This document shows, in pieces, positions 1 through 64,000 of a stretch of 64,000 bases of DNA. A program made the position numbers and the translations under genes. The notes below the pieces were generated by a model. The model did no database searches and had not been told where the DNA came from. It saw only the letters and a list, made by a program, of their open reading frames with translations. The DNA lies in NCBI GenBank assembly GCA_963793115.1, contig CAWBYV010000008.1, positions 228,250-292,249 on the forward strand, read 5' to 3'. How positions within the stretch are numbered: the first letter of the stretch is position 1; every line of letters starts with the position of its first letter. The stretch comes from an uncultured delta proteobacterium. Lineage in GTDB: Bacteria; Desulfobacterota; Binatia; Binatales; Binataceae.

Positions 1-14
1 TGAGATTCGATCTG

Positions 15-782
15 ATGGCGAAAGAACAGTTCAGCACCTACCTGGAGGAGGTCCAGTTTCAGCGCAGTGTGTGGGAGAGCAAACCTGTCCTTCGCGAGTT
101 GTACCGTAGGTGGTATGCGGACTGCGCCGCCTGCTTCTCACCATCGAGACCCGTATTGGAGGTGGGCGCCGGTTGCGGCAATTTCAAGCAGTTCTTCGGG
201 GACGAGATTGCGTCGGACGTCTTTCACAGCGGGGATTGGATCGATCTGGTGATGGACGCCCAGGACTTGAGCCTGAAGCCGGACACCATCGGCAACATGC
301 TGGCCTTCGACGTGTTGCATCACCTGCCGCGTCCGCTTGAATTTCTGCGGCGGGCGATGGCGGCGCTGAAGCCGGGAGGCCGGCTGGTGATGTGTGAGCC
401 TGCGGTGTCGCTTTGGTCGCGGTTCGTGTATGGGACTTTTCATCACGAACCGCTCGACTTGAGCTATGACGTGTTCCGCCTGGACGGCGTTCCCCGCGCG
501 ACAGATCCTGGGCGGACGTTTGCAAACATGGCGATCCCGGAATTGCTTTTCTTCAGAGGCCGCGACCGGACGCTCGAACTCCTGCGGTCCGCGCAAATGA
601 CGACCGCTCGCAAATTCGCGTTCATGCTTTACCCGCTAAGCGGTGGATACGGCTATCGATGTTTTATGCCACTGCGGGGCCTGCCCTTTCTGATGAAGGT
701 CGAAGATGCCATCACCCGAGTGCTGCCCGGTTCGCTGATCAGTCTGCGAATGCTCGTTGTGCTGGAGAAGAGAAACAACTGA
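15..782 (+). CDS. class I SAM-dependent methyltransferase
   Basis: 255-aa ORF. Glycine-rich SAM-binding motif LEVGAGCGNF followed by the acidic motif typical of the Rossmann-fold MTase family. Stop codon at 1-3 fixes the start at 15. Confidence 0.7.
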   Translation: MAKEQFSTYLEEVQFQRSVWESKPVLRELYRRWYADCAACFSPSRPVLEVGAGCGNFKQFFGDEIASDVFHSGDWIDLVMDAQDLSLKPDTIGNMLAFDVLHHLPRPLEFLRRAMAALKPGGRLVMCEPAVSLWSRFVYGTFHHEPLDLSYDVFRLDGVPRATDPGRTFANMAIPELLFFRGRDRTLELLRSAQMTTARKFAFMLYPLSGGYGYRCFMPLRGLPFLMKVEDAITRVLPGSLISLRMLVVLEKRNN

Positions 783-878
783 GCGCCGTTCGACGTGGGC
801 CGCGAGTGCCGGACTAGAAGCCGAAGCTTTCTGGCGCTTCGTCTTCCGATCGCGCGGCTCGCAACAGGCTGGAAACGA

Positions 879-1989
879 TCAAATGCCGGAATCACCGCGC
901 CGAGAGCCGACGAGCCCCGCCACCGTCGCGACCTGATCGTTCGTCAGTTCGGCGTATATCGGCAGCGACAGGACCTCAGCCGCCGCCTGCTCGGAAATCG
1001 GGAAGTCGCCTTGCCGGTAGCCGAGATCGGAATAGGCGGGCTGCAGGTGTACGGGGATCGGGTAGTGGATGGCGGTCTGGACGCCGGCCGCCTGCAAATG
1101 GTTCTGCAAATCGGCACGCCGCGCCGTGCGAATTGCGTAGACGTGGTAAACATGCCGGGCGTAAGGCAACTCGATCGGGACTCGCACGCCTGCCGGACTG
1201 AGCAGCCGTCGATAGAGCCTCGCCATGCCGCCGGCGCGCTTCGTTCCAGGCTTCAAGGCGGCGCAGCTTTACTCTCAGGATCGCGCCCTGCATCCCGTCC
1301 ATCCGATAGTTGTACCCCTTGAGCAGATGCTCGTATTTTTTTCCGCCGCCCCAGTCGCGGAGAATTCGAATCGTGCGGTCGTAGGCCGGGTTGCTGGTGA
1401 CTACCGCGCCGCCTTCACCGTAAGCGCCAAGATTCTTGGCGGGGTAGAAGCTGAAGCATCCCATGTCACCCAGCGATCCGGCACGCCGGCCCTTGTACGC
1501 GGCTCCGTGGGCCTGGGCCGCATCCTCGATAACCACCAAGCCTCGCCGCCGCGCGATCTCCAGGATCGGATCCATGTCGGCCGGCTGACCGTAGAGGTGG
1601 ACCGGGACAATGGCTTTGGTGTGCGGCGTGATAGCCGCTTCGATTCGGCTGGCGTCGATCGTGAACGAGACCGGTTCGATATCGACGAACACCGGTCGCG
1701 CGCCGGTATATATGATGGCCGCGACCGTCGCGACGAACGTGAACGGTACGGTAATCACTTCGTCTCCCGGGCCGACGCCTGCCGCCAGCAGCGCCAGATG
1801 CAGAGCACTGGTCCCGGAATTCAGCCCGATACCGCAGGCGGCGCCGCAATAGGCCGCGAATTCCGCTTCGAACGCCGCCACCTCGTCGCCCAAGATGAAC
1901 TGGCTGCTTTCCAGGACGTTCGAGATGGCGCGGTCGATCTCGTCCTTGATGCTATGGTACTGGGCCTTCAGGTCCGCCAGGGGAATCAT
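879..1989 (-). CDS. DegT/DnrJ/EryC1/StrS-family PLP-dependent sugar aminotransferase (apparent frameshift near 1230-1260)
   Basis: ORF 976..1989 carries the N-terminal and central aminotransferase motifs ([29 protein letters not shown]). ORF 879..1256 in another frame carries the conserved C-terminus ([29 protein letters not shown]). Together they make one roughly 370-aa gene split by a 1-nt indel. Confidence 0.75.
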
Positions 1990-2011
1990 GTCGCCGTCTC
2001 CGTCGCGCAGG

Positions 2012-3112
2012 CTACTTGATCGCGAGTGCGTTGGGTGGCGAGCCGACGCCGCCGGGAATGTTGAGCGGCGCCGAAGTCAGGAAGAACTCGTAGCGCTTGT
2101 CGGCGGCGCAATCGGCGGCAAGCTGCTCGAGGTTCCACATCTCGCCGATTGGCATCCCGAACAGCCCGAGCAGATGAAAATGCAGAAAATTCAGATCGTC
2201 TGGCGCCTTCGGCAACGCCTCCAGCGCGGGCGAATCGGAGGCGACCGCGGCCAGATGATTCTCCCAGAGCCATCGCGCGGTCCGCTCCGTGCCCTCGATT
2301 CCGGGAACCTTGGTCTCGCGCGCCAGCTCCTCCCTGATCTCGGTGCTTGCGCTCAGATAGAAGCGGGTCCATCCGATCCGGATCAGCAGAATATCCCCGG
2401 TGCGAAGCCGCGTTCTCTGTTCCGCGAGCGTAGCCTGAACATCCTCGAGCGGAATGATGCCTGGTTTGTTGAAATCGATGGTCTTGCCGTGGCGATCGTA
2501 ATGACCGGCCAGGTCGGCGAGCACGCCGCGTCCGGCGATACCACGGCGCGCGAGGTTGTCGATTCCCAGCCGCATGCCGCCGCGCGCCGCCATCTCGGAA
2601 TCCGCGATTCCGTTGTACGCCCCGGCCGGATGTTTCACATGGCATAGTGCGTCCCATTGCGACGACGCCTGCGGATAGAAGTTGTCGAGATAATCGTCGG
2701 CGGCTATCGCTTCGGCCCCGGGAAAGGGGAAAGCCTTGTGTACGTGGCGGCCGCGGCGGAACAGCGGCGGGTCGGGAATATTGATCGGAAGATTGAGCGC
2801 AAAGATTTTGCCGGTGCGGATGCTGGCTGCGGCCTGCCGCACGCGCGCCGGCGTCAGCAGGTTGATCGTCCCCAACTCGTCGTCGTCGCCGAACACGCCC
2901 CACGCCGCCCCCTTCGGCGCGCCCGGCCTGAGCGGAAGAGCGTCGTAGTTGGGCAGCTTGACCTGCGATTGAGCCGGCGATTGAGACCGTCCGGCCCCGG
3001 ACGCATGTCCCCTGCGCCCGGCGGCGGGCTTTGCAGCTAGGCGTTTCGGCCCGGATGTACGTGCGTTCAGCTTGACTGCAGACGCCTTCGGCTTGGCTGT
3101 TTTCCTGGCCAT
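2012..3112 (-). CDS. putative cyclase family protein (kynurenine-formamidase-like fold)
   Basis: 366-aa ORF. Core matches cyclase-family proteins ([29 protein letters not shown]). N-terminal roughly 45 aa are Lys/Arg-rich, so the true start is uncertain. Confidence 0.55.
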
Positions 3113-3231
3113 GTTGTCTCCGCGAGGCCGCGTTTGCGGTTGGCGGTGCTCGCGCCACTCTCATAGCAGGTCGCGCGCGAATCGGGAAAGGCGCGGGCCT
3201 TGGCCCTCTTCGCAGAACCGCCTCCCTCGCC

Positions 3232-3263
3232 AATCGCGGGTGGTGTCCTGATTTGAAATCAGA
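3232..3263. promoter_or_regulatory. 32-nt nested palindrome (GGTGTCCTGATTTGAAATCAGAATAGGACACC) in the divergent cyclase/rpsF intergenic region; candidate operator
   Basis: Perfect 8-bp outer arms GGTGTCCT/AGGACACC with inner palindrome CTGATTT-G-AAATCAG. AT-richer than surroundings. No T-run follows, so not a terminator. Confidence 0.35.
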
Positions 3264-3503
3264 ATAGGACACCTGTCTGCCATGCTGTCATTCCCGCGCG
3301 TCTGCATTGTCTGGCGCGCGAGGAATCCCGGCTCCGGGACCCTTCGCGCGGCATCGCCCCCGGCGGATGCCACGCGCGAGGGTGACAGAATTAGGACCCT
3401 ACGCAATCGCGCCGGGACCCTTGAGACGCGCGCGGCGTCATGTTATTTTGGCACGTTACTCCTTGCTCCTACGGGGGCTTTATCCATAAGGAGGTCCGCG
3501 GAT

Positions 3504-3992
3504 TTGCGGCGTTACGAGACTGTTTTTATCCTTCGTCCTGACTTGGGCGAGATCCAGGTCAAGGAAACGATCAAGCGTTTTGAAGGTATCGTCACCGCCG
3601 GCGGCGGCGAGTTGATCGAGACCGAGGAATGGGGAGCGCGCGAACTCGCCTACCGAATCGGCACCGAGCGGCGCGGCTACTACGTGCGGCTCGACTACAC
3701 CGCCCCGACCGCCGTAGTCAGCGAAGTCGAACGAAACCTGAAACTGTCTGACGGCGTTTTGCGCTACCTGTCCGTGATGCTCGAACAGGAGGCCGACGCG
3801 GCCACGGTTCGCGCGGAGGTCGAGGCGCGCAAACACCGGGCCGAGCAGGCGAGGGCCGCGGCCGAGAGCAGGGCTGCCGCCGCCGCTGAGCATGTTCCCG
3901 ACTTGGCGGACGTTCCCGACGCGCCCGAAGAGTTGCTGTCGCCGCCGGACGAGGGGCCCTCAGAGCCTTCCAACGGTGAGCAACAGGATTGA
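3504..3992 (+). CDS. rpsF: 30S ribosomal protein S6
   Basis: TTG start preceded by AAGGAGG at 3488-3494. N-terminus LRRYETVFILRPDL and the internal sequence are canonical S6. Acidic C-terminal tail. The upstream part of ORF 3282..3992 is non-coding. Confidence 0.9.
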   Translation: MRRYETVFILRPDLGEIQVKETIKRFEGIVTAGGGELIETEEWGARELAYRIGTERRGYYVRLDYTAPTAVVSEVERNLKLSDGVLRYLSVMLEQEADAATVRAEVEARKHRAEQARAAAESRAAAAAEHVPDLADVPDAPEELLSPPDEGPSEPSNGEQQD

Positions 3993-4299
3993 GTTATGCG
4001 GCCGAGTGCTGAATCAGCCCGAGCTTCGAACCGCGCCCGGCGGCATGGCTCTGTTGCGCTTCGCCGTGGAATGCGGCGCCGAGGCCGAGGAGCTTCGGCT
4101 TGAGGTCGTGATGATCGGAGAACAGGCGCGGGATGCGGCTCGCGGGCTTCGGGCCGGGCAGGAGATTAAGATCGCGGGCCGGCTTCGACCGGTCGCGCGC
4201 ACAATCGGAGCGGGCGACCAGCATACGCGCGGAGCGGGCGGCCTGCGTACGCGGCAGATCGAGGTTCTGGCGAACGAAATCAAGCCGGCGGGAGACTGA
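3976..4299 (+). CDS. priB: primosomal replication protein N (PriB)/SSB-like OB-fold protein
   Basis: GTG at 3976 gives [32 protein letters not shown].., matching the PriB N-terminus pattern (NRLVLSGTV..). It overlaps the rpsF 3' end by 17 nt. Position between rpsF and rpsR is as in beta/gamma-proteobacteria. Confidence 0.55.
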
Positions 4300-4343
4300 T
4301 CCGGCCCGGCATATCGCGGTCACAGGTTCGTGACGACAGGTTT

Positions 4344-4667
4344 GTGATGGCAGAAAACGAGTCACAGCAGTTCCAGGAGCATCAAAGGCCCTCGCGCGGC
4401 GGCGGCGAGGGACGTCCCGGCGATCGCGGTGGCCCACGAAGGCGCCCGGGCAGCGGCCGGCGCAAGGTATGCCGCTTCTGCGCCGACAAAACTCTCAAGG
4501 TCGATTACAAGGATGTCCGCACGCTCCAGACCTTTATCACTGAGGGCGCCAAGATCGTGCCCAGCCGCACCTCGGGGAACTGCGCGCGACATCAGCGCCA
4601 GCTCGCGGTGGCGATCAAGCGAGCCCGGATTATCGCCTTGCTGCCGTTCTCGACGCTCGGCGTGTAG
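4344..4667 (+). CDS. rpsR: 30S ribosomal protein S18
   Basis: 107-aa ORF with conserved S18 core ([60 protein letters not shown]). Confidence 0.9.
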
Positions 4668-4743
4668 CGCGCGATCGATGCGACTGAATCGACGCGATTG
4701 AAATGACGGGAGTGGGTCTGAACTAGATGGGTCAGAGCTGTCC

Positions 4744-5714
4744 GTGTGGAGACCGTCGGTGACTCTCAAGGCGGTAATCGGACTGATTCGCGCCTCGGCG
4801 TTGTCTGCCGCGCTCTTCCTGGCCGGCGGGGCGATTCCGTTCGCCGGAGCGTTCCTGCTGCTGCTCACGCCCGCGCCGATAATCGGCCATGCGGTCGGAC
4901 GTCCGGGCGCGGTGTGGCGCACGATGGCGGCCGTCGTGCTGACCGCGACCGTGGTGGGGCTGGCGGCTGGTCCGTTCGCCCTGATCACCTACACGGTATC
5001 GTTCGGGTTGGCGACCGCGATCATCTGTTACATGCTGGAGCGACAGATGCGCTTCGAGGCGATTGTCGCCGTCACGACCGGGGCGGTGCTGGCCGCCGGG
5101 TCGATCATGCTGGTGATAGCGGCCGGATCGCCGGCCGCGCTGGTCGCCACGTTCCGCGACGGTTTGTCGGCGGCGCTGGCGCGCACTGACGAAATCTACA
5201 AACTGATGGGAATCAGCCCCGGAACCGAGCTGGATTCGCGCGCCAAACTGACTGGCATGATCGTCCAACTGGGCCGGCCCTTGCCGGGATCACGGCGGCG
5301 TCCACGGTGCTGATCAATCTGGCGGTCTTCTGGCGATGGGTCGGCAAGAAGCGGCTGTCGTACAAGCTGTTCGGCGATCTGGCCCGATGGTCAACGCCGG
5401 AGTGGCTAATCTGGGTGCTGATTGCGGCCGGGTTCGCGCTGTTCGTTCCGGCCGAGCAGGCGCGCACGGCCGCGTTGGACGTGTTCATCGGTGTCGCGAC
5501 GATTTACTTCTGCCAGGGCTTGGCGGTGATGGCCTTCTATCTCAAAATGCTGTCCACACCGGCGCCGTGGCGTGGCGTAATCTACTTCATCGCCGGCGTT
5601 CAGCCGGTGCTGGCGGCGCTGGTTTCGGCGGTCGGGGTGTTCGACCTGTGGATCGACTTTCGCCGCCTGAGGCCGACCAGCCCGCAAGCCGATAGCTTCA
5701 GCGATTTGACGTAG
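4744..5714 (+). CDS. DUF2232 (YybS-like) polytopic membrane protein (frame break near 5265-5275)
   Basis: Two adjacent ORFs (4744..5313 and 5307..5714), both entirely hydrophobic multi-TM. Reading across a GGGCCGGCCC run joins them (..TGMIVQLG / PALAGITAASTVLINLAVFW..). The same rpsR-DUF2232-rplI placement occurs in other bacteria. Confidence 0.55.
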
Positions 5715-5739
5715 GCGCCTGGCGAGAGAGGATCGAATC

Positions 5740-6189
5740 ATGAACGTGCAGCTTATACTGCGAGAGGCAGTCCCGAACCTGGGACGGATCGGTGACGTGG
5801 TCAAGGTGCGGGCCGGCTTCGCCCGCAACTACCTGCTGCCGCGCAAGCTGGCGGTCGAAGCCAACCCCAGGAATCTGCGCGAGTTCGAGCATCAGAAGCG
5901 TCAGGCGATGGCGCGCGGCGAGACCAGGAAAGGCCTCTCGATGGCTCTCAAGGCGCGAATCGAGGCGATCGCCCTGGTGATCACGGCGCGCGCCGGCGAA
6001 GAGGGCAAGCTGTTCGGTTCGGTCACCAATCTCGACATCGAACGCGAGCTGCGCCAGAAGGGCGTCGATGTCGAGCGGCGCAAAATCCACCTCACCGAGC
6101 CGATCAAACAGCTCGGCGAATTCACCGTCACGGTCAAGCTCGACCCTGAAGTGGAGGCGAGCATCAAGCTCAACGTTGTGGCGGAATAA
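5740..6189 (+). CDS. rplI: 50S ribosomal protein L9
   Basis: 149 aa. N-terminus MNVQLILREAVPNLGRIGDVVKVRAGFARNYLLPRKLAV is canonical L9. Confidence 0.9.
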   Translation: MNVQLILREAVPNLGRIGDVVKVRAGFARNYLLPRKLAVEANPRNLREFEHQKRQAMARGETRKGLSMALKARIEAIALVITARAGEEGKLFGSVTNLDIERELRQKGVDVERRKIHLTEPIKQLGEFTVTVKLDPEVEASIKLNVVAE

Positions 6190-6197
6190 GGCGGTCC

Positions 6198-6836
6198 ATG
6201 ATCAAGCTCTACGACTTCCTCCCGTGTCCCTTCGGCCAAAAAGTCCGGATCGTATTGGCGGAAAAAAGCCTCACTTACGACCTGATCGAGGTCAACCTGC
6301 TCAAGGGTGAGCAACGCAGGCCCGAGTTCCTGCGCCTCAACCCGTTCGGCAAGGTCCCCGTACTGATCGACGAGGACACCACGATCTACGAGTTGACGAT
6401 AATCAACGAGTATCTCGACGACGAGTATCCCGACCCGCCGCTTTTGCCGGCGGTGGGGGCGAGCAGCCTGCGCGCGCGCGCGCGGCTGTTCGAAGAGCTC
6501 GCCGACAGCTCCTTTACGCCGCAGGTCGGCCAGTTGATGGCGGAACTAGCCAAGCCGGAGAGCGAGCGCGACCCCACCCGCGTCCAGCGCTTCCGGCAGG
6601 CGGTCGAGCGCCTGCTCGACTACCTCAATCACGAGCTCGACGCGAGACAGTTCCTGGCCACCGAGTTTTCGGTAGCCGATATCGGCTTCGCGCCGCGCCT
6701 GGCGGTGCTCTCACGTCTGGGAATCGAGGCGGGAAGCGGGCGACCCAACGTTGACGGATGGATCAGGCGGCTGCTCGAACGGCCCAGTATCCAGAGCCTC
6801 CAGGGAGTCTCGGTCGATCCGGTCCTGGGAGCGTAA
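6198..6836 (+). CDS. glutathione S-transferase family protein
   Basis: 212 aa. N-terminal thioredoxin-like GST motif (KLYDFLPCPFGQKVRIVLAEK.., LNPFGKVPVL) and a C-terminal alpha-helical domain. Confidence 0.8.
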   Translation: MIKLYDFLPCPFGQKVRIVLAEKSLTYDLIEVNLLKGEQRRPEFLRLNPFGKVPVLIDEDTTIYELTIINEYLDDEYPDPPLLPAVGASSLRARARLFEELADSSFTPQVGQLMAELAKPESERDPTRVQRFRQAVERLLDYLNHELDARQFLATEFSVADIGFAPRLAVLSRLGIEAGSGRPNVDGWIRRLLERPSIQSLQGVSVDPVLGA

Positions 6837-6887
6837 CGCCCGGTCGAGCGCCGCAAGCACAGGGCGGAGTATTCGTTGGCGCGAGAC

Positions 6888-6926
6888 AAAGCGCCACCCG
6901 GGCACTCCCGAATGGCGCTTTTTTCT
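6888..6926 (+). terminator. rho-independent terminator downstream of the rplI/GST operon
   Basis: Hairpin AAAGCGCCA..(loop)..TGGCGCTTT followed by TTTTTCTT. Confidence 0.5.
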
Positions 6927-6998
6927 TATCGGCCGGGTCTATGGATTACGGGATACGGCAGCGCCTGCCATGCGTAAACCGGGGCTTGCGGTACCGGC

Positions 6999-7316
6999 TC
7001 AGTAGCTGGAACTCGCCATCTCGGAAAGCGAATCCTCTTCGTCGCTGTGAGACGGAGCCGCGATGTTGGCGGCTTTGAAGTTCAGTTTCGCCGCGAACAG
7101 CTTGTCACCCAGTCTGCCAGAAGGCTTCAGCATGCCGCCATGCCGTTTACATCGCGGACATTCGAGCGTACCGCCCAGCAGTCCAGCGTTCTTAGGCGTG
7201 ATTCTCAGGTCGAAACTGAAACCGCAGCCAGGGTTCTGGCAAATCGTCCTGTAGACCACCCCCGGAACGTCGTCGGTCCGGATATCCTGTGTGCTTGCAA
7301 CTGATTGCATATTCAT
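6999..7316 (-). CDS. FmdB-like Cys4 zinc-ribbon protein with acidic C-terminal tail
   Basis: 105 aa. YRTICQNPGCGF..(16 aa)..LECPRCKRHGG matches the zinc-ribbon regulatory-protein pattern. GGAGGAG RBS directly upstream of the ATG. Serine/acidic tail SHSDEEDSLSEMASSSY. Confidence 0.45.
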   Translation of the reverse strand: MNMQSVASTQDIRTDDVPGVVYRTICQNPGCGFSFDLRITPKNAGLLGGTLECPRCKRHGGMLKPSGRLGDKLFAAKLNFKAANIAAPSHSDEEDSLSEMASSSY

Positions 7317-7760
7317 CTCCTCCCTTCCCTGAGAGGCCTCGCCGGGAGCCCACTCTCTCTCCTCAGCAGTTTTAGACGTAAAACACTGATGAACGTTTCA
7401 AGCAAGGCCCATGCCTCGGCCCTGGAACCGTACGACCTTCAAAAAAACACCGGAAATCAAGGCTGTTGCCGTGATCCAACCGGTTTGACCGATTCGGAGA
7501 GGCAGGTGCATATCCCGAATTCCAGTGACTGATTTGAAACAGGCGGGTGGGATAACTGCCCCTAATCCGCCATTCAGTCGCCCGCTGTTCGCCTTCGGGA
7601 TGGCTGCCACGGCCGGCTTCAGACCAGATCGAGCGCGACTCCGGCGCCGGTTCGTTCGCAAAATAGACAAATAAAGCGCGGCGAGGCTTCCCCGCTTGGA
7701 ACGGCGCTTTTATACTGCCGGATGGGTATCTACGATGGCGAAAGGTTTTAGCGGGTTGCG

Positions 7761-9008
7761 ATGAGAACGCTCGCGTTCATAATGGCGGGCGGGCAGGGCG
7801 TCCGTCTACATCCGCTGACCAGGGAACGCGCCAAGCCGGCAGTCCCGTTCGGCGGCAAGTACCGGATCATCGACTTCGTTCTATCCAACCTGGTGAACTC
7901 GGGGATTTACTCCATCTACGTGCTCGTGCAGTGGCGATCGCAGTCGCTGATCGAACATCTGAAGGACGGATGGCAGTTCGGTGGGATGCTGCCGGGGCAT
8001 TTCATAACCCCGGTGCCCGCGCAGATGCGGATGGGCGAGAGCTGGTATCAGGGCACTGCCGACGCGATCTTCCAGAACCTGAATCTGTTGGAGGATAGCA
8101 AACCCGATATCGTGGCGGTATTCAGCGCCGACCATATCTATCGGATGGACGTGCAGCAGATGCTCGATTTCCATCTCGAGCGCAAGGCCGCGGTCACACT
8201 CGCCGCGTTGCCGGTAGATATCGAGCAGAGCAGCGAGTTCGGCGTGATTGACGTCAACTCAGGGCTCAGGATCGTCGGCTTCGAGGAGAAGCCGCAAAGT
8301 CCGCACTCGATGCCGGGGGCGCCGGGCAAGTGTCTGGCCTCGATGGGAAACTACCTCTTCGACCCGCAGGTGCTGAGGGCGGCGCTGATCGAGGACGCGC
8401 AGGAGGTCAACAGCCAGCACGACTTCGGCCACAATCTCATTCCGGGCCTCATCGACCGCGTTCCGGTCTATGCGTACAACTTCATGACCAACCACATCCG
8501 CGGCGACCTGGAGGAGAACCTCAGCTACTGGCGCAACGTCGGTACGCTGGAGTCGTACTTCGACGCCAACATGGATCTGCGCGACGCGCGGCCCCATCTC
8601 AACCTGTACAATCCGAATTGGCCGCTGCGGACCGCTTACTACGGTCAGCCGCCCGCCAAGTTCGTGTTTGCCGAAGACGGGCGGCGCGGACTGGCGCTGC
8701 ATTCGACGATCTCCGAAGGATGCATCATCTCGGGCGGCGCGGTGCGCAATTCGATCCTGGGACGCTCGGTCTTCGTGCATTCGTACAGCGAGGTCAACGA
8801 TTCGGTAATCATGGATTACGTGGAGATCGGGCGGCACGCGCGCGTGCGCCGGGCGATCATCGACAAGAACGTCTGTATCCCGGAGGGCGATGAGATCGGC
8901 TACGACCTCGAACGCGACCGCAAGCGCTTTTTCGTTACCGCCTCGGGCCTGGTGGTGATTCCCAAGGCTCCCAAGCGCGACCGCCTCGCCGACATCGCGC
9001 TGCCGTAG
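7761..9008 (+). CDS. glgC: glucose-1-phosphate adenylyltransferase
   Basis: 415 aa. N-terminus LAFIMAGGQGVRLHPLTRERAKPAVPFGGKYRIIDFVLSN and a C-terminal left-handed beta-helix region, typical of ADP-glucose pyrophosphorylase. Confidence 0.9.
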   Translation: MRTLAFIMAGGQGVRLHPLTRERAKPAVPFGGKYRIIDFVLSNLVNSGIYSIYVLVQWRSQSLIEHLKDGWQFGGMLPGHFITPVPAQMRMGESWYQGTADAIFQNLNLLEDSKPDIVAVFSADHIYRMDVQQMLDFHLERKAAVTLAALPVDIEQSSEFGVIDVNSGLRIVGFEEKPQSPHSMPGAPGKCLASMGNYLFDPQVLRAALIEDAQEVNSQHDFGHNLIPGLIDRVPVYAYNFMTNHIRGDLEENLSYWRNVGTLESYFDANMDLRDARPHLNLYNPNWPLRTAYYGQPPAKFVFAEDGRRGLALHSTISEGCIISGGAVRNSILGRSVFVHSYSEVNDSVIMDYVEIGRHARVRRAIIDKNVCIPEGDEIGYDLERDRKRFFVTASGLVVIPKAPKRDRLADIALP

Positions 9009-9027
9009 GGTTAGGCTCACGTCGCGC

Positions 9028-10128
9028 GTGATCGGATTGAAAGCAGATCAACATTTGGCCGCAGGACCCTCACCCGCACGCGCTCCCATCGGCGATATCC
9101 GGGAAAGCTCGGACCCCGCCGGCGATCGAGCTGGCAAGCATCAGTCGGCCGCGCGCAGGCCGTTAGTGCTCGGTCCGGGCAGCCGCGCGCTGTATTACCT
9201 GATGGTCGCGATGTTGCACGCGCTCAGCCTCATTCCCGACTTCATCCTCTATCCGATCGGAGTCGCGGGCGGATTCATCGCCTATCTGCTCGATCGGCGG
9301 CACGTGAAGATCGGGCTCAAGAACCTTTCATTCGCGTTTCCCGACCGCACCCTCGACGCTCGAAAGCGAATCCTGCGCGCCTCGTATATCAATCTCGGCC
9401 GCGCCGGAGCCGAATACATCCGGTTGGGCGGCTTTTTCTACCGCAGACTTAGGAGGCGCGTGGACTACGACCGCCTCGAATACTTTCACGAGCTGCAAGC
9501 CCGCTATCCGAATCGCGGCATTCTCGTCCTGAGCGCCCATTTCGGGAACTTTGAGCTGCTGGCGGCGGCGCACGCGATGCACGGTTACCCGATCAGCCTC
9601 GTGCATCATACCCAGAGCTTTCTCGCGGGCGACGCGCTCACGACGTTCGTGCGCCATCGCGCCGGCGTTGACACCCTCCGCAAGCATTCGGCCGCGCGTG
9701 CCGTGCTCCGCGTGCTCAGAGACGGCGGCCTGGTCGGGATTCCGTTCGATCAGAACGCCAAGCGTAGCGAGGCGCTGTTCCTGCCGTTCTTCGGCGAGCC
9801 CGCCGCGACCACCAGCGGTCTGGCGCGAATCGCGATGATCTCGGGCGCGGCGGTTGTGTCGGCGTTCATCGTTCGCCAGCCCGATAATCGGAGCCATCGA
9901 ATCATGATCCACGATGAAATTCCCCTGCAACGGAGCGGCGAACCGGAGCGGGATATCGAGGAGAACACCCGCCGGTTCCTCAACGCGGTCGAGGACACCG
10001 TGCGCCGCTATCCCGAGCAGTTCCTGTGGACGCACCGGCGCTACAAGACCCGCCCGCGCGGGATGGAGCCGGTCTACGACGACACTCCGCGCCATCGCCA
10101 TCGCGACGCCGCGAAATCGCGCACCTGA
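9028..10128 (+). CDS. lipid A biosynthesis lauroyl/myristoyl acyltransferase family protein (LpxL/HtrB-like)
   Basis: N-terminal TM helix, then the LPLAT core (ILVLSAHFGNFELL, GIPFDQNAKRSEALFLPFFGEPAATTSGLARIA, YPEQFLWTHRRYKTRP). The true start is probably the internal ATG near 9202. Confidence 0.75.
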   Translation: MIGLKADQHLAAGPSPARAPIGDIRESSDPAGDRAGKHQSAARRPLVLGPGSRALYYLMVAMLHALSLIPDFILYPIGVAGGFIAYLLDRRHVKIGLKNLSFAFPDRTLDARKRILRASYINLGRAGAEYIRLGGFFYRRLRRRVDYDRLEYFHELQARYPNRGILVLSAHFGNFELLAAAHAMHGYPISLVHHTQSFLAGDALTTFVRHRAGVDTLRKHSAARAVLRVLRDGGLVGIPFDQNAKRSEALFLPFFGEPAATTSGLARIAMISGAAVVSAFIVRQPDNRSHRIMIHDEIPLQRSGEPERDIEENTRRFLNAVEDTVRRYPEQFLWTHRRYKTRPRGMEPVYDDTPRHRHRDAAKSRT

Positions 10129-10148
10129 CGGCGTGCGTCAACTCGATC

Positions 10149-11823
10149 TCACCGTCGCGCGCGCTTCAACAAGACCATGCCACCCGTGTCGTCGAGCTGG
10201 GTTGGGCCGCTGGTGAGGACCAGGCTGAATCCACGGCTCTGCGCCGCGTCCATGCGATCGAAGGCGTCGCTTGCGCAAAGCAGGTAGTCGGGCTGATCGC
10301 GATCGCCGAGCCGGACGATCGGGATACTCCGGCCGCTGTAGAAGGCCACGTCGTAATTCAGGCTCTCAAGGTAGGCGACCGGGCCGTCGCCAACGATCCG
10401 CATCGCGTCGGCGGTGAACGCCCTAAGCCCGATAGTGTTGGCGATCGCGGGCTGTACGAACAGATTAGCCATCAGCGTGATACACGCGACGCCGGCAGCG
10501 ATCAAGGCGACAGTCGCCTCTATCGCGGGCCGTGCAACCATCAGAAAGACGCCCAGACCCGTGACTGCAACCGCCAGGACGATCGCCACAATCCAGCGTG
10601 CGCCGATAGCGTGCCCGAGTGCCGGCATGAAGCCGGCGGCGGTGATATCGAAGCGTGCGAGCAGGCCGGCGCACGCGGCCGGATTCATTTTGAGCATCAG
10701 CGGCGCCGCGATAGCCGCGCATCCAGCCACAGCCAACGTCAAGCCCGCGAGCGCAGCGAAGGCCGCCACCCACCGGGGACGGCCTTGATCGGCTGAAAAC
10801 GCATCGCCCAGCGATACGGCGACGATCGAGGTCAGCGCGGGATAAAGCGCCAACAGGTAAACTCCGCGCTTGCTTTGCGCCAGATTGTAGAAAGTCAGTA
10901 CCGTCAGGGACCAGACGGCAAGATAGCGCAGGCGCGGGCCGAGCGGGCGCGGCGCGCGCGCGAGCCGGATCGCCGGCGCCGGGATCAACAGCGACCACGG
11001 CATGAAGCCCGCGAGCAGGGCCGCTTCGACATAGTAGAACGGATGCGCGTGGCCCGCGCTGAACTGCGGACCGCCGGCGAAGCGGATGAGGTTTTCGGCG
11101 ACGATCTGCTTGCGAAAGAAACCGGGACCCCCGGCGTACCCGGCGGCGAGGTACCATCCGCCGCCGAGGATTGCGACGATCGCCGCGCCGGGCAGGAGAT
11201 GGAGCTTGCCGATCAGGTCCCATCTCTGTTCGATCCCGATCCAGATCAAAGCGACCGCCGCGGGCAGCACGGCACCCACCGGCCCTTTGGTAAGCACCGC
11301 AGCGGCGACGGCCAGATACATCATGAGCCAGCGGCGCGACAATCCCTCGGCGATCGAAATGAATTCGAAGAACGCGACTGTCATGAAGAACGTCAGCGTC
11401 GAGTTCGACGCGCGCGCCGCCGCCCGCTTGCAGATACTGCACCGAAGTGCCGAGCATCAGCGCCGACAGCATCCCGCTGCGATCGTCAAACAGCCGGCGT
11501 ACGTACAGGTAGCAGGCGATCATCGCAGCGATGGCGAGGGTGGCGGAGGGCAGCCGCACCGTCCATTCGTTGACGCGCCCGGCCGCGATCGAGAGCAGCG
11601 CGCCCAGCCAGTGCATCATCAGCGGCTTGGAGGGAATCTCGACCCCGGCGCGCAGCGGCAGGATCCATCCACCGCCATGCACGATATCGAAGATCGTCAC
11701 CGCCTCGCGCGGTTCACCTTTGGTATAGAGCGGATAGCCGCCGAGATTGACGAGATACAGCGCCGCGCCGGCGCCGAGCAGGATAGGGATCGCGAACCGG
11801 GGAGCGGCGGCGCGGGCGAACAA
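10149..11823 (-). CDS. GT39/ArnT-like dolichyl-phosphate-dependent glycosyltransferase (frame break near 11400-11440)
   Basis: ORFs 10465..11823 (N-terminal part YTKGEPREAVTIFDIVHGGGW.., LGTS motif) and 10149..11384 (TLTFFMTVAFF.. plus many TM helices) are the two halves of one polytopic ArnT/PMT-family protein. They are split within a GCGGGCGGCGGCGCGCGCG run. Confidence 0.65.
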
Positions 11824-11915
11824 TCGCGCGCCGATGCGCCGTCCGGGTTCCCGCAGCCCAGCGGCCTGCGAGATGGAATGGCGAGACGGAATGTTAGGCG
11901 ATTGCGACAGTTCGG

Positions 11916-12119
11916 CTAGTACTGCTTGATCAGGCTCACGCGGCCGTTGTCATCGTAGCTGTAGATTTCATTCGGATTCTCGTCGCGGGTCTTGCGGTGA
12001 CTGCCGTCGCAAAACGGCTTGTTCTTCGAGAGCCCGCAGGCGCAGATGTAGGCGGGAAGCTCGGTGCCCGCCGGAATTTCATAAGGAGCATTTTTATCGT
12101 GTCTGACGAGTCGTGCCAT
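11916..12119 (-). CDS. CDGSH iron-sulfur domain protein
   Basis: Start taken at the internal ATG (MARLVRHDKNAPYEI..). Contains the literal C-x-C-x..CDGSH motif (ACGLSKNKPFCDGSH). Roughly 67 aa, typical size. Confidence 0.7.
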   Translation of the reverse strand: MARLVRHDKNAPYEIPAGTELPAYICACGLSKNKPFCDGSHRKTRDENPNEIYSYDDNGRVSLIKQY

Positions 12120-12348
12120 GACGAATTCCTCGCTGTGGAGTTCGGAAAAATCGGGCCCGCTTCGGTTCGTGCCCAGCGTCACTAAAGACCAGCCCTGACC
12201 CCTTAGTCAACCTGTTTGAACGAATCGGTGCTGAGTTCACGCCAGTGTCTGAATTGCGACCGCAAGTGATTTAAGTAAAATGCGTTCGGACAACACCCGG
12301 CGCAAGGCGGCGGTTGCTCGCGGCGGCGATATCGCGTATGTGGCGGGG

Positions 12349-14266
12349 ATGCGGAAACTCCTCGCCGCGGTCTGCACGGTCGCGATCGTGATCGCCGCCG
12401 CATGCTCCAAATCGCCCTCCAAGCCGCCTAATGCGGAAGCGAAGCCGCCCGCGCCGGAAACCATCGGCGAGTTGCGCGCCGAAATCGCCAAGTCGCTCGG
12501 CAAGTATCACGTCCCGGGATGCGGCTTCGCACTGGTCGCCAGGGATCACGTCATCTATTCGGGCGGCGTCGGCAAAGCCGACATCGCTGCCGGCCGCGAC
12601 GTCACCCGGCGACACCATGTTCAGGGTCGGATCGATCACCAAAGGCTTCGTCGCGCTGTCGCTGCTCCAGCTTCATGAAGCGGGCGAGGTCGATCTTAAC
12701 GCCAAGGTTCACGACCTGGCGCCCGAGGTCGAAATAGTCAATCCGTGGGAAGCGACCGATCCGGTGCGACTGGCCAATCTGCTCGAGCACACCGCCGGCT
12801 TCGATGATTTCCCGCTGGCGGAGTTCTATGACTTCAGCGGAGGCCCGCCCACGCCGCTGGAAAAAGTATTCGAGATGTTCCCTGGTCCGCAGCACGTGCG
12901 ATGGCGTCCGGGAACGTTCGGTTCCTACTCCAACCCGGACTACGGGCTGGCCGGCTATATCCTTGAGAAAATCAGCGGCAAGCCGTGCGAGGTCTACATC
13001 GCCGACAACATTCTGCGTCCGCTTAAGATGGCGCATTCCGACCTGCGGCTGACGCCCGAACTGAAAGCCGCGCTCGCCACCGGCTACGAGGGCATTCCGC
13101 CCATGCCTGTTCCCTACCTGCCGATTTATCTGAGGCCGGCTGGTGAGATGAAATCCTCGCCCAACGAGGTGGCGCGTTTCGTTATGATGATGCTCAATCG
13201 CGGAACGCTCGACGGCGTGAAAATAGTCGGTCCCGATTCGATCACGCGGATGGAAACGCCAGAGACCGGACTCGCAGCGCGCGCCGGGCTCAAGTACGGC
13301 TATGGACTCGGCAACGGCGCCGACCTGGGCCATCCGTTTATCGCGCACGGCCACGACGGCGGACTCGACGGCTTCATTTCGAGCTACGAATACATTCCCG
13401 ATCAAGGCGTCGGATACTTTTTCTCGACCAACGCCAGCCCGTCGTTCAGACTCGGCGGCCCGTCGGGATCGGCTGCGGCCGAAATCAAGGAGTTGCTATT
13501 CGCCTATATGACGCGCGACTTGAAGCCGCCGCCCGTGCCGCCCACCGTGCCGCTCGATTCCACCATCGCTCAATGGACCGGATATTACGAGCTCGCAAGC
13601 CCGCGGCAGGAGAAGCTTCGCTTTCTCAGCAACCTGTTCGCGGCAGGATGGACTCATATCGACAACGGCAGGCTTCACAGCAAAAGCGTATTCCCCGGAA
13701 ACAACGTAGAACTGGTCTTTCTTGGCAATAATCAGTTCCGCCTCGAAAAGGAATTCGCTGCCGGCGGCGTCTACTGCGCCGATCAGGACGGCACGAAATA
13801 CGGATGCGGCGCGTTGGCCTGCTTTCGCCGCGCCAATCCTTTGTGGCCGATAACGCGGCTGATCCTGCTGATCGCGTCGCTGCTCGCGATGATCACCACG
13901 ATCCTGTTCGCGCTCATCTGGATTCCGCGTAAAGTATTCGGCCGGATGAAGGGCGTCGGGCATCTGAGCGTGCGAATCGCACCGCTGATCGCCGTGATTG
14001 TGTTCATGGCCGCGCAGATCTCAGTCCCCTCCGATACGATCAGGCTAGCGGCTTTCAACTGGCAAACGGGTTTGCTGTGCGTCGGGACAATCGCATTCGC
14101 GATTCTGTCGGTCGTCTCACTGATCCTTGCGATCCGATCCTTTTCGTTCGCGATGAATCGCGCCGCGCGAATTCATTCGTTGATCGCGTCGCTCGGATGC
14201 TGCGGGCTGACGTGGTATCTCGCGTACTGGGGGACCATCGGAATCCGCACCTGGGCAGCGTGGTAA
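12349..14266 (+). CDS. serine hydrolase (beta-lactamase/transpeptidase-like fold) lipoprotein with C-terminal 4-TM domain (frame break near 12605)
   Basis: Lipoprotein signal MRKLLAAVCTVAIVIAAAC. SxxK active-site motif (FRVGSITKGF) once one C is added to an ACCC run (..GRDVTPGDTMFRVGSITK..). C-terminal roughly 130 aa form four hydrophobic helices. Confidence 0.65.
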
Positions 14267-14334
14267 GACCGCGATTCAATGCTGACCCGCTACGCCCGTG
14301 ATCTCGAGCGCGGCCGCACCCTCAATATCTGAAT

Positions 14335-15359
14335 TCAGCAGTGCCAACAGGTCAGGCTCAGCGGGACGTGAATCGCTTCGGCGGCTTCGAGCGCCGGCGT
14401 CGTCTTGCGATGGGGGTCGGCGCCGGCGACCAGCGCGACCACCCCTCCCGCGGCGACCACGATTCCGATCAGCTCGCGCCGGCTGGCGTGTTCGCCGAGG
14501 AACATCACGGCGAAGACTATCGACAGCAGCGGGATACCGGGCACCACCAGCGCCGTCGTCCAGGCCAGCGAAAGACGGCTGATCGCGGCATACCACGACG
14601 AGGTGCCCAGAAAGTACACGACCACTCCGGTCGAAATCACCACCGCCAGCGCGCTCCAATCAGCCAACTGAACGACCGCGCCCGGATGAATTGCGATCAG
14701 GATTCCGCACAGCACGAAGGCGGCATAGATATAGCGCGCGCCCGCCAGGCAGATCGGACTCAGCGGCGGCATCACCTTGAGCGACAGCACGTGCGAGCCC
14801 TGCCAGAACAGCGGCGTGAGGGCGACCAGGAGCGCCGCGTAGGCCGGTGAGAAACCGCCGCCCGCCAGCACCACGACGATCCCGGCGATAATCGTCGCGG
14901 TCGCGGCGAGCTGGCGAAGCGAGGGGCGCTCGCCGACTATCAGCGTCGCGAGCAGCAGCGAGTAGATCGGTTCGCTCTGCAACAGCAGCACGCCCGCGAC
15001 CGCGTCGATTCGCCGCAGGCCGTAGATCAGCGCCAGGCTGGTCAGGACCGTGCCGGCGATCGAGATCGAAAACAGACGGGGCAGGTATTCGGGGTCGATC
15101 AGGAGGCCGAGCTCGCCGCGGCGATAGAGCGTGAATGCCAGACAGAGCGCGGCGATGGAAACCGCGGCCGCGCAAAAGAGCAGAGGTTCCAGGTTGAGCG
15201 CACCGTAACGCGTGATCACCGGCAACACCGCGCCCGTGATCACGTTGAAGACGCAAAGCGCGAGCCCGATCGCGAAGCTTCGCCGGAGCGAAACGGCGTC
15301 GTCGAGGGTGTCGGCGAAGCGATCGGCGGAATGGCCTGCGGCCCTGGACGGTTGGGACT
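14335..15359 (-). CDS. DMT-superfamily (EamA-like) transporter
   Basis: C-terminal roughly 340 aa of ORF 14335..15963 are ten hydrophobic helices with EamA-like spacing. The upstream 200 aa of that ORF overlap uppP out of frame and are rejected. Likely GTG start overlapping the uppP stop. Confidence 0.55.
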
Positions 15360-16151
15360 TCACAGCGTGCCGCGCGTGAAATATATCAGCGCGACCAGCG
15401 CCGCGAACGCCAGCCGATACCATCCGAACACCGCGTAGCTGCGGCTGCGGACGAAACGCAGCAGGCTCGCGATCGCGAGCAGTCCGAATGCCGTCGCGGC
15501 GAGGAACCCCAGCATCATCGGTTGGTTGAGTCCCTCGTGAATGATCTTGCGCGCCTCGACCAGACCGGCGCCGGCGATTATCGGCGTCGCCATCAGGAAG
15601 GAGAAATTGGCGGCGTCCTCGCGCCGTATCCGAAGCAGCCGAGCGGTGGTGATCGTCGCGCCCGAACGCGATACTCCGGGCACTATCGCGAACGCCTGAC
15701 TTACGCCAATCAGCAACGCGTCGGCGAGTGTCATTTCGCTTATCGTTCGCCCCTGTGGCCGGGCCCAGTCCGTGGTCCACAACACCACGCCGAACCCAGC
15801 CAGCGTCGCGGCGATCAAAAGCGGCGAGCGGAAGATTGTCTCGGCCTGATGCTCCAGAGCGAGACCGACGATCGCGCCGGGAACCGACGCGATGACGAGC
15901 AGCGACAGCAGACGCCGCTGGTCCTGTCCTCCTACGACCAGCGCGATTCCCATCTTGCTCCAATCGCGCCAGTAGTAGACCAGCAGCGCGACCAGCGTTC
16001 CCAGATGCAGCGCGACATCGAAGGCCAGCCCCGGATCAGGCCACAACAGCATCCAGGGAATGACCGCGAGGTGGGCCGAGCTGGAAATCGGAAGAAATTC
16101 CCCAAGTCCCTGAACGGTCCCGAGTACGATTGCTTCCAGCGATGAACTCAT
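15360..16151 (-). CDS. uppP: undecaprenyl-diphosphatase
   Basis: 263 aa. BacA/UppP motifs (GLGEFLPISSSAHL, PGVSRSGATI). Confidence 0.9.
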   Translation of the reverse strand: MSSSLEAIVLGTVQGLGEFLPISSSAHLAVIPWMLLWPDPGLAFDVALHLGTLVALLVYYWRDWSKMGIALVVGGQDQRRLLSLLVIASVPGAIVGLALEHQAETIFRSPLLIAATLAGFGVVLWTTDWARPQGRTISEMTLADALLIGVSQAFAIVPGVSRSGATITTARLLRIRREDAANFSFLMATPIIAGAGLVEARKIIHEGLNQPMMLGFLAATAFGLLAIASLLRFVRSRSYAVFGWYRLAFAALVALIYFTRGTL

Positions 16152-16302
16152 AATGTTTTCAACTACTTAGCGTCCTGTGGCGCCTTTGCGGTGGCGAAAA
16201 CTGCGCTCCGATTGCTGAAGTTGATATCGTTCTACCCTTGACCGAACCTTGGCCGGCTCTAATATAGCGTTGTGGGTGAGGGGTGGTAGTCGGAGGTCGC
16301 GC

Positions 16303-16623
16303 ATGGCGAGAAGTTCGAAGGCCAAGGTTGTGTCACTTTGGGAACGCGATGCGGTCGAGCAGCCTGATCATCGTGCTTCCGAGGCGTTGAAGAGTGTCCA
16401 ACTCGGCGGGCCTCGCCAGTTTCCGGTCGTTTCAACGCTGCCACGGCTGCCCGTGATGATTCCCGATGAGATCCTCGACTACTACGGCTGGGTATTCTGC
16501 CAAGGCGGATTCCTGAACCTGCAGATGACCTTTGAGCAGTTCCTGACCGTGGTGGCGGCAGTGAGCCCGTCAGGGCTCTGCCCTGAGTACGAGGGCGACC
16601 CCGCCCCGGAGCCGGTCGATTAA
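16303..16623 (+). CDS. hypothetical protein
   Basis: ATG at 16303 with GGAGGT RBS 5 nt upstream. 106 aa, no recognisable domain. Confidence 0.3.
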   Translation: MARSSKAKVVSLWERDAVEQPDHRASEALKSVQLGGPRQFPVVSTLPRLPVMIPDEILDYYGWVFCQGGFLNLQMTFEQFLTVVAAVSPSGLCPEYEGDPAPEPVD

Positions 16624-16695
16624 GCCAAGTAGTCTACGTGAAGTCATCCGGCTTCCGGTAGAGCGCCTATCGTTACTGATTTCACTCGGGCTATC

Positions 16696-17364
16696 TCACT
16701 GGTCCGATGAGTTGGAAGGTTTGGATTGCTTCGGCGCGCTGCCCAGAAGGCTGTCACTTACCCAGATAGTCTGAAGCGGCGTCAGATCGGTGGGCGCGGA
16801 GAGCCCATTGTCCTTCGCGATCTGCCGCCAATTGCCGGCGTTTCCGGTCACTCGTTTGGCGAGTCCCCGCAGGTCTTCGCCGGGCAATAGCGCGAAGTTG
16901 ACTCCGCCGGTACGCGGCAGCTTTGACGGTGGTGGCGTGAGCGCCGCGACCTGATCGATCTTGTTGAACAGGTCGAGGCGGGTGCTGGCCTTGTAGAGTG
17001 GCAGGTCCTTGTCCGGCACGTCCTCGGCCCGGACATTCACCACGATCTTGCTCTTCGCGCTGCCCTCGGAAACGGCCTGGATCTCGTAGCGATATCTGGG
17101 CTGCACGCCCGCCAGTCCGGCGAAAAATCCGGGTGCGTTGTCCGCCTTCTGCCAGAGCGTCACGAGCGACTCCTGCGGCCTGACCTCGAACAGAACCCCG
17201 GCGCCGTGTAGCGCGTCTTGCGTGAGCACGAAAGTGTCCGGCGCCGGGAAGTCCATCTGATGCTCCTCGCCGAGCGCGGCCTCGGTCCCGCCGCCATTCG
17301 CGCTGTAGTAGAAAAATCCCGCGTAGTAGCATCCCGGGAGCGCGGCCGCGAGAACGACCGCCAT
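16696..17364 (-). CDS. lipoprotein with C-terminal LysM domain
   Basis: Start at internal MAVVLAAALPGCYY (lipobox). C-terminal LPGEDLRGLAKRVTGNAGNWRQIAKDNGL..LQTIWV matches the LysM peptidoglycan-binding motif. Confidence 0.5.
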   Translation of the reverse strand: MAVVLAAALPGCYYAGFFYYSANGGGTEAALGEEHQMDFPAPDTFVLTQDALHGAGVLFEVRPQESLVTLWQKADNAPGFFAGLAGVQPRYRYEIQAVSEGSAKSKIVVNVRAEDVPDKDLPLYKASTRLDLFNKIDQVAALTPPPSKLPRTGGVNFALLPGEDLRGLAKRVTGNAGNWRQIAKDNGLSAPTDLTPLQTIWVSDSLLGSAPKQSKPSNSSDQ

Positions 17365-17505
17365 CGAGACGAAGCGTAGCAACGGTGCTGAGGCGAATCG
17401 TAGTCGCGGCGCCGGGGAGTCGTGAGCCATCGTGAAGACAACAAAACATGCGGGGGGTCTATTCGCAAGTTGGGCGCAAGTCGAGTGAAGGAAAAGGATT
17501 GTCTA

Positions 17506-18915
17506 ATGCGCGGCGAACCGCTAAACACTTACTCTCGCATGGCCGAAATCGACACCTCGAAACCGCGGCATGTAGTTGCAGTGGTGGGCGGAGCAACCGC
17601 CGGCGCCGAAATCGCGTACGTCCTGGCGAGTCGCGGGGCGATCGTTGCGGTCTTCGAGCAGCACAAACGCCCATACGGAAAAATCGAGGACGGACTGCCG
17701 CGATGGCACGTCAAGCAACGCAAGGATGAATACGAAGAAATAAACCGGCGCCTGTCGCATCCGAACGTCGCCTACGTGCCGGAGACCCGGATGGGCCGCG
17801 ATATCCAGTTCGACGAGCTTCGCCAACAGTGGCAGTTCAGCGCGATTGTGCTCGCGCATGGCGCCTGGCGCGATCGGCCCTTCCCGGTCGAAGGCGCCGG
17901 CCAGTTCGTCGATCGCGGCCTGATTTATCAGAACGCGCTCATCTACTGGTTCAATCACTATCCCGAACGCGCCTACCGCGGACCTCGCTACGAATTGCCG
18001 GATGGCGCGACGGTCGTGGGCGGAGGCCTGGCTTCGATCGACGTGGTCAAGGTGCTGCAAATCGAGACCACGCTCAAGGCGCTCCGCACGCGCGGGATCG
18101 AGGAAGACATGCTGCGGCTCGAGCGCGAGGGAATCGAGCCGGCGCTCGCCGCCCGCCGGCTCACGTGGGGCGGCCTGGGCGTGAAGCCCTGCAAGCTCTT
18201 CTACCGGCGCAGAGTGCTCGATATGCCGCTCTCGGACATTCCTGCCGATGCTAATCCCAAGCGCGCCGAGGCGCTTCGGCAGGCACGCGCCAAAATCCTG
18301 GACAAGGCGATGCGCAAGTACATGTTCGAGTTTCAGGAGCTGCGCGTGCCGACCGGGCTGGTAGTCGAAGGCTCCGGCCCGGAAGCCACGATGCGCGGCG
18401 TGATCTTTAGCCGCACGGAGGTTGTGGACGGGCAGGCCCGTACGCTCCTCGATACGGCAGAGACGGTCCGCGCAGTTCTGACGGTAAGCTCAATCGGCAG
18501 CACCCCGGAGCCGCTCCCCGGCATCCCGCAGCGCGGCGACGTTTACATCTACGCCGATCGCAAGATCGGTCTGCTGATCGGCGGCCCGACGCCCGTGTTC
18601 GCGGCCGGCAACGTCCTCACCGGCAAGGGCAATATCAGGGATTCGCTCGAAAGCGGGACCAAAATCGGCGTGCAGTTGGCGGAGGCGTATCTGGGGCTGA
18701 GCGGCGAACCGATGGGGCCGCTTGCCGAGGGCGCGCGCCGCGACGCGCACCAGCAAGGCGAGACCATCCAGGGCGTCCTGTCGCAGCGTGAGCCGCTGGC
18801 GCCGGACCATGTCGCTGCCGTGATCGCGAAAGTGCGCGAACGCCAGCGTGCGGTCGGCTTCGAGGGGGACTATCGCGCCTGGATCGCGCGCGTCACGCCG
18901 CCCGACTTGCAGTAG
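17506..18915 (+). CDS. FAD/NAD(P)-binding oxidoreductase (pyridine nucleotide-disulfide oxidoreductase-like)
   Basis: AAGGA RBS before the ATG at 17506. Two Rossmann dinucleotide motifs (VVAVVGGATAGAEIA and GATVVGGGLASIDVV). Confidence 0.65.
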   Translation: MRGEPLNTYSRMAEIDTSKPRHVVAVVGGATAGAEIAYVLASRGAIVAVFEQHKRPYGKIEDGLPRWHVKQRKDEYEEINRRLSHPNVAYVPETRMGRDIQFDELRQQWQFSAIVLAHGAWRDRPFPVEGAGQFVDRGLIYQNALIYWFNHYPERAYRGPRYELPDGATVVGGGLASIDVVKVLQIETTLKALRTRGIEEDMLRLEREGIEPALAARRLTWGGLGVKPCKLFYRRRVLDMPLSDIPADANPKRAEALRQARAKILDKAMRKYMFEFQELRVPTGLVVEGSGPEATMRGVIFSRTEVVDGQARTLLDTAETVRAVLTVSSIGSTPEPLPGIPQRGDVYIYADRKIGLLIGGPTPVFAAGNVLTGKGNIRDSLESGTKIGVQLAEAYLGLSGEPMGPLAEGARRDAHQQGETIQGVLSQREPLAPDHVAAVIAKVRERQRAVGFEGDYRAWIARVTPPDLQ

Positions 18916-19013
18916 CTTGCAGTAGTCGCGCTCGCAGCGTTTTGCTTCGATACGTCCGCGGCGCTACCCTTCGCTCAGCATCAGAGCGATTGCTCGCCGA
19001 AGGCCGCAGGAGG

Positions 19014-20266
19014 GTGGACGTGGACGAGCTTAAGCAGACCGATCCTGAAATCTACGATCTCATCAAGCACGAGGAGCGCTACGAGTTCGATTCGATTCGC
19101 CTGATACCGTCGGAGAACTACGTCTCGAAGGCGGTGCTTGAAGCCACCGGATCGGTCCTCGCCAATAAATATTCCGAAGGCTACCCGGGCCGCCGTTACT
19201 ACGAGGGTCAGCGCTACGTCGATCGGCTGGAGACCGTGGTCGTCGAGCGCGCCAAGGCGCTGTTTCACGTCGAGCACGCCAACGTTCAGCCGTACTCGGG
19301 CTCGCCGGCGAATCTCGCCGTCTACTACGCGCTGGCCAAGCCGGCCGAGAAGTTGATGGGTTTGGCGCTGCCGCATGGCGGCCATCTGAGCCACGGATGG
19401 GGCGTGACGCTGTCGGGAAGCCTGTGGACCCGGTGCCTTACGAAGTCGATCGCGAAAGCCATCGAATCGACTACGACGCGCTCCGCGACCGGGCGCGAAT
19501 CGAGCGGCCGCGGATAATAATCGCGGGCACCACGGCTTATCCGCGCCAGCTCGACTTCAAGATTTTCGGCGAGATTGCCAGGGAGGTCGGCGCGTACCTG
19601 TTCGCCGATATCTCGCACATCGCGGGCCTCATCATCGGCGGCGTGCATCCCGATCCCGCGCCTTACGCCGACGTGATCATGACCACCACGCACAAGACCC
19701 TGCGCGGCCCGCGCGGCGCGATGATCCTGTGCCGCAAGGAGCTGGCCGGGCAGATCGATCGCGCGGTTTTTCCGGGGCTTCAGGGCGGCCCGCACAATCA
19801 CACCACCGCCGCGATCGGCGTGGCGCTGCACGAAGCCGCGACTCCCGCTTTCAGAGAATACGCCCATCAGGTGGTGCGCAATGCCAAGGCGCTGGCCGCC
19901 GAGCTGACCAATCGCGGCTTCCGGCTCGTCTCCGGCGGGACCGACAATCATCTTGTGCTTATCGACCTGACCAACCGCAGCGTGATTGGCAAGAAGGCCG
20001 CCAAGGCCCTCGATGCCGCCGGAATCGTCGTGAATTTCAACACCGTGCCCTACGATCCGCGCAAGCCTTTCAGCCCCAGCGGAATCCGTCTCGGGACACC
20101 GGCCGTCACGTCGCGCGGGATGGGTGAGCCGGAGATGCGGCAAATCGCCAAATGGATGGACGACGCCGTTTCGCATGTTGACGACGAGGCGCGGCTCAAG
20201 CGGATCGCGGGCGAAGTCACCGAGCTGTGCCGCAATTTCCCCGCGCCAGGGATCACGATCGACTAG
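19014..20266 (+). CDS. glyA: serine hydroxymethyltransferase (frame break near 19415)
   Basis: AGGAGG at 19005 then GTG. Conserved SHMT blocks (RLIPSENYVSKAVLEATGSVLANKYSEGYPGRRYY.., TTTHKTLRGPRGAMI). The two ORFs 18942..19517 and 19397..20266 join if one G is added to a GGG run (..VTLSGKPVDPVPYEV..). Confidence 0.85.
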
Positions 20267-20574
20267 TTCGTCAACCGCCGACGATACCGGCCCTGCGTCC
20301 CGAGGCGGCGGTAGTGGGCGGTTTTGGGGTCGGATGGCGCAGGGACGCCGGCCACTACCCTGAATGAAGCTCCTACATTGGGTAGGGGCCGGCCATGTGC
20401 TGGCCCGTGCTGTCAAAACCTCCCACTACCGGGGCGGCGGCTTCCTTGACACGCGACCTTGTCCCCGGCGATAAGCGCTCCATGACGCTCAAGATCATCC
20501 CGGTCCACAATGAGCACGATCGCGGCGTACTGAAAGAGATTCTCCAGGACTTGCGGCGTCCATAAGCGCTCTCG

Positions 20575-21271
20575 ATGTCCGATTCGGACCAACAATATTA
20601 CGAGCGCGTTCGCGCGCTGCTCGAGGATTCGTACCTCGCTGCCGACGCGCGCGGCAACGTCTTCGGCGGTTCCGGATGCGGTGCGAAGAACGCGGCGCAT
20701 TGGGAGGCGGGGCGTCGCGCGATCGCCAGCGCGTTCGATCGCGACGGAACGTGGCTGGAACGTCGGATGCGCCAATGGGCTCCTGATGGAAACCCTGACC
20801 GCGTGGGTTGCCGAAAAAGGCCACCGAATCGAACCCTATGGGCTCGATCTCTCGGAGCGAATCGCTGAGACCGCGCGCCGGCGCCTGCCGCGATGGGCCG
20901 ATCGAATCTGGACGGGCAACGTAATGGAGTTCGAGCCGCCGATGCGATTGGACTACGTCACCGCGCTGGCCGACGCGGTCCCTGAGCATAGGGTTGCCGA
21001 TATGATTCGGCGGCTCGCTACGCGATTCCTCAATCCCGGCGGACGACTGGTGTTGAGTTGCTACACGCCCGGGGCCTTTCTGGTAAATCGAACCAGCGAT
21101 CCAACTTCGGCACCGGATCTCCTGCGCGCTGCCGGATTCGAGCCCGCCGGCGATGCGCAGGCGCGCGACGCGAAGACCGGAATCATCAAGGCCTGGGTCG
21201 CATGGACCGACATCGGCGCCCTGAGCTCGAGGAGGATCAATGCCAATCCCCGCGCCGAATCAGCATCGTGA
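20575..21271 (+). CDS. class I SAM-dependent methyltransferase (frame break near 20760)
   Basis: ORF 20575..20868 (MSDSDQQYYERVRALLE..DGTWLE) continues in ORF 20681..21271 (..GCANGLLME.., NPGGRLVLSCY). Confidence 0.55.
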
Positions 21272-21671
21272 CCCTGGGCGTGAGCGATCTGAAGAGATCG
21301 ACGGCGTTTTACGAACGCCTGGGATGGACGCTCGCATCGTCATCGAGCGAGCAGATCAGCTTCTTCAAGACCGCGGGCGGAGTGCTTGCATTGTATCCGT
21401 ACGAGTTGCTTGCCGAGGATGCCAATCTTCCCACCGTCGCTCGGAGCGCTTTCGGCGGCGTGACGCTGGCAATCAATGTCGAGACGCCCGAGCAAGTGCA
21501 ACCGGCACTCGACGCGGCCGCGGCGGCCGGAGGCAAGATCCTGAAGCGCGCGATCAAAGCGAGCTGGGGCGGAGTCTCCGGCTACTTTGCCGATCCGGAC
21601 GGATATCCATGGGAGGTCGCCTGGGGCCGCAATCTCTCATTCGCCCCGACGGCTCGCTCGAAGTGCCGTAG
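21240..21671 (+). CDS. VOC-family (glyoxalase/bleomycin-resistance fold) protein (two compensating frame breaks)
   Basis: GGAGGA RBS then ATG at 21240. Removing one C from a CCCC run yields MPIPRRISIVTLGVSDLKRSTAFYERLGW.., a canonical VOC N-terminus. The C-terminus ..GPQSLIRPDGSLEVP* is back in the original frame. Confidence 0.6.
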   Translation: MPIPAPNQHRDPGRERSEEIDGVLRTPGMDARIVIERADQLLQDRGRSACIVSVRVACRGCQSSHRRSERFRRRDAGNQCRDARASATGTRRGRGGRRQDPEARDQSELGRSLRLLCRSGRISMGGRLGPQSLIRPDGSLEVP

Positions 21672-21723
21672 TCGGCGCTACGGCTGGGGCGGATCGATAT
21701 CCGCTCACAGGCGCATCATGAAC

Positions 21724-22470
21724 TCAGCGCGCGCTGAGTGAGCCGACAGCCATTCGGAAGACTTCCTCCATGATACGCTCGCGCCGGCCGCCGTCCCGTG
21801 CCGGATCGTACCAGGTGTGAAACCAGTTCATCGCGCCGAACAGCAGCGAAGTGATAATCGCGCTCTGGCCGCGATCGAGCGTTGCGCCGCGTTTAGCCGC
21901 GACCTGCTCGAGGATCTTGCGACACAGGCCCGAATATTCGCGTTTGAGGCGGGCGATATCGGCCGCCTGAGCGCCGACCAGGGTGTCGCTCTCGCGCACG
22001 AGCACTTTCATCTCGGCCACGTTGTCCATGTGGTAGCCGAGATGGCTCTCGATGAAGAGCCGCAGCCGCACTTCGGGGTCCGCCACGCCCGCTAACCGCG
22101 TGTTGGCGCGCTGCTGGAGCTTTTCGAAAGCACGCCGGGCGATCAGATACAGCAGCTCTTCCTTGTTGCGGAGGTAATAGTAGATGCGCGGAAAAGAGAT
22201 TTCAGCGCGCGCCGCGATATCGCGAATCGACGCGAGGCCGAAACTCTTCTCTGCGAACTCGAATGCCGCCGCGCGCAAAATATGATCAATATTCGCATCG
22301 TACCGTTCGGCCGGGCTGAGCGTCTTGCTGCTGGGCCTGGTTCGCCGGGAAGCTCGATTGCGGGCGGCGCTGGCGGTCTTTCTCAAGGAAGTTCCCGGAG
22401 GCTTGCGCAATTGTCTCAATGGTCTAACCGTATCGGCGGCCAGCGGTAGAATCGGGGATCGGAATCCCAA
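21724..22470 (-). CDS. TetR/AcrR-family transcriptional regulator
   Basis: HTH region (FAEKSFGLASIRDIAARAEISFPRIYYYLRNKEELL) followed by a TetR-like C-terminal ligand domain. The low-complexity N-terminal roughly 50 aa are probably not translated. Confidence 0.75.
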   Translation of the reverse strand: MGFRSPILPLAADTVRPLRQLRKPPGTSLRKTASAARNRASRRTRPSSKTLSPAERYDANIDHILRAAAFEFAEKSFGLASIRDIAARAEISFPRIYYYLRNKEELLYLIARRAFEKLQQRANTRLAGVADPEVRLRLFIESHLGYHMDNVAEMKVLVRESDTLVGAQAADIARLKREYSGLCRKILEQVAAKRGATLDRGQSAIITSLLFGAMNWFHTWYDPARDGGRRERIMEEVFRMAVGSLSAR

Positions 22471-22547
22471 GCCGAGTCAGCAGCCTCCGCAATCCACCCT
22501 AACGCTTGCTCGGATAGCATCAGCGGCGGCCAACCGTCAACCGCGGG

Positions 22548-23371
<824 letters not shown>

Positions 23372-23485
23372 TTAACCCGCCACTCGATCCAGAAGCCCTC
23401 CGGGGCGATTTAATCGATTTTACAAAAGCGCCATTTTACAAACGCGTCGCGGCTTGCTACGCGAAAAGCAGGGAGACCGGCAGAG

Positions 23486-24374
23486 ATGGCTGATGCACGA
23501 ACGAAGGCGGAAGCGATCGCGCAGGAAGCGTACGCGCGATGGCTGGGCGTCAGAGTCAACAAAATCGAGCCGGATTGTGCCCGCGTTGAGTTGCCGTACA
23601 AGGAGGAGAACAGCAACCCCGGCAGGCAGGTGCAGGGCGGCGTGGTAGCCTCCGCGCTTGCGATCGTGGCCCGAATTGCCGCGCGCGCCGGCCTCGAAGC
23701 GGCGGAGCCGTGCGCGTCGGGGATGCTCTCCCTGAACGTGGGTTATCTCGCCTCGGCCGTGGGTGAAGCGATTTTCGCTGAAGGGCGCGTGATGCGCCGG
23801 GGCAAGGAGCTATGCTACGTGCGCTCGGAGGCGGCCAATCCCGATGGAAAGCCGCTCGGCACCGCGACAGTCGTTTATCGCGCGGCGCCGGGAATCGATC
23901 CCGCGCCGACTCAGCCGCCGCCGAATCGAACGGCAATCGATCGATCGGGCGACGCGGTCGAGGGTATCGAAGCGCAGGCCGGCGCGTTGACCGCATCGCC
24001 GTTCATCTCGGGCGTCGGGATGGTCGCCGAACAGATGAAGGACGGACGCGCGCGGCTGCGCTTGGCGCATCGCGAAACCAACGCCGGCGAGGGCGGTGCG
24101 ATCCACGGGGGAGCGATCGCGGCGCTGATCGACACCTGCGGCGCGCTGTCCGCGTGGTCGCTGGTGAAGCCGCAGCGCGGGATGCGCGTGTTGAACGGTC
24201 GGCATAGATGTGGAGTTCGTCAACGCCGTGAGAGATCAGGACCTGATCGCACGCTCCCGAACCGTCGGCCGCAAGCGCGAGATATTCTTCAACCGCGTCG
24301 AGATCGAATCGGCCGATGGAACGCTCGCCGCGTATGGGAGCGTGATCTATCGAATCGTGTTGCCGGAGCAATGA
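23486..24374 (+). CDS. tandem hotdog-fold (PaaI-type) acyl-CoA thioesterase (frame break near 24200)
   Basis: Two hotdog units (VQGGVVASALAIVA.. and AIHGGAIAALIDTCGALSAWSL). The C-terminus is recovered in the +1 frame (..VGIDVEFVNAVRDQDLIARSRTVGRKREIFFNRVEIESADGTLAAYGSVIYRIVLPEQ*) and ends 1 nt before the next ATG. Confidence 0.65.
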
Positions 24375-24375
24375 G

Positions 24376-25473
24376 ATGAGCGCGAAGAGCCTTGCCATCG
24401 TTCAGACCGGCGCGCGAAAGCTTGAACTCCGCGAATTTCCGCTGCCGGAGATTCGCGATGACGACGCGCTGCTGAAAGTCGAGGCCTGCGGAATCTGCGG
24501 CAGCGACTACGAGCAGTATCAGGGCGCGTTCGCCGCAATTCGGTACCCTGTGATTCCCGGCCACGAGCCGCTCGGCTTCATCGAGAAAATCGGCCCCGTC
24601 GCAGCCCGGCGATGGGGCGTCAAAGAAGGCGACCGGGTCGCGGTAGAGGTGCTGCTGCCGTGCGGATTCTGCGAGAATTGCCGCGCAGGCGCGTACCGGA
24701 TCTGCGTCGGCAAGGGCCGCATGTCCGCGTATGGATACACGCCATGCGAGATCGCGCCCGCGCTTTGGGGCGGCTACGCGCAGCACATGTACCTCGATCC
24801 GCAAACCATGATGCACAAAGTCTCGCCCAAGGTGCCGGCGGAGATCGCGGTGATGTTCAATCCGCTCGGCGCGGGAATCCGATGGGCGGTGCAACTACCC
24901 GGCACGACTATCGGCGACACGATCGTGATTCTCGGGCCCGGCCAGCGCGGTCTGGCGAGCGCGATCGCGGCGCGGGAGGCGGGCGCGTGCCAGATTATCG
25001 TCACGGGCCTCAAGCGCGACGCGAAAAAACTGGCGCTCGCGCGCGAGTTCGGCGCTACCCACACGATCGATGTCGAGCAGGATGACCCGGTCGCGGCGGT
25101 GCGGGAAATCACGCACGGGCGGATGGCGGACGTGGTGGTTGACGTTACCGCCTACGCCACCGCCGCCGTCACGCAGGCGATCGATATCGTGCGGCGCGGC
25201 GGGACGGTGGTGCTCGCCGGCACCAAGGGCCTGCGCCCGGTCGAGAATTTTCTGAGCGACAAAATCGTCGGCAAGGAGATTCGCGTGCAGGGCGCGATGG
25301 GCGTGGACTTCCGCGCCTACGTTCCGGCGATCCGGCTGATCGAGTCAAACCGCTATCCGCTCGAAAAGATGCATACCCATACGCTGCCGCTGGAACAGGC
25401 CGAACACGCGATCAAAATCCTCGCCGGCGAAGTCCCGGGCGAGGAGGCGATCCACATCGCGATCAAGATTTAG
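24376..25473 (+). CDS. zinc-dependent alcohol dehydrogenase (MDR family)
   Basis: 365 aa. Catalytic Zn motif (CGICGSDYEQYQG.., GHEPLG), structural Zn Cys cluster (CGFCENCRAGAYRIC), and Rossmann motif ILGPGQRG. Confidence 0.85.
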   Translation: MSAKSLAIVQTGARKLELREFPLPEIRDDDALLKVEACGICGSDYEQYQGAFAAIRYPVIPGHEPLGFIEKIGPVAARRWGVKEGDRVAVEVLLPCGFCENCRAGAYRICVGKGRMSAYGYTPCEIAPALWGGYAQHMYLDPQTMMHKVSPKVPAEIAVMFNPLGAGIRWAVQLPGTTIGDTIVILGPGQRGLASAIAAREAGACQIIVTGLKRDAKKLALAREFGATHTIDVEQDDPVAAVREITHGRMADVVVDVTAYATAAVTQAIDIVRRGGTVVLAGTKGLRPVENFLSDKIVGKEIRVQGAMGVDFRAYVPAIRLIESNRYPLEKMHTHTLPLEQAEHAIKILAGEVPGEEAIHIAIKI

Positions 25474-25782
25474 TCAGAGATCGCTTGGCCAGTAGACCGG
25501 TTATACCGTCAACGCGCTCGAAGTCCCGGTCGCTAGAGCCGCGATTCCAGTGACCCTCACCGCGCTTTTGGCGTTCCCGACCGCGCTTCGGCTGCCGGCT
25601 CCCGCGCGAGCCTGATTCGCGTTCGGACAACCATTCGTGACGGTGCCATGTAATCGCAGTCGATACTCACAACTATTCACACCGCTTTCACAAACCCCTA
25701 ATCGTCGCGTTACCTACAAGGCTTCCTATATGGCTCGTTCTCTAGCACAATCGAGTCGAGACGTTGCGCGGCGCGGAAGCTA

Positions 25783-26490
25783 ATGCCGGGAGGTGCGGTG
25801 ATGTTGCAGGTCGGCGATCGCGATATATCCATTGAGGTCCGCAATCGGCCGGGCCGTCCACGACTTTACTCCTGTGTGGCCACAGACAACGGCGACATCC
25901 TGGCGGCGTTGCGCCTGCGCCACCGGGTGTTCGTCGGCGAGATGAACGCCCAAATCGGCCACGCAGAGCGAGGGATCGAACGCGACCGCTTCGACGAGCA
26001 TTGCATTCACCTGCTCGTCCGGGAGGATGAGTCGCAGCGCGCGGTCGGAACATACCGAATTCTGTCCGGCGCTGCCGCACAACTGACGGGGGGCTTCTAC
26101 TCCGAGACCGAATTCGACTTGTGTGGATTGCCGCAGAAACTCGACAGGGTAGTCGAGATCGGCCGCGCCTGCGTCGATCCTGATTATCGCAGCGGCGCAG
26201 TAATAGCGATGCTATGGGCCGGGCTCTTCCGCTACCTCGCCGGCCAGCAAGCGGACTACGTAATCGGCTGCGCCAGCGTGAGTCTTGCCGAGGGGCGCGA
26301 GAACGCGGCGGCGACGTGCAATCGACTCACGCGCGATTGGCTGGCACCGCCGCAATGGCGGGTCGTGCCGCGGCGGCCTTTTCCGATCGGCGATGCGGGT
26401 CACGCTCCCGATTCGTCCATACCGGCGCTGATCAAGGGCTACCTTCGGCTGGGGGCGTACGTATGCAGTCAGCCGGCCTTTCGATCCTGA
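25783..26490 (+). CDS. olsB: GNAT-fold N-acyltransferase, ornithine-lipid synthase OlsB-like
   Basis: 235 aa. Acetyltransf_5/hemolysin-like family signature (LRHRVFVGEMNAQIG.., YRILSG..). Immediately upstream of a PlsC-family acyltransferase, as in olsBA loci. Confidence 0.7.
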   Translation: MPGGAVMLQVGDRDISIEVRNRPGRPRLYSCVATDNGDILAALRLRHRVFVGEMNAQIGHAERGIERDRFDEHCIHLLVREDESQRAVGTYRILSGAAAQLTGGFYSETEFDLCGLPQKLDRVVEIGRACVDPDYRSGAVIAMLWAGLFRYLAGQQADYVIGCASVSLAEGRENAAATCNRLTRDWLAPPQWRVVPRRPFPIGDAGHAPDSSIPALIKGYLRLGAYVCSQPAFRS

Positions 26491-26661
26491 ATTCGGCACC
26501 GCGGATGTCCTGATGATACTGCCGATGGCGCGGATGAATTCGCGCTATCTGCGTCACTTTGCGAGGACGGCGTAATGGCTGCCGCGACCGGATTCCGTAT
26601 CGGACCGTACGTTCCGTCCCGGCCCACCGGATATCGCTCCAAGCTCGGGCGGATCGGCCGC

Positions 26662-27436
26662 ATGGCGGCGCAGATCTGCCGCGCATGGCTGCTGACACGC
26701 GCGCGCGGCAGCCGCTTCGATGCGGCGATCGCGAGCCTGGCGATTCGTGTCATGGTCGGAAGGCATCCTGAAGAGCCTCAACGTGACGACCATAGTAGAC
26801 GGCGCGGGTCTCCGCGAAGACTCAGTCATGCTGCTCGCAAACCACCTCTCATGGCTGGATATCTGCGTTATCGGCGCCACCACCGGTGCGCGTTTCGTCG
26901 CCAAGCACGAGGTTCGCGGCTGGCCGGTGATTGGAGATTTGGCGGCGCGTTTCGGCAGCCTTTTTCACGTGCGCGGCCATTGTCGCGACGCCTGGCGAGT
27001 GAAGGAGGGCATCGCTCGCGCGCTCGCGAGGCGCGAGCGGGTGGCCGTGTTTCCCGAGGGCACCACTACCGACGGAACAGTGGTGGGATTTTTCTATCCT
27101 GCGATGGTGCAGGCGGCTATCGACGCCCGAGCTTGGGTGCAGCCGGTCGCGATTCGCTATCTAAGGCCGGACGGTTCGCCCAATCCGGCCGTCCCGTTTA
27201 TCGGAAGCCAATCGTTTGCCGAATCTCTCAAGCTGATCGTCGGGGAGCCACAGGTAATCGCGCGGCTCACTTTCTGCGCACCGATCGACACGCTCGGCCT
27301 GGAGCGCCGCGAGGTCGCGGCCCTGGCGCGTTCGGCCGTCGCGAGCGTTCTTGGAGTCGAGGAGATTACCCATCGCGCCGATCCCGGCCGGCTCTTTGCG
27401 TGGGCTGGTGGGCTTGCGTATCGCGCACCGGCTTGA
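26662..27436 (+). CDS. olsA: lyso-ornithine lipid O-acyltransferase (PlsC/LPLAT family), OlsA-like (possible frame break near 26750)
   Basis: HxxxxD acyltransferase motif (ANHLSWLD) and FPEGTTT. The N-terminal hydrophobic segment lies in the frame of ORF 26575..27651, whose Arg-rich remainder is a shadow ORF. Confidence 0.65.
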
Positions 27437-27515
27437 GGCGAAGTCCCATCTTCGAACGCCGATATGACATACCCGCTGACCCCGCGGCGCGCCTTTATCA
27501 CCCCGCGCCCGGCGG

Positions 27516-27981
27516 TCACAGGCGCGCGGGAAGCCATCGAGGGACCTTCCCGCAGTATTCATCGTATTCGGGCCCGAAGGTTCGCCGCAGATGCGGCTCT
27601 TCGTACAAGATGATGAATAGCTGGAAGCAGAGCGCGATCGCGACCGCGTAGCAGGCATGCTCCGCGCTGCGATAGAAAACGGCCCACCCCAGAATCACGG
27701 TCAACACGCCGACGTACATCGGGTTTCGTGTGTAACGGTAGAGGCCGCGGACCACGAGCCTTCCGGGAGCGTCGGCCGGAAACGGCGTCCCACGCCCGAA
27801 GGTCGCGAAATCCACGACGCACCAGGCGTAGATGGCGCCGCCGACCGTAAGAAGGGCTATTGCGATGACGAGGGCCGCACCTGCCGCCGGAGATCGATTC
27901 CGCGCCATCAGCAGCGGTACGTAAACTGCGACGGTTCCTGGTACCAGCAACGTGAAGAGCAGATTCTTCAGCAGAAGCATC
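27516..27981 (-). CDS. ICMT/PEMT-family membrane methyltransferase
   Basis: Start at internal MLLLKNLLF. Four TM helices. C-terminal SAM-binding signature of the isoprenylcysteine carboxyl/phospholipid methyltransferase family (RGLYRYTRNPMYVGV.., EEPHLRRTFGPEYDEYCGKVPRW). Confidence 0.6.
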
Positions 27982-28085
27982 GGAAGTTCCGTTTTCGAAG
28001 ACGCCGCCAAAACCAGCAAGCGCGGCGCGATCCCTCGCGATCGCGCCACTCATCTGCTTGGCTGTCACGATCGGCCGCGCCACGC

Positions 28086-29795
28086 CTACTGGCCGATCGG
28101 ACCCTGATAGACTTCGGCGAAGCGCAGCATGAGCTCCATCGGAATCGCAGAATTAGCCTCGCGGCTGGTCTTGATGCACACGACCGATGGACCCTGCGTT
28201 GCGATTGCGGACTTCAGGGCCGGTTCGAGATCTTCCAGGCGCTCGACGTAAAAGCCCTTGCATCCCAGGCCCTCGCCAACGCGATCCCATCGCACGGTTC
28301 CCATCTCGGTACCGAAGGTCCGTCCGTACAGCATCTGCTCGTTGGGCTCCTCCATCGTCCACGCCCCTTCGGCGAACACGACGGTTGCGATCTTCAACCT
28401 TTCACGCGCCGCCGATTGCATCTCCATGAAATTGAATCCGGCCGCGCCGTCGCCGCTGACGCAAACCACCTCACGGCCCGGGTTGCCCAGCTTTGCTCCG
28501 ATGGCGGAGGGAATTCCGGTACCGAGCATCCCGAGTTCGAGGATGTTGAGGTACGAACGAGGCCGCGTCGGCGGCAGGAACCAACTTGCCCACAAGCTGG
28601 TGTTGCCGCCGTCGGTGACGTAGATGCTGTCGCGTCCCCAGACCGCGCCCACCGCTTGCATCGCGTGCGCGGGATGAATCCCCGGTCCTTTCCAGGTCGC
28701 GACCGACGCGACTTGCTTTTCCCGCCATTTGCTGGTGGCGTCCTGGTACCGAGCCAAATCTTGCCCGCTCTTCGGCTGAATGTGCTTCGCCTGCAGCGCG
28801 CCAATCAGGTTCTCTAGCGCGGGTTTCAGATCGGAGATGATCGCGAGCGTGACCGGCCTGGTGACGCCCACGTTGCGCTGATCGATGTCGATCTGAATGA
28901 GCGTCTGATGGGCCGGGTCGCCCCAATATTTGTCATAGGGAGTATCCAGATTGCCAAGCCTGGAGCCGGCGGCCAGAACCGCGTCCGACTCGCGAAGCGC
29001 CAAGTCGGCGCCAGCGCTCCCGGCATTGAGAAAGTTCGGATGGTCGATCGGTATCGATGATCGTGCCGCCATGGTCCCGATTACCGGGCAGTTGAGGAAT
29101 TCCACTATCCTGATTAGTGCCGCGTTCGCGTCGGCGCGATCCACGCCCCCGCCTGAGATGATCAGGGGCCGTCGCGCACTCGCGATGATCGCCGCAGCCT
29201 CTTCAAGCTGCGCCTGGGAAGCCTGCGGCCCTTTCGCACGATACTTCTCGGGCGGCAACACCCGAACCTTCGCGTCATCGCCCGTCGCGTACATCAAGGG
29301 CGCAGGAACTTCGATATGAACAGGCCCCGGCCTTCCGTTCCACATCTCGCGGAACGCCATCCGCATCACTTCCGGTATCCGCTCCCACAGCAGGATCGGC
29401 GCGCTCCACTTCGTGACCGGCTTGAAGACATCAAGCTGGTCCTGGCCCTGAAAGGTTGAGGGCGGCGACGGGTACACAATCCCGAGCCGGTGCTGCGCGC
29501 TTATAACGACCACCGCTACGCCCTCGTGCCGCGCGGTAATCACGCCGGGGAGCAGGTTCGCCGATCCGGGACCGGGATTGCCCAGCACCGCAGCGACTTG
29601 TCCGGTCGTCTTGTACAGGCCCTCTGCCATGTGGACGCCCGCCGCCTCGTGTCTGACGGGAACGAACCTGATTTCGTACTGCTCGAGTTTAGCGAGCAGA
29701 GGGTCAACCTCGGGGCAGGGTAGTCCAAACACGAACTTCACACCCTCGCCAGCGAGGCATCTCGCAAGCAACTCTCCTCCGGTAATTTCGCTCAT
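28086..29795 (-). CDS. thiamine-pyrophosphate-dependent enzyme (acetolactate synthase/sulfoacetaldehyde acetyltransferase-like)
   Basis: 570 aa from the ATG at 29795. TPP N-terminal, central and C-terminal domains, including the GDG(X)nN motif (VCVSGDGAAGFNFMEMQSA). Confidence 0.8.
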   Translation of the reverse strand: MSEITGGELLARCLAGEGVKFVFGLPCPEVDPLLAKLEQYEIRFVPVRHEAAGVHMAEGLYKTTGQVAAVLGNPGPGSANLLPGVITARHEGVAVVVISAQHRLGIVYPSPPSTFQGQDQLDVFKPVTKWSAPILLWERIPEVMRMAFREMWNGRPGPVHIEVPAPLMYATGDDAKVRVLPPEKYRAKGPQASQAQLEEAAAIIASARRPLIISGGGVDRADANAALIRIVEFLNCPVIGTMAARSSIPIDHPNFLNAGSAGADLALRESDAVLAAGSRLGNLDTPYDKYWGDPAHQTLIQIDIDQRNVGVTRPVTLAIISDLKPALENLIGALQAKHIQPKSGQDLARYQDATSKWREKQVASVATWKGPGIHPAHAMQAVGAVWGRDSIYVTDGGNTSLWASWFLPPTRPRSYLNILELGMLGTGIPSAIGAKLGNPGREVVCVSGDGAAGFNFMEMQSAARERLKIATVVFAEGAWTMEEPNEQMLYGRTFGTEMGTVRWDRVGEGLGCKGFYVERLEDLEPALKSAIATQGPSVVCIKTSREANSAIPMELMLRFAEVYQGPIGQ

Positions 29796-29999
29796 GGGAA
29801 CCTCCGTGCAGATCCTACGCTCAATCCGTCCAGCCGGGTTCGGAACCCGGATGGCGCCGGCGCTTGCAATCAAACGCACCTTACGCGCATCGAAACCGCA
29901 TGAGCAAGAGCGGTGATGTTGCGTCGCGCTACACGGGCGCTCGCCCGATCGTCAGAGCTGGCGCGTTGGTGCCTTGAACGCCGCGCGACGATGTCAATT

Positions 30000-32900
30000 T
30001 TAATGGAAGTCGTGCGAGCGGGGGATCGCGGCGTCGAGGCGGAGCTCGGCGAAGCGCTGGCCGCGCACGTTGATCACGCCGTCGGCCTTTTGCAGCACGC
30101 CTTCGACCATCAGGATTTGCGCGCGATGGAGCAGCGCGCGGTGCCGCTGGAATACATCCGGGATGACTATAGCATTGGCTATTCCGGTTTCATCCTCGAG
30201 CGTGACAAAAAGGAAGCCCTTCGCGGTGCCCGGCCGCTGTCGCACGATCACGACGCCCGCGACTCTGACGGTCGAACCGTGAGCGGCGCTGGCCAATTCC
30301 GCCGCGCTCAGCACGCCGCGCGCCTTGAGCCTCGATCTGAGATGGGCCATCAGATGGGGGCCGGTCGTGACGCCGGTTGAAGCATAGTCGGCAACGGTTT
30401 CCTCGACCGGCGTCATCGTGGGAAGCGGCGCGGTTCCGGGAGCCGGCTCCGCACCGGCGAGCAGGCTTTGCGGGTCGCGCTCGACGGCGGCGACCTGCCA
30501 TAGAGCGTCGCGGCGCTCCAGAGTGAATGCGCTGAACGCGCCGGCGTGAGCGAGCGCGTCGATTTCGCGCCGGTTGGGACCGACGCGCGCGCTGAAGTCG
30601 GCGATCGATCTAAAGGGCCGGATGGCGCGTTCGCGCTCGATCGTGTGCGCGGCTTCGTCGCGGAGTCCGGCGATGTATCTGAGGCCAAGGCGGAGCGCTC
30701 TCAGTCGGGGGCTTGTCTCCGCACTCTCCCTTCTGCACCTCTCCCTGACCAGTCGCCACCGGCGCGGGGAGAGGTCGCCTCTTGATTTGCTACTGCAAGT
30801 CGCGAGGCGGGTGAGGGTAAACGTGCGAGAAGACCATCGCCAGAAGAGTAGGAAGGCAATACCCTCACCCGGCGCGCAGACGCGCCGGCCTCTCCCGCGC
30901 CGGTGGCGACTGGTCAGGGAGAGGCGAAGAGCAGAGCGTCGGCTGATCCTCGAGCGTGCATTTCCAATTGGAGCGCGTGACATCGATCGGAAGCACCGTG
31001 ACGCCGTGGCGTTGGACGTCTTTGACCAGAGTCGAGGGATGGTAGAAGCCGAGCGGATAACAATTGAGCATCGCGGCAAAGAACGCCGCCGGATGATGGC
31101 ACTTCAGATACGCGGAGGCATAGGCGATAAGCGCGAAGCTGGCGGCGTGCGATTCCGGAAAGCCGTAAAGCGCGAATGAAGTGATCGATCGCACGATCTC
31201 GTCGGCGCGGGCACCGGTGATCCGGTTGCGCGCCATTCCGTCGCGCAGCCGCAGCTCGATCTTTTCCATCCGCGCCGCCGAGCGCTTGAACCCCATCGCG
31301 CGGCGCAGCTCCTCGGCTTCGCCGCCGCTGAAACCCGCCACGGTCATCGCCATCCTGAGCAACTGTTCCTGAAAGAGCGGCACGCCGAGCGTGCGGCGCA
31401 AAATTGGTTCGAGCGAAGGATGAGCATAGCGGACCGGCGCGCGGCCGTTGCGGCGATCGAGATACGGATGGACCATTTTTCCTACTATCGGTCCGGGCCG
31501 GATTATCGCAACCTCGACCACCAGGTCGTAAAAGTTACGCGGCTTCATCCGCGGCAGCGTCGCCATCTGGGCGCGGCTTTCGACCTGAAAGACGCCGACC
31601 GTGTCGGCCCGCCGCAGCATCGCGTAGACCTCTGGATCGTCCGGCGGGAGATGGGCGAGGTCGACCGCGACGCCTTCATGTTGGCGGACGAGCGGAAGAG
31701 CCTCCTCCAGTACGGCGAGCATCCCCAGCCCGAGCAGGTCGATCTTGATGATCCCCAGGTCTGCGCAGTCTTCCTTGTCCCACTGGACGACCACCCGCCC
31801 CGGCATCGAGGCCGGCTCCAGCGGCACGATCTCGTCGAGCGGCCCCGCGCCGATCACCATCCCGCCGCTGTGCTGGCCGAGATGGCGCGGGAGACCCTGG
31901 AGCGGCGCACCAGTCCGATCAGCAGCCGGATTCGCGGGGTGCGGGGATCGATGCCGCCATTGTGGAGCAGCGCCGCGATATCATCGTGATCGTCGCGAAA
32001 CTCGTAGACGCGGTTGAGCTTCGCGAGGCGATCGACCTGAGCGAGCGAGAAGCCCAGCGCCTTGCCGGCCTCGCGCACGGCGCTGCGCGTGCGATAGGTA
32101 ATCACGTTGGCGGTCATCGCGGCGCCGCGCTCGCCGTAACGGCGATAGACGTACTGAATCACCTTCTCGCGCTGATCGCCGCTGGGCAGGTCGATATCGA
32201 TATCGGGCCACTCGCCGCGTTCCTCGGACAAAAAGCGCTCGAACAGGAGTTCCATCCTGACCGCGTCGACCGCGGTGATTCCGAGCGCGTAGCAGACCGC
32301 ACTGTTGGCCGCCGAGCCGCGGCCCTGCGCCATGATCCGGTTTTCGCGGCAAAACTGCACAACGTCCCATACGATCAAAAAGTAGCCGGCGAGCTTGAGC
32401 CGCTCGATTACGCCGAGCTCGTGCTCGAGCTGCTGGCGCACGCGCGGCCCGGGCTCCGCGCCCCATCGTTCGCGCGCGCCCGCCCGGGTCAGTGCGCGCA
32501 GGTAGCTGTCGGGCGTTTCGCCGGGCGGGATCGGATAGTCGGGAAACCGGTAGCCCAGGTCCTTGAGCGTGAACTCACATCGCGCGGCGATTTCGCGGGT
32601 CGCAGCGATCGCGCCCGGCAGATCGCGGAACGACGCTGCGACTTCGGCCGGCGGTTTGAGATAGCGCTGGTTGTTGACCCACAGCGCCCGCCCGGCTTCG
32701 TCCAGCGTGGTCTTGAGCCGGATACAGGTGAGCACGTCGAGCAATTCGCGCTCGGTTCCGGTGTGACAGACGTCGTTGGTCGCGACGATCGGAACTCGCA
32801 TCGCGGCGGCGAGCGCGAGCAGCTTGCGATTGAGCCGCTCCTGGCCGGGATCGAGATGGCGCTGGAGATCGATAAAGAGATTTCCGGCGCCGAGGCTCGC

Positions 32901-33389
32901 GCCGAGCCGGTCGCATAGTTGACGCGGATTTTCGCCCCGCAAGAGCATCCGCGAGACCGGGCTGAAAACGCCGCCGGCGATACAGATCAGGCCGGCGCCG
33001 AATCGCTCGAGGTCGTCGAGGCTGATGCGGCCCTCGCCCTTGGGAGCGCGCAGCTTCGAGCCGGTGATCATCCGGCAGAGATTTTTGTAACGTGCACGAT
33101 CGGGAACCAGGATGTAGAGCCGCGACGGCGCGGCATCGCGCTCGCGCCCGGATTGCCCGACGTTATCTTCCAGAGTCAGCTCGGCGCCGACTATCGCCTT
33201 GATCCCGGCGCGGACCGCGGCGTGATAAAAGCGGGGCGCTCCGTAAAGTCCGTCGCGATCGCCCAGCGCGAGCGCGGGATAGCCGAGCGCGGCGGCGCGA
33301 TCGACCAGGTCCTCGGGGGTTGCGGCGCCTTCGAGAAAGCTGAACGCGCTGCGCGCGCGCAGCTCGATATAGTCAGAGTGAGTAGTCAT
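30000..33389 (-). CDS. dnaE2: error-prone DNA polymerase DnaE2 (ImuC), interrupted by a roughly 190-bp palindromic repeat insertion near 30736-30926
   Basis: Three ORFs (31854..33389 PHP/pol III alpha N-terminal, 30865..31860 fingers/thumb, 30000..31079 OB-fold C-terminus) are colinear with DnaE2. Frames change at 31860 and inside the repeat element. Confidence 0.8.
30736..30926. repeat. composite REP/MITE-like element: two inverted units (head TACCCTCACCCG.. tail ..TGGTCAGGGAGAGG) forming a roughly 190-bp hairpin, inside dnaE2
   Basis: Left arm 30738-30774 (CCTCTCCCTGACCAGTCGCCACCGGCGCGGGGAGAGG) is the reverse complement of right arm 30889-30924. Inner GGGTGAGGGT / ACCCTCACCC at 30810-30819 and 30861-30870. 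Confidence 0.6.
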
Positions 33390-33408
33390 TACTATTACAA
33401 CTCAGCGA

Positions 33409-33572
33409 CAGACGACCCTCACCGGCGAGCCATTTGCTTACGCAAATGCTCGCCGACCTCTCCCTGGTCAGGGAGAGGTGTAGATTTGGCGGCGCTTTTC
33501 TTCGCCTCTCCCTGACCAGGGAGAGGCCGGCGCGGACGAGCGGAAGCTCGCTATACGCCGGGTGAGGGTAGC
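33409..33572. repeat. composite REP-like element (two units tail-to-tail) in the imuB-dnaE2 intergenic region
   Basis: GACCCTCACCGGCGAGC..CCTCTCCCTGGTCAGGGAGAGGTG (33409-33480) and the inverted unit CCTCTCCCTGACCAGGGAGAGG..CCGGGTGAGGGTA (33504-33572). Confidence 0.6.
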
Positions 33573-33641
33573 CTGAACGCACCGCTCCATCGTGTGCTCC
33601 TCCAACATTAGTCACGGCATTCCATGCGGGCGGTTGAATAG

Positions 33642-35357
33642 CTAGTCATAGAGTCCATCCACGAACCATTGATGAGAGCGCAGGTCGCAGAACATCCGGT
33701 AGACAGCGCCGTCGGCGAGCGCGACATCGTAGTAATCGCGGGCGAGGGGAGTGGCTATTGTTCTGGAAAAAGACCTCTCCCCGAACCCCTCGCCCGCAGG
33801 GGAGGGGCAGGAGATGGTTGCGCCATTTTCTCTATGGTTCCCCCTTTCCAGGGAGAGGGTGGGGGTGAGGGTTTCTTCGCGCCACCATTCGCCCTCACGC
33901 CGCCACGGCCCCGAGATCGAGACCACGCGCGCGCATACGGTTCGTCCCCGCACAAATTCCGGCACGCCGCCGCGGGTGCACATCACCTCGACTTCCTCGG
34001 CGGGGCGAATCGCGCGGATCACGAGCCGCGCGATATTAGCGGCTACGTCTTTTTCAGGTGGAAGAGATACCCTCACCCGGTGAGCGCAGCGCTCACCGGC
34101 CTCTCCCCGCGCCGGGGGCGACTGGTCAGGGAGAGGTGAAGAAGGAGGAACGGGAGAAGGCGGAGGGGGATCGAACGGGACGACTTCGATCGCTTCGGGG
34201 CGCCAGGAATTGACGGGCTTGAGCGTGCCGACGCGACCGGGGCCACAGATGGCGGCCAGGCGCGCGATCGTGGTCTGCAAGCGATCTGGAGCAGGCGAGG
34301 GCGGCAGGAACAGGTCGGTCTGCGCCGGGCGCGGGACTCGCGGCTCGGCGGTGATTCGGATCGTTCCGATCGCGGCGGACGGCGGCGCCGCTTCGAGACT
34401 CAGGATTATCAGCGCGAGTAGCGAGCGGACCTCGTTAGTGGGCGCCGCGATCGCAACCCGCCGATCATAAACGCCGTGCCCGTCAAGCCCGAGCGAGAGC
34501 ATCAGGTCGCCGGCGACCAGGCCGCGAAGTTCGAGCCGCGCGGCCAGCCGCTCGACCATCGGGCGCATCACGAAGCCGAGCGGCTCGAGCATTTCGATTC
34601 CGTAATCCAGCTCGACCGTCTCGGCGAACAGCTCGGCGCGCGGGCAGGGGATGAACGGCGCATTATTTTCGCCGCGCGCGAGGCGGGCCAGATCCACGCC
34701 GCGTGCGCCGAGCCGGCTGCCGAGCGCGCAGGGTTCTATCCGGGCAAGCTCGCCAAGCCGGCGGATACCCCATCGCGCGAGCGTAAACACCAACTCGGCG
34801 CCGTCGGGATCGTCCGCGCCGGTGGCGAGCACGTCGAGCGGCATCCAGTCGAGGAACTCGCGCTCCTTACAAGCGGGGATCGCTCTTTGCCCGCCGCATC
34901 GCGCCGCGAGCCAGGCGGCCTCCTTGCTCGACGCGATTCCAATCGCGGCGTCGAATCCGACTTTCGCCGCGCGCCGCGCGAGTTCCGCCGCCATCTGCTC
35001 TTCCGTGCCATGGATTCCGGCGAGTCCTGCCAAATCGAGATACGCACATCCCGGCCCGCCGTCCTCGACTATCGGTGAGAATGACTCGGCTGCGTCCAGT
35101 ATCGCATCATGGGCCGAGCGTTCGGCGGCCGGCGACGGCGCAACGGGAATCAGCCCGGATACGAGCGCGCGCGCCTGCGCGACCGTCATCCCGGCCCGCA
35201 CGCCGGAGGTCCTCGCGCACGCGGAGACCGCGGTAAGCTCGGCGTGTCCTTCGCGGCCGGCGCTCAGCGCGACGGGCCGATCGCGCAGCTCGGGATTGGC
35301 GCGGACGATCGCGGCGACGGGAAAATCGCCAATCAGGATACATGCAATACGAGCCAT
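33642..35357 (-). CDS. imuB: ImuB (Y-family polymerase-like) protein of the imuA-imuB-dnaE2 mutagenesis cassette, carrying in-frame repeat-derived insertions
   Basis: 571-aa intact ORF. N-terminal UmuC/DinB-like fold (MARIACILIGDFPVAAI..). Conserved C-terminal motif DYYDVALADGAVYRMFCDLRSHQWFVDGLYD. Two REP-like units (33771-33875, 34068-34137) are translated in frame as SSPLPDQSPPARGEAGERC.. and ..EGEWWREETLTPTLSLERG... Confidence 0.75.
   Translation of the reverse strand: MARIACILIGDFPVAAIVRANPELRDRPVALSAGREGHAELTAVSACARTSGVRAGMTVAQARALVSGLIPVAPSPAAERSAHDAILDAAESFSPIVEDGGPGCAYLDLAGLAGIHGTEEQMAAELARRAAKVGFDAAIGIASSKEAAWLAARCGGQRAIPACKEREFLDWMPLDVLATGADDPDGAELVFTLARWGIRRLGELARIEPCALGSRLGARGVDLARLARGENNAPFIPCPRAELFAETVELDYGIEMLEPLGFVMRPMVERLAARLELRGLVAGDLMLSLGLDGHGVYDRRVAIAAPTNEVRSLLALIILSLEAAPPSAAIGTIRITAEPRVPRPAQTDLFLPPSPAPDRLQTTIARLAAICGPGRVGTLKPVNSWRPEAIEVVPFDPPPPSPVPPSSPLPDQSPPARGEAGERCAHRVRVSLPPEKDVAANIARLVIRAIRPAEEVEVMCTRGGVPEFVRGRTVCARVVSISGPWRREGEWWREETLTPTLSLERGNHRENGATISCPSPAGEGFGERSFSRTIATPLARDYYDVALADGAVYRMFCDLRSHQWFVDGLYD
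33771..33875. repeat. degenerate REP-like unit inside imuB coding sequence
   Basis: GACCTCTCCCCGAACCCCTCGCCCGCAGGGGAGGGG and TCCAGGGAGAGGGTGGGGGTGAGGGT, divergent copies of the tail and head motifs. Confidence 0.4.
34068..34137. repeat. REP-like unit inside imuB coding sequence
   Basis: TACCCTCACCCGGTGAGCGCAGCGCTCACCGGCCTCTCCCCGCGCCGGGGGCGACTGGTCAGGGAGAGGTG, full head-palindrome-tail architecture. Confidence 0.55.
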
Positions 35358-35372
35358 CGGAGTCGCATTGGT

Positions 35373-36240
35373 TCAGGCGCACCTAACCCCTAACCCCTTC
35401 CCGACGCGGGAAGGGGAACCTTGCTCCATTTCTCCACCGCTCCCGTCCACCAGCGCGTGCCAGCTCGCGCGCGCGCCGACGCCGCCCAGCTTGTTGCGCG
35501 CGACCAGCGCCTCGATCGCGAGACCGTCGAACAGCGAGGGGGCTCCGATCGCGCGACGGCTGAAGCAGGCCTGGTTGCGGCTGAGCATGAGACTTTGCGC
35601 GGCGAACGTTCCGCACATCCGGAAGGTCGCGAGCACGATCACGGCGGCGCCGGTCCGCTCCGCGATCCGGGCGATTCGAAGCGCCGCGCTGTGCGGAATC
35701 GCGCGAGTGGAGTTGCCGAAGTCGATAACGACCAGGCCGAAGCCGCCCGCCTCCAGGACCAGTTCAGCGGCACGAACGGTCGCCACCGGCGCGGTCGCCC
35801 CCGGCGTCGCCATCGGCGCGGCGGCGGCATTCCATTCAAATCGAGGCGAGCGATCGACGCGCGGCGATGACCACAACACGCGCGTGAGGTCGGCGCCTGG
35901 CCGCCGCGACAGTCACAGGATCGAAACTGCCCGCTGAATCGATCCACGCCGCAGCTTCACCACCGCGGGTCGCTGACGCGACGAAGCAGGCGGCGAGCGA
36001 GGTCTTGCCGGCGCCGACCGGACCGACGATTTCGCTGATTCTGCCGCGTACGATTCCCGCGCCCAGCAGACGGTCGATCAGAGTGAGCCCCGAGCTTAGG
36101 CGGCGGGCTTTGCGGGTAAGTTCGCGGCCGGTAAAAACTCCTGTGATTTTAAGAGCTTGTAATGTTTTGACAGATCCGGCAAGAGGCGCCGAATTGGCTT
36201 GAGAAAGCCCGCTCAAAGTGCTGGAAAGCGACGCAGCCAC
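35373..36240 (-). CDS. imuA: ImuA (RecA/SulA-like) protein (frame break near 35860)
   Basis: ORF 35836..36240 has the Walker A-like loop (EIVGPVGAGKTSLAACFVASA). Continuation in ORF 35373..35879 (..GGFGLVVIDFG..). Position directly upstream of imuB. Confidence 0.6.
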
Positions 36241-36325
36241 GAAGGCTACTTTCGCTTTTTATTCGTCTTATGTCAACGCTAAAGAGTCAAGAACTTCATG
36301 GCCGACAGGCAGGCTGCGTGCAGAG

Positions 36326-36382
36326 TACCCTCACCCGGCGAGCGCGACGCTCGCCGACCTCTCCCTGGTCAGGGAGAGGTGT
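36326..36382. repeat. REP-like unit in the imuA upstream region
   Basis: TACCCTCACCCGGCGAGCGCGACGCTCGCCGACCTCTCCCTGGTCAGGGAGAGGTG (head, 15-nt palindrome, hairpin tail). Confidence 0.55.
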
Positions 36383-36415
36383 TAAAGAGCACATCCCAGT
36401 TGTACGTGCGGGTGT

Positions 36416-37437
36416 TCAGATTTCGCGGTCGATCTGTTCGTCGATCAGGATGCGCAGGCTGTCGCGATAGATCGAGGGCTTGAGCTGCGCGAGGATGTTG
36501 CGCGCCACTTCGACCTGCTCCGCGGCCATCGCGCGGGCCCGGGCGAGCAGGCGCGGACTGCGCAGGATCTGCATCGCGCGTGCGAAGTCGGCGCCGTCGA
36601 GCGCGCGGCCGTTGCCGAACAGGCCGCGCAACTCGGGGTCGGACTCGACCGCGAGCACTACCGGTAGCGACGGAATTCCTTCGCGCAGATCGGAACCGAC
36701 CGGCTTGCCGGTTTTCGCTTCGGGGCCGAGGACATCGAGCAGGTCGTCGATCATCTGAAACGCGAGCCCGATCGCGCTGCCAAGATCCGCCATCGCAGAC
36801 GACAATCGAGCGGGCGCTCCGGCGAGCTTGGCAGCGACTTTGCCACCGGCCGCGAACAGCGATCCGGTCTTGCGCCCGATCACTGCCATATAGTCGGTGA
36901 GGCTCACGGCGGGGTTGCGGCGCAGCCGCCCCTCCATCACTTCGCCCTCGGTCAACTGGATACAGGCCTGCGCGGCGGTGCGCACCAGATGCTCCTCGAA
37001 GCGGCCGCACAACTCGAAGGCGCGGCAGAACAGATAATCGCCGGCGACCATCGTGGGTCCCGCACCATATCGCATGAAGGCCGAAGGCTTGCCGCGGCGC
37101 AGCGTGCCGCCGTCGATGATATCGTCGTGAAGCAGCGTGGCCGAATGAATCAGCTCGAGCGCGATCGCGGCGTCAACCGCGTCAACGACCGTGCGTTCAT
37201 TGCCGCCGCATCCGCGATGGACGAGCAGAATGAACAGCGGGCGCAGGCGCTTGCCGCCGCCATCGATAAGATAGTGGCAGATTTCGGAGATCAGCCGCTC
37301 GCGCGAGTCGAGCAGGCGCGCGAGCTTTTCTTCGACCGCCAGCAGGTCGGCCTCGACGATACGGGCGGCTCGGCGATACGAGCAAGCGGCTCGATCATCT
37401 CCGGGGCGGCCAGCACTACGGATTTTGCCTTCTCCAT
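36416..37437 (-). CDS. polyprenyl diphosphate synthase (trans-IPPS, IspB/GGPPS-like) (frame break near 37380)
   Basis: ATG at 37437 (MEKAKSVVLAAPEMIEPLA). First DDxxD (LLHDDIIDGG) and second DDxxD (FQMIDDLLDV) motifs. Starts 3 nt after the cofE stop. Confidence 0.75.
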
Positions 37438-37439
37438 GC

Positions 37440-38192
37440 TCATCGAAACAGATCAGCTTCGGCCGGCCGAATCAGCGCCTTGGCGCTGCCCCCGGACGGA
37501 TCGTATTTGTAGCCGCGCACTATTACGGCCGGAATCGCCGCCGCCTTGCCCATCAAGAGGCCTGCCGCCGACGCGATCTCGTCGGCGATCGCGACGACCG
37601 TGTGATGGAGCTCGCGGCTGGCCAAATCGGTGGTGCCGCGCAGATCGAGCATCGGGTTCATCCCGGCGATTCCGAGGCAGATTTCGGTCAGGCCGTCGCG
37701 CCATGGACGCCCGAACGTATCAGTGATGAGCACCGCGATCTCGACCCCCGTCAGCCGCTTCAACTCGGCGCGGATTCGCTCCGCCGAGGCGTCGGGATCG
37801 GCCGGCAGCAGAATCGCGCACCCGTCGCTCATGCTGTTCGATTCGTCCACTCCCGCGTTGGCGCAGACCCATCCCGGTCCGGTCTCGACGATAAGCACCG
37901 CGCGATCCATCCGCACGATCCGGCTGGTCTGTCTCAGCACGAGCTCGATCGCGCGAGGATCTTTGTCCCATCGCCTGGCGAAGTTGATCGCCAGCTCCGA
38001 GGGCTCGACCTCCTTGAGATCGACCAGCCGGCCCTCGGACTTCGAGACTATCTTCTGGCAAATCACGACGATATCGCCGTGGGCGAGTCCCATCGCGTCT
38101 TTTTCGAGCGCGCGCGTCAGAAGCTCGGCGAGATTGTCGCCCTGCTTGACCAGAGGCATCCCCTCTACCGGGGTCAGGGTCAGAGTAGCCAC
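37440..38192 (-). CDS. cofE: coenzyme F420-0:L-glutamate ligase
   Basis: 250 aa. CofE signature (PLVKQGDNLAELL.., GDIVVICQKIVSKSEGR, CANAGVDESN). Confidence 0.8.
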   Translation of the reverse strand: MATLTLTPVEGMPLVKQGDNLAELLTRALEKDAMGLAHGDIVVICQKIVSKSEGRLVDLKEVEPSELAINFARRWDKDPRAIELVLRQTSRIVRMDRAVLIVETGPGWVCANAGVDESNSMSDGCAILLPADPDASAERIRAELKRLTGVEIAVLITDTFGRPWRDGLTEICLGIAGMNPMLDLRGTTDLASRELHHTVVAIADEIASAAGLLMGKAAAIPAVIVRGYKYDPSGGSAKALIRPAEADLFR

Positions 38193-38206
38193 AAGAAGCC
38201 TTAAGC

Positions 38207-39166
38207 CTACACCTCGAGTGCACGCAGAACCACATCCGCGAGCCGGGCTGCGCGCGCCGGCGTGCTCATAACAGTATCAGTGGTTAGCGCACGCATGCCA
38301 AGCTTTTCGATTGGGGCTGCGTAACGCCAATCAACCTTGTCGAGCACGAAGACGCTCGCGATGTCGTGATACAGTTTCGCCACCCCCAGCGGCGAGACCT
38401 CATGCCCGAGCCCGCGCATCATCTTGTCGGCGGGTCCCTTGATGGTCTTGCCGCCGACGATCGGGCTGATCGCGGCGACGTGCGCGCGCACCGATCTCAG
38501 CGCCGCGCGCATCCCGCGCAGCGCGAGTATCGGGCCGATCGAGACGAAGGGATTCGACGGCGCCAGGATCGCCGCCGCACAGCCCCCGATAGCCGCGATC
38601 GCGGCGGGCAGCGGATGAGCCCGGTCGGCGCCGCGCAGCTCGATTCGCTCGACGCGTCCGCGTGCGCGGCCGCGCACGAAATATTGCTGAAAAGGAATCG
38701 CCGCGCGGCCGCGCAGCTTTACGAAAGTGCGCACGCGGTCGTCGCTCATCGGGAGGATTCTCGCCCGCACCCCGAACCGGCCGGCGATCTCGCGCGTGAC
38801 CCGGCTCAGCGCGACGCCGCGGCTCAATTGCTCGGTGCGGAACAGATGGGTTGCCAGATCGCGATCACCGAGCGCGAACCATCCCCGGCCGTAGAAGCGC
38901 TCAAGCGCGCCGAGCGTGTTGAAGCTCTCGGCGTCGAGGCCCCATCCGTGCGCGCGGCTGACCACGTGGGCGAGTGTGTAGATGACGGTGTCGATGTCGG
39001 GTGATACATGAAGGCCGTAAAAATGTTCGTCGTCGCCGGTGTTGACGACGACGGTCAGGCGGCCGGGATCGACGCGGCGAACCAGCCCGCGTAGGAACCT
39101 AGCCGCACCCACTCCCCCCGCCAGCGTGATGATCGTGCTGGGGTTGGTCTTTCGGCCGTGCTCCAT
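38207..39166 (-). CDS. cofD: 2-phospho-L-lactate transferase
   Basis: Start at internal MEHGR. CofD/YvcK-family N-terminus (IITLAGGVGAARFLRGL.. NTGDDEHFYGLHVSPDIDTV). Assigned CofD by cofE/cofH/cofG context. Confidence 0.75.
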   Translation of the reverse strand: MEHGRKTNPSTIITLAGGVGAARFLRGLVRRVDPGRLTVVVNTGDDEHFYGLHVSPDIDTVIYTLAHVVSRAHGWGLDAESFNTLGALERFYGRGWFALGDRDLATHLFRTEQLSRGVALSRVTREIAGRFGVRARILPMSDDRVRTFVKLRGRAAIPFQQYFVRGRARGRVERIELRGADRAHPLPAAIAAIGGCAAAILAPSNPFVSIGPILALRGMRAALRSVRAHVAAISPIVGGKTIKGPADKMMRGLGHEVSPLGVAKLYHDIASVFVLDKVDWRYAAPIEKLGMRALTTDTVMSTPARAARLADVVLRALEV

Positions 39167-40358
39167 TGGGCGCCTTTTTTCCGTAGAGCTTCCTGTAAGT
39201 GGTTGTGCGCTCGACAGGGATGCGTCCAATCTCACGCGCCTTTTCCTCGATCAGATCGACCGGCACGAACTCGCCGGCGGTCCCGCCGGCCTGCGCCGTG
39301 ATGCTCTCTTCCATCAGCGTGCCCGAAAAGTCGTTGCATCCGGTCTTGAGCGTGAGCGCTGCGAGATCGACGCCGAGCTTCACCCACGAGGTTTGGAGAT
39401 TGTCGATCCAGCCGCGCAGAAAGAGCCGCGAGAACGCGTACATCCTGAGATCGGGAAGTCCGGTTTCGGATGGCGCGACCAATCCTTTGCGGTAGAGCAC
39501 GGTGTTCTCGTGGATGAAGCGCAGCGGCACGAACTCGGTGATGCCGCCGGTCTGCTTCTGAATGTCGCGGATCAGGCTCAGATGGTTGACCACGTGGCGC
39601 GGACTTTCGAGATGCCCGTACATGATCGTGGAGGAGGTCGGCACGCCGAGCGAATGCGCGGTGGTGATGATATCGACCCACGCGGCGACATCGACCTTCT
39701 TGTGGCTCAGGATCTCGCGCACGCTGTCGTCGAGAATTTCCGCCGCGGTGCCGGGAATCGATCCGAGTCCGTTGTCGCGGAGCATCGCGATATACTCGCG
39801 ATATTCCATCTGCACGCGGCGCGCGCCGTACATGATCTCCATCGGCGAGAAGGCGTGAACGTGGATCGCGGGGAATTCGCGCTTAATCGCGCGGAGCAGG
39901 TCGCGATACTTGAACGGCGGCATGTCGGGATTGATGCCGCCCTGCATGCAGATTTCGGTTGCGCCGCGCGCCTGCGCGTCCGCGACCTTGGCTAGAATGA
40001 CCTCGTCGGCGTGGTCGTAGGCGTCGGACTCCCACTTCTGGCGCTTGAACCCGCAGAACTGGCATCCGACGAAACAGATATTGGTGAAGTTGATATTGCG
40101 GTTGACGACGTAGGTGACCTCGTCGCCGACATCCTCGGCGCGCGCGAGATCGGCGCACTTGATCACCGCACGCAGGTCGTCGCCGGCGGCGGTGTAGAGC
40201 GCGAGGCCGTCTTCGGCGTTTAGTTCTTCGCGCCGCAGGCTCTTTTCAAGCGCGGCGCGCACGCTCGCCGATACCGGGCGCATCAGGACGCTGAGCGGCG
40301 TCGCCTCGATCTCGTTCACATAGTCGCGAAGTTCGGCCAAGTCCATAGTTGAACTCAC
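39099..40358 (-). CDS. cofH: FO synthase subunit 2 (radical SAM)
   Basis: Radical-SAM CxxxCxxC (CFVGCQFCGF) and the CofH-type C-terminal domain. 3' end overlaps cofD by roughly 130 nt, so the exact C-terminus is uncertain. Confidence 0.8.
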   Translation of the reverse strand: MSSTMDLAELRDYVNEIEATPLSVLMRPVSASVRAALEKSLRREELNAEDGLALYTAAGDDLRAVIKCADLARAEDVGDEVTYVVNRNINFTNICFVGCQFCGFKRQKWESDAYDHADEVILAKVADAQARGATEICMQGGINPDMPPFKYRDLLRAIKREFPAIHVHAFSPMEIMYGARRVQMEYREYIAMLRDNGLGSIPGTAAEILDDSVREILSHKKVDVAAWVDIITTAHSLGVPTSSTIMYGHLESPRHVVNHLSLIRDIQKQTGGITEFVPLRFIHENTVLYRKGLVAPSETGLPDLRMYAFSRLFLRGWIDNLQTSWVKLGVDLAALTLKTGCNDFSGTLMEESITAQAGGTAGEFVPVDLIEEKAREIGRIPVERTTTYRKLYGKKAPNGARPKDQPQHDHHAGGGSGCG

Positions 40359-41593
40359 GCGTTACCTCCAGTCGCAGTTCCAGTGCCCGCCTCGATCGCA
40401 AGCGTCGCCAGCCGCGGCGCGAGCTGCGGGTCTACCCATTCATCATTGATATATTCGGGATAGATTGCCAGACGTTCCGTGAGCCGGAAGCCCGCGCGGG
40501 CGCATCGCTCGGCGAGCATCGCGATATGCGGCCACGGTGCTTCGGGGTTGACATAGTCCTTGCTGAGCGGCGAGATCCCGCCCCAGTCGTTGATTCCGGC
40601 GCTCAGGAACAGCTCGATCGAATTCGGCGACAGGTTCGGCGGCGCCTGCACGTTCATCTTGCCGCCCAGGACCAGCCGGGCGGTCGCGATCGCGCGCGCC
40701 ATCTCCATCTCGCCGGGCTCGGGCGCGCCGGCCATCGCGATATCGGGCTTGGCGCGGAAGTTCTGGACGATCACTTCCTGGATATGGCCGTGACGCTCGT
40801 GCGTATCGCGGATCGCAATCAGGCTCTGCGCGCGCTCGGCCGGCGTCTCGCCGATGCCGAGCAGGATGCCGGTGGTGAAGGGGATCCTCAACTCGCCGGC
40901 CTCGTCGATCATCCGCATCCGTAGCGCGGGGTCTTTGTCGGGCGCCGCCTGATGGACTCCGCCGCGTTCGCGCAGATGGGGCGAGACATTTTCGAGCATC
41001 AGCCCCATGCTGGCGTTGAGCGATCTCAGCCCCCGCATCTCGTCGCGGGTCATCAGGCCGGCGTTGGTATGGGGCAATAATCCTTCTTTCAGGGCGATCC
41101 CGCACGCGCGCCCGACGTATTCGATCGTGCTGCGCACGCCGAGCGATTTGAGCGTCTCGCGATACTCGCGGAAACTCACTTCGGGCTTGTCGCCGAGGCA
41201 CATCAGCGCCTCCTTGCAGCCGAGCTTGCGTCCCTGGCGCGACCACTCGGCGATCTCTGCGGGCATCATGGTCCACGCGCCGGGATCGCCGGGATCCTTG
41301 CGGAACGTGCAGTAGGAGCATCGATCGCGGCACAGATTGGTGATCGGCAGGAAGACCTTGCGCGAGTAAGTGACGTCGCGGCCTTTGGAAAGGTCGCGCA
41401 TGCTTGCTGCCGCGCGAAGAATCGCGGGCAGCTCAGCGTCGGAACATTCGATCAGCGCGATCGCATCGTGCTCGGACAGTCTACCGCCGCAGAGCGCCCG
41501 ATCGAGAATGTCGCGAATGATCGGCCGGATCGCCGCCTCGGTCGCGGCTGCGCCAGCGGCGTTCAGAGACGAGTCAAATTGCTCCAGCGCCAT
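40355..41593 (-). CDS. cofG: FO synthase subunit 1 (radical SAM)
   Basis: Radical-SAM motif CRDRCSYCTF. 412 aa. 4-nt overlap with cofH. Confidence 0.8.
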   Translation of the reverse strand: MALEQFDSSLNAAGAAATEAAIRPIIRDILDRALCGGRLSEHDAIALIECSDAELPAILRAAASMRDLSKGRDVTYSRKVFLPITNLCRDRCSYCTFRKDPGDPGAWTMMPAEIAEWSRQGRKLGCKEALMCLGDKPEVSFREYRETLKSLGVRSTIEYVGRACGIALKEGLLPHTNAGLMTRDEMRGLRSLNASMGLMLENVSPHLRERGGVHQAAPDKDPALRMRMIDEAGELRIPFTTGILLGIGETPAERAQSLIAIRDTHERHGHIQEVIVQNFRAKPDIAMAGAPEPGEMEMARAIATARLVLGGKMNVQAPPNLSPNSIELFLSAGINDWGGISPLSKDYVNPEAPWPHIAMLAERCARAGFRLTERLAIYPEYINDEWVDPQLAPRLATLAIEAGTGTATGGNA

Positions 41594-41686
41594 GACTGAT
41601 CGCGGTTATAGGTCATCGGGTATGGTGAGGCAACCGAGGCGCTATCAGCCTTTCCCGCGCCCTGTCTCAGAGTTGAATCCGCATTT

Positions 41687-41704
41687 CTGGAGCGGGTGAA
41701 CGGT
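41687..41704. repeat. 18-bp direct repeat CTGGAGCGGGTGAACGGT (copy 1) flanking the mazEF module
   Basis: Identical copy at 42387-42404, exactly 700 bp away. The two copies bracket mazF and mazE. Confidence 0.7.
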
Positions 41705-41709
41705 TTCTG

Positions 41710-42057
41710 TCAGATCGTAATGAAGGCGTTCAGCTTGGCGCGGACGAGTTGCGCAACCTCAGTCGGCACGGCAGCGCCCGCGTAACGGACGCGGCGGGCT
41801 ATCGCGTCGATACTGCGGATGTGGCTGGTCAGGATTTCGCCGGCGATCGGCAAGCCCGGCGGCAGAGCGACGCTGGTCGGAAATGGCCGCACGCGTGACG
41901 TGATAGGGCAGACAATTGCCAGCCCGGTGTTTTCGGTAAACCTGGCCGAAGAAACCACCAGAGCCGGTCGCCGGCCTGCCTGCTCCCTGCCTCTCGTCGG
42001 GTCAAAGTCAGTCCAGATCAGATCGCCTGCGCCGGGTGCGTAGGCTCGCCGGGTCAT
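41710..42057 (-). CDS. mazF: type II toxin MazF/PemK-family mRNA interferase
   Basis: 115 aa. GDLIWTDFDPTRGREQAGRRPALVVS matches the PemK/MazF N-terminal beta-strand signature. Confidence 0.8.
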   Translation of the reverse strand: MTRRAYAPGAGDLIWTDFDPTRGREQAGRRPALVVSSARFTENTGLAIVCPITSRVRPFPTSVALPPGLPIAGEILTSHIRSIDAIARRVRYAGAAVPTEVAQLVRAKLNAFITI

Positions 42058-42326
42058 TCTTCGACGATCTCACGGCCCACGTCCGGTCCCCAATCGAAGG
42101 CCCCGGCATAGGCCGCCCGCCACTGCTTAGGGCTCTTGCCCGCGAACAGCTCGTCCAAAGTGAAATGCGGAACGCTGCGTCGGATCACGATCTCCCCGTC
42201 ATGAGTCTCAATCTCGACACGCTCGCCGGCGCTAAGCGCGGCGGCCCTCACGGTCTCGCCCGGCAACCGGATCGCGAGATTTCTTCCCCATTTCCCGACT
42301 ATAGCTTGACGCACAGTGTCTCCCAT
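42054..42326 (-). CDS. mazE: type II antitoxin, MazE/AbrB-type swapped-hairpin family
   Basis: 90 aa. KWGRNLAIRLPGE..GERVEIETHDGEIVI matches the SpoVT/AbrB/MazE fold pattern. 4-nt overlap with mazF. Confidence 0.75.
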   Translation of the reverse strand: MGDTVRQAIVGKWGRNLAIRLPGETVRAAALSAGERVEIETHDGEIVIRRSVPHFTLDELFAGKSPKQWRAAYAGAFDWGPDVGREIVEE

Positions 42327-42386
42327 CGTGGGATATTCCTAGCATATCCCGTCGTGACGGGTCAAAATGGCGCGCGCGGAATTAGC

Positions 42387-42404
42387 CTGGAGCGGGTGAA
42401 CGGT
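42387..42404. repeat. 18-bp direct repeat CTGGAGCGGGTGAACGGT (copy 2)
   Basis: See copy 1. Lies roughly 60 bp upstream of the mazE start. Confidence 0.7.
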
Positions 42405-42793
42405 GTTTGGCAAGCTCTGCTTCTGGACCTTGGAATGGAACGAAGGGCCCCTTATTCTCGCGAGATTAGGGGCTGTTTTCAGGTCCGGGCGGGCAATCCC
42501 CCATTCCCATCTCTCAGCCATCTCTCATGTGCCAACCGATTTAAGGCTGTCTGAGACGGCTCTCGCCGGCCGTTGATTCTCCCCCGGCTTCGGCCGTTTC
42601 CGGGCCGTTCCGCCCTGATCCGGGCTCGGCTGCGGTCATCCATCGACACGGGGGACCGGGCTCGGCTGCGGCCGGGCTTCCCGGATCGGGACCCTTCAAA
42701 GGCCACTGGCGACCGAAGTCATCCGCTGACAGAATTAGATCGACGATCAAACTGGAGGCACCGGGTTGGACTGGCGGTTCTGACAAAGGACCC

Positions 42794-42998
42794 TATGACG
42801 GGCAGCTATGACAAGCAGTTTGAGGCTGCGGAGCACTACCTCAAATGCGACCGTTGCTCACGCCTATTTCGTGCTGCAGTAGAAGAATCCCTCAACCCCG
42901 TATTCGCACAATCAAATGGCCCACTTGGCCCGCTACGTTTTGACGAAGTTCTGCTGGACGAGTTTCGCAAGTGTCCCAATTGGCCATCGGGGCTTTAG
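42794..42998 (+). CDS. hypothetical small Cys-containing protein (possibly the N-terminal part of the next ORF)
   Basis: AAAGGA RBS 4 nt before the ATG. 68 aa with KCDRC and KCPNW. Lower GC than flanks. Confidence 0.3.
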
Positions 42999-43441
42999 AC
43001 CGGATTCCCACGGCAGAGGAGTTCGCCGCATTTGATGGCGAACACTGCCGAACCTTGTGGACGACTTGTGCTGCTGATTGGCGGTGCCCCGGCTGCAACC
43101 GGACGAGATTTGAGCTTCTCAGATGGACTAAAAAAATCTGGTATCCGGGCATTGGACCGGATCGGACCAAGCCTTATTGGGGTTGGAAGGCGGCACTCCA
43201 CCGGCACCATGATCACGCGCGCCCGGCGAGATTTGACGAGACCGTCGTCTGTGACCAATGTAATTCTCTCGACGCCATAGTGAAGCGGTACTTCGGCGGG
43301 ATTCGGCCCGAGTTTTCATACTCGCCGGACGAGATTCGCCAAATCGTTTCACCCGCACCGCATCGTAGCCACAAAGTTGACTTTCAGAAGGCGAGGCGCA
43401 TCTACAACGGGTGGCTGGAGTCGAAAAGAGTCCATCGGTGA
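42971..43441 (+). CDS. hypothetical Cys/His-rich (zinc-binding?) protein
   Basis: 156 aa, GTG start. WRCPGCNRT .. HRHHDH .. CDQCN pattern suggests a metal-binding His-Me-finger-like or zinc-ribbon module. Lower GC (mid-50s %). Confidence 0.35.
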   Translation: MSQLAIGALDRIPTAEEFAAFDGEHCRTLWTTCAADWRCPGCNRTRFELLRWTKKIWYPGIGPDRTKPYWGWKAALHRHHDHARPARFDETVVCDQCNSLDAIVKRYFGGIRPEFSYSPDEIRQIVSPAPHRSHKVDFQKARRIYNGWLESKRVHR

Positions 43442-43533
43442 GAGATGTATCTTTGACCGACCCGTCGAGAGGCGAGACGAGATGTATTTTGGCTTCGAAT
43501 CTTCAGTCGCGAGGTTTCACGGTACCGACATTT

Positions 43534-43839
43534 CTACTTCCCCTTGAGGCGCGGATCGTCGGTCGCGATGCAGGCTGCACTCGTGAGGTCGTTCAGCCGT
43601 TGTTCCGCGCCTTTTGCATGGCGGTCTACGGCCTCTCCCCCTTGCTGGATCAGCTCATCAACTCTTTTCTTGCAATCGTTGGCAGTGTCGAAGCTACCGA
43701 GGAGCGTCCACTCAGAAACAGGAGTGCTTAGGTCAACATCCATTTCATGCGTTTGATGATCATACGGCATTGGCGGAACCATCAGATACCAACCCGTGAG
43801 CGCGAGCGCGGCGGCGTGGCGCAGCTTCACTTTAACCAT
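43534..43839 (-). CDS. hypothetical secreted protein
   Basis: AGGAG RBS before ATG 43839. Signal peptide MVKVKLRHAAALALTGWYLMVPP. 101 aa. Low GC. Confidence 0.35.
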   Translation of the reverse strand: MVKVKLRHAAALALTGWYLMVPPMPYDHQTHEMDVDLSTPVSEWTLLGSFDTANDCKKRVDELIQQGGEAVDRHAKGAEQRLNDLTSAACIATDDPRLKGK

Positions 43840-44002
43840 CTCCTGCCCTCGATCCTGCCCCATCACCGCGCCCAAAGGAAAGAGCGGCCGACGATTTGTA
43901 GAGGGTCCCCCGGCCCCACGCGCCAGCAAAGGGGGGCGAAGCCAGCACGTCCTCGTCGTAGTGAGGGATGTGGCCTAACGGGCGTTGGGGTTGATTTCAG
44001 TT

Positions 44003-44758
44003 TCACCAATCGATCGTCAAGATCTGTGAACGGTGCCCACCCATATCTTCGTACATTTGGCGGTTGTGAAAGTTCAGTTGGCATTGACCCAAGTCTTCGC
44101 CCTCAATAGAGAGCCCGGTGAGTGGTGTGGGAGGGCCCTCAGGTTCTAGGAAAAGCAGGAACCAAAATCCACGGAAGGAGAACAACCCACCCTCAATGTG
44201 CTTGCCGTGCCTATTAATAATAAGAGGGGCAAACCCGACAGCATCTGAAGAATATCCCGTCATCCCTACGCGGACGATGGAATACAGACCTGCCCGATCC
44301 CCAAACCGCCCCAGTCCGTACGCGGTTTGAACGAGTCGGTCTGTTGGCCGACCAGGAACGTTGGAGTTACGCCCGATCGGGTAGATTTGATGGCAGCAAA
44401 GGTTGATCAGAGTCTTGAGGAACCAACGTTCCAAGCCAAGGCCATCTATCCTTCGCCTGGCGACCCTCCAGCGCCTCGGCTTCATTCGCCCACGCACATT
44501 TGACAGCCGTCCAATCTCTCTGAGCACGGAAAACGCTTCCGCGCCTGCCCTGTCCACGCAAGATAAGGCTTCGTTGTGATGCTTACAAAGAACCTTCGCC
44601 GTGAGGGCGGCGAGCCCGATCTCTTTCGCAGAGTCCTTACACCACGAGAATCCTTGCACGCGCACTGTATCAGTGATGAAGAGCGCGCCGGATACAAGGT
44701 GTTCTCTCGACAGCTTCTGGCTGCAATCTCCAAGACATGCCGCCCAGCACGCTCCCAT
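44003..44758 (-). CDS. HNH (His-Me finger) nuclease-domain protein with uncharacterised C-terminal domain
   Basis: ATG at 44758 gives MGACWAACLGDCSQKLSREHLVSGALF..KVLCKHHNEALSC: CxxxC..EH..(N)..LCxHHN resembles the HNH motif. Roughly 170-aa C-terminal region has no similarity I can assign. Lower GC than the genome. Confidence 0.45.
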   Translation of the reverse strand: MGACWAACLGDCSQKLSREHLVSGALFITDTVRVQGFSWCKDSAKEIGLAALTAKVLCKHHNEALSCVDRAGAEAFSVLREIGRLSNVRGRMKPRRWRVARRRIDGLGLERWFLKTLINLCCHQIYPIGRNSNVPGRPTDRLVQTAYGLGRFGDRAGLYSIVRVGMTGYSSDAVGFAPLIINRHGKHIEGGLFSFRGFWFLLFLEPEGPPTPLTGLSIEGEDLGQCQLNFHNRQMYEDMGGHRSQILTIDW

Positions 44759-44759
44759 A

Positions 44760-45083
44760 CTAATCTCTCTCGACGGAGACCTCCGCCGGTGTCGTGCCTC
44801 TCGATCCGGTGAGTGGGTTGTGCGCCGACTCTTGTCCGCGCAGCTGCCGGCCATAGTGCCCAAAACCTCCCGCCCCGATCCTCGTTGCCTTCCCGCGTTC
44901 TAACTCCGCCGCGCCCGATGGCGCTCGGCCCGAGCCAGAGACCGTGTCGCAGTCGCGACGGAGACAGTTCTCCCACGGAGTCTCTTTTTCCAGCAATTCG
45001 CGGAAGTCCGGGCTTTGCTCGATTAGCTGATCGATCAGATCGTCGCCCTCTTCCAGAGGAACCGTGTGCTTCTCACGTTTCAT
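44760..45083 (-). CDS. hypothetical small protein (partner ORF upstream of the HNH gene)
   Basis: 107-aa ORF. First roughly 45 aa (MKREKHTVPLEEGDDLIDQLIEQSPDFRELLEKETPWENCLRRDC) are lower-GC and protein-like. Stop TAG overlaps the downstream ATG as TAGTATG. Confidence 0.3.
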   Translation of the reverse strand: MKREKHTVPLEEGDDLIDQLIEQSPDFRELLEKETPWENCLRRDCDTVSGSGRAPSGAAELERGKATRIGAGGFGHYGRQLRGQESAHNPLTGSRGTTPAEVSVERD

Positions 45084-45092
45084 CGCTTGGCC

Positions 45093-45749
45093 TCATCGCT
45101 TCGCCGGTTGGCGAAAGGTCCAGAAGCGGACGCCGGTCGCGCCTGCGGCTTGGCCATCGATGATCAGCTCGAAGCCGTGGCGGCGATAGAAGGCGACATT
45201 GCGTGGATTTTCGGTCTCCACGTAACACGGCACGCCTTCGCGACGCGCCCGCTCCAGCATCGGCGCGATCAGTTCGCCGCCCAATCCGCGCCCCTGGAGC
45301 GCCGGTTCCACGCCCAGCAGAAGCAGATACCAGTACGGCTCCGTCATGTCGCGTTCGCGCGCCTGCGCCTCAAGCCCGACCACTTCGCGAAATCTTGCGA
45401 TCGCGTCTGCGCCGATGACGCTGGAAAGCTCATGGAGGCCCGCCGCCTGCACCCGTTCGCGCGTCCATTGAACGCCCGGCGGCAGCCAGAGCGCGACTGC
45501 TTCCATCGCGCCCGCGGTCGTATAAACCTCGCCGGCAAGCACGCCGAAGCGCAGCATCCGGATATAGAATTCCGGCAGCATTCGCGCGCGCTCGGCCGCG
45601 TCCGAGATGGCGTAGGCCATCAGCGGATCGTTCTGGAAAGCCCGTCCTAGTATCGCCGCCGCATCCCCGACCTGCGCTTCGCGTACGATTTCGCTTTGCC
45701 GTTTCACTCGATGTGTCTCTGCGAAGCAGTCTATCCGATCGGTTATCAA
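45093..45749 (-). CDS. GNAT-family N-acetyltransferase
   Basis: 218 aa. Acetyl-CoA binding motif (LLLGVEPALQGRGLGGELI) and C-terminal YRRHGFE. Confidence 0.75.
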   Translation of the reverse strand: MITDRIDCFAETHRVKRQSEIVREAQVGDAAAILGRAFQNDPLMAYAISDAAERARMLPEFYIRMLRFGVLAGEVYTTAGAMEAVALWLPPGVQWTRERVQAAGLHELSSVIGADAIARFREVVGLEAQARERDMTEPYWYLLLLGVEPALQGRGLGGELIAPMLERARREGVPCYVETENPRNVAFYRRHGFELIIDGQAAGATGVRFWTFRQPAKR

Positions 45750-45854
45750 CGCCGCGAGTTCCGGGGCGGGCGGTTGTGGCGGCCGGGGCGCCTATGTAAG
45801 GACATATTGACTGCGAGTTGACTGCGAGTTTCCGCCAAAGCATCAGGTGCCGAC

Positions 45855-46781
45855 ATGGATTGCTCCGCTCTTATCCATACTTACTCAATCGTGGCGCGCG
45901 ATCCCGAAACCGGAGAGCTGGGCGTCGCCGTGCAATCCCATTACTTCGCCGTCGGCTCAGTCGTTCCGTGGGTCGAGGCCAACGTCGGCGCGGTCGCCAC
46001 GCAGGCGATGGGAGAGCCGGGCTACGGCAGGCGCGGGCTCGATCTGATGCGCGCGGGAAAGAGCGCGCCCGAGGCTCTCGCGCAGTTGCTCGCGGACGAT
46101 ACGGCGCGCGAGACGCGGCAGGTCGCGATGATCGATTCGGCGGGGCGCGTCGGCGTCCATACCGGCGCGGCTACGGTCGAGTCGGCCGGCCATATCGTTG
46201 GCGGCAACTTCTCGGTGCAGGGCAACATGCTGCTCAACGGGAATGTGTGGCCTGCGATGGCGGATGCGTTCGCGCGAACGGCCGGCGATCTCGCGGCGCG
46301 GATGCTGGCGGCGCTCGACGCGGCCGAAGCCGCCGGCGGCGATATCCGCGGCCGGCAATCGGCGGCGCTGGTCGTCGCGAGCGCAAAACCCGGCGCGCCG
46401 AGCTGGGACAAGACCTTCGATCTCAGGGTTGACGACAGCCCCGAGCCGCTCGTGGAGCTGCGCCGGCTCCTCGGCATGGGGCGCGAGATGGTCCGTTTCG
46501 CCGCGGCCAGCGCGGCCGCATCGCGCGGTGATTTCGCCGCCGCGGCCGCCGAGCTCGCGGCGGCGGGACGGGACGCACCCGAGACCGTGGAGAATATGTA
46601 CTGGCGGGCGATTCTGATGGCCGTGATGGGCCGCGTAGACGAGTCCATTCCGCTGTTCCGCCAGGTCTTCGCGCACAATCGCAACTGGGCAACGCTGACC
46701 CGGCGCCTGCCCAAGTCCGGGCTCTTTCCGGTCGATCAGCGCTTGCTCGACCGGATCCTCAGAGACTCGGAGGCGAAATAA
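45855..46781 (+). CDS. DUF1028-family (Ntn-hydrolase-like) protein
   Basis: N-terminus TYSIVARDPETGELGVAVQS is the DUF1028 signature. 308 aa. Confidence 0.7.
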   Translation: MDCSALIHTYSIVARDPETGELGVAVQSHYFAVGSVVPWVEANVGAVATQAMGEPGYGRRGLDLMRAGKSAPEALAQLLADDTARETRQVAMIDSAGRVGVHTGAATVESAGHIVGGNFSVQGNMLLNGNVWPAMADAFARTAGDLAARMLAALDAAEAAGGDIRGRQSAALVVASAKPGAPSWDKTFDLRVDDSPEPLVELRRLLGMGREMVRFAAASAAASRGDFAAAAAELAAAGRDAPETVENMYWRAILMAVMGRVDESIPLFRQVFAHNRNWATLTRRLPKSGLFPVDQRLLDRILRDSEAK

Positions 46782-46896
46782 TCCGCACGGCGCGTTGCGA
46801 GTGCAACGCGCGTCATTTGCCCGATTCGCATGATCGGGTAGTCTGATCGAAGTACGCCACTTCCCACCGGAGAAGCTCGCCGGAGAGGCTCTAACG

Positions 46897-47928
46897 ATGC
46901 CTGACCCTGATGGCGCATCCCCTAACGGCTCGCGCGTTGAATACGAGCTGCAACTCTACTACTGGCTGAAGCTGATCCGCTCGTTCGAAGATCGCGTCTC
47001 GAGGCTCCATCGGCAGAACAAGATTGTGGGCGGCGTTTACTCGGGCGCCGGACAGGAGGCGATCGTCACGGGAATCTGCGCGCCGCTTCGCGACGGCGAT
47101 TTCGTCGCGCCACTCCATCGCGACCTTGGCGTCTTCCTGATCCGCGGCGTCGAGCCGGGCCGGCTGATGGCTCAACTGATGGGCAAGGAGACCGGCCTGT
47201 CGCGCGGCAAGGACTCGTTCCTGCACGGCGGCGACCTGGAGCACGGCATCTTCGGCTCGACCTCGATGCTCGGCGCGTCATTGCCGGTCGCGGTCGGCGC
47301 GGCGCTCAAGTTCCAGATCAAGCAGGAGAAGCACGTCGCGGTGGCGTTCTTCGGCGAGGGAGCGGCCTCGCGCGGCGACACGCACGAGGCGATGAACTTC
47401 GCCGGCGTGCGCAAGCTGCCGGTGATCTTCGTCTGCGAGAATAATCGCTACGCCTACTCGACGCCGCTGGAAAAGCAGATGGCGATCGAGGACGTTGCCG
47501 AGCGGGCCGCCGCGTACGGATTCAAGGGGCATATCTGCTCGGGCAACGATCTGCTGGCGGTGCTGGAGCCAGCGAGCGCGTGATCGGGCAGGTGCGCGAG
47601 GGGGACGGGCCCGCGCTGATCGAATGCAAGACCTACCGCTACCGCGGGCACAGCGAGCATGATCCGGCGCTCTACCGCGAGAAAGAGGAATTGCTCCAAT
47701 GGGAGAGCCGCGACCCGATTCCGCAGTTCGAGTTCTACCTGGAAAAGAAGGGCCACGAGATGGCTCCGCTGCGCGAGCAGATCGACGAGCGCGTGCGCCA
47801 GGTCGATCCAGCAGGCGGTCGATTTCGCCGAGCAGAGCCCGTTTCCCGAACCTAAAGAAGCACTTGAAGATCTGTACGCAACCCCGGTCGGCCCCGGAGC
47901 CGCCAGGAACAGCCCGGTCAGGAACTAG
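46897..47928 (+). CDS. 2-oxoacid dehydrogenase E1 component alpha subunit (TPP-binding) (frame breaks near 47570 and 47800)
   Basis: ORF 46897..47583 has the TPP motif region (FFGEGAASRGDTHEAMNFAGVRKLPVIFVCENNRYAYSTP). Continuation ..GPALIECKTYRYRGHSEHD.. in ORF 47580..47855. C-terminus in a third frame. Confidence 0.75.
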
Positions 47929-47952
47929 AGAGCAATCGAGCCGATGGAAGCG

Positions 47953-48927
47953 ACTTATCTCAAGGCGATCAATCAGGCGCTGCACGAAGAGATGCGGCGC
48001 GACGAGAACGTCTTGGTGATGGGCGAGGACGTCGCCGAACTCGGCGGCGCGTTCAAGGTCACCGAGGGCCTGCTGGAAGCGTTCGGCGAGACCGCGTGAT
48101 CGATACGCCGATCTCGGAGACGCTGATCGTCGGCGCCGGCGTCGGCGCGGCGGTGATGGGGATGCGGCCGGTGGTCGAGATGCAGTTCGGCGATTTCATC
48201 TCGTGCGCCTTCGATCAGATCGTCAACATCGCCGCGACGCTGCGCTATCGGCACGGCGGCGCGGCGCGTCGTGCCCGATGGTAGTTCGTGCGCCGTCGGG
48301 CGCCGGCGTTCATGGCGCGATGTTTCATTCGCAGAATCCCGAGGCCTGGTTCACGCGGGTGCCGGGCCTGAAGGTGGTCGCGCCGGCCACCGCCTACGAC
48401 GCCAAGGGGCTGCTCAAGAGCGCGATCCGCGACGACGACCCGGTGATCTACTTCGAGCACAAGCGGCTCTACCGCAGTATCAAGGAGGACATGCCCGAAG
48501 GCGAATTCACCGTGCCGATCGGGGTGCGCCGAAGTCAGGCGCGAAGGGCGCGACCTGTCGATAATCACCTACGGCGGCACGCTTCATCAGTCGCTCGACG
48601 CGGCCCGGATCGTCGAGAAGGAGGACGGCGCTCTCGGTCGAAGTGCTCGACCTGCGCACGCTGCTGCCGCTCGATCGCGAGGCGATTCTCGCCACGGCGC
48701 GCAAAACCGGCAAGGTGTTGATCGTGCACGAAGATCGCCTGACCGGCGGGATCGGCGGCGAGGTCGCGGCGATAATCGCAGAGCATGCCTTCGAGTTCCT
48801 CGACGGGCCGGTGCGCCGGCTCGCGGCGGCGGACACGCACAACGCGTTCAGCCCGCCGCTCGAGGAATTCATCCTGCCCAACACCAACAAGATCGTCGAT
48901 GCGGTCCGCAGCCTGGCCGCGTACTGA
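47953..48927 (+). CDS. 2-oxoacid dehydrogenase E1 component beta subunit (multiple frame breaks)
   Basis: ATG 47953 ([30 protein letters not shown]..). Pieces in ORFs 48096..48284 (VIDTPISE..), 48203..48721 and 48643..48927 (..[22 protein letters not shown]..) are colinear with the transketolase-like E1 beta. Confidence 0.75.
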
Positions 48928-48928
48928 G

Positions 48929-50291
48929 ATGGCGCTCGAAGTGTCATGCCCCAGATGGGCGAGAGCGTGGTCGAGGGTACCGTCGCCAAGTGGCTGGTGC
49001 AAGGGGCGACCGCGTCGAGGAAGATCAGCCGCTCGCTGAAATCTCGACCGACAAGGTCGATACCGAAATTCCGTCGCCGGGCGCCGGCGTGATCGCCAAG
49101 ATCCTGATCGCGCGAGGGCGAGACGGTGCCGGTCGGCGCGCGGCTGGCGGTGATCGAGCGGCGGCCGCGGGGCGGCGCCGACTCGGCCGCCGCGGCCGTA
49201 TCCGCGCCGCCGCCAGCGGCGGCCGCGCAGTCGCCGCCGACGAGGCCGCGGCCGAGGCCGCGCAGCGCCGCGCGGCGGTCCGCCTCCAGCCGCATCGCTG
49301 TGCCGGCGAGTAGCGGCCGCGCGGACCGACGAGGCGGCGAGACGCTACTCGCCGGTGGTGATGCAAGATGGCGGCGGAACACGGGATCGATCTCGCCCGC
49401 GTGCAACGGCACCGGAATCGGCGGACGCGTCACCAACGCGACGTGGAGCGCTACCTGGAATCGCTGCAGCAGCCGGTCCCGTCGCGGCGGCGCGAGGCCG
49501 CCGCGTCGCTGCTCGCCGGCGGTCGCGCATCGCCGTCCGACCGGCAGCGTCGGACGCTTTCAGGCCGCCGATCTACCAGCCACGCGAGGGCGATGTAGTC
49601 GAGCCGTTCACGCGCCGTCGCAAGCTGATCGCCGAGCACATGGTCTTCTCGAAGACCCATGCGCCGCACGTCGGCACGGTCGCCGAGGTCGACATGACGC
49701 GCGTGGCTCGCCTGCGCGAAGCGCATAAGGAGAGTTCCGCGCTAGCGAGGGCTTTGCGCTGACGATTCTGCCGATCGTCGCGGCCGCGACGGTGCGCGCG
49801 CTCAAGGAGTTCCCACGCATGAACGCGTCGGTCGTGGGCGACTCGCTGGTGATCCGCAGAGACGATCAATCTCGGAATCGCGATGGACACGGAAGAAGGG
49901 TTGCTGGTGCCGGTGATCAAGTCGGCCGAAGCGAATGTCGGTGGTTGGCCTCGCGCGCGAGATCGAGAGTCTGCGCCGCAAGGTCGCCGGGAAGCACATT
50001 CACCGCCGACGATCTCGCCGGCGGAAGCTTTACCCTTTCCAATCCGGGACGCGAGGGAAATCGTCTACGGCTTCGCGATCATCAATCAGCCGCAGGTCGG
50101 AATTCTCAGGATGGGCGAGCTCAAAAAACGGCCGGTCGTGGTCGAGATGGACGGCGGGGACGCGCTCGCGATCCGCACGCATGATGTACCTCGCGCTCTC
50201 GTACGACCATCGCGTGATCGACGGCGTGCTCGGGAATCGCTTCCTCTATCGCGTCGCACGGATTCTCGAAGAAGCCGAGTTCGAACTCTGA
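48929..50291 (+). CDS. dihydrolipoamide acyltransferase E2 component (multiple frame breaks)
   Basis: Lipoyl domain ([24 protein letters not shown]), E3-binding domain ([24 protein letters not shown]), and catalytic domain ending ..[28 protein letters not shown].. (DHR motif). Spread over at least 4 frames between 48929 and 50291. Confidence 0.7.
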
Positions 50292-50303
50292 ACGTCGATT
50301 CTT

Positions 50304-51306
50304 ATGAAAGCGATGGCCGTACATATCCCGGCGCCGATCGAGACCAATCCGCTGAGCGCGATCGAAGTCCCCGCGCCGGAGCCGCGCGCCGGCGAAATTC
50401 TGGTCCGCGTTCTTACTTGCGGCGTATGCCGCACCGACCTGCACGTCGCCGAGGGCGATTTGCCGCCGCGGCTACCGTGCGTGATTCCCGGTCACGAAGT
50501 GGTAGGCATGGTCGAGCGATGCGGCGCCGGATGCAAGCGCTTCGAGCCCGGCGATCGGGTCGGAATCGCGTGGCTGCGCGAGACCTGCGGGGCCTGCGTC
50601 TATTGCCTGCGCGGGCGCGAGAATCTGTGCCCGAACGCGCGCTTCACCGGCTACGACCATGACGGCGGCTACGCCGAAGCTGCGGTGGTGCGCGAGGAGT
50701 TTGCCTATGCGATTCCCGACGCGCTCGGCGATGAGGAAGCTGCGCCGCTGCTCTGCGCTGGGATCATCGGCTATCGCGCGATCAAACGCGCCGAGGTCAA
50801 GCCGGGCTCGACCGTCGGACTGTACGGGTTCGGCGGCTCGGCGCATATCGCGATCCAGGTGCTGCGCCATTGGGGATGCCGCGTGTTCGTGATGAGCCGC
50901 GGCGGCAAACATCGCGAGCTTGCCGAGAGCCTCGGCGCGGACTGGGTCGGCGAGGCGCGGAGCGGCCGCCAGCGCCGCTCGACGCGGCGATTTTGTTCGC
51001 GCCAGCCGGCGAGCTCGTCCTGCCCGCGCTGGAAGCGCTCGATCGCGGCGGAGTTCTCGCCATCGCCGGAATCTATCTGAGCCCGATTCCGCAACTCGAC
51101 TACGAGCGCCATCTGTTTTATGAGAAGGAGCTCCGCAGCGTGACCGCGAACACGCGACGTCGACGGCGAGGAGTTCATGAAGATCGCCGGCGAGATTCCG
51201 ATTCGCACCCACACCGCGGCGTTCGGCCTCGGCGAGGCGAATCGTCGCGCTGAACATGCTCAAGCACGACCAGCTCAAAGGCGCCGCCGTGTTGCGGATC
51301 GGATGA
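50304..51306 (+). CDS. zinc-dependent alcohol dehydrogenase (frame breaks near 50960 and 51160)
   Basis: GHEVVG.., Cys cluster [15 protein letters not shown], Rossmann [13 protein letters not shown]-terminus ..[25 protein letters not shown].. in ORF 50870..51253, final residues in a third frame. Confidence 0.7.
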
Positions 51307-51408
51307 CGAACCGGCTTTTACGTCCTACGTCATTTCGAGCGGCTGTGGTTCGGTTCCCGTCAGATTGACCGGCGCGCGCGTCGCTTGCTAACTTCAAATC
51401 GGAGAATC

Positions 51409-51972
51409 ATGGCCGACGCGAAACGTATCAGCGAACTGAGCAAGGGCGAGGCAATTCTGCTCGGCGACACCGCGTTCCTGACCCGGCTCGACAAAGCGAT
51501 CGGGTGGGCGCGGAAGTTCTCGATCTTTCCCTATCCGTTCGCGACCGCGTGCTGCGCGATGGAATATATGGCGCTGGCGGCAACGCCCTACGATATCGAC
51601 CGGTTCGGCGCATTGCTGCCGCGCTTCACGCCGCGCCAGGCGGACCTGCTGATGGTGGTCGGGACTGTTTCGATCCGGCAGGGGCCCATTCTGCGCCGCG
51701 TCTACGATCAGATGGCGGAGCCGAAGTGGGTGATGGCGTTCGGCGCGTGCGCGTTGACCGGCGGCTTTTACGACAACTACGCCACGCTGCCGGGAATCGA
51801 TCGGATCGTTCCCGTCGATGTCTACGTGGCGGGATGCCCGCCGCGTCCGGAAGCGGTGCTCGACGCCCTGATGGCCTTGCAGCGCAAGATCCAGGGGCAG
51901 AAGCAGAAGCTCGGCGCGCTGCAAGAGAAACATCAGGAAGATAAGCGTCAGGCCCCGCTCGGCGCCCGCTAA
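51409..51972 (+). CDS. nuoB: NADH-quinone oxidoreductase subunit B
   Basis: GGAGA RBS then ATG 51409. N2 cluster ligands in canonical positions (ATACCAMEY, GACALTGG, VAGCPPRPE). Confidence 0.85.
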   Translation: MADAKRISELSKGEAILLGDTAFLTRLDKAIGWARKFSIFPYPFATACCAMEYMALAATPYDIDRFGALLPRFTPRQADLLMVVGTVSIRQGPILRRVYDQMAEPKWVMAFGACALTGGFYDNYATLPGIDRIVPVDVYVAGCPPRPEAVLDALMALQRKIQGQKQKLGALQEKHQEDKRQAPLGAR

Positions 51973-51986
51973 TCACCTCATCTTCG

Positions 51987-53294
51987 ATGGAGAAAATCCT
52001 AACCCGCTGGTTGGACATCCCCGACCTGCGCCGGATCGAAGTGTACGAGGCGCACGGCGGCTATAAGGCCTTGCGCAAGGCGCTCACCGAGATGACGCCG
52101 GAGCAGATCGTCAACGAGGTGAAGGCGTCGAATCTGCGCGGGCGTGGCGGCGCCGCGTTCCCAACCGGCGTGAAGTGGGGCTTTATTCCGAAAGACTCGA
52201 AGAAACCCGTTTACATGTGCTGCAACGCCGACGAATCCGAGCCCGGCACGTTCTGCAATCGCTACGAGCTGGAAAACGATCCGCACGGCATAATCGAGGG
52301 AATTCTGATCACCTGCCGCGCGGTGAATGCCCACGTCGCCTACATTTATTTCCGCGGCGAGTTCACCGTGCAGAAGCGCGTCTTCGACGCTGCGCTTGCC
52401 GAGGCGCGCGCTCGCGGCTACGTCGGGCCCGATGTGATGGGCTCGGGATTTGCCGTGGAGATTTACTCCCATCGCGGCGCCGGCGCGTACGTATGCGGTG
52501 AGGAGAGCGCCCTGCTCGAATCGCTGGAGGGCAAGCGCGGCTATCCGCGCAACCGGCCGCCCTTCCCGGCGATCCAGGGGGCGTTCGGATGTCCTACGGT
52601 GGTCAACAATGTCGAGACGATGCACAACGTGCCGCATATCATCGCGCGCGGCGCCGACTGGTATCGCTCGATCGGTCCCGAGAAAAGTCCGGGGCCCAAA
52701 ATTTTCTGCCTGTCGGGCCACGTCAACAAACCCGGAATCTACGAGCTGCCGATGGGCTTTCCGCTCAAGGACCTGATCTATGAAGTCGGCGGCGGAATCC
52801 TGGACGGCCGCAAGCTCAAGGCGGTAATCCCCGGCGGCTCGTCCTTCCCGGTCTTCACGGCGGAAGAAGCCGTCAAGGTCAACATGGACTTCGACTCGGT
52901 GCGCGCCGCGGGCTCCCTAATGGGGACTGCGGGCGTGATGGTAATGCGCGATGGCACCTGCATGGTTGACGTGCTCCGCACGGTCGCGCATTTCTACCAT
53001 CATGAGTCCTGCGGGCAGTGCACGCCGTGCCGCGAAGGCACCGGCTGGATCGAGAAACTGCTCATCGAGCTGGAAGCCGGGCGCGGCCGGATGGAAGATT
53101 TGGACACGCTGATCTCGGTCGCCACCAACATGGAGGGCAACACGATCTGCGTGCTCGCCGACAGCCTCTCGATGCCGGTCAAGAGCTTCGTGCCGAAGTT
53201 CAAGGACGAGTTTATCGAGCACGTCCGGCTCGGCCGGTGCCCGCTGCGCGATCGCAACGGCACGCCGGCGGCGCAGCCGGCCCACGCCGCTTAG
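51987..53294 (+). CDS. nuoF: NADH-quinone oxidoreductase subunit F
   Basis: 435 aa. FMN/NADH site (GRGGAAFPTG), SLBB domain, and 4Fe-4S N3 motif (ESCGQCTPCREG). Confidence 0.9.
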   Translation: MEKILTRWLDIPDLRRIEVYEAHGGYKALRKALTEMTPEQIVNEVKASNLRGRGGAAFPTGVKWGFIPKDSKKPVYMCCNADESEPGTFCNRYELENDPHGIIEGILITCRAVNAHVAYIYFRGEFTVQKRVFDAALAEARARGYVGPDVMGSGFAVEIYSHRGAGAYVCGEESALLESLEGKRGYPRNRPPFPAIQGAFGCPTVVNNVETMHNVPHIIARGADWYRSIGPEKSPGPKIFCLSGHVNKPGIYELPMGFPLKDLIYEVGGGILDGRKLKAVIPGGSSFPVFTAEEAVKVNMDFDSVRAAGSLMGTAGVMVMRDGTCMVDVLRTVAHFYHHESCGQCTPCREGTGWIEKLLIELEAGRGRMEDLDTLISVATNMEGNTICVLADSLSMPVKSFVPKFKDEFIEHVRLGRCPLRDRNGTPAAQPAHAA

Positions 53295-53322
53295 CCATCA
53301 TCACGATGTCCAGAGCAACGCG

Positions 53323-54927
53323 ATGCCTAAAGTAACGATTGACGGCAAACAGCTCGACGCGCCAGACGGGATCAATCTGATCGATGCGGCCGAGCGGGCC
53401 GGCATCGAGGTTCCCCACTACTGCTACCATCCGGGGCTTACGATCGCCGGCAACTGCCGGATGTGCCTGGTCGAAGTCGAAAAGATGCCCAAGCTCCAGA
53501 TCGGGTGCAACACCAGGGTGGCCGAAGGGATGGTGGTGCATACTCGCAGCGATCGCGTGAGGCAGGCGCAGGCCGCGGTGCTCGAATTCCTGCTGATCAA
53601 CCATCCGATCGATTGTCCGGTCTGCGATCAGGCAGGCGAGTGCAAGCTCCAGGACTACTACATGGACTACGACGATCGCCCCTCGCGCTTCCCGCTGGGC
53701 AGGAAGAACCGCAAGGGCAAGGCGATCGATATCGGCTCGGGCGTGATGCTCGACCAGGAGCGTTGCATCCTGTGCGCGCGCTGCACCCGGTTCTTCGACG
53801 AGGTCACGCACACCTCCGAGCTGGCGATCTTCGGACGCGGCGATCGCAACGTGGTAGATACCTATCCAGGCGCGAAAGTCGACAACAAGTACGCTGGCAA
53901 TGTGGTCGATATCTGCCCGGTCGGCGCGCTCACCGAAAAGGATTTCCGCTTCCGGATGCGGGTCTGGTATCTGGATCGTACGCCTTCGATCTGCGGCGGC
54001 TGCGAGCGCGGATGTTCGATCGATATCCATCACCATCGCGGACGCATCTACCGTTTCAAGCCGCGCTACAATGCGGAGGTAAACCGCTACTGGATGTGCG
54101 ACGAGGGGCGGCACGGGTTTCCCGCGCTTCAGGGCGAGAGCCGGCTGGTCGCGCCGCTGGTCCAGGCGAAGGACAGGATGGCGCCCGTAGGATGGACCGC
54201 AGCTATCCGGCGCGCCGCCGAGACCATAACGGAGTGCAGAAATCTCAACGGCGCGGCGTCAATTGGCGCGATCGCGGCGCGCAGGCCACCAACGAGGAAG
54301 CGTTCGCGCTCAAGCGCCTGATCGCGGCTATCGCATCAAACGGATCAAAACACCTCGGCGGGTTTAGCTGGTCGCCGGCCGCGGCCAGCGGCAGCGACAA
54401 TCTGCTGATTCGGGCCAACAAGAATCCGAACAGTGAAGGTCTGCGGGCGTTGGGGCTCCCGGCCGACGGCATCGATCGGCTCGCCGCCGCGGTCGCCTCG
54501 GGCGAGCTCGAAGGTGCTGATCGCGCTCAGGGCCGATTTGGCCGGTGCGCTCGGCGAGGCCGAGTTCGGCCGCCGGTTCGGCGCGCTCGACTATCTGATC
54601 GTGCTCGATACCGACGTGAACGAAACCGCTCAGATGGCCAACCAGGTGCTGCCGATTGGCGCGTACCCGGAGATCGACGGGAGCTTCACCAATTTCCAGG
54701 GGCGCGTGCAGCGCATCCGGCGCGCCTTCGATCCTCCCGGCGAGGCGCTGGCGGCGACCGAGGTGATCGCGCGGCTCGGTCACGCGATCGACGGCGTTAC
54801 CCGCGCAGGCAAAGCCGAATTGGTCTTCGCCGAGATGGCCGCCGCCGAGCCGGCCTTCCGCGGCCTGTCGATAGACGCGCTCTCGCCGCACGGCACGATG
54901 CTGGCGACGACCGGCGCGGCTTCGTAG
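53323..54927 (+). CDS. nuoG: NADH-quinone oxidoreductase subunit G (short form; frame breaks near 54260 and 54520)
   Basis: N-terminal 2Fe-2S (CYHPGLTIAGNCRMC), His-ligated and Cys 4Fe-4S motifs (HPIDCPVCDQAGECKLQD; CILCARCTRF; CPVGAL). Middle and C-terminal segments in ORFs 53463..55265 and 54433..54927. Confidence 0.75.
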
Positions 54928-54940
54928 TCCCCGTCCCCGC

Positions 54941-56101
54941 TCAGCATTTCGCCAGCGCGCGATCCAAATCTTCGATCAAGTCGTCGGTCGATTCGAGTCC
55001 GACCGAGAGCCTGATCAGTCCGTCCGAAATCCCGATTCGGGCGCGATCCTCCGCCGACATCCCCGCATGCGAAGTCTTGGCCGGAAGCACTATCAACGTG
55101 TCGACGCCGCCGAGCGATGGTGCGCAGGTGGGAATCGTTACATCGGCCACGAATCGCTCGGCCGCCGCGACGCCCCCGGCCAGCTCAAAGCTCAACAGTC
55201 CGCCGAAGCCGTCGAACAGTTCGCGTGCGCGCGCGTGCTGCCGATGGGTCTCGAGGCCGGGGTAATTCACGCGCGCGACCTGCCGATGATGCTCCAGGAA
55301 CCGCGCGATCCTGAGCGCGCTCTCGTTCTGATAGCGCACCCTCACCGCGAGCGTCTTGATTCCGCGATGGAGCAGAAAGCAGGCGTGCGGATCGAGCGAG
55401 CCGCCCAGATGATTGAGCTTGAGCGTGATGCCGCGCACCAGGTCCGCGCGGCCGATCACGGCGCCCGCCACGATGTCGTCGTGGCCGTTTAGGTACTTTG
55501 TGGCGCTGTGAATCGAAAGGTCGAAGCCGATTTCGGACGGGCGAAAATTCACCGGGCTCGCGCAGGTGTTGTCGATTATCGAAACCAGTCTCTGTGCCCT
55601 CGCGAACTGCACCGCCGCTTTTAGGTCCGCGACTTCGAGCAACGGGTTGGAGATCGCCTCGACATAAATCGCGCGGGTGTTGGGGCGGAGTTGCCCGCGC
55701 CAGCTCGCGGGATTGTCGCCGTCGATCGAGTCGAACGCGATGCCGAGCGCGGGAAAGTCGTCGGTGAGCAGGTTATGGGTGCCTCCGTACAGGCCGTTTT
55801 GCGCCAGCAGATGGTCGCCCGATTTGAGCACCGTCAGCAGCGTAGCCGATATCGCGGCCATCCCGCTCGCCGCGACCAGCGCGGCTTGTGCGTTCTCGAT
55901 CGCGGCGAGCTTCTGATGCAGCGCCGTGTGATTGGGCGTGTTGTTCATCCGGATGTACTTCAGCTCGTGGTAAGACGCCTGCCCGCTATATTCGAACGTC
56001 GAGGACTGGAAAATCGGCATGCTCACCGCGCCGCCGATCCGCGGCTCCGGCTCGCCTGCATGGATTAGTCTGGTCTCGAGTCCCTTGACGATTTTTTCCA
56101 T
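54941..56101 (-). CDS. Cys/Met-metabolism PLP-dependent enzyme (cystathionine gamma-synthase/beta-lyase/methionine gamma-lyase family)
   Basis: 386 aa. PLP-lysine motif region (SIHSATKYLNGHDD), family N-terminus (TRLIHAG..). Confidence 0.8.
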   Translation of the reverse strand: MEKIVKGLETRLIHAGEPEPRIGGAVSMPIFQSSTFEYSGQASYHELKYIRMNNTPNHTALHQKLAAIENAQAALVAASGMAAISATLLTVLKSGDHLLAQNGLYGGTHNLLTDDFPALGIAFDSIDGDNPASWRGQLRPNTRAIYVEAISNPLLEVADLKAAVQFARAQRLVSIIDNTCASPVNFRPSEIGFDLSIHSATKYLNGHDDIVAGAVIGRADLVRGITLKLNHLGGSLDPHACFLLHRGIKTLAVRVRYQNESALRIARFLEHHRQVARVNYPGLETHRQHARARELFDGFGGLLSFELAGGVAAAERFVADVTIPTCAPSLGGVDTLIVLPAKTSHAGMSAEDRARIGISDGLIRLSVGLESTDDLIEDLDRALAKC

Positions 56102-56324
56102 GACGCGTGTTTCTCCTGAAAAATCTTCCGCGATGGGCGGATCCTATGTCGCCCGGCCACGCCGCGCCATGAAATCCCTTCTTGAATGCGGCGCGATGTG
56201 TTAGCAAATTGGCAACGCTCGCGGCGTGCACGCCAGATCGGCGCGCGGCTCAGCCCTCGCCCATAACTTTCCGCTGCCACGGGCGTTATCAGGTAAAGGG
56301 GAGTCTCAGACGGAGAAACTATAG

Positions 56325-57378
56325 ATGGCAACGCAAGAGAAAATCGCCCAGCCTTCCGCGATGCCGCCATCCCTGGCGCTCTACCAGATGGCGGTCGGAC
56401 ACTATTTCTCGCGGGCGCTCGCACTGGCCACCAAACTGAACGTCGCCGACCTGCTCAAGGACGGCCCCAGACCTCACGGCGAGCTTGCCAGGACCACCGG
56501 GACGCACGCGCCGTCGCTGCAATCGCCTGATGCGCCTGTTGGCGAGCGCGGGCGTCTTCGAGGAGCGCGAGGGCGGCAATTTTGCCTTGACCCCGCTCGG
56601 CGAATGTCTGCGCACCGATGCGCCCGGCTCGATGCGCGCTGCGGTCCTGCTGTTCGCCGGTGAGGGAATGCAGGAGTCGTGGAAGGAACTGGAATATTGC
56701 GTCCGCACCGGCGAGCCCGCGTTTCGCCGCACCTCGCCCGATGCGGATGCGTTCTCGAGCATGGTCAGGAATCCGGAGATGGTGGCGGCTTTCGACGAGG
56801 CGATGGCAACCTTCGCGCCGCTGACTGTGGCCGCGGTCACCGCGTCGTATGACTTCTCGGCCTTCGGCACGCTCGTGGACATAGGCGGGGGCAACGGCGC
56901 GATCCTGATCGGGATCCTGAAGGCGATCCCGAATTTGCGCGGAATCGTATTCGATCGCCCGCAGACCGCCGACAGCGCCAGGAAGAGGATCGCCGCGGCG
57001 GGTCTGGAGTCGCGATGCGAGGCGGCCGGCGGAGACTTCTTCAAGTCCGTCCCGGCCGGTGGCGACGCCTATCTGCTCAAGCACGTCATCCACGACTGGA
57101 ACGATGAACGCGCCGTCACGATTCTCAAGAACTGCCATCGTGCGATGGGCCCGAACAGCAAGCTGCTGATCGTCGAGGGCGTCTACCCGCTGCGAATCGA
57201 TCAATCGGACTTGAGCCGCGGCGCCGCCGCGAACAACGTCAACATGCTGGTCAGCACCGGCGGGCGGCAGCGGTCAGAAGCTGAATTCCGCTCGCTCTAC
57301 GACGCGGCAGGATTCAAACTGACCAGGATTGTCCCGACTCCGGCGCGGGTGTGCGTGATTGAAGGCGCGCGCGCGTAG
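56325..57378 (+). CDS. class I SAM-dependent O-methyltransferase (family-2 OMT with N-terminal dimerisation domain) (frame break near 56510)
   Basis: ORF 56325..56663 has the N-terminal winged-helix dimerisation part. ORF 56485..57378 has the SAM motif LVDIGGGNGA and the catalytic HVIHDWNDE. Confidence 0.7.
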
Positions 57379-57412
57379 GTTACGTTCGCTCGCGCCAAAA
57401 GGAGCAACCGAA

Positions 57413-57904
57413 ATGGCCAAGGACCTCTGGAAAACGCCCCGGGTGGTTCCTTCGCTCGCCTACGAAGACGTGCCGCGCGCAATCGAATGGTTGAGCCGCA
57501 CGTTCGGCTTCCGCGAGCGCGCCGATGCGCGCCTTACCGGGCATGGATTCGTGCGCGCCTGGATGGAGGTGGGCGACGGGCTGATCACGCTCGCGACCTC
57601 CGGAGGCCACGGCGTGCAAAGCCCCAAGAGCATTGGCAAGACGACGCAATCGGTGAAGGTGTACGTCAACGACATCGATCGGCACTTCGAGCGGGCGAAA
57701 GCCGCTGGCGTAACGATCATCTCGGAGCTGGAAGACGGCTTCTGGGGCGGCCGCATCTATCGGGCGAGAGACCACGAGGGCCATCAGTGGGAATTCTCGC
57801 AGATCGATCGGGAATGGGCTGCGCAGGAGTGGAAGCTGCCGCCGGGCATCAAGAGAGGATCGAGCTGGAGCCGGATGGTTCCGCCGCGTGCGATCCGCCG
57901 CTAA
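57413..57904 (+). CDS. VOC-family (glyoxalase-like) protein
   Basis: Start at internal MAKDLW. Two beta-alpha-beta-beta-beta modules (SLAYEDVPRAIEWLSRTFGF.. / VKVYVNDIDRHFERAKAAG..). Confidence 0.6.
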   Translation: MAKDLWKTPRVVPSLAYEDVPRAIEWLSRTFGFRERADARLTGHGFVRAWMEVGDGLITLATSGGHGVQSPKSIGKTTQSVKVYVNDIDRHFERAKAAGVTIISELEDGFWGGRIYRARDHEGHQWEFSQIDREWAAQEWKLPPGIKRGSSWSRMVPPRAIRR

Positions 57905-57979
57905 GCTTGGGAGCGAGGGCGAAAGCGGCGCGATGAAAGCGATCGTAATCGGCGGCGGGATTATCGGAGCTTCGGTCGC

Positions 57980-58360
57980 ATGGCGGTGGAGCAACCTGTG
58001 AAGGCGCTCGGGCTGGTCCGCGACTTGTTCTTCCGCGCGAAGATCGACGCGGTAGCGCGCGCGGCCGGAGCCGGCGTGTCCTATGCTTCGACACTGGATT
58101 CGGCGCTCGCACAATGCGCCGAGGGCTCGTTCGCGATCGCGATAATCTTCGCCGATTTGTCGGACGCGTCGCTCGCCGCTCCCGATACGGTCGCGCGCCT
58201 GCGCGCCGCCGCGCCCCACGCGCGCCTGATCGGGTTTGCCTCGCACCTCGACCTCAAGGCGCTACGCTCGGCGCGCGACGCCGGGTTTGATCAGACGCTC
58301 TCGCGCGAGCAGTTCACGGCCCAACTGCCCGAGTTGCTGTCGTCCGCCCGACCTGCCTGA
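57980..58360 (+). CDS. hypothetical protein with receiver-domain-like (CheY-like) secondary-structure pattern
   Basis: 126 aa, alternating beta/alpha periodicity (LGLVRDLFF.., AIAIIFADL.., LIGFASH..). No canonical phospho-acceptor context confirmed. Confidence 0.3.
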   Translation: MAVEQPVKALGLVRDLFFRAKIDAVARAAGAGVSYASTLDSALAQCAEGSFAIAIIFADLSDASLAAPDTVARLRAAAPHARLIGFASHLDLKALRSARDAGFDQTLSREQFTAQLPELLSSARPA

Positions 58361-58524
58361 CTTTCAGTCGCTTTTCCCTGACCCGTTGGCGGCAGCCTGC
58401 CGCCCGGCGATCGCGCCAAGTTGTGGCTTCAGACCTGGGCTGTAACCTCGGCGCGCGAGCGTCGTCTTAGCTACTGACGCGGTTTGACGCGGTCGGGTAG
58501 AAGGGCCGCAGGAGGTAATTGGTC

Positions 58525-58872
58525 GTGCCTGAAGAAGGATCTCCCACTGGGGGAAGTCACAGCGAAGCGCAAGAGCGACTCGAAAAGCGCCTGGACCGGA
58601 TCGAACTCGAAGTCCTGCGGGAGAATCGATGGTGGCGGGGCGGTTTGATTGCGGCGCTGGTGTTGATGGCGCTGGCGATTCTGGTCGCGGGGCATCATCG
58701 CAGGCGCCACGAAATGGGACCGATGGGTCCGGCGGGGTGGGGGCAAAGGATGCCTTACGGGCAATTCGGCGCATATCCTCCGCCATGGGCTTTCGGCGGT
58801 CGCTGCGGATGCGATGAAGGGCACGGTCGAGGGTTCAGGCCGGGACCCGGACCCGAAGCGGGGCCCAGATAG
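58525..58872 (+). CDS. hypothetical small membrane protein
   Basis: AGGAGG at 58509-58514 then GTG 58525. Charged coiled segment, one TM helix (GGLIAALVLMALAILVAG), Gly/Pro-rich tail. Confidence 0.3.
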   Translation: MPEEGSPTGGSHSEAQERLEKRLDRIELEVLRENRWWRGGLIAALVLMALAILVAGHHRRRHEMGPMGPAGWGQRMPYGQFGAYPPPWAFGGRCGCDEGHGRGFRPGPGPEAGPR

Positions 58873-58892
58873 AGGCAGAATCGAAAAAGAAC

Positions 58893-58928
58893 AGGCTGCC
58901 GGGACTTTCCCGACAGCCTTGGGTTTTG
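58893..58928. terminator. bidirectional rho-independent terminator between convergent genes
   Basis: Hairpin AGGCTGCCGGGA-CTTT-CCCGACAGCCT followed by TGGGTTTTGG. Lies between the stops at 58872 (+) and 58951 (-). Confidence 0.45.
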
Positions 58929-58950
58929 GCGGCCACGCGATGCGGCCGAT

Positions 58951-59523
58951 TCAGTAGATCCACTTATCCTGCTTCTTGTCCCAGCGGAAGATCTCGGTGG
59001 TGTTGGTGACGGTGTCCGGCTTGGGCGTCGCGTGGCGCGCTTCATCGAGCGTCTTGCCTTCCAGCCGATACTCGAATTCCTGGTAGTACAATTTGCCCAC
59101 CGGGATACCTTTGGACGACTGCTTGCACGTGCAGCTCTGGATACTGCCGTAGCCGGTGTAGGTCGAGGTCTCGAGTCCGTTGCTGTCCTTCCAGTTGAGG
59201 TGCGCGATATTATTGCGCTCGCGATCCCTCAGCTTTGACTCCCAATCGTGGCAGAAGGTGGGGAATTCCTTCTCCGCTTTTGCGAACAGCCGGTCTCCGA
59301 ACATTCGCGGCGCAATCTTCGCCAGCGCCGCCTTCACGCGATGGACGGTCGATCCGTCCGCCGACTTCGCCGCCGCTGGAGTGGCGGCGGCGTCCGGTTG
59401 AGCGGGAGCGGCCCGGTAAACCGCGGCGGCGTCAGGCTGCGCCTCAGCGCACCAGGCGGCGGTTGCAGCGGACAGCAGCGCGGCGGAAGCGAACGCTAAC
59501 GCAGTTGTAACTATCGGGCGCAT
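58951..59523 (-). CDS. hypothetical secreted protein
   Basis: Signal peptide MRPIVTTALAFASAALLSAATAAWCA. 190 aa with Ala/Pro-rich linker then a conserved-looking C-terminal domain with Cys pairs. Confidence 0.4.
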   Translation of the reverse strand: MRPIVTTALAFASAALLSAATAAWCAEAQPDAAAVYRAAPAQPDAAATPAAAKSADGSTVHRVKAALAKIAPRMFGDRLFAKAEKEFPTFCHDWESKLRDRERNNIAHLNWKDSNGLETSTYTGYGSIQSCTCKQSSKGIPVGKLYYQEFEYRLEGKTLDEARHATPKPDTVTNTTEIFRWDKKQDKWIY

Positions 59524-59617
59524 ATATTAACTTATCGCATACCTCCGCACGCGATCCAAGCCGCAATTTTTCGCCGTCGTTGCTGTCCCGCAACTTCGTT
59601 CGCGAGGACCCTTCAGC

Positions 59618-60328
59618 TCATTCCGGCACCAGCTCCACGCGCCGGTTCTGCGCGCGTCCTTCGTCGGTATCATTGGTGGCCACGAAGTTGGTCTTGCCGA
59701 ATCCCTTCGCAACCATCCGGCTGGCAGCGAGGCCCTTGCCTTCCAGGTACTTGGCGACCGCCGCTGCGCGCCGTTCCGACAGCTTCTGGTTGTACTCGTC
59801 ACTCCCAATCCAGTCGCAGTATCCGTCAACGTCGATCGTCACGTCAGCATGCGACTTGAGAGTCTCGGCGGCTTCGTCGAGCACCGGCTCGTCCTCGGGA
59901 CGGATGTCCGATTTGTTGAAGTCGAAGTGAACGCCTCTAAGCACCAGCTTTTCCAGGGCGCGCGGCGCCGGCGGCGGCGGTGGTGGCGGCGGCGGTGGCG
60001 GAGCTTGTGCGACCTGCGGCGGCGGTGGTGGCGGCGGCTTGATTGGATCGCAGATGAAATGGCCCGTCACGGCTCCGAGAATCGCGCCGATAGCGGCGCC
60101 GGAGCCGCCCCATACGGCCCGCTCGGTATTGCCGGTGCCCTTTCCGTGCGTGTTGTCGTCGATCACGATGCCCGAGGCGGCGCCGGCAGCCGCGCCGGCC
60201 ACCGCTCCGAGCCCTGCGCACTGGCCCCATTCCCTCGGTTGCCCCATCTGCGCGCATCCCGCGACCATCGCCAGGCAGCCGACGAGGCCGGCAAACGCCG
60301 CCGAAGACAATCCACTCCTGTGCCTCAT
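59618..60328 (-). CDS. OmpA-family peptidoglycan-associated lipoprotein with poly-proline linker
   Basis: Lipoprotein signal (LVGCLAMVAGC). Linker of more than 20 prolines encoded by a (GGC/GGT)n tract at 59940-60040. C-terminal OmpA_C motif (FDFNKSDIRPEDEPVLDEAAETLK.., NRRVE). Confidence 0.75.
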   Translation of the reverse strand: MRHRSGLSSAAFAGLVGCLAMVAGCAQMGQPREWGQCAGLGAVAGAAAGAASGIVIDDNTHGKGTGNTERAVWGGSGAAIGAILGAVTGHFICDPIKPPPPPPPQVAQAPPPPPPPPPPPAPRALEKLVLRGVHFDFNKSDIRPEDEPVLDEAAETLKSHADVTIDVDGYCDWIGSDEYNQKLSERRAAAVAKYLEGKGLAASRMVAKGFGKTNFVATNDTDEGRAQNRRVELVPE

Positions 60329-60609
60329 GAAATCCTCCCTCCCCTAGAAAGTTCCGGGCTAAACCGGTAGCGATTTCTGTCCAAGCCCCCGGCGCCTCGC
60401 CAAGAGCGAGGCGCTGGCACTTTATTCCACAAAACGCGGCGATCGAAAAGGGGGGCCGAAAAGCTCTGTTTCCCGGAGAAAGACACCGGAACGCCGCCAC
60501 AGGGCGGTGTCTCCCGGTCTCCCCCGACCATACCGACCATACTGGGGCAGCCTAAACCGGTCTGAACCGAGGTTCAAGACTTGCGGTTCAATCTTGCTAA
60601 TATGCGATC

Positions 60610-62926
60610 ATGCTCTCGCTGGCGCGCGGCAAGGAAGGCACTTTCCACCTGGTCTCCGGCTACCGGCCCCAGGGCGATCAACCCGCCGCGATCGACGCGC
60701 TCAACCGCAACCTCGTGGCGGGCGTCAAGCATCAGGTGCTGCTCGGGGTCACGGGCTCGGGCAAGACCTTCACGATGGCCAACGTGATCGCGGAGTTGAA
60801 TCGGCCCGCGCTCGTGATCGCGCCCAACAAGACCCTGGCCGCGCAGCTATACAACGAATTCAAGAGCCTGTTTCCGGAAAACGCGATCCGCTACTTCGTT
60901 TCGTATTACGACTACTATCAGCCCGAAGCCTACGTTCCTTCCACCGACACCTATATCGAGAAGGACGCCAGCATCAACGACGAGATCGACAAGTTGCGCC
61001 ATTCGGCGACCAAAGCCCTGCTGGAGCGCAACGATGTTTTGATCGTCGCCTCGGTCTCCTGCATCTACGGGCTTGGCGAGCCGGAAGTGTACTTCGACAT
61101 GCTGGTGTTTATCGAGGAGGGGCAGACTCTCGATCGCGACCGGGTGTTGCGCAAGCTGGTGGATATCCGGTACCAGCGCAACGACTACGATTTCCATCGC
61201 GGGACCTTCCGCGTGCGCGGCGACACGGTCGAGGTGTTCCCGGCCTATGAAGAGAGCCGGGCGGTGCGGGTCGAGTTTTTCGGCGATCAGGTCGAGGCGC
61301 TGTACGAGATCGATCCGCTGCGCGGCAAGGTGATTCGCAAGCTCCAGAGCGTCGCGATCTATCCCGCCTCGCATTACGTAACGACCTCCGACCGGATGGA
61401 AATCGCGGTCCGGAATATCCGCGCCGAGCTCAAGGAGCGGCTCGAATTCTTTCGCGCGCACGACCGGCTGCTCGAAGCTCAGCGCCTGGAGCAGCGCACG
61501 CTGTACGATCTGGAACTGCTGGCCGAGATGGGATTCTGCCCCGGAATCGAGAACTATTCGCGCCATCTGACCGGCCGCGCGCCGGGACAGTCGCCGCCCA
61601 CGCTGCTGGATTATTTCCCGGACAACTACCTGGTGTTCGTCAACGAGAGCCACGTCACCATCCCGCAGCTCGGCGGGATGTACCGCGGCGACCGATCGCG
61701 CAAGGGGACTCTGGTCGAGTTCGGCTTCCGGCTCCCGTCCGCGCTCGACAACCGGCCGCTGAACTTCGAGGAATGGGAGGGGCTGGTCAATCAGGCGATA
61801 TATGTTTCGGCGACCCCCGGCGACTACGAGCTCAAGAAGTCCGATGGGCTGGTGGTCGAGCAACTGATCCGTCCCACCGGGCTTATCGATCCCGAGATCG
61901 AAGTTCGCAAGGCCGGGCACCCAGGTCGACGATCTGCTGGAGGAAATCCGCAAACGGGTCGAGGCGAAGGAGCGCGTGCTGGTCACCTGCCTGACCAAGA
62001 AGATGGCCGAAGACCTGACCGACTACTACCACGACCTGGCCGTGAGGGTCCGTTACCTGCACTCGGATATCGAGACCATCGAGCGCGTCGAGATAATCCG
62101 CAGCCTGCGCAAGGGCGATTTCGACGTGCTGGTGGGAATCAATTTGCTGCGCGAGGGTCTCGACTTGCCCGAAGTCTCGCTGGTCGCGATCCTCGACGCC
62201 GACAAGGAGGGCTACTTGCGCTCGGCCCGCTCGCTTATCCAGACCATCGGGCGCGCCGCCCGCAATCTGAACGGCAAGGTAATCATGTACGCCGACCTGA
62301 TGACCGGGTCGATGCGCCGCGCGATCGACGAGACCTATCGCCGCCGCGCCAAACAGCTCGCCTACAACCAGGCCAACGGCATCACGCCCACCACGATCGT
62401 AAAGGCGATCGACGCCTCGCTGGTCGAGATGTACTCGCCGGAATGGGCGGTGGTGCCCGAGATCGAAGAGTCCACCCGGAAAGAGGAGTTCATTCCGCCG
62501 CACGAGCTTCCCGATCAGATCACCAATCTGCGCCGCGAGATGATGGAAGCGGCGGTGAAGCTCGAATACGAACACGCCGCTCAGTTGCGCGACAAGATCA
62601 AGCGGCTGGAGCGGATGGCGTTCGGGCTCGATAAACCGAAACCGGCCGCGCCGGCGAAGCCGCCGGGCAGCGCCCATTCGGGCGCCAGCGACCAGGCGCG
62701 CGGACGGCACGAAGGTCACAAGGTCGTCGGAGTGAGCAGCGAGAAGCAGCTTCCGGGCCGGACGCGAGGAACGTCGCGGGGCAGGCACCACCGCTGCGGG
62801 CGGCACCGCCGCGGGCAGCACCGCTGCGGGCGCGTCGCAGAAGCAGGGCCGCTTGAAGCTGGTTCCAGATCGGCCGGAGTAAGCGGGAACGAAAGTTGCG
62901 AATCATCTCACTCGAACGGGTACTGA
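60610..62926 (+). CDS. uvrB: excinuclease ABC subunit B (frame break near 61915; C-terminal low-complexity tail may be artefactual)
   Basis: Walker A ([15 protein letters not shown]). Helicase motifs and the beta-hairpin region in ORF 60610..62634 up to roughly 61915. Continuation ..[68 protein letters not shown].. and the UvrB/UvrC-interaction helix ([12 protein letters not shown]) in ORF 61976..62926. Confidence 0.85.
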
Positions 62927-63639
62927 TCGCCGTCACTGACTTCGGCCGATCGTGCGAGAACTGGCGCAACGCGGGCTTCTCGCTTGAGGTCGCCGCAGAC
63001 TTGAGCGGCGGAATCCGCAGCGCACGGTTTGCCGCGGGCGCCGTGACCGTCGAGCTCTGCGCTTCGCAGGGCGAGCTCGACAGAGCCAATCCGATGGCGG
63101 TTCAGATGGCGGAGGCAGCCGCGCGCGGCGGCGGTATCTTCGGATGGCTCTGGGGCGTGGCCGATGTGGACGGCGAGCTGTTCGCCGAGCGCTCGCGGGC
63201 TCATGAGCTGCTCGATGGAGTCTTCACCGGCGCGGTCGCGAAGTCGCGCGCAGCCGGCCCGCGCACGATCCCAGCCAATGCCAACACGGTCGCTTACCTG
63301 GAGCACATGGTCGTGATGGTCCCGCAACTCGACGAGGCGATCGTGGCCTTCGAGCGCGTCGGCGTTCCCTGCAAGCGGATTCGCGAGGCTGGGCGCGGGA
63401 TGCGCCAGGCGTTCTTCAAGCTCGAGCAGAGCGTGTTCGAGCTGGTCGGACCGTCGGGCTCGGAACCCCGCTGCTGGGGACTCGCGTTCATGTGCGACGA
63501 TGCGTCCGCGGCGGTCGCAGTCGCGCGGCGCAACGGATTGCAGGCAACCGAGCCGAAGCCCGCGATCCAGGGCGGGCGTATCGCGCGAATCGTCGCGCCG
63601 CTCGACGCCGTCGCCGTCGCCTTCATGGACAAGGGCTAG
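62896..63639 (+). CDS. two-domain VOC-family (glyoxalase-like) protein
   Basis: 247 aa. Two repeats of the VOC beta-alpha-beta-beta-beta pattern ([12 protein letters not shown].. and [23 protein letters not shown]..). Confidence 0.55.
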
Positions 63640-63775
63640 CGTCGCCGGCGAGCCGGTTTGCCCGGCCCGGGCCCGCTGAAGGGAGGTGCCTGAGCCGGCG
63701 TCCCTGGCCGATTGCCTCGTTCCCCGCCTCGATGATATAAAATCCTACAGTATGTTATCTGGAGGAGGGGTGGGC

Positions 63776-64000
63776 ATGCGCGGGCATACGTATACGCGGC
63801 GTTCGATCTCGCGGTTCGGGGGATTGCTGTCCGGATTTGCGCTGGTCGCAGTAACGGCGATGATCGCGATCGCGGGCACTCCCGGCAGCGCCGGCGACAC
63901 GACCGCCGACGTGGCTCTGGGGCAGACCGATTTCGTCCATAACATGGCGAATTTCGGCGGCCTCAACGTGCTCAATGCGCCGGGCGGGGTCGCGATCGAC
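63776..64000 (+). CDS. hypothetical secreted protein (5' partial in window)
   Basis: GGAGGAGGGG then ATG 63776. Signal-like hydrophobic segment, then LGQTDFVHNMANFGG.. suggesting a beta-propeller (NHL-like) repeat protein. Truncated by the window end. Confidence 0.3.
   Translation, partial: MRGHTYTRRSISRFGGLLSGFALVAVTAMIAIAGTPGSAGDTTADVALGQTDFVHNMANFGGLNVLNAPGGVAID

Follow-up and report, generated by a model that had tools for sequence, protein, structure and literature searches.

The ImuA-ImuB-DnaE2 mutagenesis locus of this Binatia genome carries a group of short palindromic repeats. What are these repeats, and why do they lie together in and around these genes? The window referred to below is the whole stretch of DNA that was analysed (64 kb).

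Repeat units of the imuA-imuB-dnaE2 locus

Searching for the head and tail proposed in the first-pass annotation, we observed six units at 30.7-36.4 kb and zero elsewhere in the 64 kb. The head TACCCTCACCCGG gave 6 matches at up to 2 mismatches, compared with 0.88 expected from shuffles of the 64-kb window, and five of the six were within 30807-36338. The sixth, at 9065, was examined and is not an element. For the tail TGGTCAGGGAGAGG there were 9 matches against 0.25 expected, all within 30738-36379, and for CCTCTCCC-N0-30-GGGAGAGG there were 6 against 0.00, all inside the repeat region. The remaining CCCTCACC or GGGAGAGG sites of the window were isolated words. The annotated confinement of the motif to about 6 kb of the window was borne out. 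At least seven units of one architecture had been annotated. Six of these stand, while 33771-33875 is a short-loop inverted doublet of a different architecture; an eighth, short-loop element at 35384-35420 had been overlooked. The genes and elements are as follows, with the strand of a unit taken as that on which the head precedes the tail.

30000..33389, minus strand: dnaE2, in three frame pieces (33389-31902, 31902-30910 and 30677-30003)
30729..30821, minus strand: unit A', with a 21-nt tail loop and a 32-nt imperfect central palindrome, in the dnaE2 finger/HHH linker
30858..30931, plus strand: unit A, inside the dnaE2 linker
33409..33485, plus strand: unit B, in the imuB-dnaE2 spacer, left half of a tail-to-tail inverted doublet
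33495..33573, minus strand: unit B', right half of the tail-to-tail inverted doublet with unit B
33642..35357, minus strand: imuB, a single open frame of 571 aa
33771..33875, minus strand: element E, in imuB, two inverted short-loop BoxC-type units that form a decayed doublet
34066..34145, plus strand: unit C, with a 21-nt tail loop, inside imuB linker 1
35373..36240, minus strand: imuA, two frame pieces, 1-nt insertion near 35898
35384..35420, minus strand: short-loop triplex motif, in the last codons of imuA
36324..36386, plus strand: unit D, a short form, upstream of the conserved block preceding imuA

Read on the opposite strand, the six canonical units have the order CCTCTCCC-loop-GGGAGAGG-spacer-GGGTGAGGG. 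Units B, B' and D have a loop 1 of 6 nt, units A, A' and C one of 21 nt, and the head of unit B has a 1-nt deletion. The spacer (loop 2) is a perfect, GC-rich hairpin of 17-35 nt; the central palindrome, previously given as 12-15 nt, measured 13-31 nt. A 3-nt second loop was seen only in the 35384-35420 element (TTA) and in the halves of element E (CCA, TTC). The former reads CCCCTTCCC-GCGTC-GGGAAGGGG-TTA-GGGGTTAGG on the minus strand, and the two halves of element E read CCCTCACCC-CCA-CCCTCTCCC-TGGAAA-GGGGGAACC and CCCCTCCCC-TGCG-GGCGAGGGG-TTC-GGGGAGAGG. The units reach slightly past the motifs used in the search, with TA in front of CCCTCACCCGG at one end and YGNAGA(A) behind GGGAGAGG at the other. 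Both inverted pairs that had been annotated were found again: at 33.4-33.6 kb the delimited units lie tail-to-tail, 9 nt apart (14 nt between 49-nt arms), and at 30.7-30.9 kb they lie head-to-head, 36 nt apart.

The units belong to a known class of triplex-type repeats

BoxC/PIT/TMECO elements, known from E. coli and other bacteria, are potential intrastrand triplex repeats (Holder et al. 2015, PMC4666352, citing Hoyne et al. 2000), and the published pattern CCCTCNCCC-N3-6-GGGNGAGGG-N3-GGGNGAGGG forms a triplex in vitro (PMC4666352). The three conserved blocks of our units, CCCTCTCCC, GGGAGAGGG and GGGTGAGGG, have the same sequence and the same order as in those repeats, and the third block likewise mirrors the purine arm. 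The description of the family as previously unrecognised is therefore lost at the level of the class, which had already been described. Both sets are also dispersed and mostly intergenic, include palindromic doublets and show local instability between strains, and no associated transposase has been found for either, in our case among the unit-bearing loci. They differ in loop 2, which is 3 nt in BoxC/PIT/TMECO and a perfect hairpin here, in the 21-nt loop 1 of three of our units, and in the host, which is a member of the Binatia. Five of the eight elements here are intragenic; in MG1655, by contrast, every TMECO copy is intergenic. With its loop range of 1-6 nt, the ITxF search (PMC4666352) would miss hairpin-spaced units.

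We detected the hairpin-spaced variant in at least 120 stretches from many phyla, ranging from Alphaproteobacteria to Chloroflexota and Binatia. It may represent an undescribed general architecture of the repeat class. As the published loop limits exclude this variant, the class is much larger than catalogued. To our knowledge, BoxC/PIT/triplex repeats were first noticed about 30 years ago, and there is still no agreement on what they do or how they spread.

Evidence for a proposed triplex fold

Watson-Crick folding of the DNA gave two abutting hairpins and a free 3' G-block, with z-scores of -2.8 to -6.6. The stem CCTCTCCC...GGGAGAGG, together with a covarying ninth pair, was present in 6/6 canonical units. 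This ninth pair was A-T in 31 and G-C in 24 of 64 copies, and in a set of 135 it was C-G in 65, A-T in 47 and G-C in 10. When GGGTGAGGG was aligned antiparallel to GGGAGAGG(N), 8 allowed triplets were obtained (G·G, A·A and T·A permitted). Families with asymmetric arms were informative here: GGGAGAAGG is accompanied by mirrored GGATGAGGG in 19/28 copies compared with 6 direct, and GGGAAGGGG by mirrored GGGGTTAGG in 14/27 compared with 3 direct. In 75/135 spacers the triloop was TNC (GNA when read on the G strand). Judged from the asymmetric families, the third block mirrors the purine arm in the way that a purine-motif triplex demands. On comparative grounds, the mirror covariation favours a triple helix of single-stranded DNA over alternative Watson-Crick hairpins.

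On the G-rich strand, CCTCTCCC-loop-GGGAGAGG forms hairpin 1, and the second perfect hairpin, of variable sequence, directly abuts it. In the fold that we propose, the free GGGTGAGGG(TA) of single-stranded DNA can pack against hairpin 1 as a purine third strand in antiparallel orientation. Such folding might occur in vivo during replication, repair or transcription, although for the E. coli motif a triplex was undetected in vivo by DMS footprinting (PMC4666352).

The strong hairpins might instead suggest structured RNA elements (terminators, mRNA stabilisers or a small RNA) acting after transcription, and for comparable CCCTCTCCC hairpins of Enterobacter sp. 638 a terminator role has been proposed (PMC2869309). 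We consider this very improbable. The Rfam comparison suggested by the first-pass annotation gave zero matches at the gathering score, and hits at E values up to 10 were at chance level. The units lie in either orientation relative to transcription, and also inside ORFs that remain intact. Their third block shows mirror symmetry and not complementarity, RNA does not form purine-motif triplexes (PMC4666352), and the GNA triloop is preferred on the G strand regardless of gene orientation.

Dispersal and the possible means of movement

The exact signature of the Binatia subfamily was found in 49 metagenome loci, of which 46 were away from imu operons, and 49/52 subfamily matches in metagenome loci were intergenic. 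The annotation as a dispersed repeat family rather than a local duplication thus holds. All copies of the window do lie within 6 kb, as segmental duplication or chance might produce. However, shuffles expect 0-0.9 matches, and the finding of 64 distinct copies with unrelated flanks on other contigs refutes this explanation, to which we give next to no credence.

Tail-to-tail inverted doublets, with gaps of 12-130 nt, occur at about half of the 49 subfamily loci; inverted doublets, which had been annotated, are in fact the commonest layout of the subfamily. Since the ends of the copies are sharp, some end-specific activity probably moves them. The term MITE-like had to be dropped: the ends TA-CCCTCACCC and GGGAGAGG-YGNAGA do not match in inverted orientation and so provide no terminal inverted repeats, and a comparison of filled with empty sites yielded no target-site duplications.

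Could these doublets be the mobile unit of a REPIN/RAYT system (Bertels and Rainey 2011, PMC3116915), with a REP-associated tyrosine (HUH Y1) transposase that acts on folded single-stranded DNA and copies them? The likeness includes units of 50-90 nt, tens of dispersed copies per genome, and inverted doublets that are frequent and able to form a long hairpin. Sharp ends with zero target duplications are the expectation for HUH Y1 transposition. TA is almost invariant at one end (60/64 copies), and 29/64 copies have CTA, that is, GTAG on the G strand. However, wherever this GTAG occurs, the 9-nt G block separates it from the hairpin foot, and it does not directly adjoin the hairpin as the 5' GTAG of REPs does. 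When 179 unit-bearing loci (1.5 Mb, no complete genomes among them) were searched with E. coli RayT by tblastn, the best E value was 0.14, and no RAYT gene was found in them. Different phyla share identical versions of the three blocks, in contrast to the lineage-specific sequences of REPs, and a published study of E. coli TMECO found no link to transposases (PMC4666352). We therefore consider RAYT mobilisation, as put forward in the first-pass annotation, to be unlikely.

The same sites in relatives and the state of the genes

Orthologous loci were compared as the first-pass annotation had suggested, and we observed different elements, or none, at the same sites. Unit A' belongs to a 158-nt segment that is missing from relative L001, and unit A is orthologous to the sole in-frame dnaE2-linker unit of L001 and L122. 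The B/B' doublet is present in L001 and L122 and is a diverged remnant in L125; the L124 sequence ends inside it. At the site of element E, in ImuB linker 2, L122 and L124 have no insert, and L001 has a canonical unit of opposite orientation. The 35384-35420 element is common to the window, L122, L124 and L125, and L128 has a near-identical element at this imuA site. In place of unit D, L001 has a 1.2-kb FAD-monooxygenase gene. With given sites filled, empty or otherwise filled among relatives, the alignments indicate that close relatives have gained, lost and remodelled copies.

Of the eight elements of the window, five are inside imuA, imuB or dnaE2, in linkers. The first-pass annotation was silent on this coding location and on the translation of units in frame. 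Unit C is translated as ImuB residues about 404-430 (linker 1), where the peptide SPLPDQ corresponds to CCTCTCCCTGACCAG, and element E as residues about 494-529 (linker 2). The insert peptides map to ImuB segments with pLDDT below 50. As expected of intragenic palindromic repeats, these are in-frame insertions in a conserved protein, lie in a linker and are missing from some orthologues. ImuA, ImuB and DnaE2 are intact in L001 and L122 despite the units, whose effect on the proteins is a linker length polymorphism.

In this window the dnaE2 frame runs into a TGA inside GGGTGAGGG of unit A. Frame breaks were limited to imuA and dnaE2; six neighbouring genes each aligned in one frame, and the seventh, PIN, gave no hit in this check. 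From the reading frames, the second dnaE2-linker unit and two 1-nt frame breaks probably inactivated dnaE2 and imuA here. The frame breaks could also be assembly errors. Relative L001 carries split genes of its own.

Concentration of the units in imu operons

Across Binatia lineages, we counted 32 Py/Pu hairpins in 50 kb of cassette and 2 in 166 kb of flank, an approximately 53-fold difference for which the baseline is 10-kb flanks and not whole genomes. With one locus per lineage the figure was 18/19 (P = 2e-11), and with the window left out it was 10/11 (P = 3e-5). The annotated clustering on the imu operon is real and is seen again in other Binatia lineages; the unusual feature is this approximately 50-fold pile-up, partly in frame, inside imuA, imuB and dnaE2.

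We think it probable that the units are a dispersed, structure-defined, non-coding repeat of the BoxC/PIT kind, in its hairpin-spaced variant, which piles up in the imu operon through tolerance and weak selection. In-frame copies in the disordered linkers and spacers would be harmless, and selection on the operon would be weak because it is presumably seldom used. However, the 50-fold excess is not obviously explained in this way, since the flanks have many intergenic spacers without units, and no mobilising enzyme was identified among the unit-bearing loci.

The units might instead be selected parts of the imu operon, with structured DNA or mRNA hairpins tuning or toggling mutasome expression, for example as indel-prone contingency switches. 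Enrichment does recur in lineages with ImuB only 53-60% identical, where different unit families are found at the same linkers, and in one split imu operon the inserted genes are free of units. E. coli TMECO loci are hyper-variable (PMC4666352), and in this window a unit puts the TGA into the dnaE2 frame. Against this, the same sites in relatives are occupied by unrelated repeat families, close relatives with intact genes have empty sites, both orientations are found, lineage L129 has zero units, and E. coli PIT elements showed neither promoter nor terminator activity (PMC4666352). Selection for such a role seems quite improbable to us.

It is an equally long shot that the triplex-type and other hairpin repeats of Binatia are specifically drawn to, or retained in, the ImuA-ImuB-DnaE2 genes. 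Conceivably, new mutasome proteins act preferentially on the DNA adjoining their own genes, with error-prone synthesis and template switching in cis, or structure-prone inserts act as indel-prone on-off switches of induced mutagenesis. If true, either route would tie an obstacle-bypassing polymerase to obstacle-forming DNA inside its own genes.

Intragenic REPs in DNA-repair genes, with DnaE2 explicitly listed, have been reported (Di Nocera et al. 2013, PMC3733652). Like these and the Rickettsia palindromic elements, our units are short palindromic repeats, often dimers, lying in frame in protein linkers, and, as with the REPs, replication and repair genes are conspicuously hit. In contrast, the reported REPs are GTAG- or CGTC-tagged and unrelated in sequence to our units, and the report neither listed ImuA and ImuB as targets nor gave a quantified imu enrichment or a comparison of orthologous empty sites (PMC3733652). 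With units concentrated about 50-fold in the three genes, in frame and at matching linkers of independent lineages, the earlier anecdotal remark on REPs in repair genes becomes measurable. The imu operon is a concrete system in which to ask whether repeat insertion is targeted (e.g. to SOS single-stranded DNA) or merely tolerated. The inserts also shape the lengths and frames of ImuA, ImuB and DnaE2 in metagenome bins, and annotation and pseudogene calls are affected.

Eight repeat elements in the imu region

We searched the 64-kb window with the conserved parts of the repeat. The head TACCCTCACCCGG, allowing up to 2 mismatches, gave 6 matches against 0.88 expected, the tail TGGTCAGGGAGAGG gave 9 against 0.25, and the hairpin CCTCTCCC-N0-30-GGGAGAGG gave 6 against 0.00. 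Save for one chance head-like word at 9065, all of these lay within 30.7-36.4 kb. The repeat cluster proposed by the first-pass annotation is thus real, although its inventory needed correction: of the seven units said to share one architecture six do so, the seventh (33771-33875) is a different, short-loop inverted doublet, and an eighth element at 35384-35420 had been missed. Local duplication or chance, as the origin of the cluster, is refuted and is given practically no weight.

Genes and repeat elements of the imu region (window coordinates)
30000-33389, minus strand: dnaE2, with PHP, pol3-alpha, finger, HHH and OB domains
30729-30821, minus strand: unit A', common architecture, in the finger/HHH linker of dnaE2
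30858-30931, plus strand: unit A, common architecture, in the finger/HHH linker of dnaE2
33409-33485, plus strand: unit B, common architecture
33495-33573, minus strand: unit B', common architecture
33642-35357, minus strand: imuB, IMS domain, a single 571-aa frame
33771-33875: element E, a short-loop inverted doublet whose arms are partly decayed, in an ImuB linker
34066-34145, plus strand: unit C, common architecture, in an ImuB linker
35373-36240, minus strand: imuA, RecA-like
35384-35420: short-loop element, in the final codons of imuA
36324-36386, plus strand: unit D, common architecture

The genes in this region all lie on the minus strand; the GC skew of the window was too weak for a replication-strand assignment. 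ImuB homologues assign the source organism to Candidatus Binatia/Binataceae. Five of the eight elements fall within coding sequence (A' and A in dnaE2, C and E in imuB, and the short-loop element in imuA), and the peptide SPLPDQ in ImuB is the translation of CCTCTCCCTGACCAG. In the AlphaFold2 model of ImuB, pLDDT was <50 at residues 404-451 and 491-535, and both insert peptides fall in these segments, flanked by confidently folded parts.

The units are a variant of the BoxC/PIT class

On the G strand, which is opposite to the head-to-tail reading, the order of a unit is CCTCTCCC-loop-GGGAGAGG-(perfect palindrome)-GGGTGAGGG-TA. The E. coli repeat BoxC, which was renamed PIT and later TMECO, follows the pattern CCCTCNCCC-N3-6-GGGNGAGGG-N3-GGGNGAGGG (Holder et al. 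2015, PMC4666352). The units described here have the identical three blocks in the identical order, but loop 2, which is 3 nt long in TMECO, is a perfect hairpin of 17-35 nt. The imu operon also contains classic short-loop versions, in the window as well as in relatives. The family had been called previously unrecognised; it is instead a variant of this described class. For TMECO, that study reports 3610 copies across 262 proteobacterial genomes and, in vitro, the formation of a class II (purine-motif) intrastrand triplex; every MG1655 copy is intergenic, the motif lacks any transposase association, and the loci it marks show higher between-strain variation (PMC4666352). Earlier work also describes this hairpin, for Enterobacter sp. 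638 (PMC2869309) and for E. coli, where it was put forward as a putative G-quadruplex/hairpin switch (PMC5100583).

The hairpin-spaced form lies outside the net of ITxF, the search definition used for TMECO, because ITxF loops are 1-6 nt, and within the literature searched, a limited test, we found no prior description of it. Rfam gave zero matches at gathering score; matches at E up to 10 (eukaryotic miRNA models, ylbH) were at chance level and reflect the long hairpins. The hairpin-spaced architecture and its breadth are new points, as is the mirror-covariation evidence presented below.

Evidence for a triplex-type structure

Folding with DNA parameters placed two hairpins directly against each other and left the 3' G block free, with z-scores of -2.8 to -6.6. 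As the hairpins abut, the free G block begins at the foot of hairpin 1, which is the required start of an antiparallel third strand. Read from the sequence, GGGTGAGGG against GGGAGAGG(N) makes G·G, A·A and T·A triplets only. The ninth pair, formed by the base before CCTCTCCC and the base after GGGAGAGG, covaries, being A-T in 31 and G-C in 24 copies of the Binatia subfamily (n=64), and C-G in 65, A-T in 47 and G-C in 10 across phyla (n=135, among the matches listed).

We also compared the third block with the purine arm, restricting the test to families with a purine arm that lacks mirror symmetry; every hairpin was counted on both strands, with a ceiling of about 50%. The third block tracked the mirror image of the arm and not its direct sequence: GGGAGAAGG paired with GGATGAGGG (mirror 19/28 vs direct 6), GGGAAGGGG with GGGGTTAGG (mirror 14/27 vs direct 3), and GGGGGAGGG with GGGTGGGGG. 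This result speaks against a hairpin switch, in which the third block would instead form Watson-Crick pairs, since such a hairpin would need the direct order.

A TNC triloop was found in 75/135 spacers among the matches listed, and corresponds on the G strand to GNA closed by C:G, which we take to be a DNA mini-hairpin of the d(GCGAAGC) type. An RNA tetraloop of the UNCG type could be ruled out for the spacer loops, as the palindromes have 3-nt TNC loops. RNA cannot form purine-motif triplexes (PMC4666352), and the structure therefore points to single-stranded DNA; that the units are an RNA element appears very improbable. For the E. coli motif, a triplex was not detected in vivo by footprinting (PMC4666352).

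Dispersal and mobility

The Binatia subfamily, defined by a TA-head and a TGGTCA tail, was found in 49 metagenome stretches, only 3 of which are imu operons. Its matches were intergenic in 49/52 cases, and the three intragenic ones lay in DnaE2 (twice) and in a cyclase/AAA regulator (once). In this last case (locus L153, 1296-1415), the sole non-imu intragenic one among the 52 copies, a tail-to-tail doublet is translated in frame (PLPGQGEAIRTPLPDQGEG...) within an adenylate-cyclase/AAA/TPR-type regulator of >1000 aa.

Mobilisation of the units as REPINs by a RAYT transposase, as the first-pass annotation had proposed, would agree with the tail-to-tail inverted doublets at about half of the 49 loci and with the sharp ends of the similarity, at TA/CCCTCACCC and GGGAGAGG/YGNAGA(A) in 64 distinct copies. 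However, no RayT homologue was found in 1.5 Mb of unit-bearing loci, GTAG is partial and out of place, and the conserved blocks are identical across phyla. We saw no target-site duplications at filled vs empty sites and no terminal inverted repeats on the units. RAYT mobilisation is unlikely, though we leave it an appreciable chance. What holds of the earlier interpretation is a dispersed, REPIN-like family with unusual clustering; the class itself, however, was already described, and intragenic repeats in dnaE2 have precedent.

For the cross-phylum scan, we used one genome per species and the pattern CCCTCACCCGG-N8-38-CCTCTCCC-N0-30-GGGAGAGG, and obtained at least 120 stretches. By record title these belong to Alpha- and Gammaproteobacteria, Myxococcota, Planctomycetota, Verrucomicrobiota, Acidobacteriota, Chloroflexota, Gemmatimonadota, Bacteroidota, Thermodesulfobacteriota and Binatia. 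This spread marks the hairpin-spaced form as a general variant. A general link between units and imu genes outside Binatia was not borne out, only 1/120 loci being near a DnaE-like gene among the matches listed. Only 4/135 units outside Binatia were intragenic among the matches listed (DsbD, a UvrD-like helicase, a HisA-like protein and TrpE). In Novipirellula rosea (L061, 1764-2204), three near-identical hairpin-spaced units stand in tandem with a 189-nt period, a layout not seen in Binatia.

Clustering on imu operons of Binatia

Eight imu loci of Binatia, taken with 10-kb flanks, were scanned for perfect polypyrimidine/polypurine hairpins of 8 bp or longer. Operon sequence, 50 kb in all, contained 32 and flanking sequence, 166 kb in all, contained 2 (ratio about 53). 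The clustering recurs across Binatia lineages. With one locus per lineage, 18/19 hairpins were in the operon (P = 2e-11), and with the discovery window left out, 10/11 (P = 3e-5). The enrichment persists in L126 and L128, where ImuB is 53-60% identical and other unit families occupy the same linkers; L129 was the sole lineage without any such hairpin. In L128 (9032-19452), an LPG-synthase gene and a VirJ-like gene split imuA-imuB from dnaE2, and identical hairpin-spaced units are found in imuA and dnaE2, while the two inserted genes have none.

Intragenic GTAG/CGTC REPs are conspicuous in replication and repair genes, DnaE2 explicitly included, and mutator effects of such repeats have been a matter of speculation (Di Nocera et al. 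2013, PMC3733652). What is new is that, in Binatia, all three mutasome genes are colonised in frame and recurrently, and that this is quantified. Taken together, we consider it probable, though well short of settled, that the units are a dispersed repeat of the BoxC/PIT class, structured as single-stranded DNA, which accumulated where tolerated in a rarely used operon. Spacers would tolerate copies, as would disordered linkers if the copy is in frame, and the imu operon would be rarely used. Tolerance alone does not fully explain the size of the enrichment. A selected regulatory or switch role of the units in the operon seems to us distinctly improbable.

Turnover in relatives

L001 is about 91.5% identical to the window in nucleotide sequence; the other syntenic relatives compared were L122/L123, L124 and L125. 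L122 and L124 have nothing at ImuB linker 2, whereas L001 has a canonical unit there and the window has element E, which is oppositely oriented. At linker 1 of ImuB they all share one unit, with differing palindromes and loop inserts. An internal imuA site is filled in L122 and L124 only. In the dnaE2 linker, L001 has a single unit and the window has two; L122 combines one unit with another type, and L125 carries a different repeat family. Palindromes that are divergent yet perfect at orthologous sites would fit repeated hairpin-templated correction. Proline-codon polypyrimidine tracts as landing pads were dropped, as they fit ImuB linker 1 only.

Two other short GC-rich repeat families, of the GTCATTCCGAGCGAAGCGAGGAATC and CCTGAGCGAAGTCGAAGGG types, occupy these imu linkers and spacers in relatives (L001 ~9900-9960; L122 ~8560-8660 and ~11280-11310; L125 ~11250-11450 and ~14400-14600; L128 ~18650-18700), sometimes nested in loops of triplex-type units, and are absent from the window. 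In L001 (7823-9043) and L127 (6750-7952), imuA and the polyprenyl synthase gene are separated by a FAD-binding monooxygenase gene (~400 aa). The window (~36280-36420), L122 and L124 have repeat units there instead, a rearrangement beside triplex-type units.

State of the operon

At ~31904 (31902-31904), dnaE2 of the window misses one G, and at ~35898 imuA has one extra A, each vs three relatives. Compared with L001, the dnaE2 linker (30700-30950) has an additional 154 nt, a length not divisible by 3, and the frame running into unit A stops at a TGA within GGGTGAGGG. With L122 proteins as tblastn queries, imuA aligned in two separate frames and dnaE2 as three pieces, while CofG, CofH, CofD, F420 ligase, polyprenyl synthase and a TPP enzyme were in one frame each. 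A frameshift in polyprenyl synthase, which would have suggested assembly errors, was thus ruled out. As the breaks affect only imuA and dnaE2 and spare the six neighbours, the operon in the source genome looks to be decaying, and genuine decay is more likely than random assembly error. Assembly errors at hairpins and G runs keep some weight, because L001 also has split genes of its own.

Directly upstream of imuA, a conserved block of ~35 nt, GTTTGACATAAGACGAATAAAAAGCGAAAGTAGCC (window 36236-36275, minus strand), is shared with L001, L122, L124 and L125. It holds TTGACA and GAAT-N7-GAAA, a candidate promoter with a LexA-type operator; a simple promoter scan returned nothing. In L125, a classic short-loop motif, CCCCTCTCCCCC-ACA-GGGGGAGAGGG-TCA-GGGAGAGGGG, lies at ~12237-12275 in the 5' part of dnaE2. 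The gene is called there from the pol3-alpha domain onward only (788 aa), so it may be disrupted too.

Follow-up and report, generated by a model that had tools for sequence, protein, structure and literature searches.

Probable in-frame colonisation of the imuA-imuB-dnaE2 operon of uncultured Binataceae by a REP/REPIN-like palindromic repeat

Palindromic repeats inside bacterial genes

Palindromic repeats that colonise genes in frame are best documented in Rickettsia, whose palindromic elements (RPEs) are repeats of about 100–150 bp, nearly half of which lie inside ORFs (PMC10969869, summarising Ogata et al. 2000). The element described here shares several features with the RPEs as that account presents them. 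Indeed, it consists of short palindromic repeats interspersed between genes and within ORFs, where the frame is kept and a peptide is added at positions compatible with the fold, and individual copies are present or absent between related genomes. It differs from the RPEs of the same account by its host, which belongs to the Binatota and not to the Rickettsiales, by its unrelated sequence and by its shorter units (65–95 nt versus about 100–150 bp). Furthermore, only a few percent of the Binataceae copies in the present sample are demonstrably coding, whereas nearly half of the RPEs are described there as located in ORFs, and the Binataceae coding copies are concentrated in one operon. By analogy, the element would work like an RPE, membership of that family not being claimed.

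The REP and REPIN sequences are said, after Nunvar in 2010 and Bertels and Rainey in 2011, to be mobilised by RAYT transposases. From its sequence, the Binataceae element looks like a member of this class, i.e. a short and highly conserved hairpin with a high copy number, a mostly extragenic location, inverted doublets and compensatory changes. However, its unit includes a second, variable hairpin and a G-rich tail that are atypical for classical REPs; to our knowledge, the latter have rarely been reported inside coding sequences. The MITEs provide a third comparison, since the Binataceae repeats are likewise small, non-autonomous and able to make in-frame fusions with host ORFs. The earlier note on this DNA had in fact called them MITEs, a name that must be abandoned: the ends of a single unit (TTCTTC.. 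and ..GGGTGAGGGTA) are not inverted repeats, only the doublets having inverted ends, and neither a clear target-site duplication nor a parent transposase was seen.

Globally, it is probable that a REP/REPIN-like interspersed repeat colonised the imuA-imuB-dnaE2 operon of uncultured Binataceae several times, was kept in frame at tolerant sites and is read there as passenger peptides. This would extend to a free-living uncultured soil phylum, by means of cleanly filled and empty sites, a phenomenon best documented in Rickettsia.

The mutasome operon and its repeat units

The window, that is, the whole 64-kb stretch of DNA that was analysed, carries imuA, imuB and a C-family dnaE2 in one operon (Table 1), the gene content of an ImuA-ImuB-DnaE2 mutasome cassette. 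The N-terminal domain of ImuB is Y-family polymerase-like and catalytically dead (Pfam PF00817; the sources call its close homologues ImuB). It is followed by a clamp-type motif, QTDLF (aa 346–350), then by a helix and strands resembling RecA-NT and by a linker that leads to the ImuB-C region, the domain order being taken from PMC11791113. The Pfam domains of DnaE2, read on the protein of L082 (a short-read contig 91% identical to the window at the nucleotide level), are PHP, DNA_pol3_alpha, finger, HHH_6 and OB. A protein collection contains a sequence 100% identical to the ImuB of the window (P0001). Purifying selection acts on all three genes, which show dN/dS values of 0.09–0.33 when the window is compared with L082 and the segment at the 3' end of imuB is left out.

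Table 1. Genes, repeat units and inserts of the mutasome operon, in positions of the window (CM, covariance model R1)
Feature	Position	Strand	Description
dnaE2 (imuC)	30000..33389	-	three frame segments as assembled
dnaE2 insert	30699..30945	-	between ..KCTLED and ALRLGL; U1, 38-nt spacer, U2 and flanks
U2	30727-30822	+	long-form, inverted, tail to tail with U1; CM 55.1 bits
U1	30857-30935	-	long-form, same orientation as dnaE2; CM 73.1 bits; encodes SSPLPDQSPPAR
U4/U3	33411..33573	U4 33411-33489 -; U3 33494-33573 +	head-to-head inverted doublet, imuB/dnaE2 spacer; CM 68.0 (U4) and 72.5 (U3) bits
imuB	33642..35357	-	intact 571-aa ORF
U7	33749-33871		123-nt (41-codon) composite hairpin insert; in-frame peptide TLTPTLSLERGNHRENGATISCPSPAGEGFGERSFSRTIAT; imuB site 2, inside ImuB-C
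U5	34065-34147	-	canonical long-form; CM 78.9 bits; in-frame peptide SSPLPDQSPPARGEAGERCAHRVRVS; imuB site 1
imuA (RecA-like)	35373..36240	-	two ORFs; N-terminal part matches Pfam RecA and Rad51
Second repeat type	35381..35421	-	CCCCTTCCCGCGTCGGGAAGGGG then TTAGGGGTTAGG; last imuA codons (..SPSRVGKGLGVRCA*)
U6	36323..36390	-	short-form; CM 85 bits; between polyprenyl synthetase gene stop and imuA promoter region
Junction-peptide example			PLPDQSPPARGEAGER

The repeat unit, frequent among soil Binataceae, measures about 65–95 nt. A TTCTTC-like lead comes first, followed by an invariant hairpin (CCTCTCCCTGACCAGGGAGAGG), which in some copies includes a 15-nt loop piece, then by a second hairpin that changes in sequence but remains paired, and lastly by the G-rich tail GGGTGAGGGTA. 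In this second helix, all nine pairs (9/9) have changed on both sides, and two-sided changes fill 107 cells, whereas shuffles give 27 and slid controls no more than 22. The hairpin pattern occurs six times in the window, versus 0.00 expected from shuffles; an Rfam scan of the 30–37 kb region returned only sub-threshold chance matches (mir-627, ylbH) and no known RNA family.

More than 120 contigs from metagenomes carry the exact hairpin, mutasome genes (imuB or dnaE2) being present in only 3 of 120 loci. Using nhmmer, 109 full units were detected in 72 of these hairpin-selected loci, 27 of them in an open frame reaching at least 60 codons upstream and at least 40 downstream. Real coding copies confirmed by Pfam or homology amount to six, among eight different host frames examined; in-frame units occur in unrelated proteins such as a FadB-like protein (in an interdomain linker), an N6_N4 DNA methylase and a cyclase-AAA_16 protein. 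Inverted doublets are common. Besides U4/U3 and U2/U1 in the window, pairs are carried by the imuB-centred loci of the relatives L017 and L019, and minus/plus pairs of units 50–270 nt apart are found in many metagenome contigs (L021, L050, L065, L070, L075, L077, L082 and L091). Mobilisation of these units would involve a RAYT-type enzyme recognising the hairpin; a search of about 1 Mb of loci for RAYT/IS200-like transposases, by regular expressions for the HUH...Y and YxxNP motifs in six-frame translations, found none, this being a weak test on fragmentary data.

The idea that the units are designed for translation was rejected. Their frames are open in 55% of cases, while shuffled units reach 56% and random segments of the genome 61%, with 76% of the reverse and 35% of the forward frames open. 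As the units are not depleted in stops compared with random segments, the survival of the frame points to selection after insertion rather than to a property of the element.

Within imuB, the earlier note had described two repeat units read through by an intact ORF of 571 codons. The ORF is indeed intact and contains both of the peptides that were quoted, and U5 is a canonical unit; the second segment, U7, is a genuine 123-nt insertion but a composite one, only its last 24 nt matching the family (nhmmer E = 1.5), so that it was discarded as a unit repeated in whole, these 3' 24 nt alone being recurrent. U5 occupies the linker between RecA-NT and ImuB-C (site 1), which corresponds to the linker joining the same two domains in mycobacterial ImuB (PMC11791113). 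The inverted pair announced in dnaE2 was recovered by the covariance model as U1 (-) and U2 (+), with SSPLPDQSPPAR encoded by U1. Its location needs correction: instead of separating the polymerase core from the OB fold, it lies inside the Pfam HHH_6 (beta-binding) match, upstream of the OB fold, where it replaces an 8-residue stretch between residues 878 and 887 of Taq Pol III alpha. Outside these two genes, the U4/U3 doublet is found at the same place in L082, and the second repeat type is also present at the imuA/imuB junction of L082, L001 and L019 and elsewhere in L126, L075 and L083.

Filled and empty sites in relatives

L082 lacks exactly the 123 nt of U7, leaving a clean gap of 41 codons. 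Comparison of the filled and empty sites reveals CCCTC at both junctions, the only candidate target-site duplication and an ambiguous one, as the motif is also part of the element; at the dnaE2 unit of L019, no target-site duplication is evident. Site 1 of imuB carries a nearly identical unit in L017 and a diverged orthologous unit in L082 and is empty in L019, which possesses an inverted pair at site 2 instead. At site 2, no insert is present in P0003, P0004, P0006 and P0007, whereas P0002 has a different canonical unit there, the content of the site varying among proteins that are 84–93% identical. Conversely, the imuA gene of L082 carries a 129-nt in-frame unit that the window lacks. The dnaE2 site is empty in five relatives (L003, L004, L005, L011 and L015), and the seven filled ones harbour differing inserts of 81 nt (L019), 267 nt (L008), 261 nt (L001), 84 nt (L009), 60 nt (L002), 147 nt (L082) and 69 nt (L044), all multiples of 3 and devoid of stops, L082 and L044 being short-read contigs. 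In-frame palindromic copies are seen in L082, L044, L019, L008 and L009, and imuB of the window remains open through both U5 and U7. Family membership, the contrast of empty and filled sites, preservation of the frame and purifying selection on the host genes are thereby established.

The RPE-like in-frame insertion that had been proposed for imuB and dnaE2 is supported by this presence/absence and by the conservation of the frame. The pattern that would have contradicted it, i.e. orthologues carrying the same peptides without any repeat signature, is not what was found, L082, L019, P0002–P0004, P0006 and P0007 showing presence or absence of the segments.

The same data bear on a simpler reading, according to which the extra segments would never have been inserted and would be ordinary lineage-specific linkers of low complexity that resemble the intergenic repeats in composition. 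Across Binataceae, the length of both ImuB sites is indeed hypervariable, including in proteins without a recognisable repeat, and the data contain no second copy of the complete U7. However, U5, U1 and U2 match over their full length (55–79 bits) a covariance model for which mostly other copies were used, U5 is 94–95% identical to the dnaE2 copies over 37–49 nt, the empty sites are clean and differ by codon-multiple lengths in contigs 91% identical, and more than 100 unrelated contexts contain the same hairpin, all of which makes linkers of this kind extremely improbable.

In the favoured scenario of repeated colonisation, an insertion would persist only if its length preserves the frame and if additional residues are tolerated at that point of the protein. 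Four recurrent sites would correspond to such positions: a loop of ImuA, the linker of ImuB that follows the RecA-NT motif, a loop within ImuB-C and, in DnaE2, the tip of a beta-hairpin where the HHH_6 or beta-binding domain starts. The units would be translated as passenger peptides, for example PLPDQGE...RVRV or LSLTRER, presumably neutral and accommodated in disordered or surface segments. In the AF2 model of ImuB, residues 1–340 have a pLDDT above 90, whereas it falls below 50 across 397–483 and 496–535, which include both inserts. As regards a placement of the inserts in surface loops, the whole C-terminal third has a pLDDT below 50, and the model supports a disordered or unmodelled region rather than an assignment to precise loops or residues. 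ImuA, ImuB and DnaE2 segments that tolerate 20–90 extra residues could be useful for the engineering and modelling of the poorly understood mutasome.

Frameshifts and clustering in the cassette

The earlier note had left undecided whether the dnaE2 copy preserves the frame. The insert does so in 7/7 filled relatives, where it is a multiple of 3 and contains no stop, but not in the window as assembled, where it measures 247 nt (3n+1), is one base out of frame and meets a stop at 30865–30867. The extra loop piece of U1 has 14 nt and not 15, GGG standing at 30894–30896 in place of GGGG, and the same loss of one G breaks the orthologous unit in the long-read MAG L017. Two homopolymer corrections (in the G run 30894–30896 and the C run 30707–30711) restore an open dnaE2 frame, as does a single-base deletion anywhere in 30865–30955.

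These defects could suggest that the mutasome operon of this genome is a decaying pseudogene cluster, in which repeats and frameshifts accumulate after the loss of selection and whose alleles no longer specify functional proteins. Indeed, the cassette counts 3–4 frame-breaking indels in 6.4 kb versus about 5 in the other 58 kb. Two of them lie outside the repeat units: an extra A at 35898 in imuA relative to L082, which extends no homopolymer, and a G missing at 31903 in dnaE2, one base of a GG pair of L082. For the counting of frameshifts, a GC3 frame plot was too noisy and gave way to Pfam scans of abutting open frames. On the other hand, imuB is intact over its whole length, the dN/dS values given above indicate constraint, and indels of this kind also affect essential genes, glyA among them. 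A frameshift splits each of three genes, namely glyA, an SDR gene and a DUF2232 gene; uvrB is probably split at about 61.9 kb, judging from Pfam matches in a frame other than that of its 674-aa ORF, and nuoG and DegT may be split as well. Furthermore, frameshifts in imuB and dnaE2 of relatives are confined to MAGs with 'contig_' names, which we take from this naming to be long-read assemblies, while k-mer-named and JGI contigs are intact. Because glyA, the SDR and DUF2232 genes and imuA also carry single-base indels, the out-of-frame dnaE2 insert is probably sequencing noise, and we infer that the dnaE2 and imuA frameshifts of the window are assembly indels. Decay of the operon is accordingly unlikely. 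Annotators of long-read Binataceae MAGs should be aware that such repeats, combined with indel noise, can give rise to frameshifts and to 'hypothetical' peptides.

Simple tolerance of the proteins does not account for the strong clustering of the units. All six canonical units detected by the covariance model in the window (6/6) and all seven hairpins with a pyrimidine arm (one arm consisting solely of C and T) are located in about 6 kb, inside the cassette, and 9/10 units of the imuB-centred loci of relatives are also inside it. The numbers of exact hairpins in L082 (4) and L044 (3) are among the highest of the 120 hairpin-selected metagenome contigs, and the same four sites are occupied even in a relative with no more than 52% identity in ImuB. 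The mutasome operon looks like a hot spot for insertion of the repeat, a concentration that can be tested in complete genomes.

Such clustering would be expected if the operon were a preferred target or if copies were retained by selection, the hairpins modulating the transcription or translation of an SOS operon or inserting into single-stranded DNA exposed on induction. We regard this as improbable, as occupancy is polymorphic and the same sites harbour different repeat families (for example in L001 and L002), which fits tolerance rather than a required function; moreover, uvrB carries no unit in the window and orthologous insertions inflate the counts. A more specific version, in which the imuA-imuB-dnaE2 operon of Binataceae would be a specific, recurrent target or reservoir of the hairpin element, either because SOS induction or single-stranded DNA at this locus promotes insertion or because the hairpins were co-opted to tune the expression or assembly of the error-prone polymerase, retains a small chance of being correct. 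If true, it would mechanistically tie a selfish repeat family to the mutagenesis machinery of the cell. Lastly, a 15-nt piece common to the long-form units and to native imuA/imuB sequence hints at local template switching.

The mutasome cassette and its repeat units

The genes imuA, imuB and dnaE2 lie in tandem on the minus strand, and the closest loci belong to Candidatus Binataceae MAGs; a protein identical (100%) to ImuB, present in a public collection, sits on a 400-kb contig. Upstream of the cassette are found a polyprenyl synthetase gene (36419-37471) and, on the minus strand, F420 biosynthesis genes (37443-41605; Pfam F420_ligase, CofD and two radical-SAM CofH/CofG-like).

The repeat unit displays successively a TTCTTC-like lead, a hairpin CCTCTCCCTGACCAGGGAGAGG, a second hairpin of variable sequence and a tail GGGTGAGGGTA, with 15 nt (TCGCCmCCGGCGCGG) added in the loop of the first hairpin in 'long form' units. 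The hairpin pattern occurs six times in the window versus 0.00 expected from shuffles, and a scan with R1, a covariance model built from nine copies, detects six full units in the window, all in or near the cassette and none elsewhere. Inverted doublets are frequent, both here (U4/U3, U2/U1) and in metagenome contigs. The earlier note held that imuB reads through two repeat units. Both peptides that it quoted are indeed present in the 571-aa ImuB translation, but only U5 is canonical, whereas U7 consists of related hairpins of which only the last 24 nt recur elsewhere.

Coordinates of repeat units and mutasome genes in the window
Feature	Position	Strand	Location or state
U6	36323-36390	-	upstream of imuA
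U5	34065-34147	-	inside imuB
U7	33749-33871		second imuB segment; related hairpins, not a canonical unit
U3	33494-33573	+	imuB/dnaE2 spacer
U4	33411-33489	-	imuB/dnaE2 spacer
U1	30857-30935	-	inside dnaE2
U2	30727-30822	+	inside dnaE2
imuA	35373-36240	-	two ORFs
imuB	33642-35357	-	intact 571-aa ORF
dnaE2	about 30000-33389	-	three frame segments

The 15-nt piece of the long form is found in units at 30897-30911 and 34102-34116. It also occurs in native coding sequences of imuA (from 35776 to 35794 or 35806) and imuB (34815-34828), and within the unit inserted in imuA of L082, a related JGI contig (about 7350-7365). This sharing suggests that template switching or gene conversion may take place within the cassette.

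The last codons of imuA (35381-35421) consist of a second repeat type, CCCCTTCCCGCGTCGGGAAGGGG then TTAGGGGTTAGG. Members of this family, in which TTAGGGGTTAGG comes after a CCCCTTCCC...GGGAAGGGG hairpin, are kept at the imuA/imuB junction in several relatives (L082 6785-6866, L001 7953-7990, L019 7963-7984) and are found in unrelated contigs too. Two other polymorphisms were observed: 58 nt right after the imuB stop (33584-33641), beside a repeat doublet, are missing in L082, and a 30-nt tandem duplication in imuB (window 34828; L082 about 6223) gives one to three copies of ATGA(V/I) among the ImuB homologues P0001-P0004, its repeated sequence also containing the TCGCCACCGGCG motif.

Filled and empty sites among relatives

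The extra imuB segments are insertions, as the earlier note had proposed. Indeed, U7 is missing exactly (123 nt or 41 codons; each junction shows CCCTC) from L082, which shows 91% nucleotide identity to the whole cassette and carries in its imuA a 129-nt in-frame unit missing in the window. The U5 orthologue of L082 is diverged, and L017 carries a near-identical unit to U5 at the same site. The first insert position of imuB (site 1) is empty in L019, which harbours an in-frame inverted pair at the second (site 2). Among proteins sharing 84-93% identity with ImuB, P0003 and P0004 have no insert at site 2, and neither do P0006 and P0007, which are further removed; P0002 has a different canonical unit there, and P0005 and P0009 have other inserts. 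Furthermore, L044, whose ImuB is 52% identical to that of the window, has each of the four sites (imuA loop, imuB site 1 and site 2, dnaE2 loop) occupied by hairpin units in frame.

The dnaE2 site, bounded by KCT(L/I)E and ALRLGL, is empty (one codon) in L003, L004, L005, L011 and L015. It is filled by 81 nt (a single canonical unit) in L019, 267 nt in L008, 261 nt in L001 (another repeat family), 84 nt in L009, 60 nt in L002, 147 nt in L082 and 69 nt in L044. All seven inserts are stop-free multiples of 3 (chance about 5e-4 if length were unconstrained). The earlier note could not decide whether the window copy keeps the frame; these relatives preserve it, whereas the insert of the window (247 nt, 3n+1) includes a TGA.

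In L001, the same dnaE2 (12392-12652) and imuB (linker, about 9200-9440) sites are occupied by another family of repeats (GTCATTCCGAGCG...), with peptides like VCHSERK and VIPSVGCRSEES. It is the insertion sites that recur rather than any given element.

The dnaE2 insert was previously placed between the polymerase core and the OB fold. This is imprecise: in L082 DnaE2 the HHH_6 match (aa 795-927 versus a 90-position model) encloses the insert, which takes the place of 8 residues between residues 878 and 887 of Taq Pol III alpha, a stretch that we take to form the tip of a hairpin where the beta-binding domain begins. By analogy with mycobacterial ImuB (clamp motif, RecA-NT, linker, ImuB-C; PMC11791113), site 1 would be the linker between RecA-NT and ImuB-C, and site 2 a loop inside ImuB-C (GPWRREGEWW to ARDYYDV). 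The AF2 model of ImuB is confident for residues 1-340, and both inserts fall in regions with pLDDT < 50 (397-483 and 496-535). Since model quality is poor over the entire C-terminal third, these regions can be called no more than 'flexible or unmodelled', and the model assigns neither insert to a particular loop.

Frameshifts and probable assembly noise

In the window dnaE2, the upstream frame ends at the TGA (30865-30867); read in the downstream frame, the insert is open throughout. The loop piece of U1 is one nucleotide short (14 nt, not 15; GGG for GGGG, 30894-30896), and the orthologous unit of L017 is disrupted by an identical loss. An open frame into ALRLGLRYI is restored by one additional G at 30894-30896 and one additional C in the C5 run at 30707-30711, and also by deleting any single base within 30865-30955. 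Comparison with L082 shows two more frameshifts, namely a G lost at 31903 (dnaE2) and an A gained at 35898 (imuA).

A DUF2232 gene is also split by a frameshift (Pfam model positions 1-162 and 162-290), glyA/SHMT (1-132 and 137-399) and an SDR gene (1-47 and 46-195) are split too, and uvrB probably is; the respective stretches are about 5190-5310, 19170-19510, 23045-23160 and 61870-61930. Together with those of dnaE2 and imuA, these single-base frameshifts point to indel noise in the assembly. Among relatives, imuB/dnaE2 frameshifts are confined to 'contig_'-named MAGs (L001, L003, L017, L018, L019), taken from their naming as long-read assemblies. None occurs in contigs with k-mer names or in L082 and L044 from JGI, all taken likewise as short-read assemblies, except in L016 (k141-named), where the imuB tblastn match lies in two frames on either side of site 1. 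Between the window and L082, dN/dS is 0.09-0.33 for all three genes (imuB 3' end left out).

The dnaE2 and imuA frameshifts are most likely sequencing noise. Recent decay of the mutasome cassette in this genome is improbable, and retains some weight because 3-4 indels lie in the 6.4-kb cassette versus about five detected over the remaining 58 kb. Genes on this contig should be annotated with frameshift-aware methods.

Distribution of the repeat and likeness to known systems

The repeat is genome-wide: its hairpin is found in >120 metagenome contigs from peat and soil. In 72 of the 120 listed hairpin loci nhmmer detects 109 full units, and imuB or dnaE2 is present in only three of those 120. 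Among 143 distinct copies, helix 1 is invariant, partly by ascertainment since the scan pattern required it. In helix 2, all nine pairs show changes on both sides (107 cells versus 27 ± 4 in shuffles and <=22 in slid controls), so that the second hairpin is kept by compensatory change, in an alignment that, being fitted to the covariance model, leans towards structure. A scan of the cassette region gave no Rfam family match, and a motif search of the loci, a weak test, found no transposase. Coding insertions are not limited to the mutasome, since Pfam-supported in-frame units lie between ECH and 3HCDH of a FadB-like protein (L033 2349-2410), inside an N6_N4 DNA methylase domain (L079 2906-2967) and in a cyclase-AAA_16 protein (L032 5513-5584).

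The behaviour resembles that of Rickettsia palindromic elements, which make in-frame fusions at fold-compatible positions (PMC10969869). The anatomy is closest to REP/REPIN, whose copies are likewise mostly extragenic, form inverted doublets and keep their hairpin conserved; a single unit lacks the terminal inverted repeats expected of a MITE. Globally, the proposed in-frame, Rickettsia-like insertion of repeats in imuB and dnaE2 is supported, with corrections on three points: the name 'MITE', the nature of U7 and the placement of the dnaE2 site. To our knowledge, such behaviour of in-frame palindromic repeats has not been described in this phylum.

The association with a mutagenesis operon is the most interesting part. 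All six canonical units, and all seven hairpins with one arm of only C and T, lie within the same about 6 kb (30700-36400) of the 64-kb window. The imuB-centred loci of relatives were chosen without regard to repeats, and 9 of their 10 units fall in the cassette. Of the contigs selected for the hairpin, L082 and L044, which hold the cassette, carry 4 and 3 exact copies of it, numbers that rank with the highest listed. These counts are inflated by orthologous insertions, and much of the clustering may be due to weak selection on an operon that is linker-rich and seldom used. Even then, these rough counts give an enrichment of roughly tens-fold.

What the first reader, a model, noticed from the sequence alone, without database searches (positions are those of the whole stretch)
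42400..45090. Lower-GC islet of uncharacterised genes adjacent to mazEF: candidate novel defence or toxin module
From about 42400 to 45090 the GC content falls to the mid-50s %, against roughly two-thirds elsewhere. Every gene in the islet is unannotatable by simple similarity. The genes are a 68-aa and a 156-aa Cys/His-rich protein (+ strand), a 101-aa secreted protein, and a two-gene minus-strand unit. That unit is a 107-aa ORF whose TAG stop overlaps the ATG of a 251-aa protein with an N-terminal HNH/His-Me-finger nuclease motif and an unknown C-terminal domain. Position next to a TA system, compositional deviation, overlapping small gene plus nuclease, and the flanking 18-bp repeats are the hallmarks of horizontally acquired anti-phage or conflict systems. 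No known system I can recall (Septu, Gabija, Zorya, CBASS, retron, RM) matches this gene set.
Basis: partly seen in the sequence, partly recalled or inferred. Interest (0 to 1): 0.65.

Follow-up and report, generated by a model that had tools for sequence, protein, structure and literature searches.

The report
Patchwork of acquired genes, not a system
The low-GC stretch is a real hotspot where unrelated foreign genes have piled up one at a time beside toxin-antitoxin genes, including two possible small nucleases, but it is not a single new anti-phage system.

Summary
Bases 42400-45090 are 57.7% GC against 64.1% for the window, the lowest 2-kb stretch in 64 kb. None of the five ORFs hits Pfam, NCBIfam, PHROGs or PADLOC.

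The interpretation as one module does not hold. Six syntenic relatives (probably Candidatus Binatales) share cofG-mazF-mazE-[variable]-Phd antitoxin-GNAT. The variable slot is different, nearly empty or absent in each.

- **107-aa ORF:** not a partner gene. It is a Phd/YefM antitoxin remnant lacking codons 1-36, frameshifted after residue 33, with a read-through tail.
- **251-aa protein:** belongs to a large unannotated family (2,991 clusters at 50% identity). It is always solitary, beside ever-different neighbours, on chromosomes, plasmids and three mycobacteriophages. A conserved E-H...C-x2-H-N...S...D pattern sits where a His-Me (HNH) active site would in a confident model. No profile or fold search confirms it.
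- **156-aa protein:** a rare family carrying the full zinc and active-site pattern of T4 endonuclease VII, with weak statistical support.
- **101-aa protein:** a common small family with a hydrophobic N-terminus.
- **67-aa ORF:** unsupported.
- **18-nt repeats:** these flank mazEF, not the islet.

Verdict: an ordinary accessory-gene hotspot, with one uncharacterised family that may merit follow-up.

The parts
41687..41704 (+). Left copy of the 18-nt direct repeat CTGGAGCGGGTGAACGGT, between cofG and the mazF stop
   Evidence: Two exact copies in the window against 0.10 expected. One copy at the same place in L056. No exact copy in L057, L071-L074.
41710..42326 (-). mazF (41710-42057) and mazE (42054-42326), a type II toxin-antitoxin pair forming the left edge of the variable slot
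   Evidence: PemK_toxin E 5e-23 and MazE_antitoxin E 8e-10. 94-97% amino-acid identity in L056 and L071-L075. Absent from L057.
42368..42662 (.). Non-coding mazE-upstream segment holding the right repeat copy (42387-42404). Shared with relatives L073 and L074, and with L071 up to 42402.
   Evidence: blastn 41001-42662 at 86.5% to L073/L074, and 41001-42402 at 91.5% to L071. No Rfam match. No better folding than shuffles.
42795..42998 (+). 67-aa ORF, unsupported as a gene
   Evidence: GC3 0.54, below GC1 0.63. No counterpart upstream of the 156-aa homologues in L054 or L055. Called only on a 1,072-bp Logan contig.
42971..43441 (+). 156-aa Cys/His-rich protein: a rare family with an endonuclease VII-like His-Me finger pattern, CPGC(39-42)...HRHHDH(77-82)...CDQCN(94-98)
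   Evidence: Six clusters in 5.8 billion proteins, 49-64% identity. Invariant residues in alignment A4. hhalign to T4 endonuclease VII gives E 0.0033, probability 9.7%, with zinc and active-site residues in register. Faint Pfam Endonuclease_7 hit for homologue P0126, E 0.26. 42368-43534 is an insertion relative to L056.
43534..43839 (-). 101-aa small protein with a hydrophobic N-terminus, from a large family with near-invariant ends (LRHAAALALVGWYLM...CIATDDPRLK) and a variable middle
   Evidence: 476 homologues. Alignment A9. A 41%-identical uncalled counterpart sits at the same position next to mazE in L056. The closest homologue lies beside an integrase and an HTH_17 gene.
44003..44758 (-). 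251-aa solitary accessory protein. N-terminal Cys-rich domain has a His-Me-like pattern (C4, C12, E19-H20, C40, C58-x2-H61-N62, S66, D69), followed by long helices (LERWFLKTLIN) and a beta-rich C-terminal domain.
   Evidence: More than 222 homologues of 248-251 aa. 2,991 clusters at 50% identity. Conservation. AlphaFold2 pLDDT 90.4, pTM 0.90. No Pfam, NCBIfam, PADLOC or PDB match. One hit among predicted viral structures over 81 residues. Found on plasmids and in phages.
44760..45083 (-). 107-aa ORF, a Phd/YefM antitoxin pseudogene remnant. DNA homologous to the relatives' gene spans 44895-45063; the original stop (CTA) is still at 44901-44903. The rest is read-through in a shifted frame.
   Evidence: blastn 44895-45063 at 85% to the Phd genes of L071-L074. 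Residues 8-33 match in frame and residues 23-90 match another frame of the same DNA. The Pfam PhdYeFM domain covers residues 1-49 of the intact relatives, mostly the part missing here. GC2 is 0.39 in the homologous half and 0.61 in the tail.
45093..45749 (-). GNAT acetyltransferase, a conserved gene forming the right edge of the variable region
   Evidence: Acetyltransf_1 E 2e-10. 83-89% amino-acid identity in L056, L057, L071 and L073. Homology to all relatives resumes at 45076-45093.

Best explanation
The islet is a hypervariable accessory-gene slot in an otherwise conserved chromosomal neighbourhood of a probable Candidatus Binatales genome. The conserved frame is cofH-cofG | mazF-mazE | variable slot | Phd/YefM antitoxin | (aldo-keto reductase) | GNAT.

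In this genome the slot was filled by separate events, not by one system:
1. A 1.17-kb segment (42368-43534) carrying the 156-aa endonuclease VII-like zinc-finger protein. The overlapping 67-aa ORF is probably spurious.
2. The 101-aa small protein with a hydrophobic N-terminus, which has a diverged counterpart at the same position in one relative.
3. About 1.1 kb (43821-44894) carrying the solitary 251-aa gene.
4. A deletion that removed the 5' third of the Phd antitoxin gene. A frameshift then left the 107-aa chimeric ORF.

Shown: the mosaic structure, the pseudogene status of the 107-aa ORF, the absence of any conserved partner or neighbourhood for the 251-aa family, and its presence on plasmids and in phages.

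Inferred: the 251-aa and 156-aa proteins are zinc-stabilised His-Me (beta-beta-alpha-metal) nucleases. In the 251-aa protein H20 would be the general base, E19 and N62 the metal ligands, and C4/C12/C40/C58(/H61) the zinc site. In the 156-aa protein H80 and N98 would play those roles, with C39/C42/C94/C97 binding zinc. The beta-rich C-terminal domain of the 251-aa protein would supply target recognition or control.

My best guess for their role is that each is an autonomous single-gene element of mobile-DNA conflict: exclusion or defence, or selfish endonuclease. They travel alone and lodge in permissive slots stabilised by toxin-antitoxin genes.
For: Composition: lowest-GC 2 kb of the window, with low GC3.

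Synteny with six relatives:
- L057 replaces all of 41638-45076 with 677 bp holding one unrelated 192-aa ORF.
- L071 has only about 250 bp between the Phd stop and the mazE upstream region.
- L056 carries a ParE-like gene, an intact Phd gene, a 75-aa gene, a 155-aa gene and a 101-aa-like ORF.
- L073-L075 carry 72-, 269/299-, 152- and 61-aa genes.

The 107-aa ORF: homology only to the C-terminal part of Phd, a frame switch, the retained old stop, and a non-coding-like tail.

The 251-aa family:
- Homologue lengths of 248-251 aa fix the start codon.
- 53 genomic loci contain no homologue of any other islet gene and no recurrent partner gene.
- Neighbours carry 115 Pfam families in 100 genes, at most 2 each.
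- DNA similarity to the closest homologues stops at the coding sequence.
- Copies lie on Granulicella, Bradyrhizobium, Rhodococcus and Mycobacterium plasmids near IS elements and toxin-antitoxin genes, and in mycobacteriophage Mao1 between terminase and portal.
- An Acidobacteriaceae subgroup lies next to MobC-like, relaxase, ParB and integrase genes.

His-Me pattern against the published definition (PMC5714182):
- H20 ends strand 16-20 and is preceded by E19.
- N62 lies in the first turn of helix 59-64, after strand 53-58.
- S66 is at +4 and D69 at +7.
- All are at least 90% conserved across 150 diverse members and invariant even when phage and plasmid members are included.

The 156-aa protein aligns to T4 endonuclease VII residue for residue: H38/D40/H41/D42/H43 to H77/H79/H80/D81/H82, and C58/C61/N62 to C94/C97/N98.
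Against: No profile method links the 251-aa family to any His-Me family:
- 0 of 150 members hit an HNH Pfam model at E<1.
- A PDB profile search gave nothing at E<=10.
- hhalign to T4 endonuclease VII gave nothing.
- hhalign to the 156-aa family gave only P 0.085.
- Foldseek against the PDB found no nuclease with either the full model or the N-terminal model.

The Cys/His/Asn pattern could therefore belong to a non-catalytic zinc finger.

The endonuclease VII link for the 156-aa protein has low probability (9.7%). Its Pfam hit is below threshold.

No terminal repeats, target duplications, integrase or transposase define the inserted segments, so how they arrived is unknown.

About 10 of the 100 neighbours hit defence-type models such as pAgo, type I and IV restriction enzymes, and SoFic. 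A loose association of the 251-aa family with defence genes is therefore not excluded.
Confidence: 0.75

Rival explanations
1. One reading: the five ORFs, or at least the 107-aa plus 251-aa pair, form one novel multi-gene defence or toxin module acquired as a block.
For: Shared low GC across the islet. Tight same-strand packing of GNAT, the 107-aa ORF and the 251-aa gene, with 9-nt and 1-nt spacers. Position between toxin-antitoxin genes.
Against: No co-occurrence of any two islet genes elsewhere. The 107-aa ORF is a truncated, frameshifted Phd gene that sits at the same place in relatives lacking the 251-aa gene. Relative to L056 the islet splits into separate insertions, with the 101-aa gene shared in between. 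No PADLOC hit.
Confidence: 0.04
2. The 251-aa protein, and possibly the 156-aa protein, is a self-contained single-gene anti-phage or anti-plasmid system: a nuclease effector fused to a sensing or target-recognition domain, lodged in a hotspot. A modification-dependent (type IV-like) restriction enzyme or an abortive-infection nuclease would be examples.
For: Solitary gene. Sporadic and phylogenetically wide distribution across Acidobacteriota, Pseudomonadota, Actinomycetota, Ignavibacteriota, Verrucomicrobiota and a probable Binatota genome. Found on plasmids and in variable slots next to toxin-antitoxin genes. Some neighbours are pAgo, type I or IV restriction enzymes, or SoFic. Conserved nuclease-like residues.
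Against: No hit to any of 5,027 PADLOC models. Most neighbours are not defence genes and many are housekeeping. No fold match to SRA, PUA or other reader domains in the PDB. Nuclease nature unproven. Copies in phage genomes fit defence less well.
Confidence: 0.22
3. The 251-aa and 156-aa genes are selfish free-standing endonuclease genes of the homing type. They spread by cutting DNA and being copied into the break, with no benefit to the host.
For: HNH and endonuclease VII-type folds are typical of free-standing homing endonucleases (PMC5714182). The insertions are single genes with similarity ending at the coding sequence. A copy lies between terminase and portal in phage Mao1, a classic site for such genes. 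Presence and absence differ among close relatives.
Against: Every locus is a different site, with no recurrent target. Homologues are old and diverged, at most 67% identical. No relative was detected in 2.9 million IMG/VR viral contigs using the two conserved motifs. No recognisable DNA-binding modules of known homing enzymes were found.
Confidence: 0.15
4. The 251-aa protein is not a nuclease at all. It would be a zinc-finger DNA- or protein-binding accessory factor of mobile elements, for example a regulator or a plasmid or phage establishment factor. The E-H/N pattern would be structural.
For: All profile and fold searches for His-Me relatives failed. The Acidobacteriaceae copies lie 0.4-2.7 kb from MobC-like and relaxase genes. 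The phage member carries an extra SEC-C zinc motif.
Against: E19, H20, N62, S66 and D69 are invariant or nearly so across very distant members. They fall exactly where the His-Me active site lies in the predicted strand-strand-helix unit. That is unusual for purely structural residues.
Confidence: 0.2

Closest known systems
T4 recombination endonuclease VII / Pfam PF02945 (His-Me finger group 13 of PMC5714182), for the 156-aa protein
   Same: Two CxxC zinc pairs. An H-x-[DH]-H-D-H strand motif. A C-x-x-C-N helix start with the metal-binding Asn. All are in register in an hhalign alignment to the PDB-verified T4 sequence. The protein is small and single-domain.
   Different: A 34-residue spacer between the first CxxC and the His cluster, against 11 in T4. 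Extra conserved N-terminal (H25-C26, W30) and C-terminal (FSxSPxEI, PH..H) regions. Below the Pfam threshold. hhalign probability only 9.7%.
HNH/His-Me finger superfamily with treble-clef zinc site (e.g. Pfam HNH, HNH_4, HNH_5), for the 251-aa protein
   Same: Predicted strand-loop-strand-helix unit. His sits at the end of the first strand, preceded by an acidic residue. Asn lies in the first helical turn, with a polar residue at +4. Cys ligands flank the unit.
   Different: No detectable sequence or fold similarity to any member. The first Cys pair is C-x7-C rather than CxxC. His replaces the last Cys. There is a long insertion with an extra hairpin between the strands. The unit is fused to a roughly 150-residue beta-rich domain with no PDB neighbour.
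Phd/YefM type II antitoxin (PF02604), for the 107-aa ORF
   Same: Residues 8-33 are 73-77% identical to residues about 38-63 of the intact 90-aa Phd proteins at the same chromosomal position in relatives.
   Different: It mostly lacks the N-terminal domain that defines the family. It is frameshifted and runs past the old stop codon. No toxin partner is adjacent. In L056 a ParE-like gene overlaps the start of the intact Phd gene.
Genomic integration hotspots or variable islets that accumulate toxin-antitoxin, defence and orphan genes
   Same: Conserved flanks, different cargo in each close relative, lower GC, small orphan genes, and toxin-antitoxin modules at the edges.
   Different: No integrase, tRNA, attC-like hairpins or flanking repeats bound the cargo. 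No recognised defence gene is inside. The slot is very small, at most about 2.5 kb.

Membership tests
His-Me finger (HNH) superfamily: 251-aa protein | Catalytic His at the C-terminal end of the first beta-strand, often preceded by D/E/H (PMC5714182) | tested here: met
   H20 ends strand 16-20 in the pLDDT-90 model and is preceded by E19. Both are at least 90% conserved in 150 members and invariant when distant plasmid and phage members are included. This rests on a predicted structure only.
His-Me finger (HNH) superfamily: 251-aa protein | Asn or His in the first turn of the core helix after the second strand, with a polar residue at +4 or +8 | tested here: met
   Strand 53-58, helix 59-64, N62, S66 (+4) and D69 (+7), all at least 90% conserved.
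His-Me finger (HNH) superfamily: 251-aa protein | Significant profile similarity to a recognised His-Me family | tested here: not met
   No Pfam hit at E<=1 for the protein, for five distant members or for 150 members. No NCBIfam hit. No PDB profile hit at E<=10. hhalign to T4 endonuclease VII gave nothing.
His-Me finger (HNH) superfamily: 251-aa protein | Structural superposition on a solved beta-beta-alpha-metal nuclease | tested here: inconclusive
His-Me finger (HNH) superfamily: 251-aa protein | Metal-dependent nuclease activity | not testable with these tools
   Needs biochemistry.
Endonuclease VII (PF02945): 156-aa protein | Four Cys zinc ligands as two CxxC pairs flanking the active site | tested here: met
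   C39, C42, C94 and C97 are invariant in six homologues. C94 and C97 align to C58 and C61 of T4 endonuclease VII.
Endonuclease VII (PF02945): 156-aa protein | H-x-D-H-D-H-type strand motif and Asn after the second CxxC | tested here: met
   H77-R-H79-H80-D81-H82 aligns to H38-L-D40-H41-D42-H43, and N98 to N62. H77, H79, H80, D81, H82 and N98 are invariant.
Endonuclease VII (PF02945): 156-aa protein | Score above the family's curated threshold, or a significant profile match | tested here: inconclusive
   No Pfam hit for the window protein. Homologue P0126 scores E 0.26, 11.7 bits against a 23.6 cut-off. hhalign gives E 0.0033 but probability 9.7%. A PDB profile search found only rubredoxin-type knuckles.
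Phd/YefM antitoxin (PF02604): 107-aa ORF | N-terminal Phd/YefM fold (dimerisation and DNA binding) | tested here: not met
   The domain covers residues 1-42 or 1-49 of the intact relatives. The window ORF starts at the equivalent of residue about 37 and has no Pfam hit to this family. It is a remnant, not a member.
Known anti-phage defence systems (PADLOC-DB v2.0.0) | Any component protein matching a defence-system model | tested here: not met
   No hit at E<=1 for any islet ORF, nor for mazE, mazF or GNAT. The library dates from 2023, so later systems were not tested.
Two-gene toxin-antitoxin-like or small gene + nuclease operon | Conserved adjacency of the two genes across genomes | tested here: not met
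   Upstream ORFs of 53 homologues are unrelated to each other and to the 107-aa ORF. The only match of the 107-aa ORF is to the Phd gene of L056.
Integron cassette array / attC cluster | attC-like imperfect hairpins between cassettes | tested here: not met
   Seven intergenic stretches folded on both strands give z-scores from -0.35 to +1.68 against shuffles. No Rfam match. ORF orientations are mixed.
Site-specific homing endonuclease gene | Recurrent insertion at one cognate target site, with presence or absence among close relatives | tested here: not met
   All 53 loci plus the plasmid and phage loci are different sites. Presence or absence is seen only at this one locus.

The most novel reading that the evidence does not exclude
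The 251-aa protein represents a large family that neither Pfam nor NCBIfam recognises: about 3,000 clusters at 50% identity. It would be an autonomous single-polypeptide conflict nuclease: a divergent zinc-stabilised His-Me finger fused to a beta-rich domain with no neighbour in the PDB by Foldseek. It would act as a new one-gene defence or exclusion system carried by plasmids, phages and chromosomal hotspots.
Probability: 0.2. Interest if true: 0.6.

Novelty: new member of a known kind. Interest (0 to 1): 0.3.

Why it matters
As a claimed new multi-gene defence system, it does not stand. It is a small accessory-gene hotspot of a familiar type, and one of its 'genes' is a decayed antitoxin.

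Three things remain useful:
- A clean example, in a poorly studied candidate phylum, of a toxin-antitoxin-flanked slot whose cargo turns over between genomes about 83-94% identical at the DNA level in the flanking genes.
- A widespread solitary protein family that current libraries do not recognise. It has a confident predicted structure, a conserved active-site-like constellation and no PDB neighbour. If it proved to be a nuclease with a defence or exclusion role, it would add a one-gene system and a new His-Me variant.
- A very rare endonuclease VII-like family.

None of these bears on a long-standing open question.

Tried and rejected
- **Flanking inverted repeat.** The 16-nt inverted repeat 42416-42431 / 45115-45130 brackets the islet. 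Rejected: the right arm is conserved GNAT coding sequence in L056 and in L057, which has no islet.
- **18-nt direct repeats as islet boundaries.** Rejected: they flank mazEF.
- **Integron or attC array.** Rejected: no hairpins better than shuffles and no Rfam hit.
- **tRNA-linked island.** No tRNA in the whole window.
- **Promoter and terminator scan.** Uninformative.
- **Conserved partner of the 251-aa gene.** A 107-aa gene lies upstream on the Granulicella tundricola plasmid, and a 107-aa ORF lies upstream in L001. Neither is related to the other or to the window ORF.
- **Linkage of the 156-aa and 251-aa genes.** A 155-aa gene lies upstream of the closest 251-aa homologue (L063/L064). It is an unrelated membrane-anchored classical HNH protein.
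- **Terminal repeats of the 42368-43534 insertion.** None convincing.
- **Viral origin.** A scan of IMG/VR with two conserved motifs found no relative.
- **Source contig.** An exact look-up for the source contig found no gene on record with this product.
- **Literature.** A search for the three conserved peptide motifs found nothing.

Full report
**1. The observation**

A 400-bp sliding window shows GC of 0.535-0.59 between 42800 and 44800, against 0.62-0.70 on both sides. Over 42400-45090 GC is 57.7%, against 64.1% for the whole window. The lowest of all 2-kb windows starts at 42701 (0.562; mean 0.641, sd 0.020).

Third-position GC of the islet ORFs is 0.54-0.64. It is 0.73-0.83 for the flanking cofH, cofG, GNAT and DUF1028 genes, and 0.70-0.73 for mazEF.

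- 67 aa, 42795-42998, + strand
- 156 aa, 42971-43441, + strand
- 101 aa, 43534-43839, - strand
- 251 aa, 44003-44758, - strand
- 107 aa, 44760-45083, - strand

mazF and mazE are confirmed by Pfam. None of the five islet ORFs hits Pfam, PADLOC, NCBIfam or PHROGs.

Two details are wrong. The TAG of the 107-aa ORF and the ATG of the 251-aa gene are separated by one base (TAGtATG) and do not overlap. The exact 18-nt direct repeat lies at 41687 and 42387, on either side of mazEF, not of the islet.

**2. Source organism**

The window's NuoF and CofG fall in 90%-identity clusters with proteins named Candidatus Binataceae or Binatales. The best homologues of the 251-aa protein are from Acidobacteriota, at no more than 67% identity. 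That fits foreign origin and the lower GC.

**3. The locus in close relatives**

Exact-sequence look-ups of near-identical MazF, MazE and DUF1028 proteins gave six syntenic contigs: L056, L057 and L071-L075. All share cofD-cofH-cofG on one side and GNAT on the other.

- **L057** (92-94% DNA identity) matches the window up to 41638 and again from 45076. In between it has 677 bp with one unrelated 192-aa ORF, and no mazEF.
- **L071** has mazEF, then about 250 bp, then an intact 90-aa Phd/YefM antitoxin gene, an aldo-keto reductase and GNAT.
- **L073-L075** carry 72-, 269/299-, 152- and 61-aa genes in the slot. The 299-aa protein has a faint PIN-like hit.
- **L056** carries a ParE-like gene overlapping the start of an intact 105-aa Phd gene, then 75-aa and 155-aa genes. 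It also has an uncalled ORF 41% identical to the window's 101-aa protein, directly next to mazE.

Relative to L056 the window therefore has two separate foreign segments, with the 101-aa gene shared between them. The first is 42368-43534, holding the 67- and 156-aa ORFs; it replaces 34 bp. The second is about 43821-44921, holding the 251-aa gene. Homology to L071-L074 resumes at 44895. The slot between mazE and Phd is thus a turnover hotspot, and the window's content is a mosaic.

**4. The 107-aa ORF is a pseudogene remnant**

Window 44895-45063 is 85% identical to the 3' two-thirds of the relatives' Phd genes. Residues 8-33 of the ORF match Phd in frame. Residues 23-90 match a different frame of the same DNA. 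The original stop (CTA on the + strand, 44901-44903) is still there.

The first 36 or so codons are missing, together with the aldo-keto reductase or ParE-like gene that precedes Phd in relatives. Only 29 bp separate the homologous part from the GNAT stop. The Pfam Phd/YefM domain occupies residues 1-42 or 1-49 of the intact proteins, mostly the missing part.

Second-position GC is 0.39 in the homologous half, which is gene-like. It is 0.61 in the tail, which is not. So the 'small gene overlapping a nuclease gene' is an accident of decay, not an operon.

**5. The 251-aa protein**

It has more than 222 homologues in the word-indexed search, nearly all 248-251 aa. This fixes the start at 44758. 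An exhaustive profile search finds 2,991 clusters at 50% identity with E<=0.001, of which 502 have E<=1e-30. All are 'hypothetical'. None of 150 diverse members hits any Pfam HNH model, even at E<1.

Context of the family:
- In 53 loci from species-representative genomes, tblastn finds no homologue of any other islet gene, of mazEF or of GNAT. Most of these genomes are Acidobacteriota. Others include Ignavibacteriota, Nitrosomonas, Massilia, Pseudoduganella, Luteimonas, Agrobacterium, Chthoniobacter and Gemmatimonadaceae.
- Clustering of all neighbouring ORFs finds no recurrent partner.
- The 100 genes called nearest to the homologues carry 115 Pfam families, none in more than two loci. They range from enolase, Cpn60 and SAICAR synthetase to integrases and NikA.
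- About ten of the 100 hit defence-type models, including pAgo, type I and IV restriction enzymes, and SoFic.
- A subgroup in Acidobacteriaceae lies beside MobC-like, relaxase, ParB and integrase genes.
- Copies occur on Granulicella tundricola pACIX905 next to IS elements, and on Bradyrhizobium conjugative plasmids. They also occur on Rhodococcus and Mycobacterium plasmids among Phd/VapC, PIN and Fic genes.
- More distant copies are in three mycobacteriophages. Mao1 gp3 lies between terminase and portal and carries an extra SEC-C zinc motif.
- A motif scan of IMG/VR found no relative.
- DNA similarity to the closest homologues ends at the coding sequence.

Structure:
- AlphaFold2 with 30 sequences gives pLDDT 90.4 and pTM 0.90.
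- The elements are strand 16-20, a hairpin 31-34/45-48, strand 53-58, helix 59-64, a long helix 66-90, helix 106-121 (the invariant LERWFLKTLIN) and a beta-rich C-terminal half.
- C12, E19, H20, C58, N62, S66 and D69 are invariant even when the plasmid and phage members are added. C4, W39, C40 and H61 are at least 90% conserved.

The published definition of the His-Me finger (PMC5714182) requires a His at the end of strand 1, preceded by D/E/H. It also requires an Asn or His in the first turn of the helix, with a polar residue at +4 or +8. The pattern fits: E19-H20, N62 and S66.

Every independent test failed, however:
- PDB profile search: nothing at E<=10.
- Foldseek against the PDB, with the full model and with an N-terminal model of pLDDT 73.
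- hhalign to T4 endonuclease VII.
- The only structural neighbour is an unnamed 271-aa viral protein in the BFVD library of predicted viral structures: 81 residues, rmsd 1.4 A, E 2.4e-4. It is evidently a family member.

The nuclease reading is therefore plausible but unproven.

**6. The 156-aa protein**

Only six clusters exist in 5.8 billion proteins, at 49-64% identity. They sit in unrelated contexts, one next to an SNF2/ResIII helicase fragment. The 67-aa ORF is not conserved upstream of them.

Invariant residues include C39-P-G-C42, H77, H79-H80-D81-H82 and C94-D-x-C97-N98.

hhalign of the family against it aligns H38/D40/H41/D42/H43 to H77/H79/H80/D81/H82. It aligns C58/C61/N62 to C94/C97/N98. 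The result is E 0.0033 at 9.7% probability. One homologue has a sub-threshold Pfam Endonuclease_7 hit, E 0.26.

The residue-by-residue match of zinc and active-site positions is good. The statistics are weak.

**7. The 101-aa protein**

It has 476 homologues of about 90-105 aa. The N-terminus (LRHAAALALVGWYLM.PP) and C-terminus (C[IV]ATDDPRLK) are almost invariant. The middle is variable, with a conserved W, D and Cys.

Its closest homologue lies at the edge of an integrase/HTH_17 element. Another lies in an ordinary chromosomal context. It is a real gene of unknown function. No link to the other islet genes was found.

**8. How the segments arrived**

No tRNA, no Rfam family, no integrase or transposase in the slot, and no convincing terminal repeats. 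No attC-like hairpins were found: z-scores run from -0.35 to +1.68. The 16-nt inverted repeat bracketing the islet is coincidental, because its right arm is conserved GNAT coding sequence in relatives without the islet. The mechanism of turnover remains unknown.

**9. Verdict**

The compositional observation is right, and the region is acquired and variable. It is a patchwork of independent single genes and a decayed antitoxin, not a coherent novel system.

The residual interest lies in three places. The first is the large unannotated 251-aa family: a candidate divergent His-Me nuclease with no PDB neighbour. The second is the rare endonuclease VII-like family. The third is the turnover slot between two toxin-antitoxin genes, in a candidate phylum that has been little studied.

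Noticed in passing
window 41687-42412 (mazEF cassette): mazEF is bracketed by an 18-nt exact direct repeat (26 nt at 88%). The whole cassette is absent from relative L057. In L056 it is 96% identical at the DNA level, while the adjacent cofG side is 89.7% and the GNAT side 83%. This looks like a mobile or recently exchanged toxin-antitoxin cassette. L056 has only the left repeat copy, plus 75 extra bp, and near-palindromic GCTTGSCAAGC motifs sit on both sides.
   Followed up: partly
window 46783-50304: About 3.5 kb carrying the E1/E2 2-oxoacid dehydrogenase genes has no counterpart in relative L057, where 10929 joins directly to 10938. It is present in L056 and L071. This is a second indel between close relatives, just outside the finding.
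   Followed up: no
window 43534-43839; alignment A9: The 101-aa protein family has an unusually conserved hydrophobic N-terminus (LRHAAALALVGWYLM.PP) and C-terminus (CIATDDPRLKGK) around a hypervariable middle. DNA identity to L056 survives only at the two ends of the gene (43535-43572 and 43772-43820). Two paralogues lie on one 279-kb contig. No published mention of the motifs was found.
   Followed up: partly
L074 1114-2013, L073 4961-5770: In other relatives the same slot holds a 269/299-aa protein beginning MKVIYLDTCAL, with a faint PIN_12 hit (E 0.066). It lies downstream of the intact Phd antitoxin and may be a PIN-type toxin partner.
   Followed up: partly
L056 7377-7959: A 95-aa ParE/RelE-like gene (Pfam ParE_toxin E 0.0027, below threshold) overlaps the start of the 105-aa Phd/YefM gene by 23 nt. 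The order is toxin first, then antitoxin, the reverse of the usual one.
   Followed up: no
L058 1727-2920 (Mycobacterium phage Mao1 gene 3): This 397-aa phage protein lies between terminase and portal. It combines an N-terminal SEC-C zinc motif with a distant copy of the 251-aa family domain. Phages Sejanus and Mask carry a related gene at the same position.
   Followed up: partly
L035-L045 (Acidobacteriaceae loci): A subfamily of about 238-245 aa lies 0.4-2.7 kb upstream of MobC-like and TrwC-type relaxase genes. It may sit in the transfer-leading part of conjugative elements.
   Followed up: no
window 42580-42720: The long non-coding stretch upstream of the 67-aa ORF holds two exact 16-nt direct repeats (CCGGGCTCGGCTGCGG, 36 nt apart) inside an 11-nt inverted repeat. 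Folding is no better than shuffles. Function unknown.
   Followed up: partly
L063 1451-1918: Next to the closest homologue of the 251-aa protein lies a 155-aa membrane-anchored classical HNH endonuclease (Pfam HNH E 3e-5). It is unrelated to the window's 156-aa protein. The similar length is a coincidence.
   Followed up: yes

Follow-up and report, generated by a model that had tools for sequence, protein, structure and literature searches.

Rugutis is a single-gene, Abi-like anti-phage system carried on lactococcal plasmids (pUCCL633_059, 359 aa; Grafakou et al. 2024, PMC11381338; Mosterd et al. 2025, PMC12184496). Its phage resistance has been shown experimentally (PMC11381338), and the toxicity of the lactococcal protein is triggered by the large terminase of the phage (PMC11381338, PMC12184496). 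The other described proteins that come close to the one analysed here are the His-Me finger nucleases. T4 endonuclease VII, like the protein described below, has a (D/E)-His that ends a strand and a CxxC/H-Asn that begins a helix, flanked by two zinc-ligand pairs; on an alignment of 20 proteins of its family (PF02945; alignment A4), the residues of the T4 enzyme are C23, C26, D40-H41 and C58-x2-C61-N62. The His-Cys-box enzyme I-PpoI has CCCH zinc sites. Many HNH, endonuclease VII and His-Cys box nucleases reside on mobile elements, as do members of the family considered here.

In the window, i.e., the whole 64,000-nt stretch of DNA from an uncultured delta proteobacterium (Binatales) that was analysed, the minus strand carries an intact gene (44003–44758) for a 251-aa protein (MGACWAACLGDCSQKLSREHLVSGALF...KVLCKHHNEALSC) and, ahead of it, ORF107 (44760–45083), whose 107-aa product starts MKREKHTVPLEEGDDLIDQLIEQSPDFRELLEKE; both lie at the positions given in the initial annotation. 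The 251-aa protein has 222 homologues at E ≤ 1e-3, and its family comprises 3007 cluster representatives at 50% identity. The taxonomic centre of the family is in Acidobacteriota, Proteobacteria and Actinobacteria. That the family is an unrecognised one was borne out, since the protein has no match in Pfam, NCBIfam, PADLOC, PHROGs or PDB sequences. At E ≤ 10, a Pfam search with 32 alignment members returned noise only (DUF5920, Ras, Ermin), and PDB sequence matches of the full and N-terminal profiles to SAM50 and LSm8 were dismissed as chance. The ATG at 44758 is, as judged from the homologues, the true start: these are of ~249 aa with the N-terminus MxxCWA (MGACWA in the window protein, which has no SEC-C motif, PF02810), and the N-terminal extensions found in longer gene calls are not conserved. 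The GC3 of the gene is 0.60, against 0.80–0.88 in the neighbouring housekeeping genes. Scans of this region for promoters, terminators and Rfam families gave nothing above chance, and the window contains no tRNA genes. The gene is real, intact, stand-alone and mobile.

Two conserved elements were found in the alignment of 275 family members. The N-terminal Cys/His module (residues 1–70; 44549–44758, minus strand) consists of C4, C12, E19-H20, C58-x2-H61-N62 and D69, with a conservation of ≥99% in ~250–270 homologues. The candidate zinc ligands are C4 (244/245), C12 (250/250), C58 (270/271) and H61 (270/271), accompanied by the polar residues E19 and H20 (253/254 each), N62 (270/271) and D69 (273/273). 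A second motif, LERWFLKTLIN (residues 109–119; 44402–44434, minus strand), is located in helix 106–121 and contains near-invariant E110 (273/275), W112 (273/275) and K115 (274/274); used as a search pattern, it recovered 56 genomic loci. The Cys/His/Glu/Asn pattern of the family is far above chance.

The initial annotation described about 170 aa of the protein as having no assignable fold. No family could be assigned to it, but in the AlphaFold2 model the entire protein forms a single unit with high confidence (pLDDT 89, pTM 0.90). Residues 1–125 folded alone gave a poorer model (pLDDT 71) than the full-length protein, which makes a domain-only structure search uninformative. In the predicted secondary structure, H20 ends strand 16–20, and C58-x2-H61-N62 opens helix 59–64, which bears N62 and comes after strand 53–58. 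A comparison of the predicted structure with nucleases, also suggested in the initial annotation, yielded no match to a solved nuclease: in Foldseek searches against PDB there was none among the matches of either the full model (best E-value, 0.35) or the N-terminal model (best E-value, 4.2), split short motifs being hard to detect by this method. The one real match obtained by Foldseek (full model against PDB and BFVD, N-terminal model against PDB) was A0A9E7QQD9, presumed from its matching length of 271 aa to be a truncated family member, gp3 of Mycobacterium phage Sejanus. This match contains no functional information.

The initial annotation interpreted the N-terminal motif as a His-Me finger core. 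As to residues, this interpretation is supported in part: an invariant candidate general-base His (H20), a candidate Asn metal ligand (N62) and two pairs of candidate zinc ligands are present, the Cys ligands, the E-H dyad and CxxHN are near-invariant, the predicted secondary structure agrees, and C4, C12, E19-H20 and C58-x2-H61-N62 are arranged like the T4 endonuclease VII set. It found no support in profile comparisons. Neither the 32 alignment members nor 6 distant members matched any family of the HNH clan (CL0263) in hmmscan against Pfam at E ≤ 10, and hhalign of the family alignments A3 and A1 against A4 gave a probability of 0.1% (P 0.65–0.7). Since neither profiles nor structures of the HNH type were matched, nor the T4 endonuclease VII profile, the His-Me-finger call is one of motif and secondary structure only, and the protein has a possible His-Me-finger-like nuclease motif. 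It differs from His-Me finger nucleases not only in this want of detectable profile or Foldseek similarity, but also in having ~32 extra residues (an additional hairpin) between the half-motifs, a Cys/His module that is embedded in a single 250-aa fold instead of forming an independent domain, and an extra invariant helix motif.

Among the alternatives, the one that survives best is that the protein is no nuclease and that its Cys/His cluster, a zinc knuckle within a novel fold, has a structural role only. Residues E19, H20, N62, D69, E110 and K115 would then serve another hydrolase activity, the modification of nucleotides or proteins, or the sensing of a phage protein, and a stand-alone role in defence or conflict would still be conceivable. 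We regard this as rather unlikely, because the set of residues, their order, the way they are spaced along the secondary structure, and a CxxH-N/D where the helix starts all fit zinc-bearing His-Me fingers, and the 32-residue insertion between the half-motifs would alone be enough to defeat detection by profiles and Foldseek.

The reading of the 251-aa protein as a nuclease-type defence effector involves its relation to Rugutis, which was approached through a homologue from an E. coli P2 prophage. This homologue led to a SEC-C protein of 359 aa on plasmids of Irish dairy Lactococcus, presumed from its length, host, niche and annotation to be pUCCL633_059. The presumed Rugutis family includes SEC-C proteins from the E. 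coli P2-prophage end and from Vibrio, Sphingobium, Shinella and Enterococcus plasmids. SEC-C is also found in distant members of the 251-aa family, namely Mao1 gp3 (PF02810, 24.9 bits), L059, L060 and Bradyrhizobium NK6, so that in either family an N-terminal SEC-C is present in some members and absent from others. When the SEC-C-bearing members were included, hhalign of the two families gave 93.8% (E-value, 1.7e-7). Without SEC-C, P values of 0.0036, 0.0011 and 0.00045 were obtained at a weak probability of 9–33%, over ~70 residues in constant register, and A1 against A5 gave P 0.03; the reversed controls gave P 0.26–0.76. In the presumed Rugutis family, residues C57, C65, H73, C118, H121, D122 and E130 are in register with the Cys/His module, and the ordered motif common to the two families is C-x7-9-C-x6-(E/A)H ... 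C-x2-H-(N/D)-x6-7-(D/E). The presumed Rugutis family has Ala at the position of E19, and E19 is therefore no universal metal ligand.

Like the 251-aa family, Rugutis is a single gene without a partner on plasmids, prophages and TA-rich islets, and it likewise has a confident AlphaFold2 fold with no PDB match. On the other hand, the window protein has 251 aa, not 359 aa, lacks SEC-C, and has EH/HN where Rugutis has AH/HD. The motif LERWFLKTLIN and the C-terminal half do not align, the C-terminal two thirds of the protein giving no alignment with the presumed Rugutis family, and the Rugutis family is centred on Firmicutes and Gammaproteobacteria, apart from the taxonomic centre of the 251-aa family. 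Direct tblastn searches of Lactococcus plasmids with the window protein, L059 and P0114 gave no match, and neither did a short SEC-C query. A SEC-C plasmid protein of Bacillus thuringiensis was set aside as a member of an unrelated CxxCxxCC family. From these alignments, it is plausible that the 251-aa family is a remote relative of Rugutis. A bolder proposal, that the window gene belongs to a very large SEC-C-less sister branch of Rugutis with at least 3000 clusters, found for the most part in Acidobacteriota, Proteobacteria and Actinobacteria of soil and in the plasmids and phages of these, and that the shared C..C..H..CxxH(N/D) is a cryptic zinc-stapled nuclease site of the His-Me type within a fold that lacks a solved relative, is put forward tentatively, and we consider it doubtful.

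The best reading of these data is that the 251-aa protein may be a stand-alone, Rugutis-like defence effector, a candidate for a zinc-stapled enzyme with a His-Me-finger-like site. According to this model, a structural zinc coordinated by C4, C12, C58 and H61 would staple a beta-hairpin to a helix, and H20 at the strand end and N62 at the helix start, aided by E19 and D69, would make up a His-Me-finger-like site of a metal-dependent nuclease. Residues E110, R111 and K115 of the LERWFLKTLIN helix, along with the beta-rich C-terminal half, might either hold the substrate or restrain the enzyme. The protein, having no immunity partner, would be inactive until a phage cue is received, and damage to nucleic acid would then stop the infection. 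If both the Rugutis link and the nuclease-like site are true, about ten invariant residues become mutagenesis targets in both families, which would provide the first concrete, mutable catalytic hypothesis for stand-alone defence proteins of the Rugutis type.

The genomic settings of the homologues were compared as well. The family gene is solitary in 60+ other loci, and when the ORFs up to 3 kb away were clustered all against all in 61 loci, no shared neighbour emerged. In 59 out of 62 loci its GC content is below that of the flanks (by 6.2 points on average), and the family is horizontally mobile. Its members are found in a prophage with Abi_alpha, with a type I R-M system and an integrase, in a TIR/STAND island, beside Cas1, with a DUF2442/DUF4160 pair, on conjugative plasmids, with IS elements and in mycobacteriophages. 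Some homologues lie between plain housekeeping genes, and hence the defence context is suggestive, not statistical. A pattern scan of the viral contigs of IMG/VR gave no confirmed relative. Mao1 gp3 was also considered as a terminase-associated HNH protein, an idea that was dropped because gene position alone is no proof; an endonuclease VII is already annotated elsewhere in this phage. The family thus appears as a large one that is missing from Pfam, NCBIfam, PADLOC and PHROGs, and that combines a confident new predicted fold with the population behaviour of defence or conflict genes.

It could also be argued that the gene is a selfish one, a free-standing element of the homing-endonuclease or addiction kind that spreads for itself and not for the protection of its host. 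It is solitary, is exchanged into intergenic slots with short flanks of its own, is often wedged among housekeeping genes with tiny spacers and has a GC content systematically below that of the host, and the mycobacteriophage relative is located between the terminase and portal genes, an interval that is a typical place for mobile nuclease genes. Such an origin is nevertheless improbable, as the insertion sites are neither recurrent nor within conserved target genes, no association with introns or inteins was seen, flanking repeats do not rise above chance, plasmids, TA genes and defence genes are enriched in its settings, and Rugutis, the likely relative, gives phage resistance experimentally (PMC11381338).

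The position of the putative defence effector gene in its own genome was determined from synteny via 90%-cluster mates, with blastn and tblastn comparison to the syntenic Candidatus Binatales loci L071–L074. On one side, the locus is bounded by a conserved GNAT acetyltransferase gene (45093–45749, minus strand; PF00583, E-value 2.3e-10), which has 83% DNA identity to L071 and L072. The other conserved flank is a mazE-mazF toxin-antitoxin pair (41710–42326, minus strand; PF02452, E-value 5e-23; PF04014, E-value 8e-10) with a DNA identity of 86–96% to L071–L074. Homology to the sister genomes ends ~5 nt past the phd stop codon (44902–44900 of the window) and restarts at 43820, inside orf131. The segment in between (43821–44894, minus strand) is composed of the 251-aa gene with 136 nt of upstream and 182 nt of downstream sequence, and has no sister counterpart; no homologue of the 251-aa protein was found in L071–L074 by blastn or tblastn, and the sister genomes have other cargo in the phd-mazEF slot. 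The slot between phd and mazEF is thus hypervariable, and the 251-aa gene is strain-specific, single-gene cargo in it. No repeats above chance were found flanking the cargo. An inverted repeat at both cargo boundaries (43803–43817 and 44903–44917) was treated as chance because it is imperfect and rich in GC, and because its two arms are less complementary in the sister genomes.

The same comparison demonstrates that ORF107 is what decay has left of the 3' half of an antitoxin gene of the Phd/YefM type, a pseudogene relic that is read through into the cargo DNA and is unrelated to the 251-aa protein. The homologous segment (44895–45063, minus strand) has 84.6% DNA identity over 169 nt to L073 (550–717) and L072 (4307–4474), and positions 45063–44922 have 84.5% DNA identity over 142 nt to L071 (7752–7892). 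The sister Phd genes (90 and 105 aa) match PF02604 above threshold through residues 1–49 (40.0 and 33.8 bits), whereas no PF02604 match was found in ORF107 by Pfam. The first ~37 codons of phd, which encode most of the N-terminal DNA-binding/dimerisation domain of PF02604, are deleted in the window, and ORF107 keeps the antitoxin only from residue 38 onward: residues 38–63 of Phd/YefM at the equivalent position in the sister genomes are 77% identical to residues 8–33 of ORF107 (VPLEEGDDLIDQLIEQSPDFRELLEK). After residue 33, following ...FRELLEK, the frame is shifted at an A-run (44985–44989, minus strand) with one extra base relative to the sister genomes (MAFFT, ctggaAaaagag versus ctgg-agaagag). 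In contrast to Phd/YefM, no cognate toxin gene remains for ORF107, and 70% of its product is out-of-frame; the last two thirds have a GC2 of 0.63, which is not coding-like. A search of 5.8 billion proteins retrieved only the self-match of ORF107, and tblastn gave no match in 61 homologue loci.

The indel in the A-run may be an assembly error, because the E1-alpha dehydrogenase gene on the same contig also has a 1-nt indel; without it, the relic ORF would stop at 44902–44900, 141 nt before the 251-aa gene. At its other end, 13 nt spanning the stop codon of the GNAT gene are duplicated in tandem (45080–45105, minus strand; direct repeat D5, TCATCGCTTGGCC / TCATCGCTTCGCC), and this makes the ATG of ORF107 and an apparent GAGG ribosome-binding site. 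A deletion took the DNA-binding N-terminal half of the antitoxin together with the upstream gene, which is weakly ParE-like in L071; the 13-nt duplication at the deletion junction supplied the ATG, and the 1-nt indel lets the frame continue to a chance TAG one base ahead of the 251-aa gene.

The initial annotation reported the stop and start codons as overlapping in TAGTATG; this string is present, but the two codons do not overlap, with TAG at 44762–44760, ATG at 44758–44756 and one base (44759) between them. Even though the two ORFs share a strand and are parted by that single base, GAGG stands 8 nt ahead of the ORF107 ATG, ORF107 is called a gene in the NCBI/ENA annotation, and its antitoxin-like N-terminus derives from the toxin-binding region of an antitoxin, the translationally coupled module proposed there (a nuclease toxin with its immunity protein or antitoxin, or a two-component effector) is very improbable, given that ORF107 is an orphan with no related or conserved neighbour in the 60+ homologue loci, its antitoxin-like part is homologous to phd of sister genomes that lack the 251-aa gene, phd of L071 pairs with the weakly ParE-like gene, the 70 residues at its distal end come from reading through in another frame and have a non-coding composition, the ATG and GAGG stem from the junction duplication, and, should the indel in the A-run be due to misassembly, ORF107 ends 141 nt short of the 251-aa gene. 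The resemblance of the small ORF to antitoxins had been recognised correctly, but its reason is a different one, a Phd/YefM remnant. The GC-rich middle of ORF107 is non-coding, an outcome that the initial annotation had named, along with a degenerate HNH gene, as refuting its proposal; the 251-aa gene is intact. A 107-aa ORF located 4 nt upstream of a homologue on a Granulicella plasmid is unrelated to ORF107 and unconserved. Comparison with sister genomes has removed a false two-gene system here; a neat stop/start junction in a GC-rich genome can arise from pseudogene read-through into inserted DNA. The combined reading, with ORF107 as a phd relic and the 251-aa gene as solitary mobile cargo, a remote Rugutis relative and, as we infer, a nuclease-type defence effector, is on balance the probable one.

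Two further small genes, orf131 and orf156, are found between the 251-aa gene and mazE-mazF, and, like ORF107, they have no match in Pfam, NCBIfam, PADLOC or PHROGs. The product of orf131 (43534–43929, minus strand), located downstream of the 251-aa gene, is probably secreted; the gene is shared with L071 only from 43820 downward, where tblastn against L071 9367–9654 gave 41% over 99 aa. The second window-specific cargo gene, orf156 (42971–43441, plus strand), is absent from the sister loci and has a classical motif of the endonuclease VII type, CPGC...HRHHDH...CDQCN. By hhalign, its HRHHDH...VVCDQCN is in register with NHLDHDH...LLCNLCN of the T4 endonuclease VII family (P 0.0047), and this alignment served as a rough positive control for the endonuclease VII test of the 251-aa family. 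The phd-mazEF slot of Candidatus Binatales offers a small natural hotspot in which more cargo genes may be found.

The 251-aa gene (44003–44758, minus strand) is intact, solitary and mobile, and it has no partner gene. A GNAT acetyltransferase gene (45749–45093; PF00583), a 107-aa ORF (ORF107, 45083–44760) and the 251-aa ORF follow each other in tight succession on the minus strand. A word-indexed search returned 222 homologues of the 251-aa protein (identity, 45–67%), nearly all of 247–252 aa and all labelled 'hypothetical', and an exhaustive profile search at E ≤ 1e-3 yielded 3007 cluster representatives (clustering at 50% identity), including 519 at E ≤ 1e-30. Since the homologues begin with MxxCWA, and the N-terminal extensions present in longer gene calls show no relationship among themselves, ATG 44758 is confirmed as the start of the gene and a 286-aa TTG-initiated version is excluded. 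The protein has no matches in Pfam, NCBIfam, PADLOC or PHROGs, the family matches no PDB sequence, and 32 aligned members together with six distant ones hit no Pfam family even at E ≤ 10. AlphaFold2, supplied with a 32-sequence alignment, produced one confident single unit (pLDDT 89.3, pTM 0.90). Structure comparison, which had been proposed in the initial annotation, gave no support for a known fold, the best solved structure found by Foldseek with the full model having an E-value of 0.35. The sole real viral match was a 271-aa protein, presumably, by its length, the truncated homologue gp3 of Mycobacterium phage Sejanus. Residues 1–125 folded alone gave a poorer model (pLDDT 71), with which a structure search again found no match, so the N-terminal part is not an autonomous domain.

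The family has a conserved Cys/His/acidic constellation. Among 275 aligned sequences, very distant members included, conservation was complete for C12 (250/250), D69 (273/273) and K115 (274/274), and near-complete for C4 (244/245), E19 and H20 (253/254 each), C58, H61 and N62 (270/271 each), as well as E110 and W112 (273/275 each), while C8 is variable and C40 is missing from distant members. In the AlphaFold2 model, strand 16–20 ends with H20, and C58-K-H-H61-N62 opens helix 59–64 immediately after strand 53–58, an arrangement that, in one dimension, is the signature of His-Me fingers with bound zinc. The equivalents in T4 endonuclease VII, the numbering of which was confirmed on retrieved PF02945 proteins, are C23, C26, D40-H41 and C58-x2-C61-N62, and CCCH zinc sites occur in the His-Cys-box enzyme I-PpoI.

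Every statistical test of His-Me-finger membership failed: no HNH-clan profile in Pfam matched the family at E ≤ 10, Foldseek found nothing, and a comparison with the endonuclease VII family by hhalign returned P 0.65–0.7. The same endonuclease VII family aligned in register with the product of the neighbouring orf156 (P 0.0047). The latter gene (42971–43441, plus strand; 156 aa) encodes a classical CxxC...HHDH...CxxCN protein, whose zinc/HNH motif (WRCPGCNRT ... HRHHDH ... VVCDQCNSLD) is a textbook case of the endonuclease VII type, and it too has no match in Pfam, NCBIfam, PADLOC or PHROGs. An identical orf156 sequence was also found on a 1-kb Logan contig. In the 251-aa family, a 32-residue hairpin sits between the two half-motifs, an insertion that would hamper detection by profiles, Foldseek and hhalign, so that the result is consistent with, but does not demonstrate, a His-Me finger. 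Of the HNH core proposed in the initial annotation, the near-invariant Cys, His, Glu and Asn residues stand and fit the predicted secondary structure; no known HNH family matches, and the HNH idea is plausible but unproven.

Taken together, these features make it somewhat probable that the protein combines a structural CCCH zinc site with a His-Me-type, metal-dependent nuclease centre. The predicted zinc site (C4, C12, C58 and H61) would staple the hairpin to the helix and thereby position H20 and N62, aided by E19 and D69, as the catalytic centre, while E110, R111, K115 and the beta-rich half might serve in substrate binding or in restraint of the enzyme. That it is a zinc protein and not a nuclease is considered rather unlikely.

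A functional clue to this putative nuclease may come from Rugutis, a single-gene, Abi-like anti-phage protein of lactococcal plasmids, which is triggered by the phage large terminase (PMC11381338, PMC12184496). Its papers give no sequence. In distant members of the 251-aa family (gp3 of Mycobacterium phage Mao1, proteins of loci L059 and L060, and Bradyrhizobium NK6 proteins), a SEC-C motif precedes the N-terminal module. Mao1 gp3 (397 aa; PF02810, 24.9 bits) gave a faint tblastn match to a SEC-C protein of E. coli STEC411 (379 aa; L076, 5962–7101, from record CP061244.1), in which PADLOC 2.0 matched the SEC-C motif only; its gene lies between gpD and hok, where a P2-like prophage ends. This prophage end is a hotspot for phage-defence cargo. 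The E. coli protein matches 34 plasmids, five of them from Lactococcus (three of these isolated from a dairy environment), and the SEC-C protein of Lactococcus plasmid pLLF72B (Ireland) is exactly 359 aa long and presumably represents Rugutis (pUCCL633_059) or a near-identical homologue.

An 11-member alignment of the presumed Rugutis family, three members of which have no SEC-C, contains invariant F117, C118, H121, D122, F126, E130, R147, E152 and D236, and near-invariant C57, C65 and H73. Compared with it by hhalign, the 251-aa family with its SEC-C-bearing members scored 93.8% (E 1.7e-7, 109 columns), the 251-aa family alone P 0.03, and its N-terminal module without SEC-C P 0.0036. After SEC-C had been trimmed from both sides, P was 0.0011 at full length and 0.00045 for the N-terminal parts only (reversed-sequence controls, P 0.26–0.76). 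The register was identical in every alignment: C4~C57, C12~C65, H20~H73, C58~C118, H61~H121, N62~D122 and D69~E130. Rugutis proteins have Ala at the position of E19, and the C-terminal two thirds of the 251-aa family do not align with them. Judged from these alignments, the link is probable, short of proof, with the N-terminal modules themselves fairly likely to be homologous, and the 251-aa gene is probably a new, SEC-C-less variant related to single-gene defence proteins of unexplained mechanism. The genomic contexts of the Rugutis family (the P2 prophage end, and positions beside vapBC, an Abi family gene, or an Fst toxin and a recombinase) suit a defence role. Following the example of Rugutis, for which the large terminase is the trigger, the 251-aa protein might tentatively be viewed as an effector of abortive infection or defence that works alone once a phage cue activates it. 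If the motif explains how Rugutis-type proteins act, the 251-aa locus matters more.

The distribution of the family is suggestive of a mobile accessory, defence or conflict gene. The gene is lower in GC than its flanks in 59 of 62 loci (mean difference, 6.2 points; up to 17), and the contexts are mutually unrelated: a prophage with Abi_alpha and NinG; immediately behind a type I R-M system and close to DUF4145, primase and integrase genes; an island that encodes TIR, STAND NTPase and trypsin/PDZ proteins; near Cas1; after uvrB, beside a DUF2442/DUF4160 pair; between enolase and methyltransferase genes; conjugative plasmids of Bradyrhizobium and Granulicella, and Rhodococcus and Mycobacterium plasmids, amid IS elements; and ICE-like regions of Acidobacteriaceae. 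In IMG/VR, a pattern scan brought up no confirmed relative. In mycobacteriophages Mao1, Sejanus and Mask, the gene lies between the terminase and portal genes; the SEC-C-bearing gp3 of Mao1 (L062, 1727–2920) directly follows the terminase, and in Sejanus the same member is split into two overlapping ORFs, gp3 and gp4 (L070, 1724–2921). This position is curious, because the large terminase triggers Rugutis, and candidate roles for the phage copy are those of a decoy or of superinfection exclusion, or it may simply be a moron.

In the window, the gene is, by comparison with four syntenic Candidatus Binatales loci (L071–L074) reached through 90%-identity mates of MazF, strain-specific cargo of a hypervariable slot between phd and mazE; the names Candidatus Binatales/Binataceae are also borne by cluster mates of NuoF and CofG from the window. 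By blastn, the GNAT flank (45817–45093) is ~83% identical to L071 and L072, and the other flank (42662 downward; mazE, mazF, cofG) 86–96% identical to L071–L074, and none of the four encodes a relative of the 251-aa protein or orf156. The slot spans ~42663–44894 in the window, 7893–9690 in L071, 4475–7083 in L072 and 718–3326 in L073, and holds different small genes in each genome: the 251-aa gene and orf156 in the window, and elsewhere genes for a 299-aa protein whose N-terminus is faintly PIN-like and for a membrane protein of the zinc-ribbon/DUF4234 type, and 155-aa and 75-aa ORFs. Relative to L071, the window-specific segment (44894–43821) comprises the 251-aa gene alone, flanked by 136 nt on its upstream side and 182 nt on the downstream side; homology restarts within the signal-peptide region of the small ORF orf131. 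The GC3 of the gene is 0.60, versus 0.80–0.88 in neighbouring housekeeping genes (F420-biosynthesis cofE, cofD, cofH and cofG, nuo genes, and 2-oxoacid dehydrogenase). An imperfect 15-nt GC-rich inverted repeat (43803–43817/44903–44917; 87% complementary) lies exactly at both cargo boundaries, inside the conserved flanks. Its complementarity is lower in L073, and it was judged to be due to chance. That this mobile gene is a selfish homing-type element is regarded as quite improbable.

The initial annotation, which was partly confirmed as a whole and the quoted peptide strings of which are correct, had read ORF107 and the 251-aa gene as a translationally coupled nuclease-immunity pair with overlapping stop and start codons; this pairing is refuted, as ORF107 is an orphan and evidently a Phd/YefM pseudogene relic, and the loci of relatives share no partner. 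The junction reads TAG-T-ATG, the stop (44762–44760) and start (44758–44756) being merely adjacent, with one spacer base. Among 5.8 billion proteins ORF107 matched only itself, tblastn found no match to it in 61 loci encoding relatives of the 251-aa protein, and clustering of all ORFs within 3 kb of the relatives revealed no common neighbour of any kind. By blastn, window 45063–44895 is 84.6% identical to L073 and L072 (L071, 84.5% over the shorter span 45063–44922), and it corresponds to the 3' half of an intact sister antitoxin gene, whose products (90 or 105 aa) match PF02604 through residues 1–49 (33.8 and 40.0 bits). The window lacks the initial ~37 phd codons, and Phd residues 38–63 equal ORF107 residues 8–33. 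One extra A in the run 44989–44985 shifts the frame after ...FRELLEK, and the homology stops ~5 nt past the sister stop codon (window 44902–44900); the last 70 residues are read-through, out-of-frame and cargo-derived, with a GC2 of 0.63 versus 0.23 in the first 35 codons. The ATG of ORF107 and the GAGG before it come from the 3' end of the GNAT gene, 13 nt of which are tandemly duplicated at the stop codon (GGCGAAGCGATGA / GGCCAAGCGATGA; minus strand, 45080–45105). The duplication marks the deletion junction at which the phd 5' half was lost along with either a weakly ParE-like gene (the arrangement of L071, where a 95-aa gene of this kind precedes phd) or an aldo-keto reductase gene (that of L072).

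The extra A may be an assembly error, since the E1-alpha 2-oxoacid dehydrogenase gene of the same contig (46897–47855, plus strand) is split into two overlapping ORFs at 47560–47590 by a 1-nt deletion relative to L072 (GAG-CC vs GAAACC); the gene is split similarly in L071, which suggests single-base indel errors in these assemblies. If so, 141 nt would separate the end of the relic ORF from the 251-aa gene; with or without the indel, there is neither coupling nor a functional pair. In Granulicella tundricola, plasmid pACIX905 has a hypothetical gene, annotated at 107 aa (L063, 5673–5996), 4 nt upstream of a family member; it is unrelated to ORF107, has no match in any other locus and was rejected as a partner, the equal length being a coincidence that could mislead. 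Elsewhere in the window, the minus-strand region 30865–35879 carries an ImuB-like gene (33642–35357; PF00817) and split DnaE2-like ORFs (30865–33389), which match the RecA_N/IMS/PHP-polymerase mutasome cassette of L072; the IMS gene is assigned by Pfam, and the DnaE2-like reading comes from translations and from L072.
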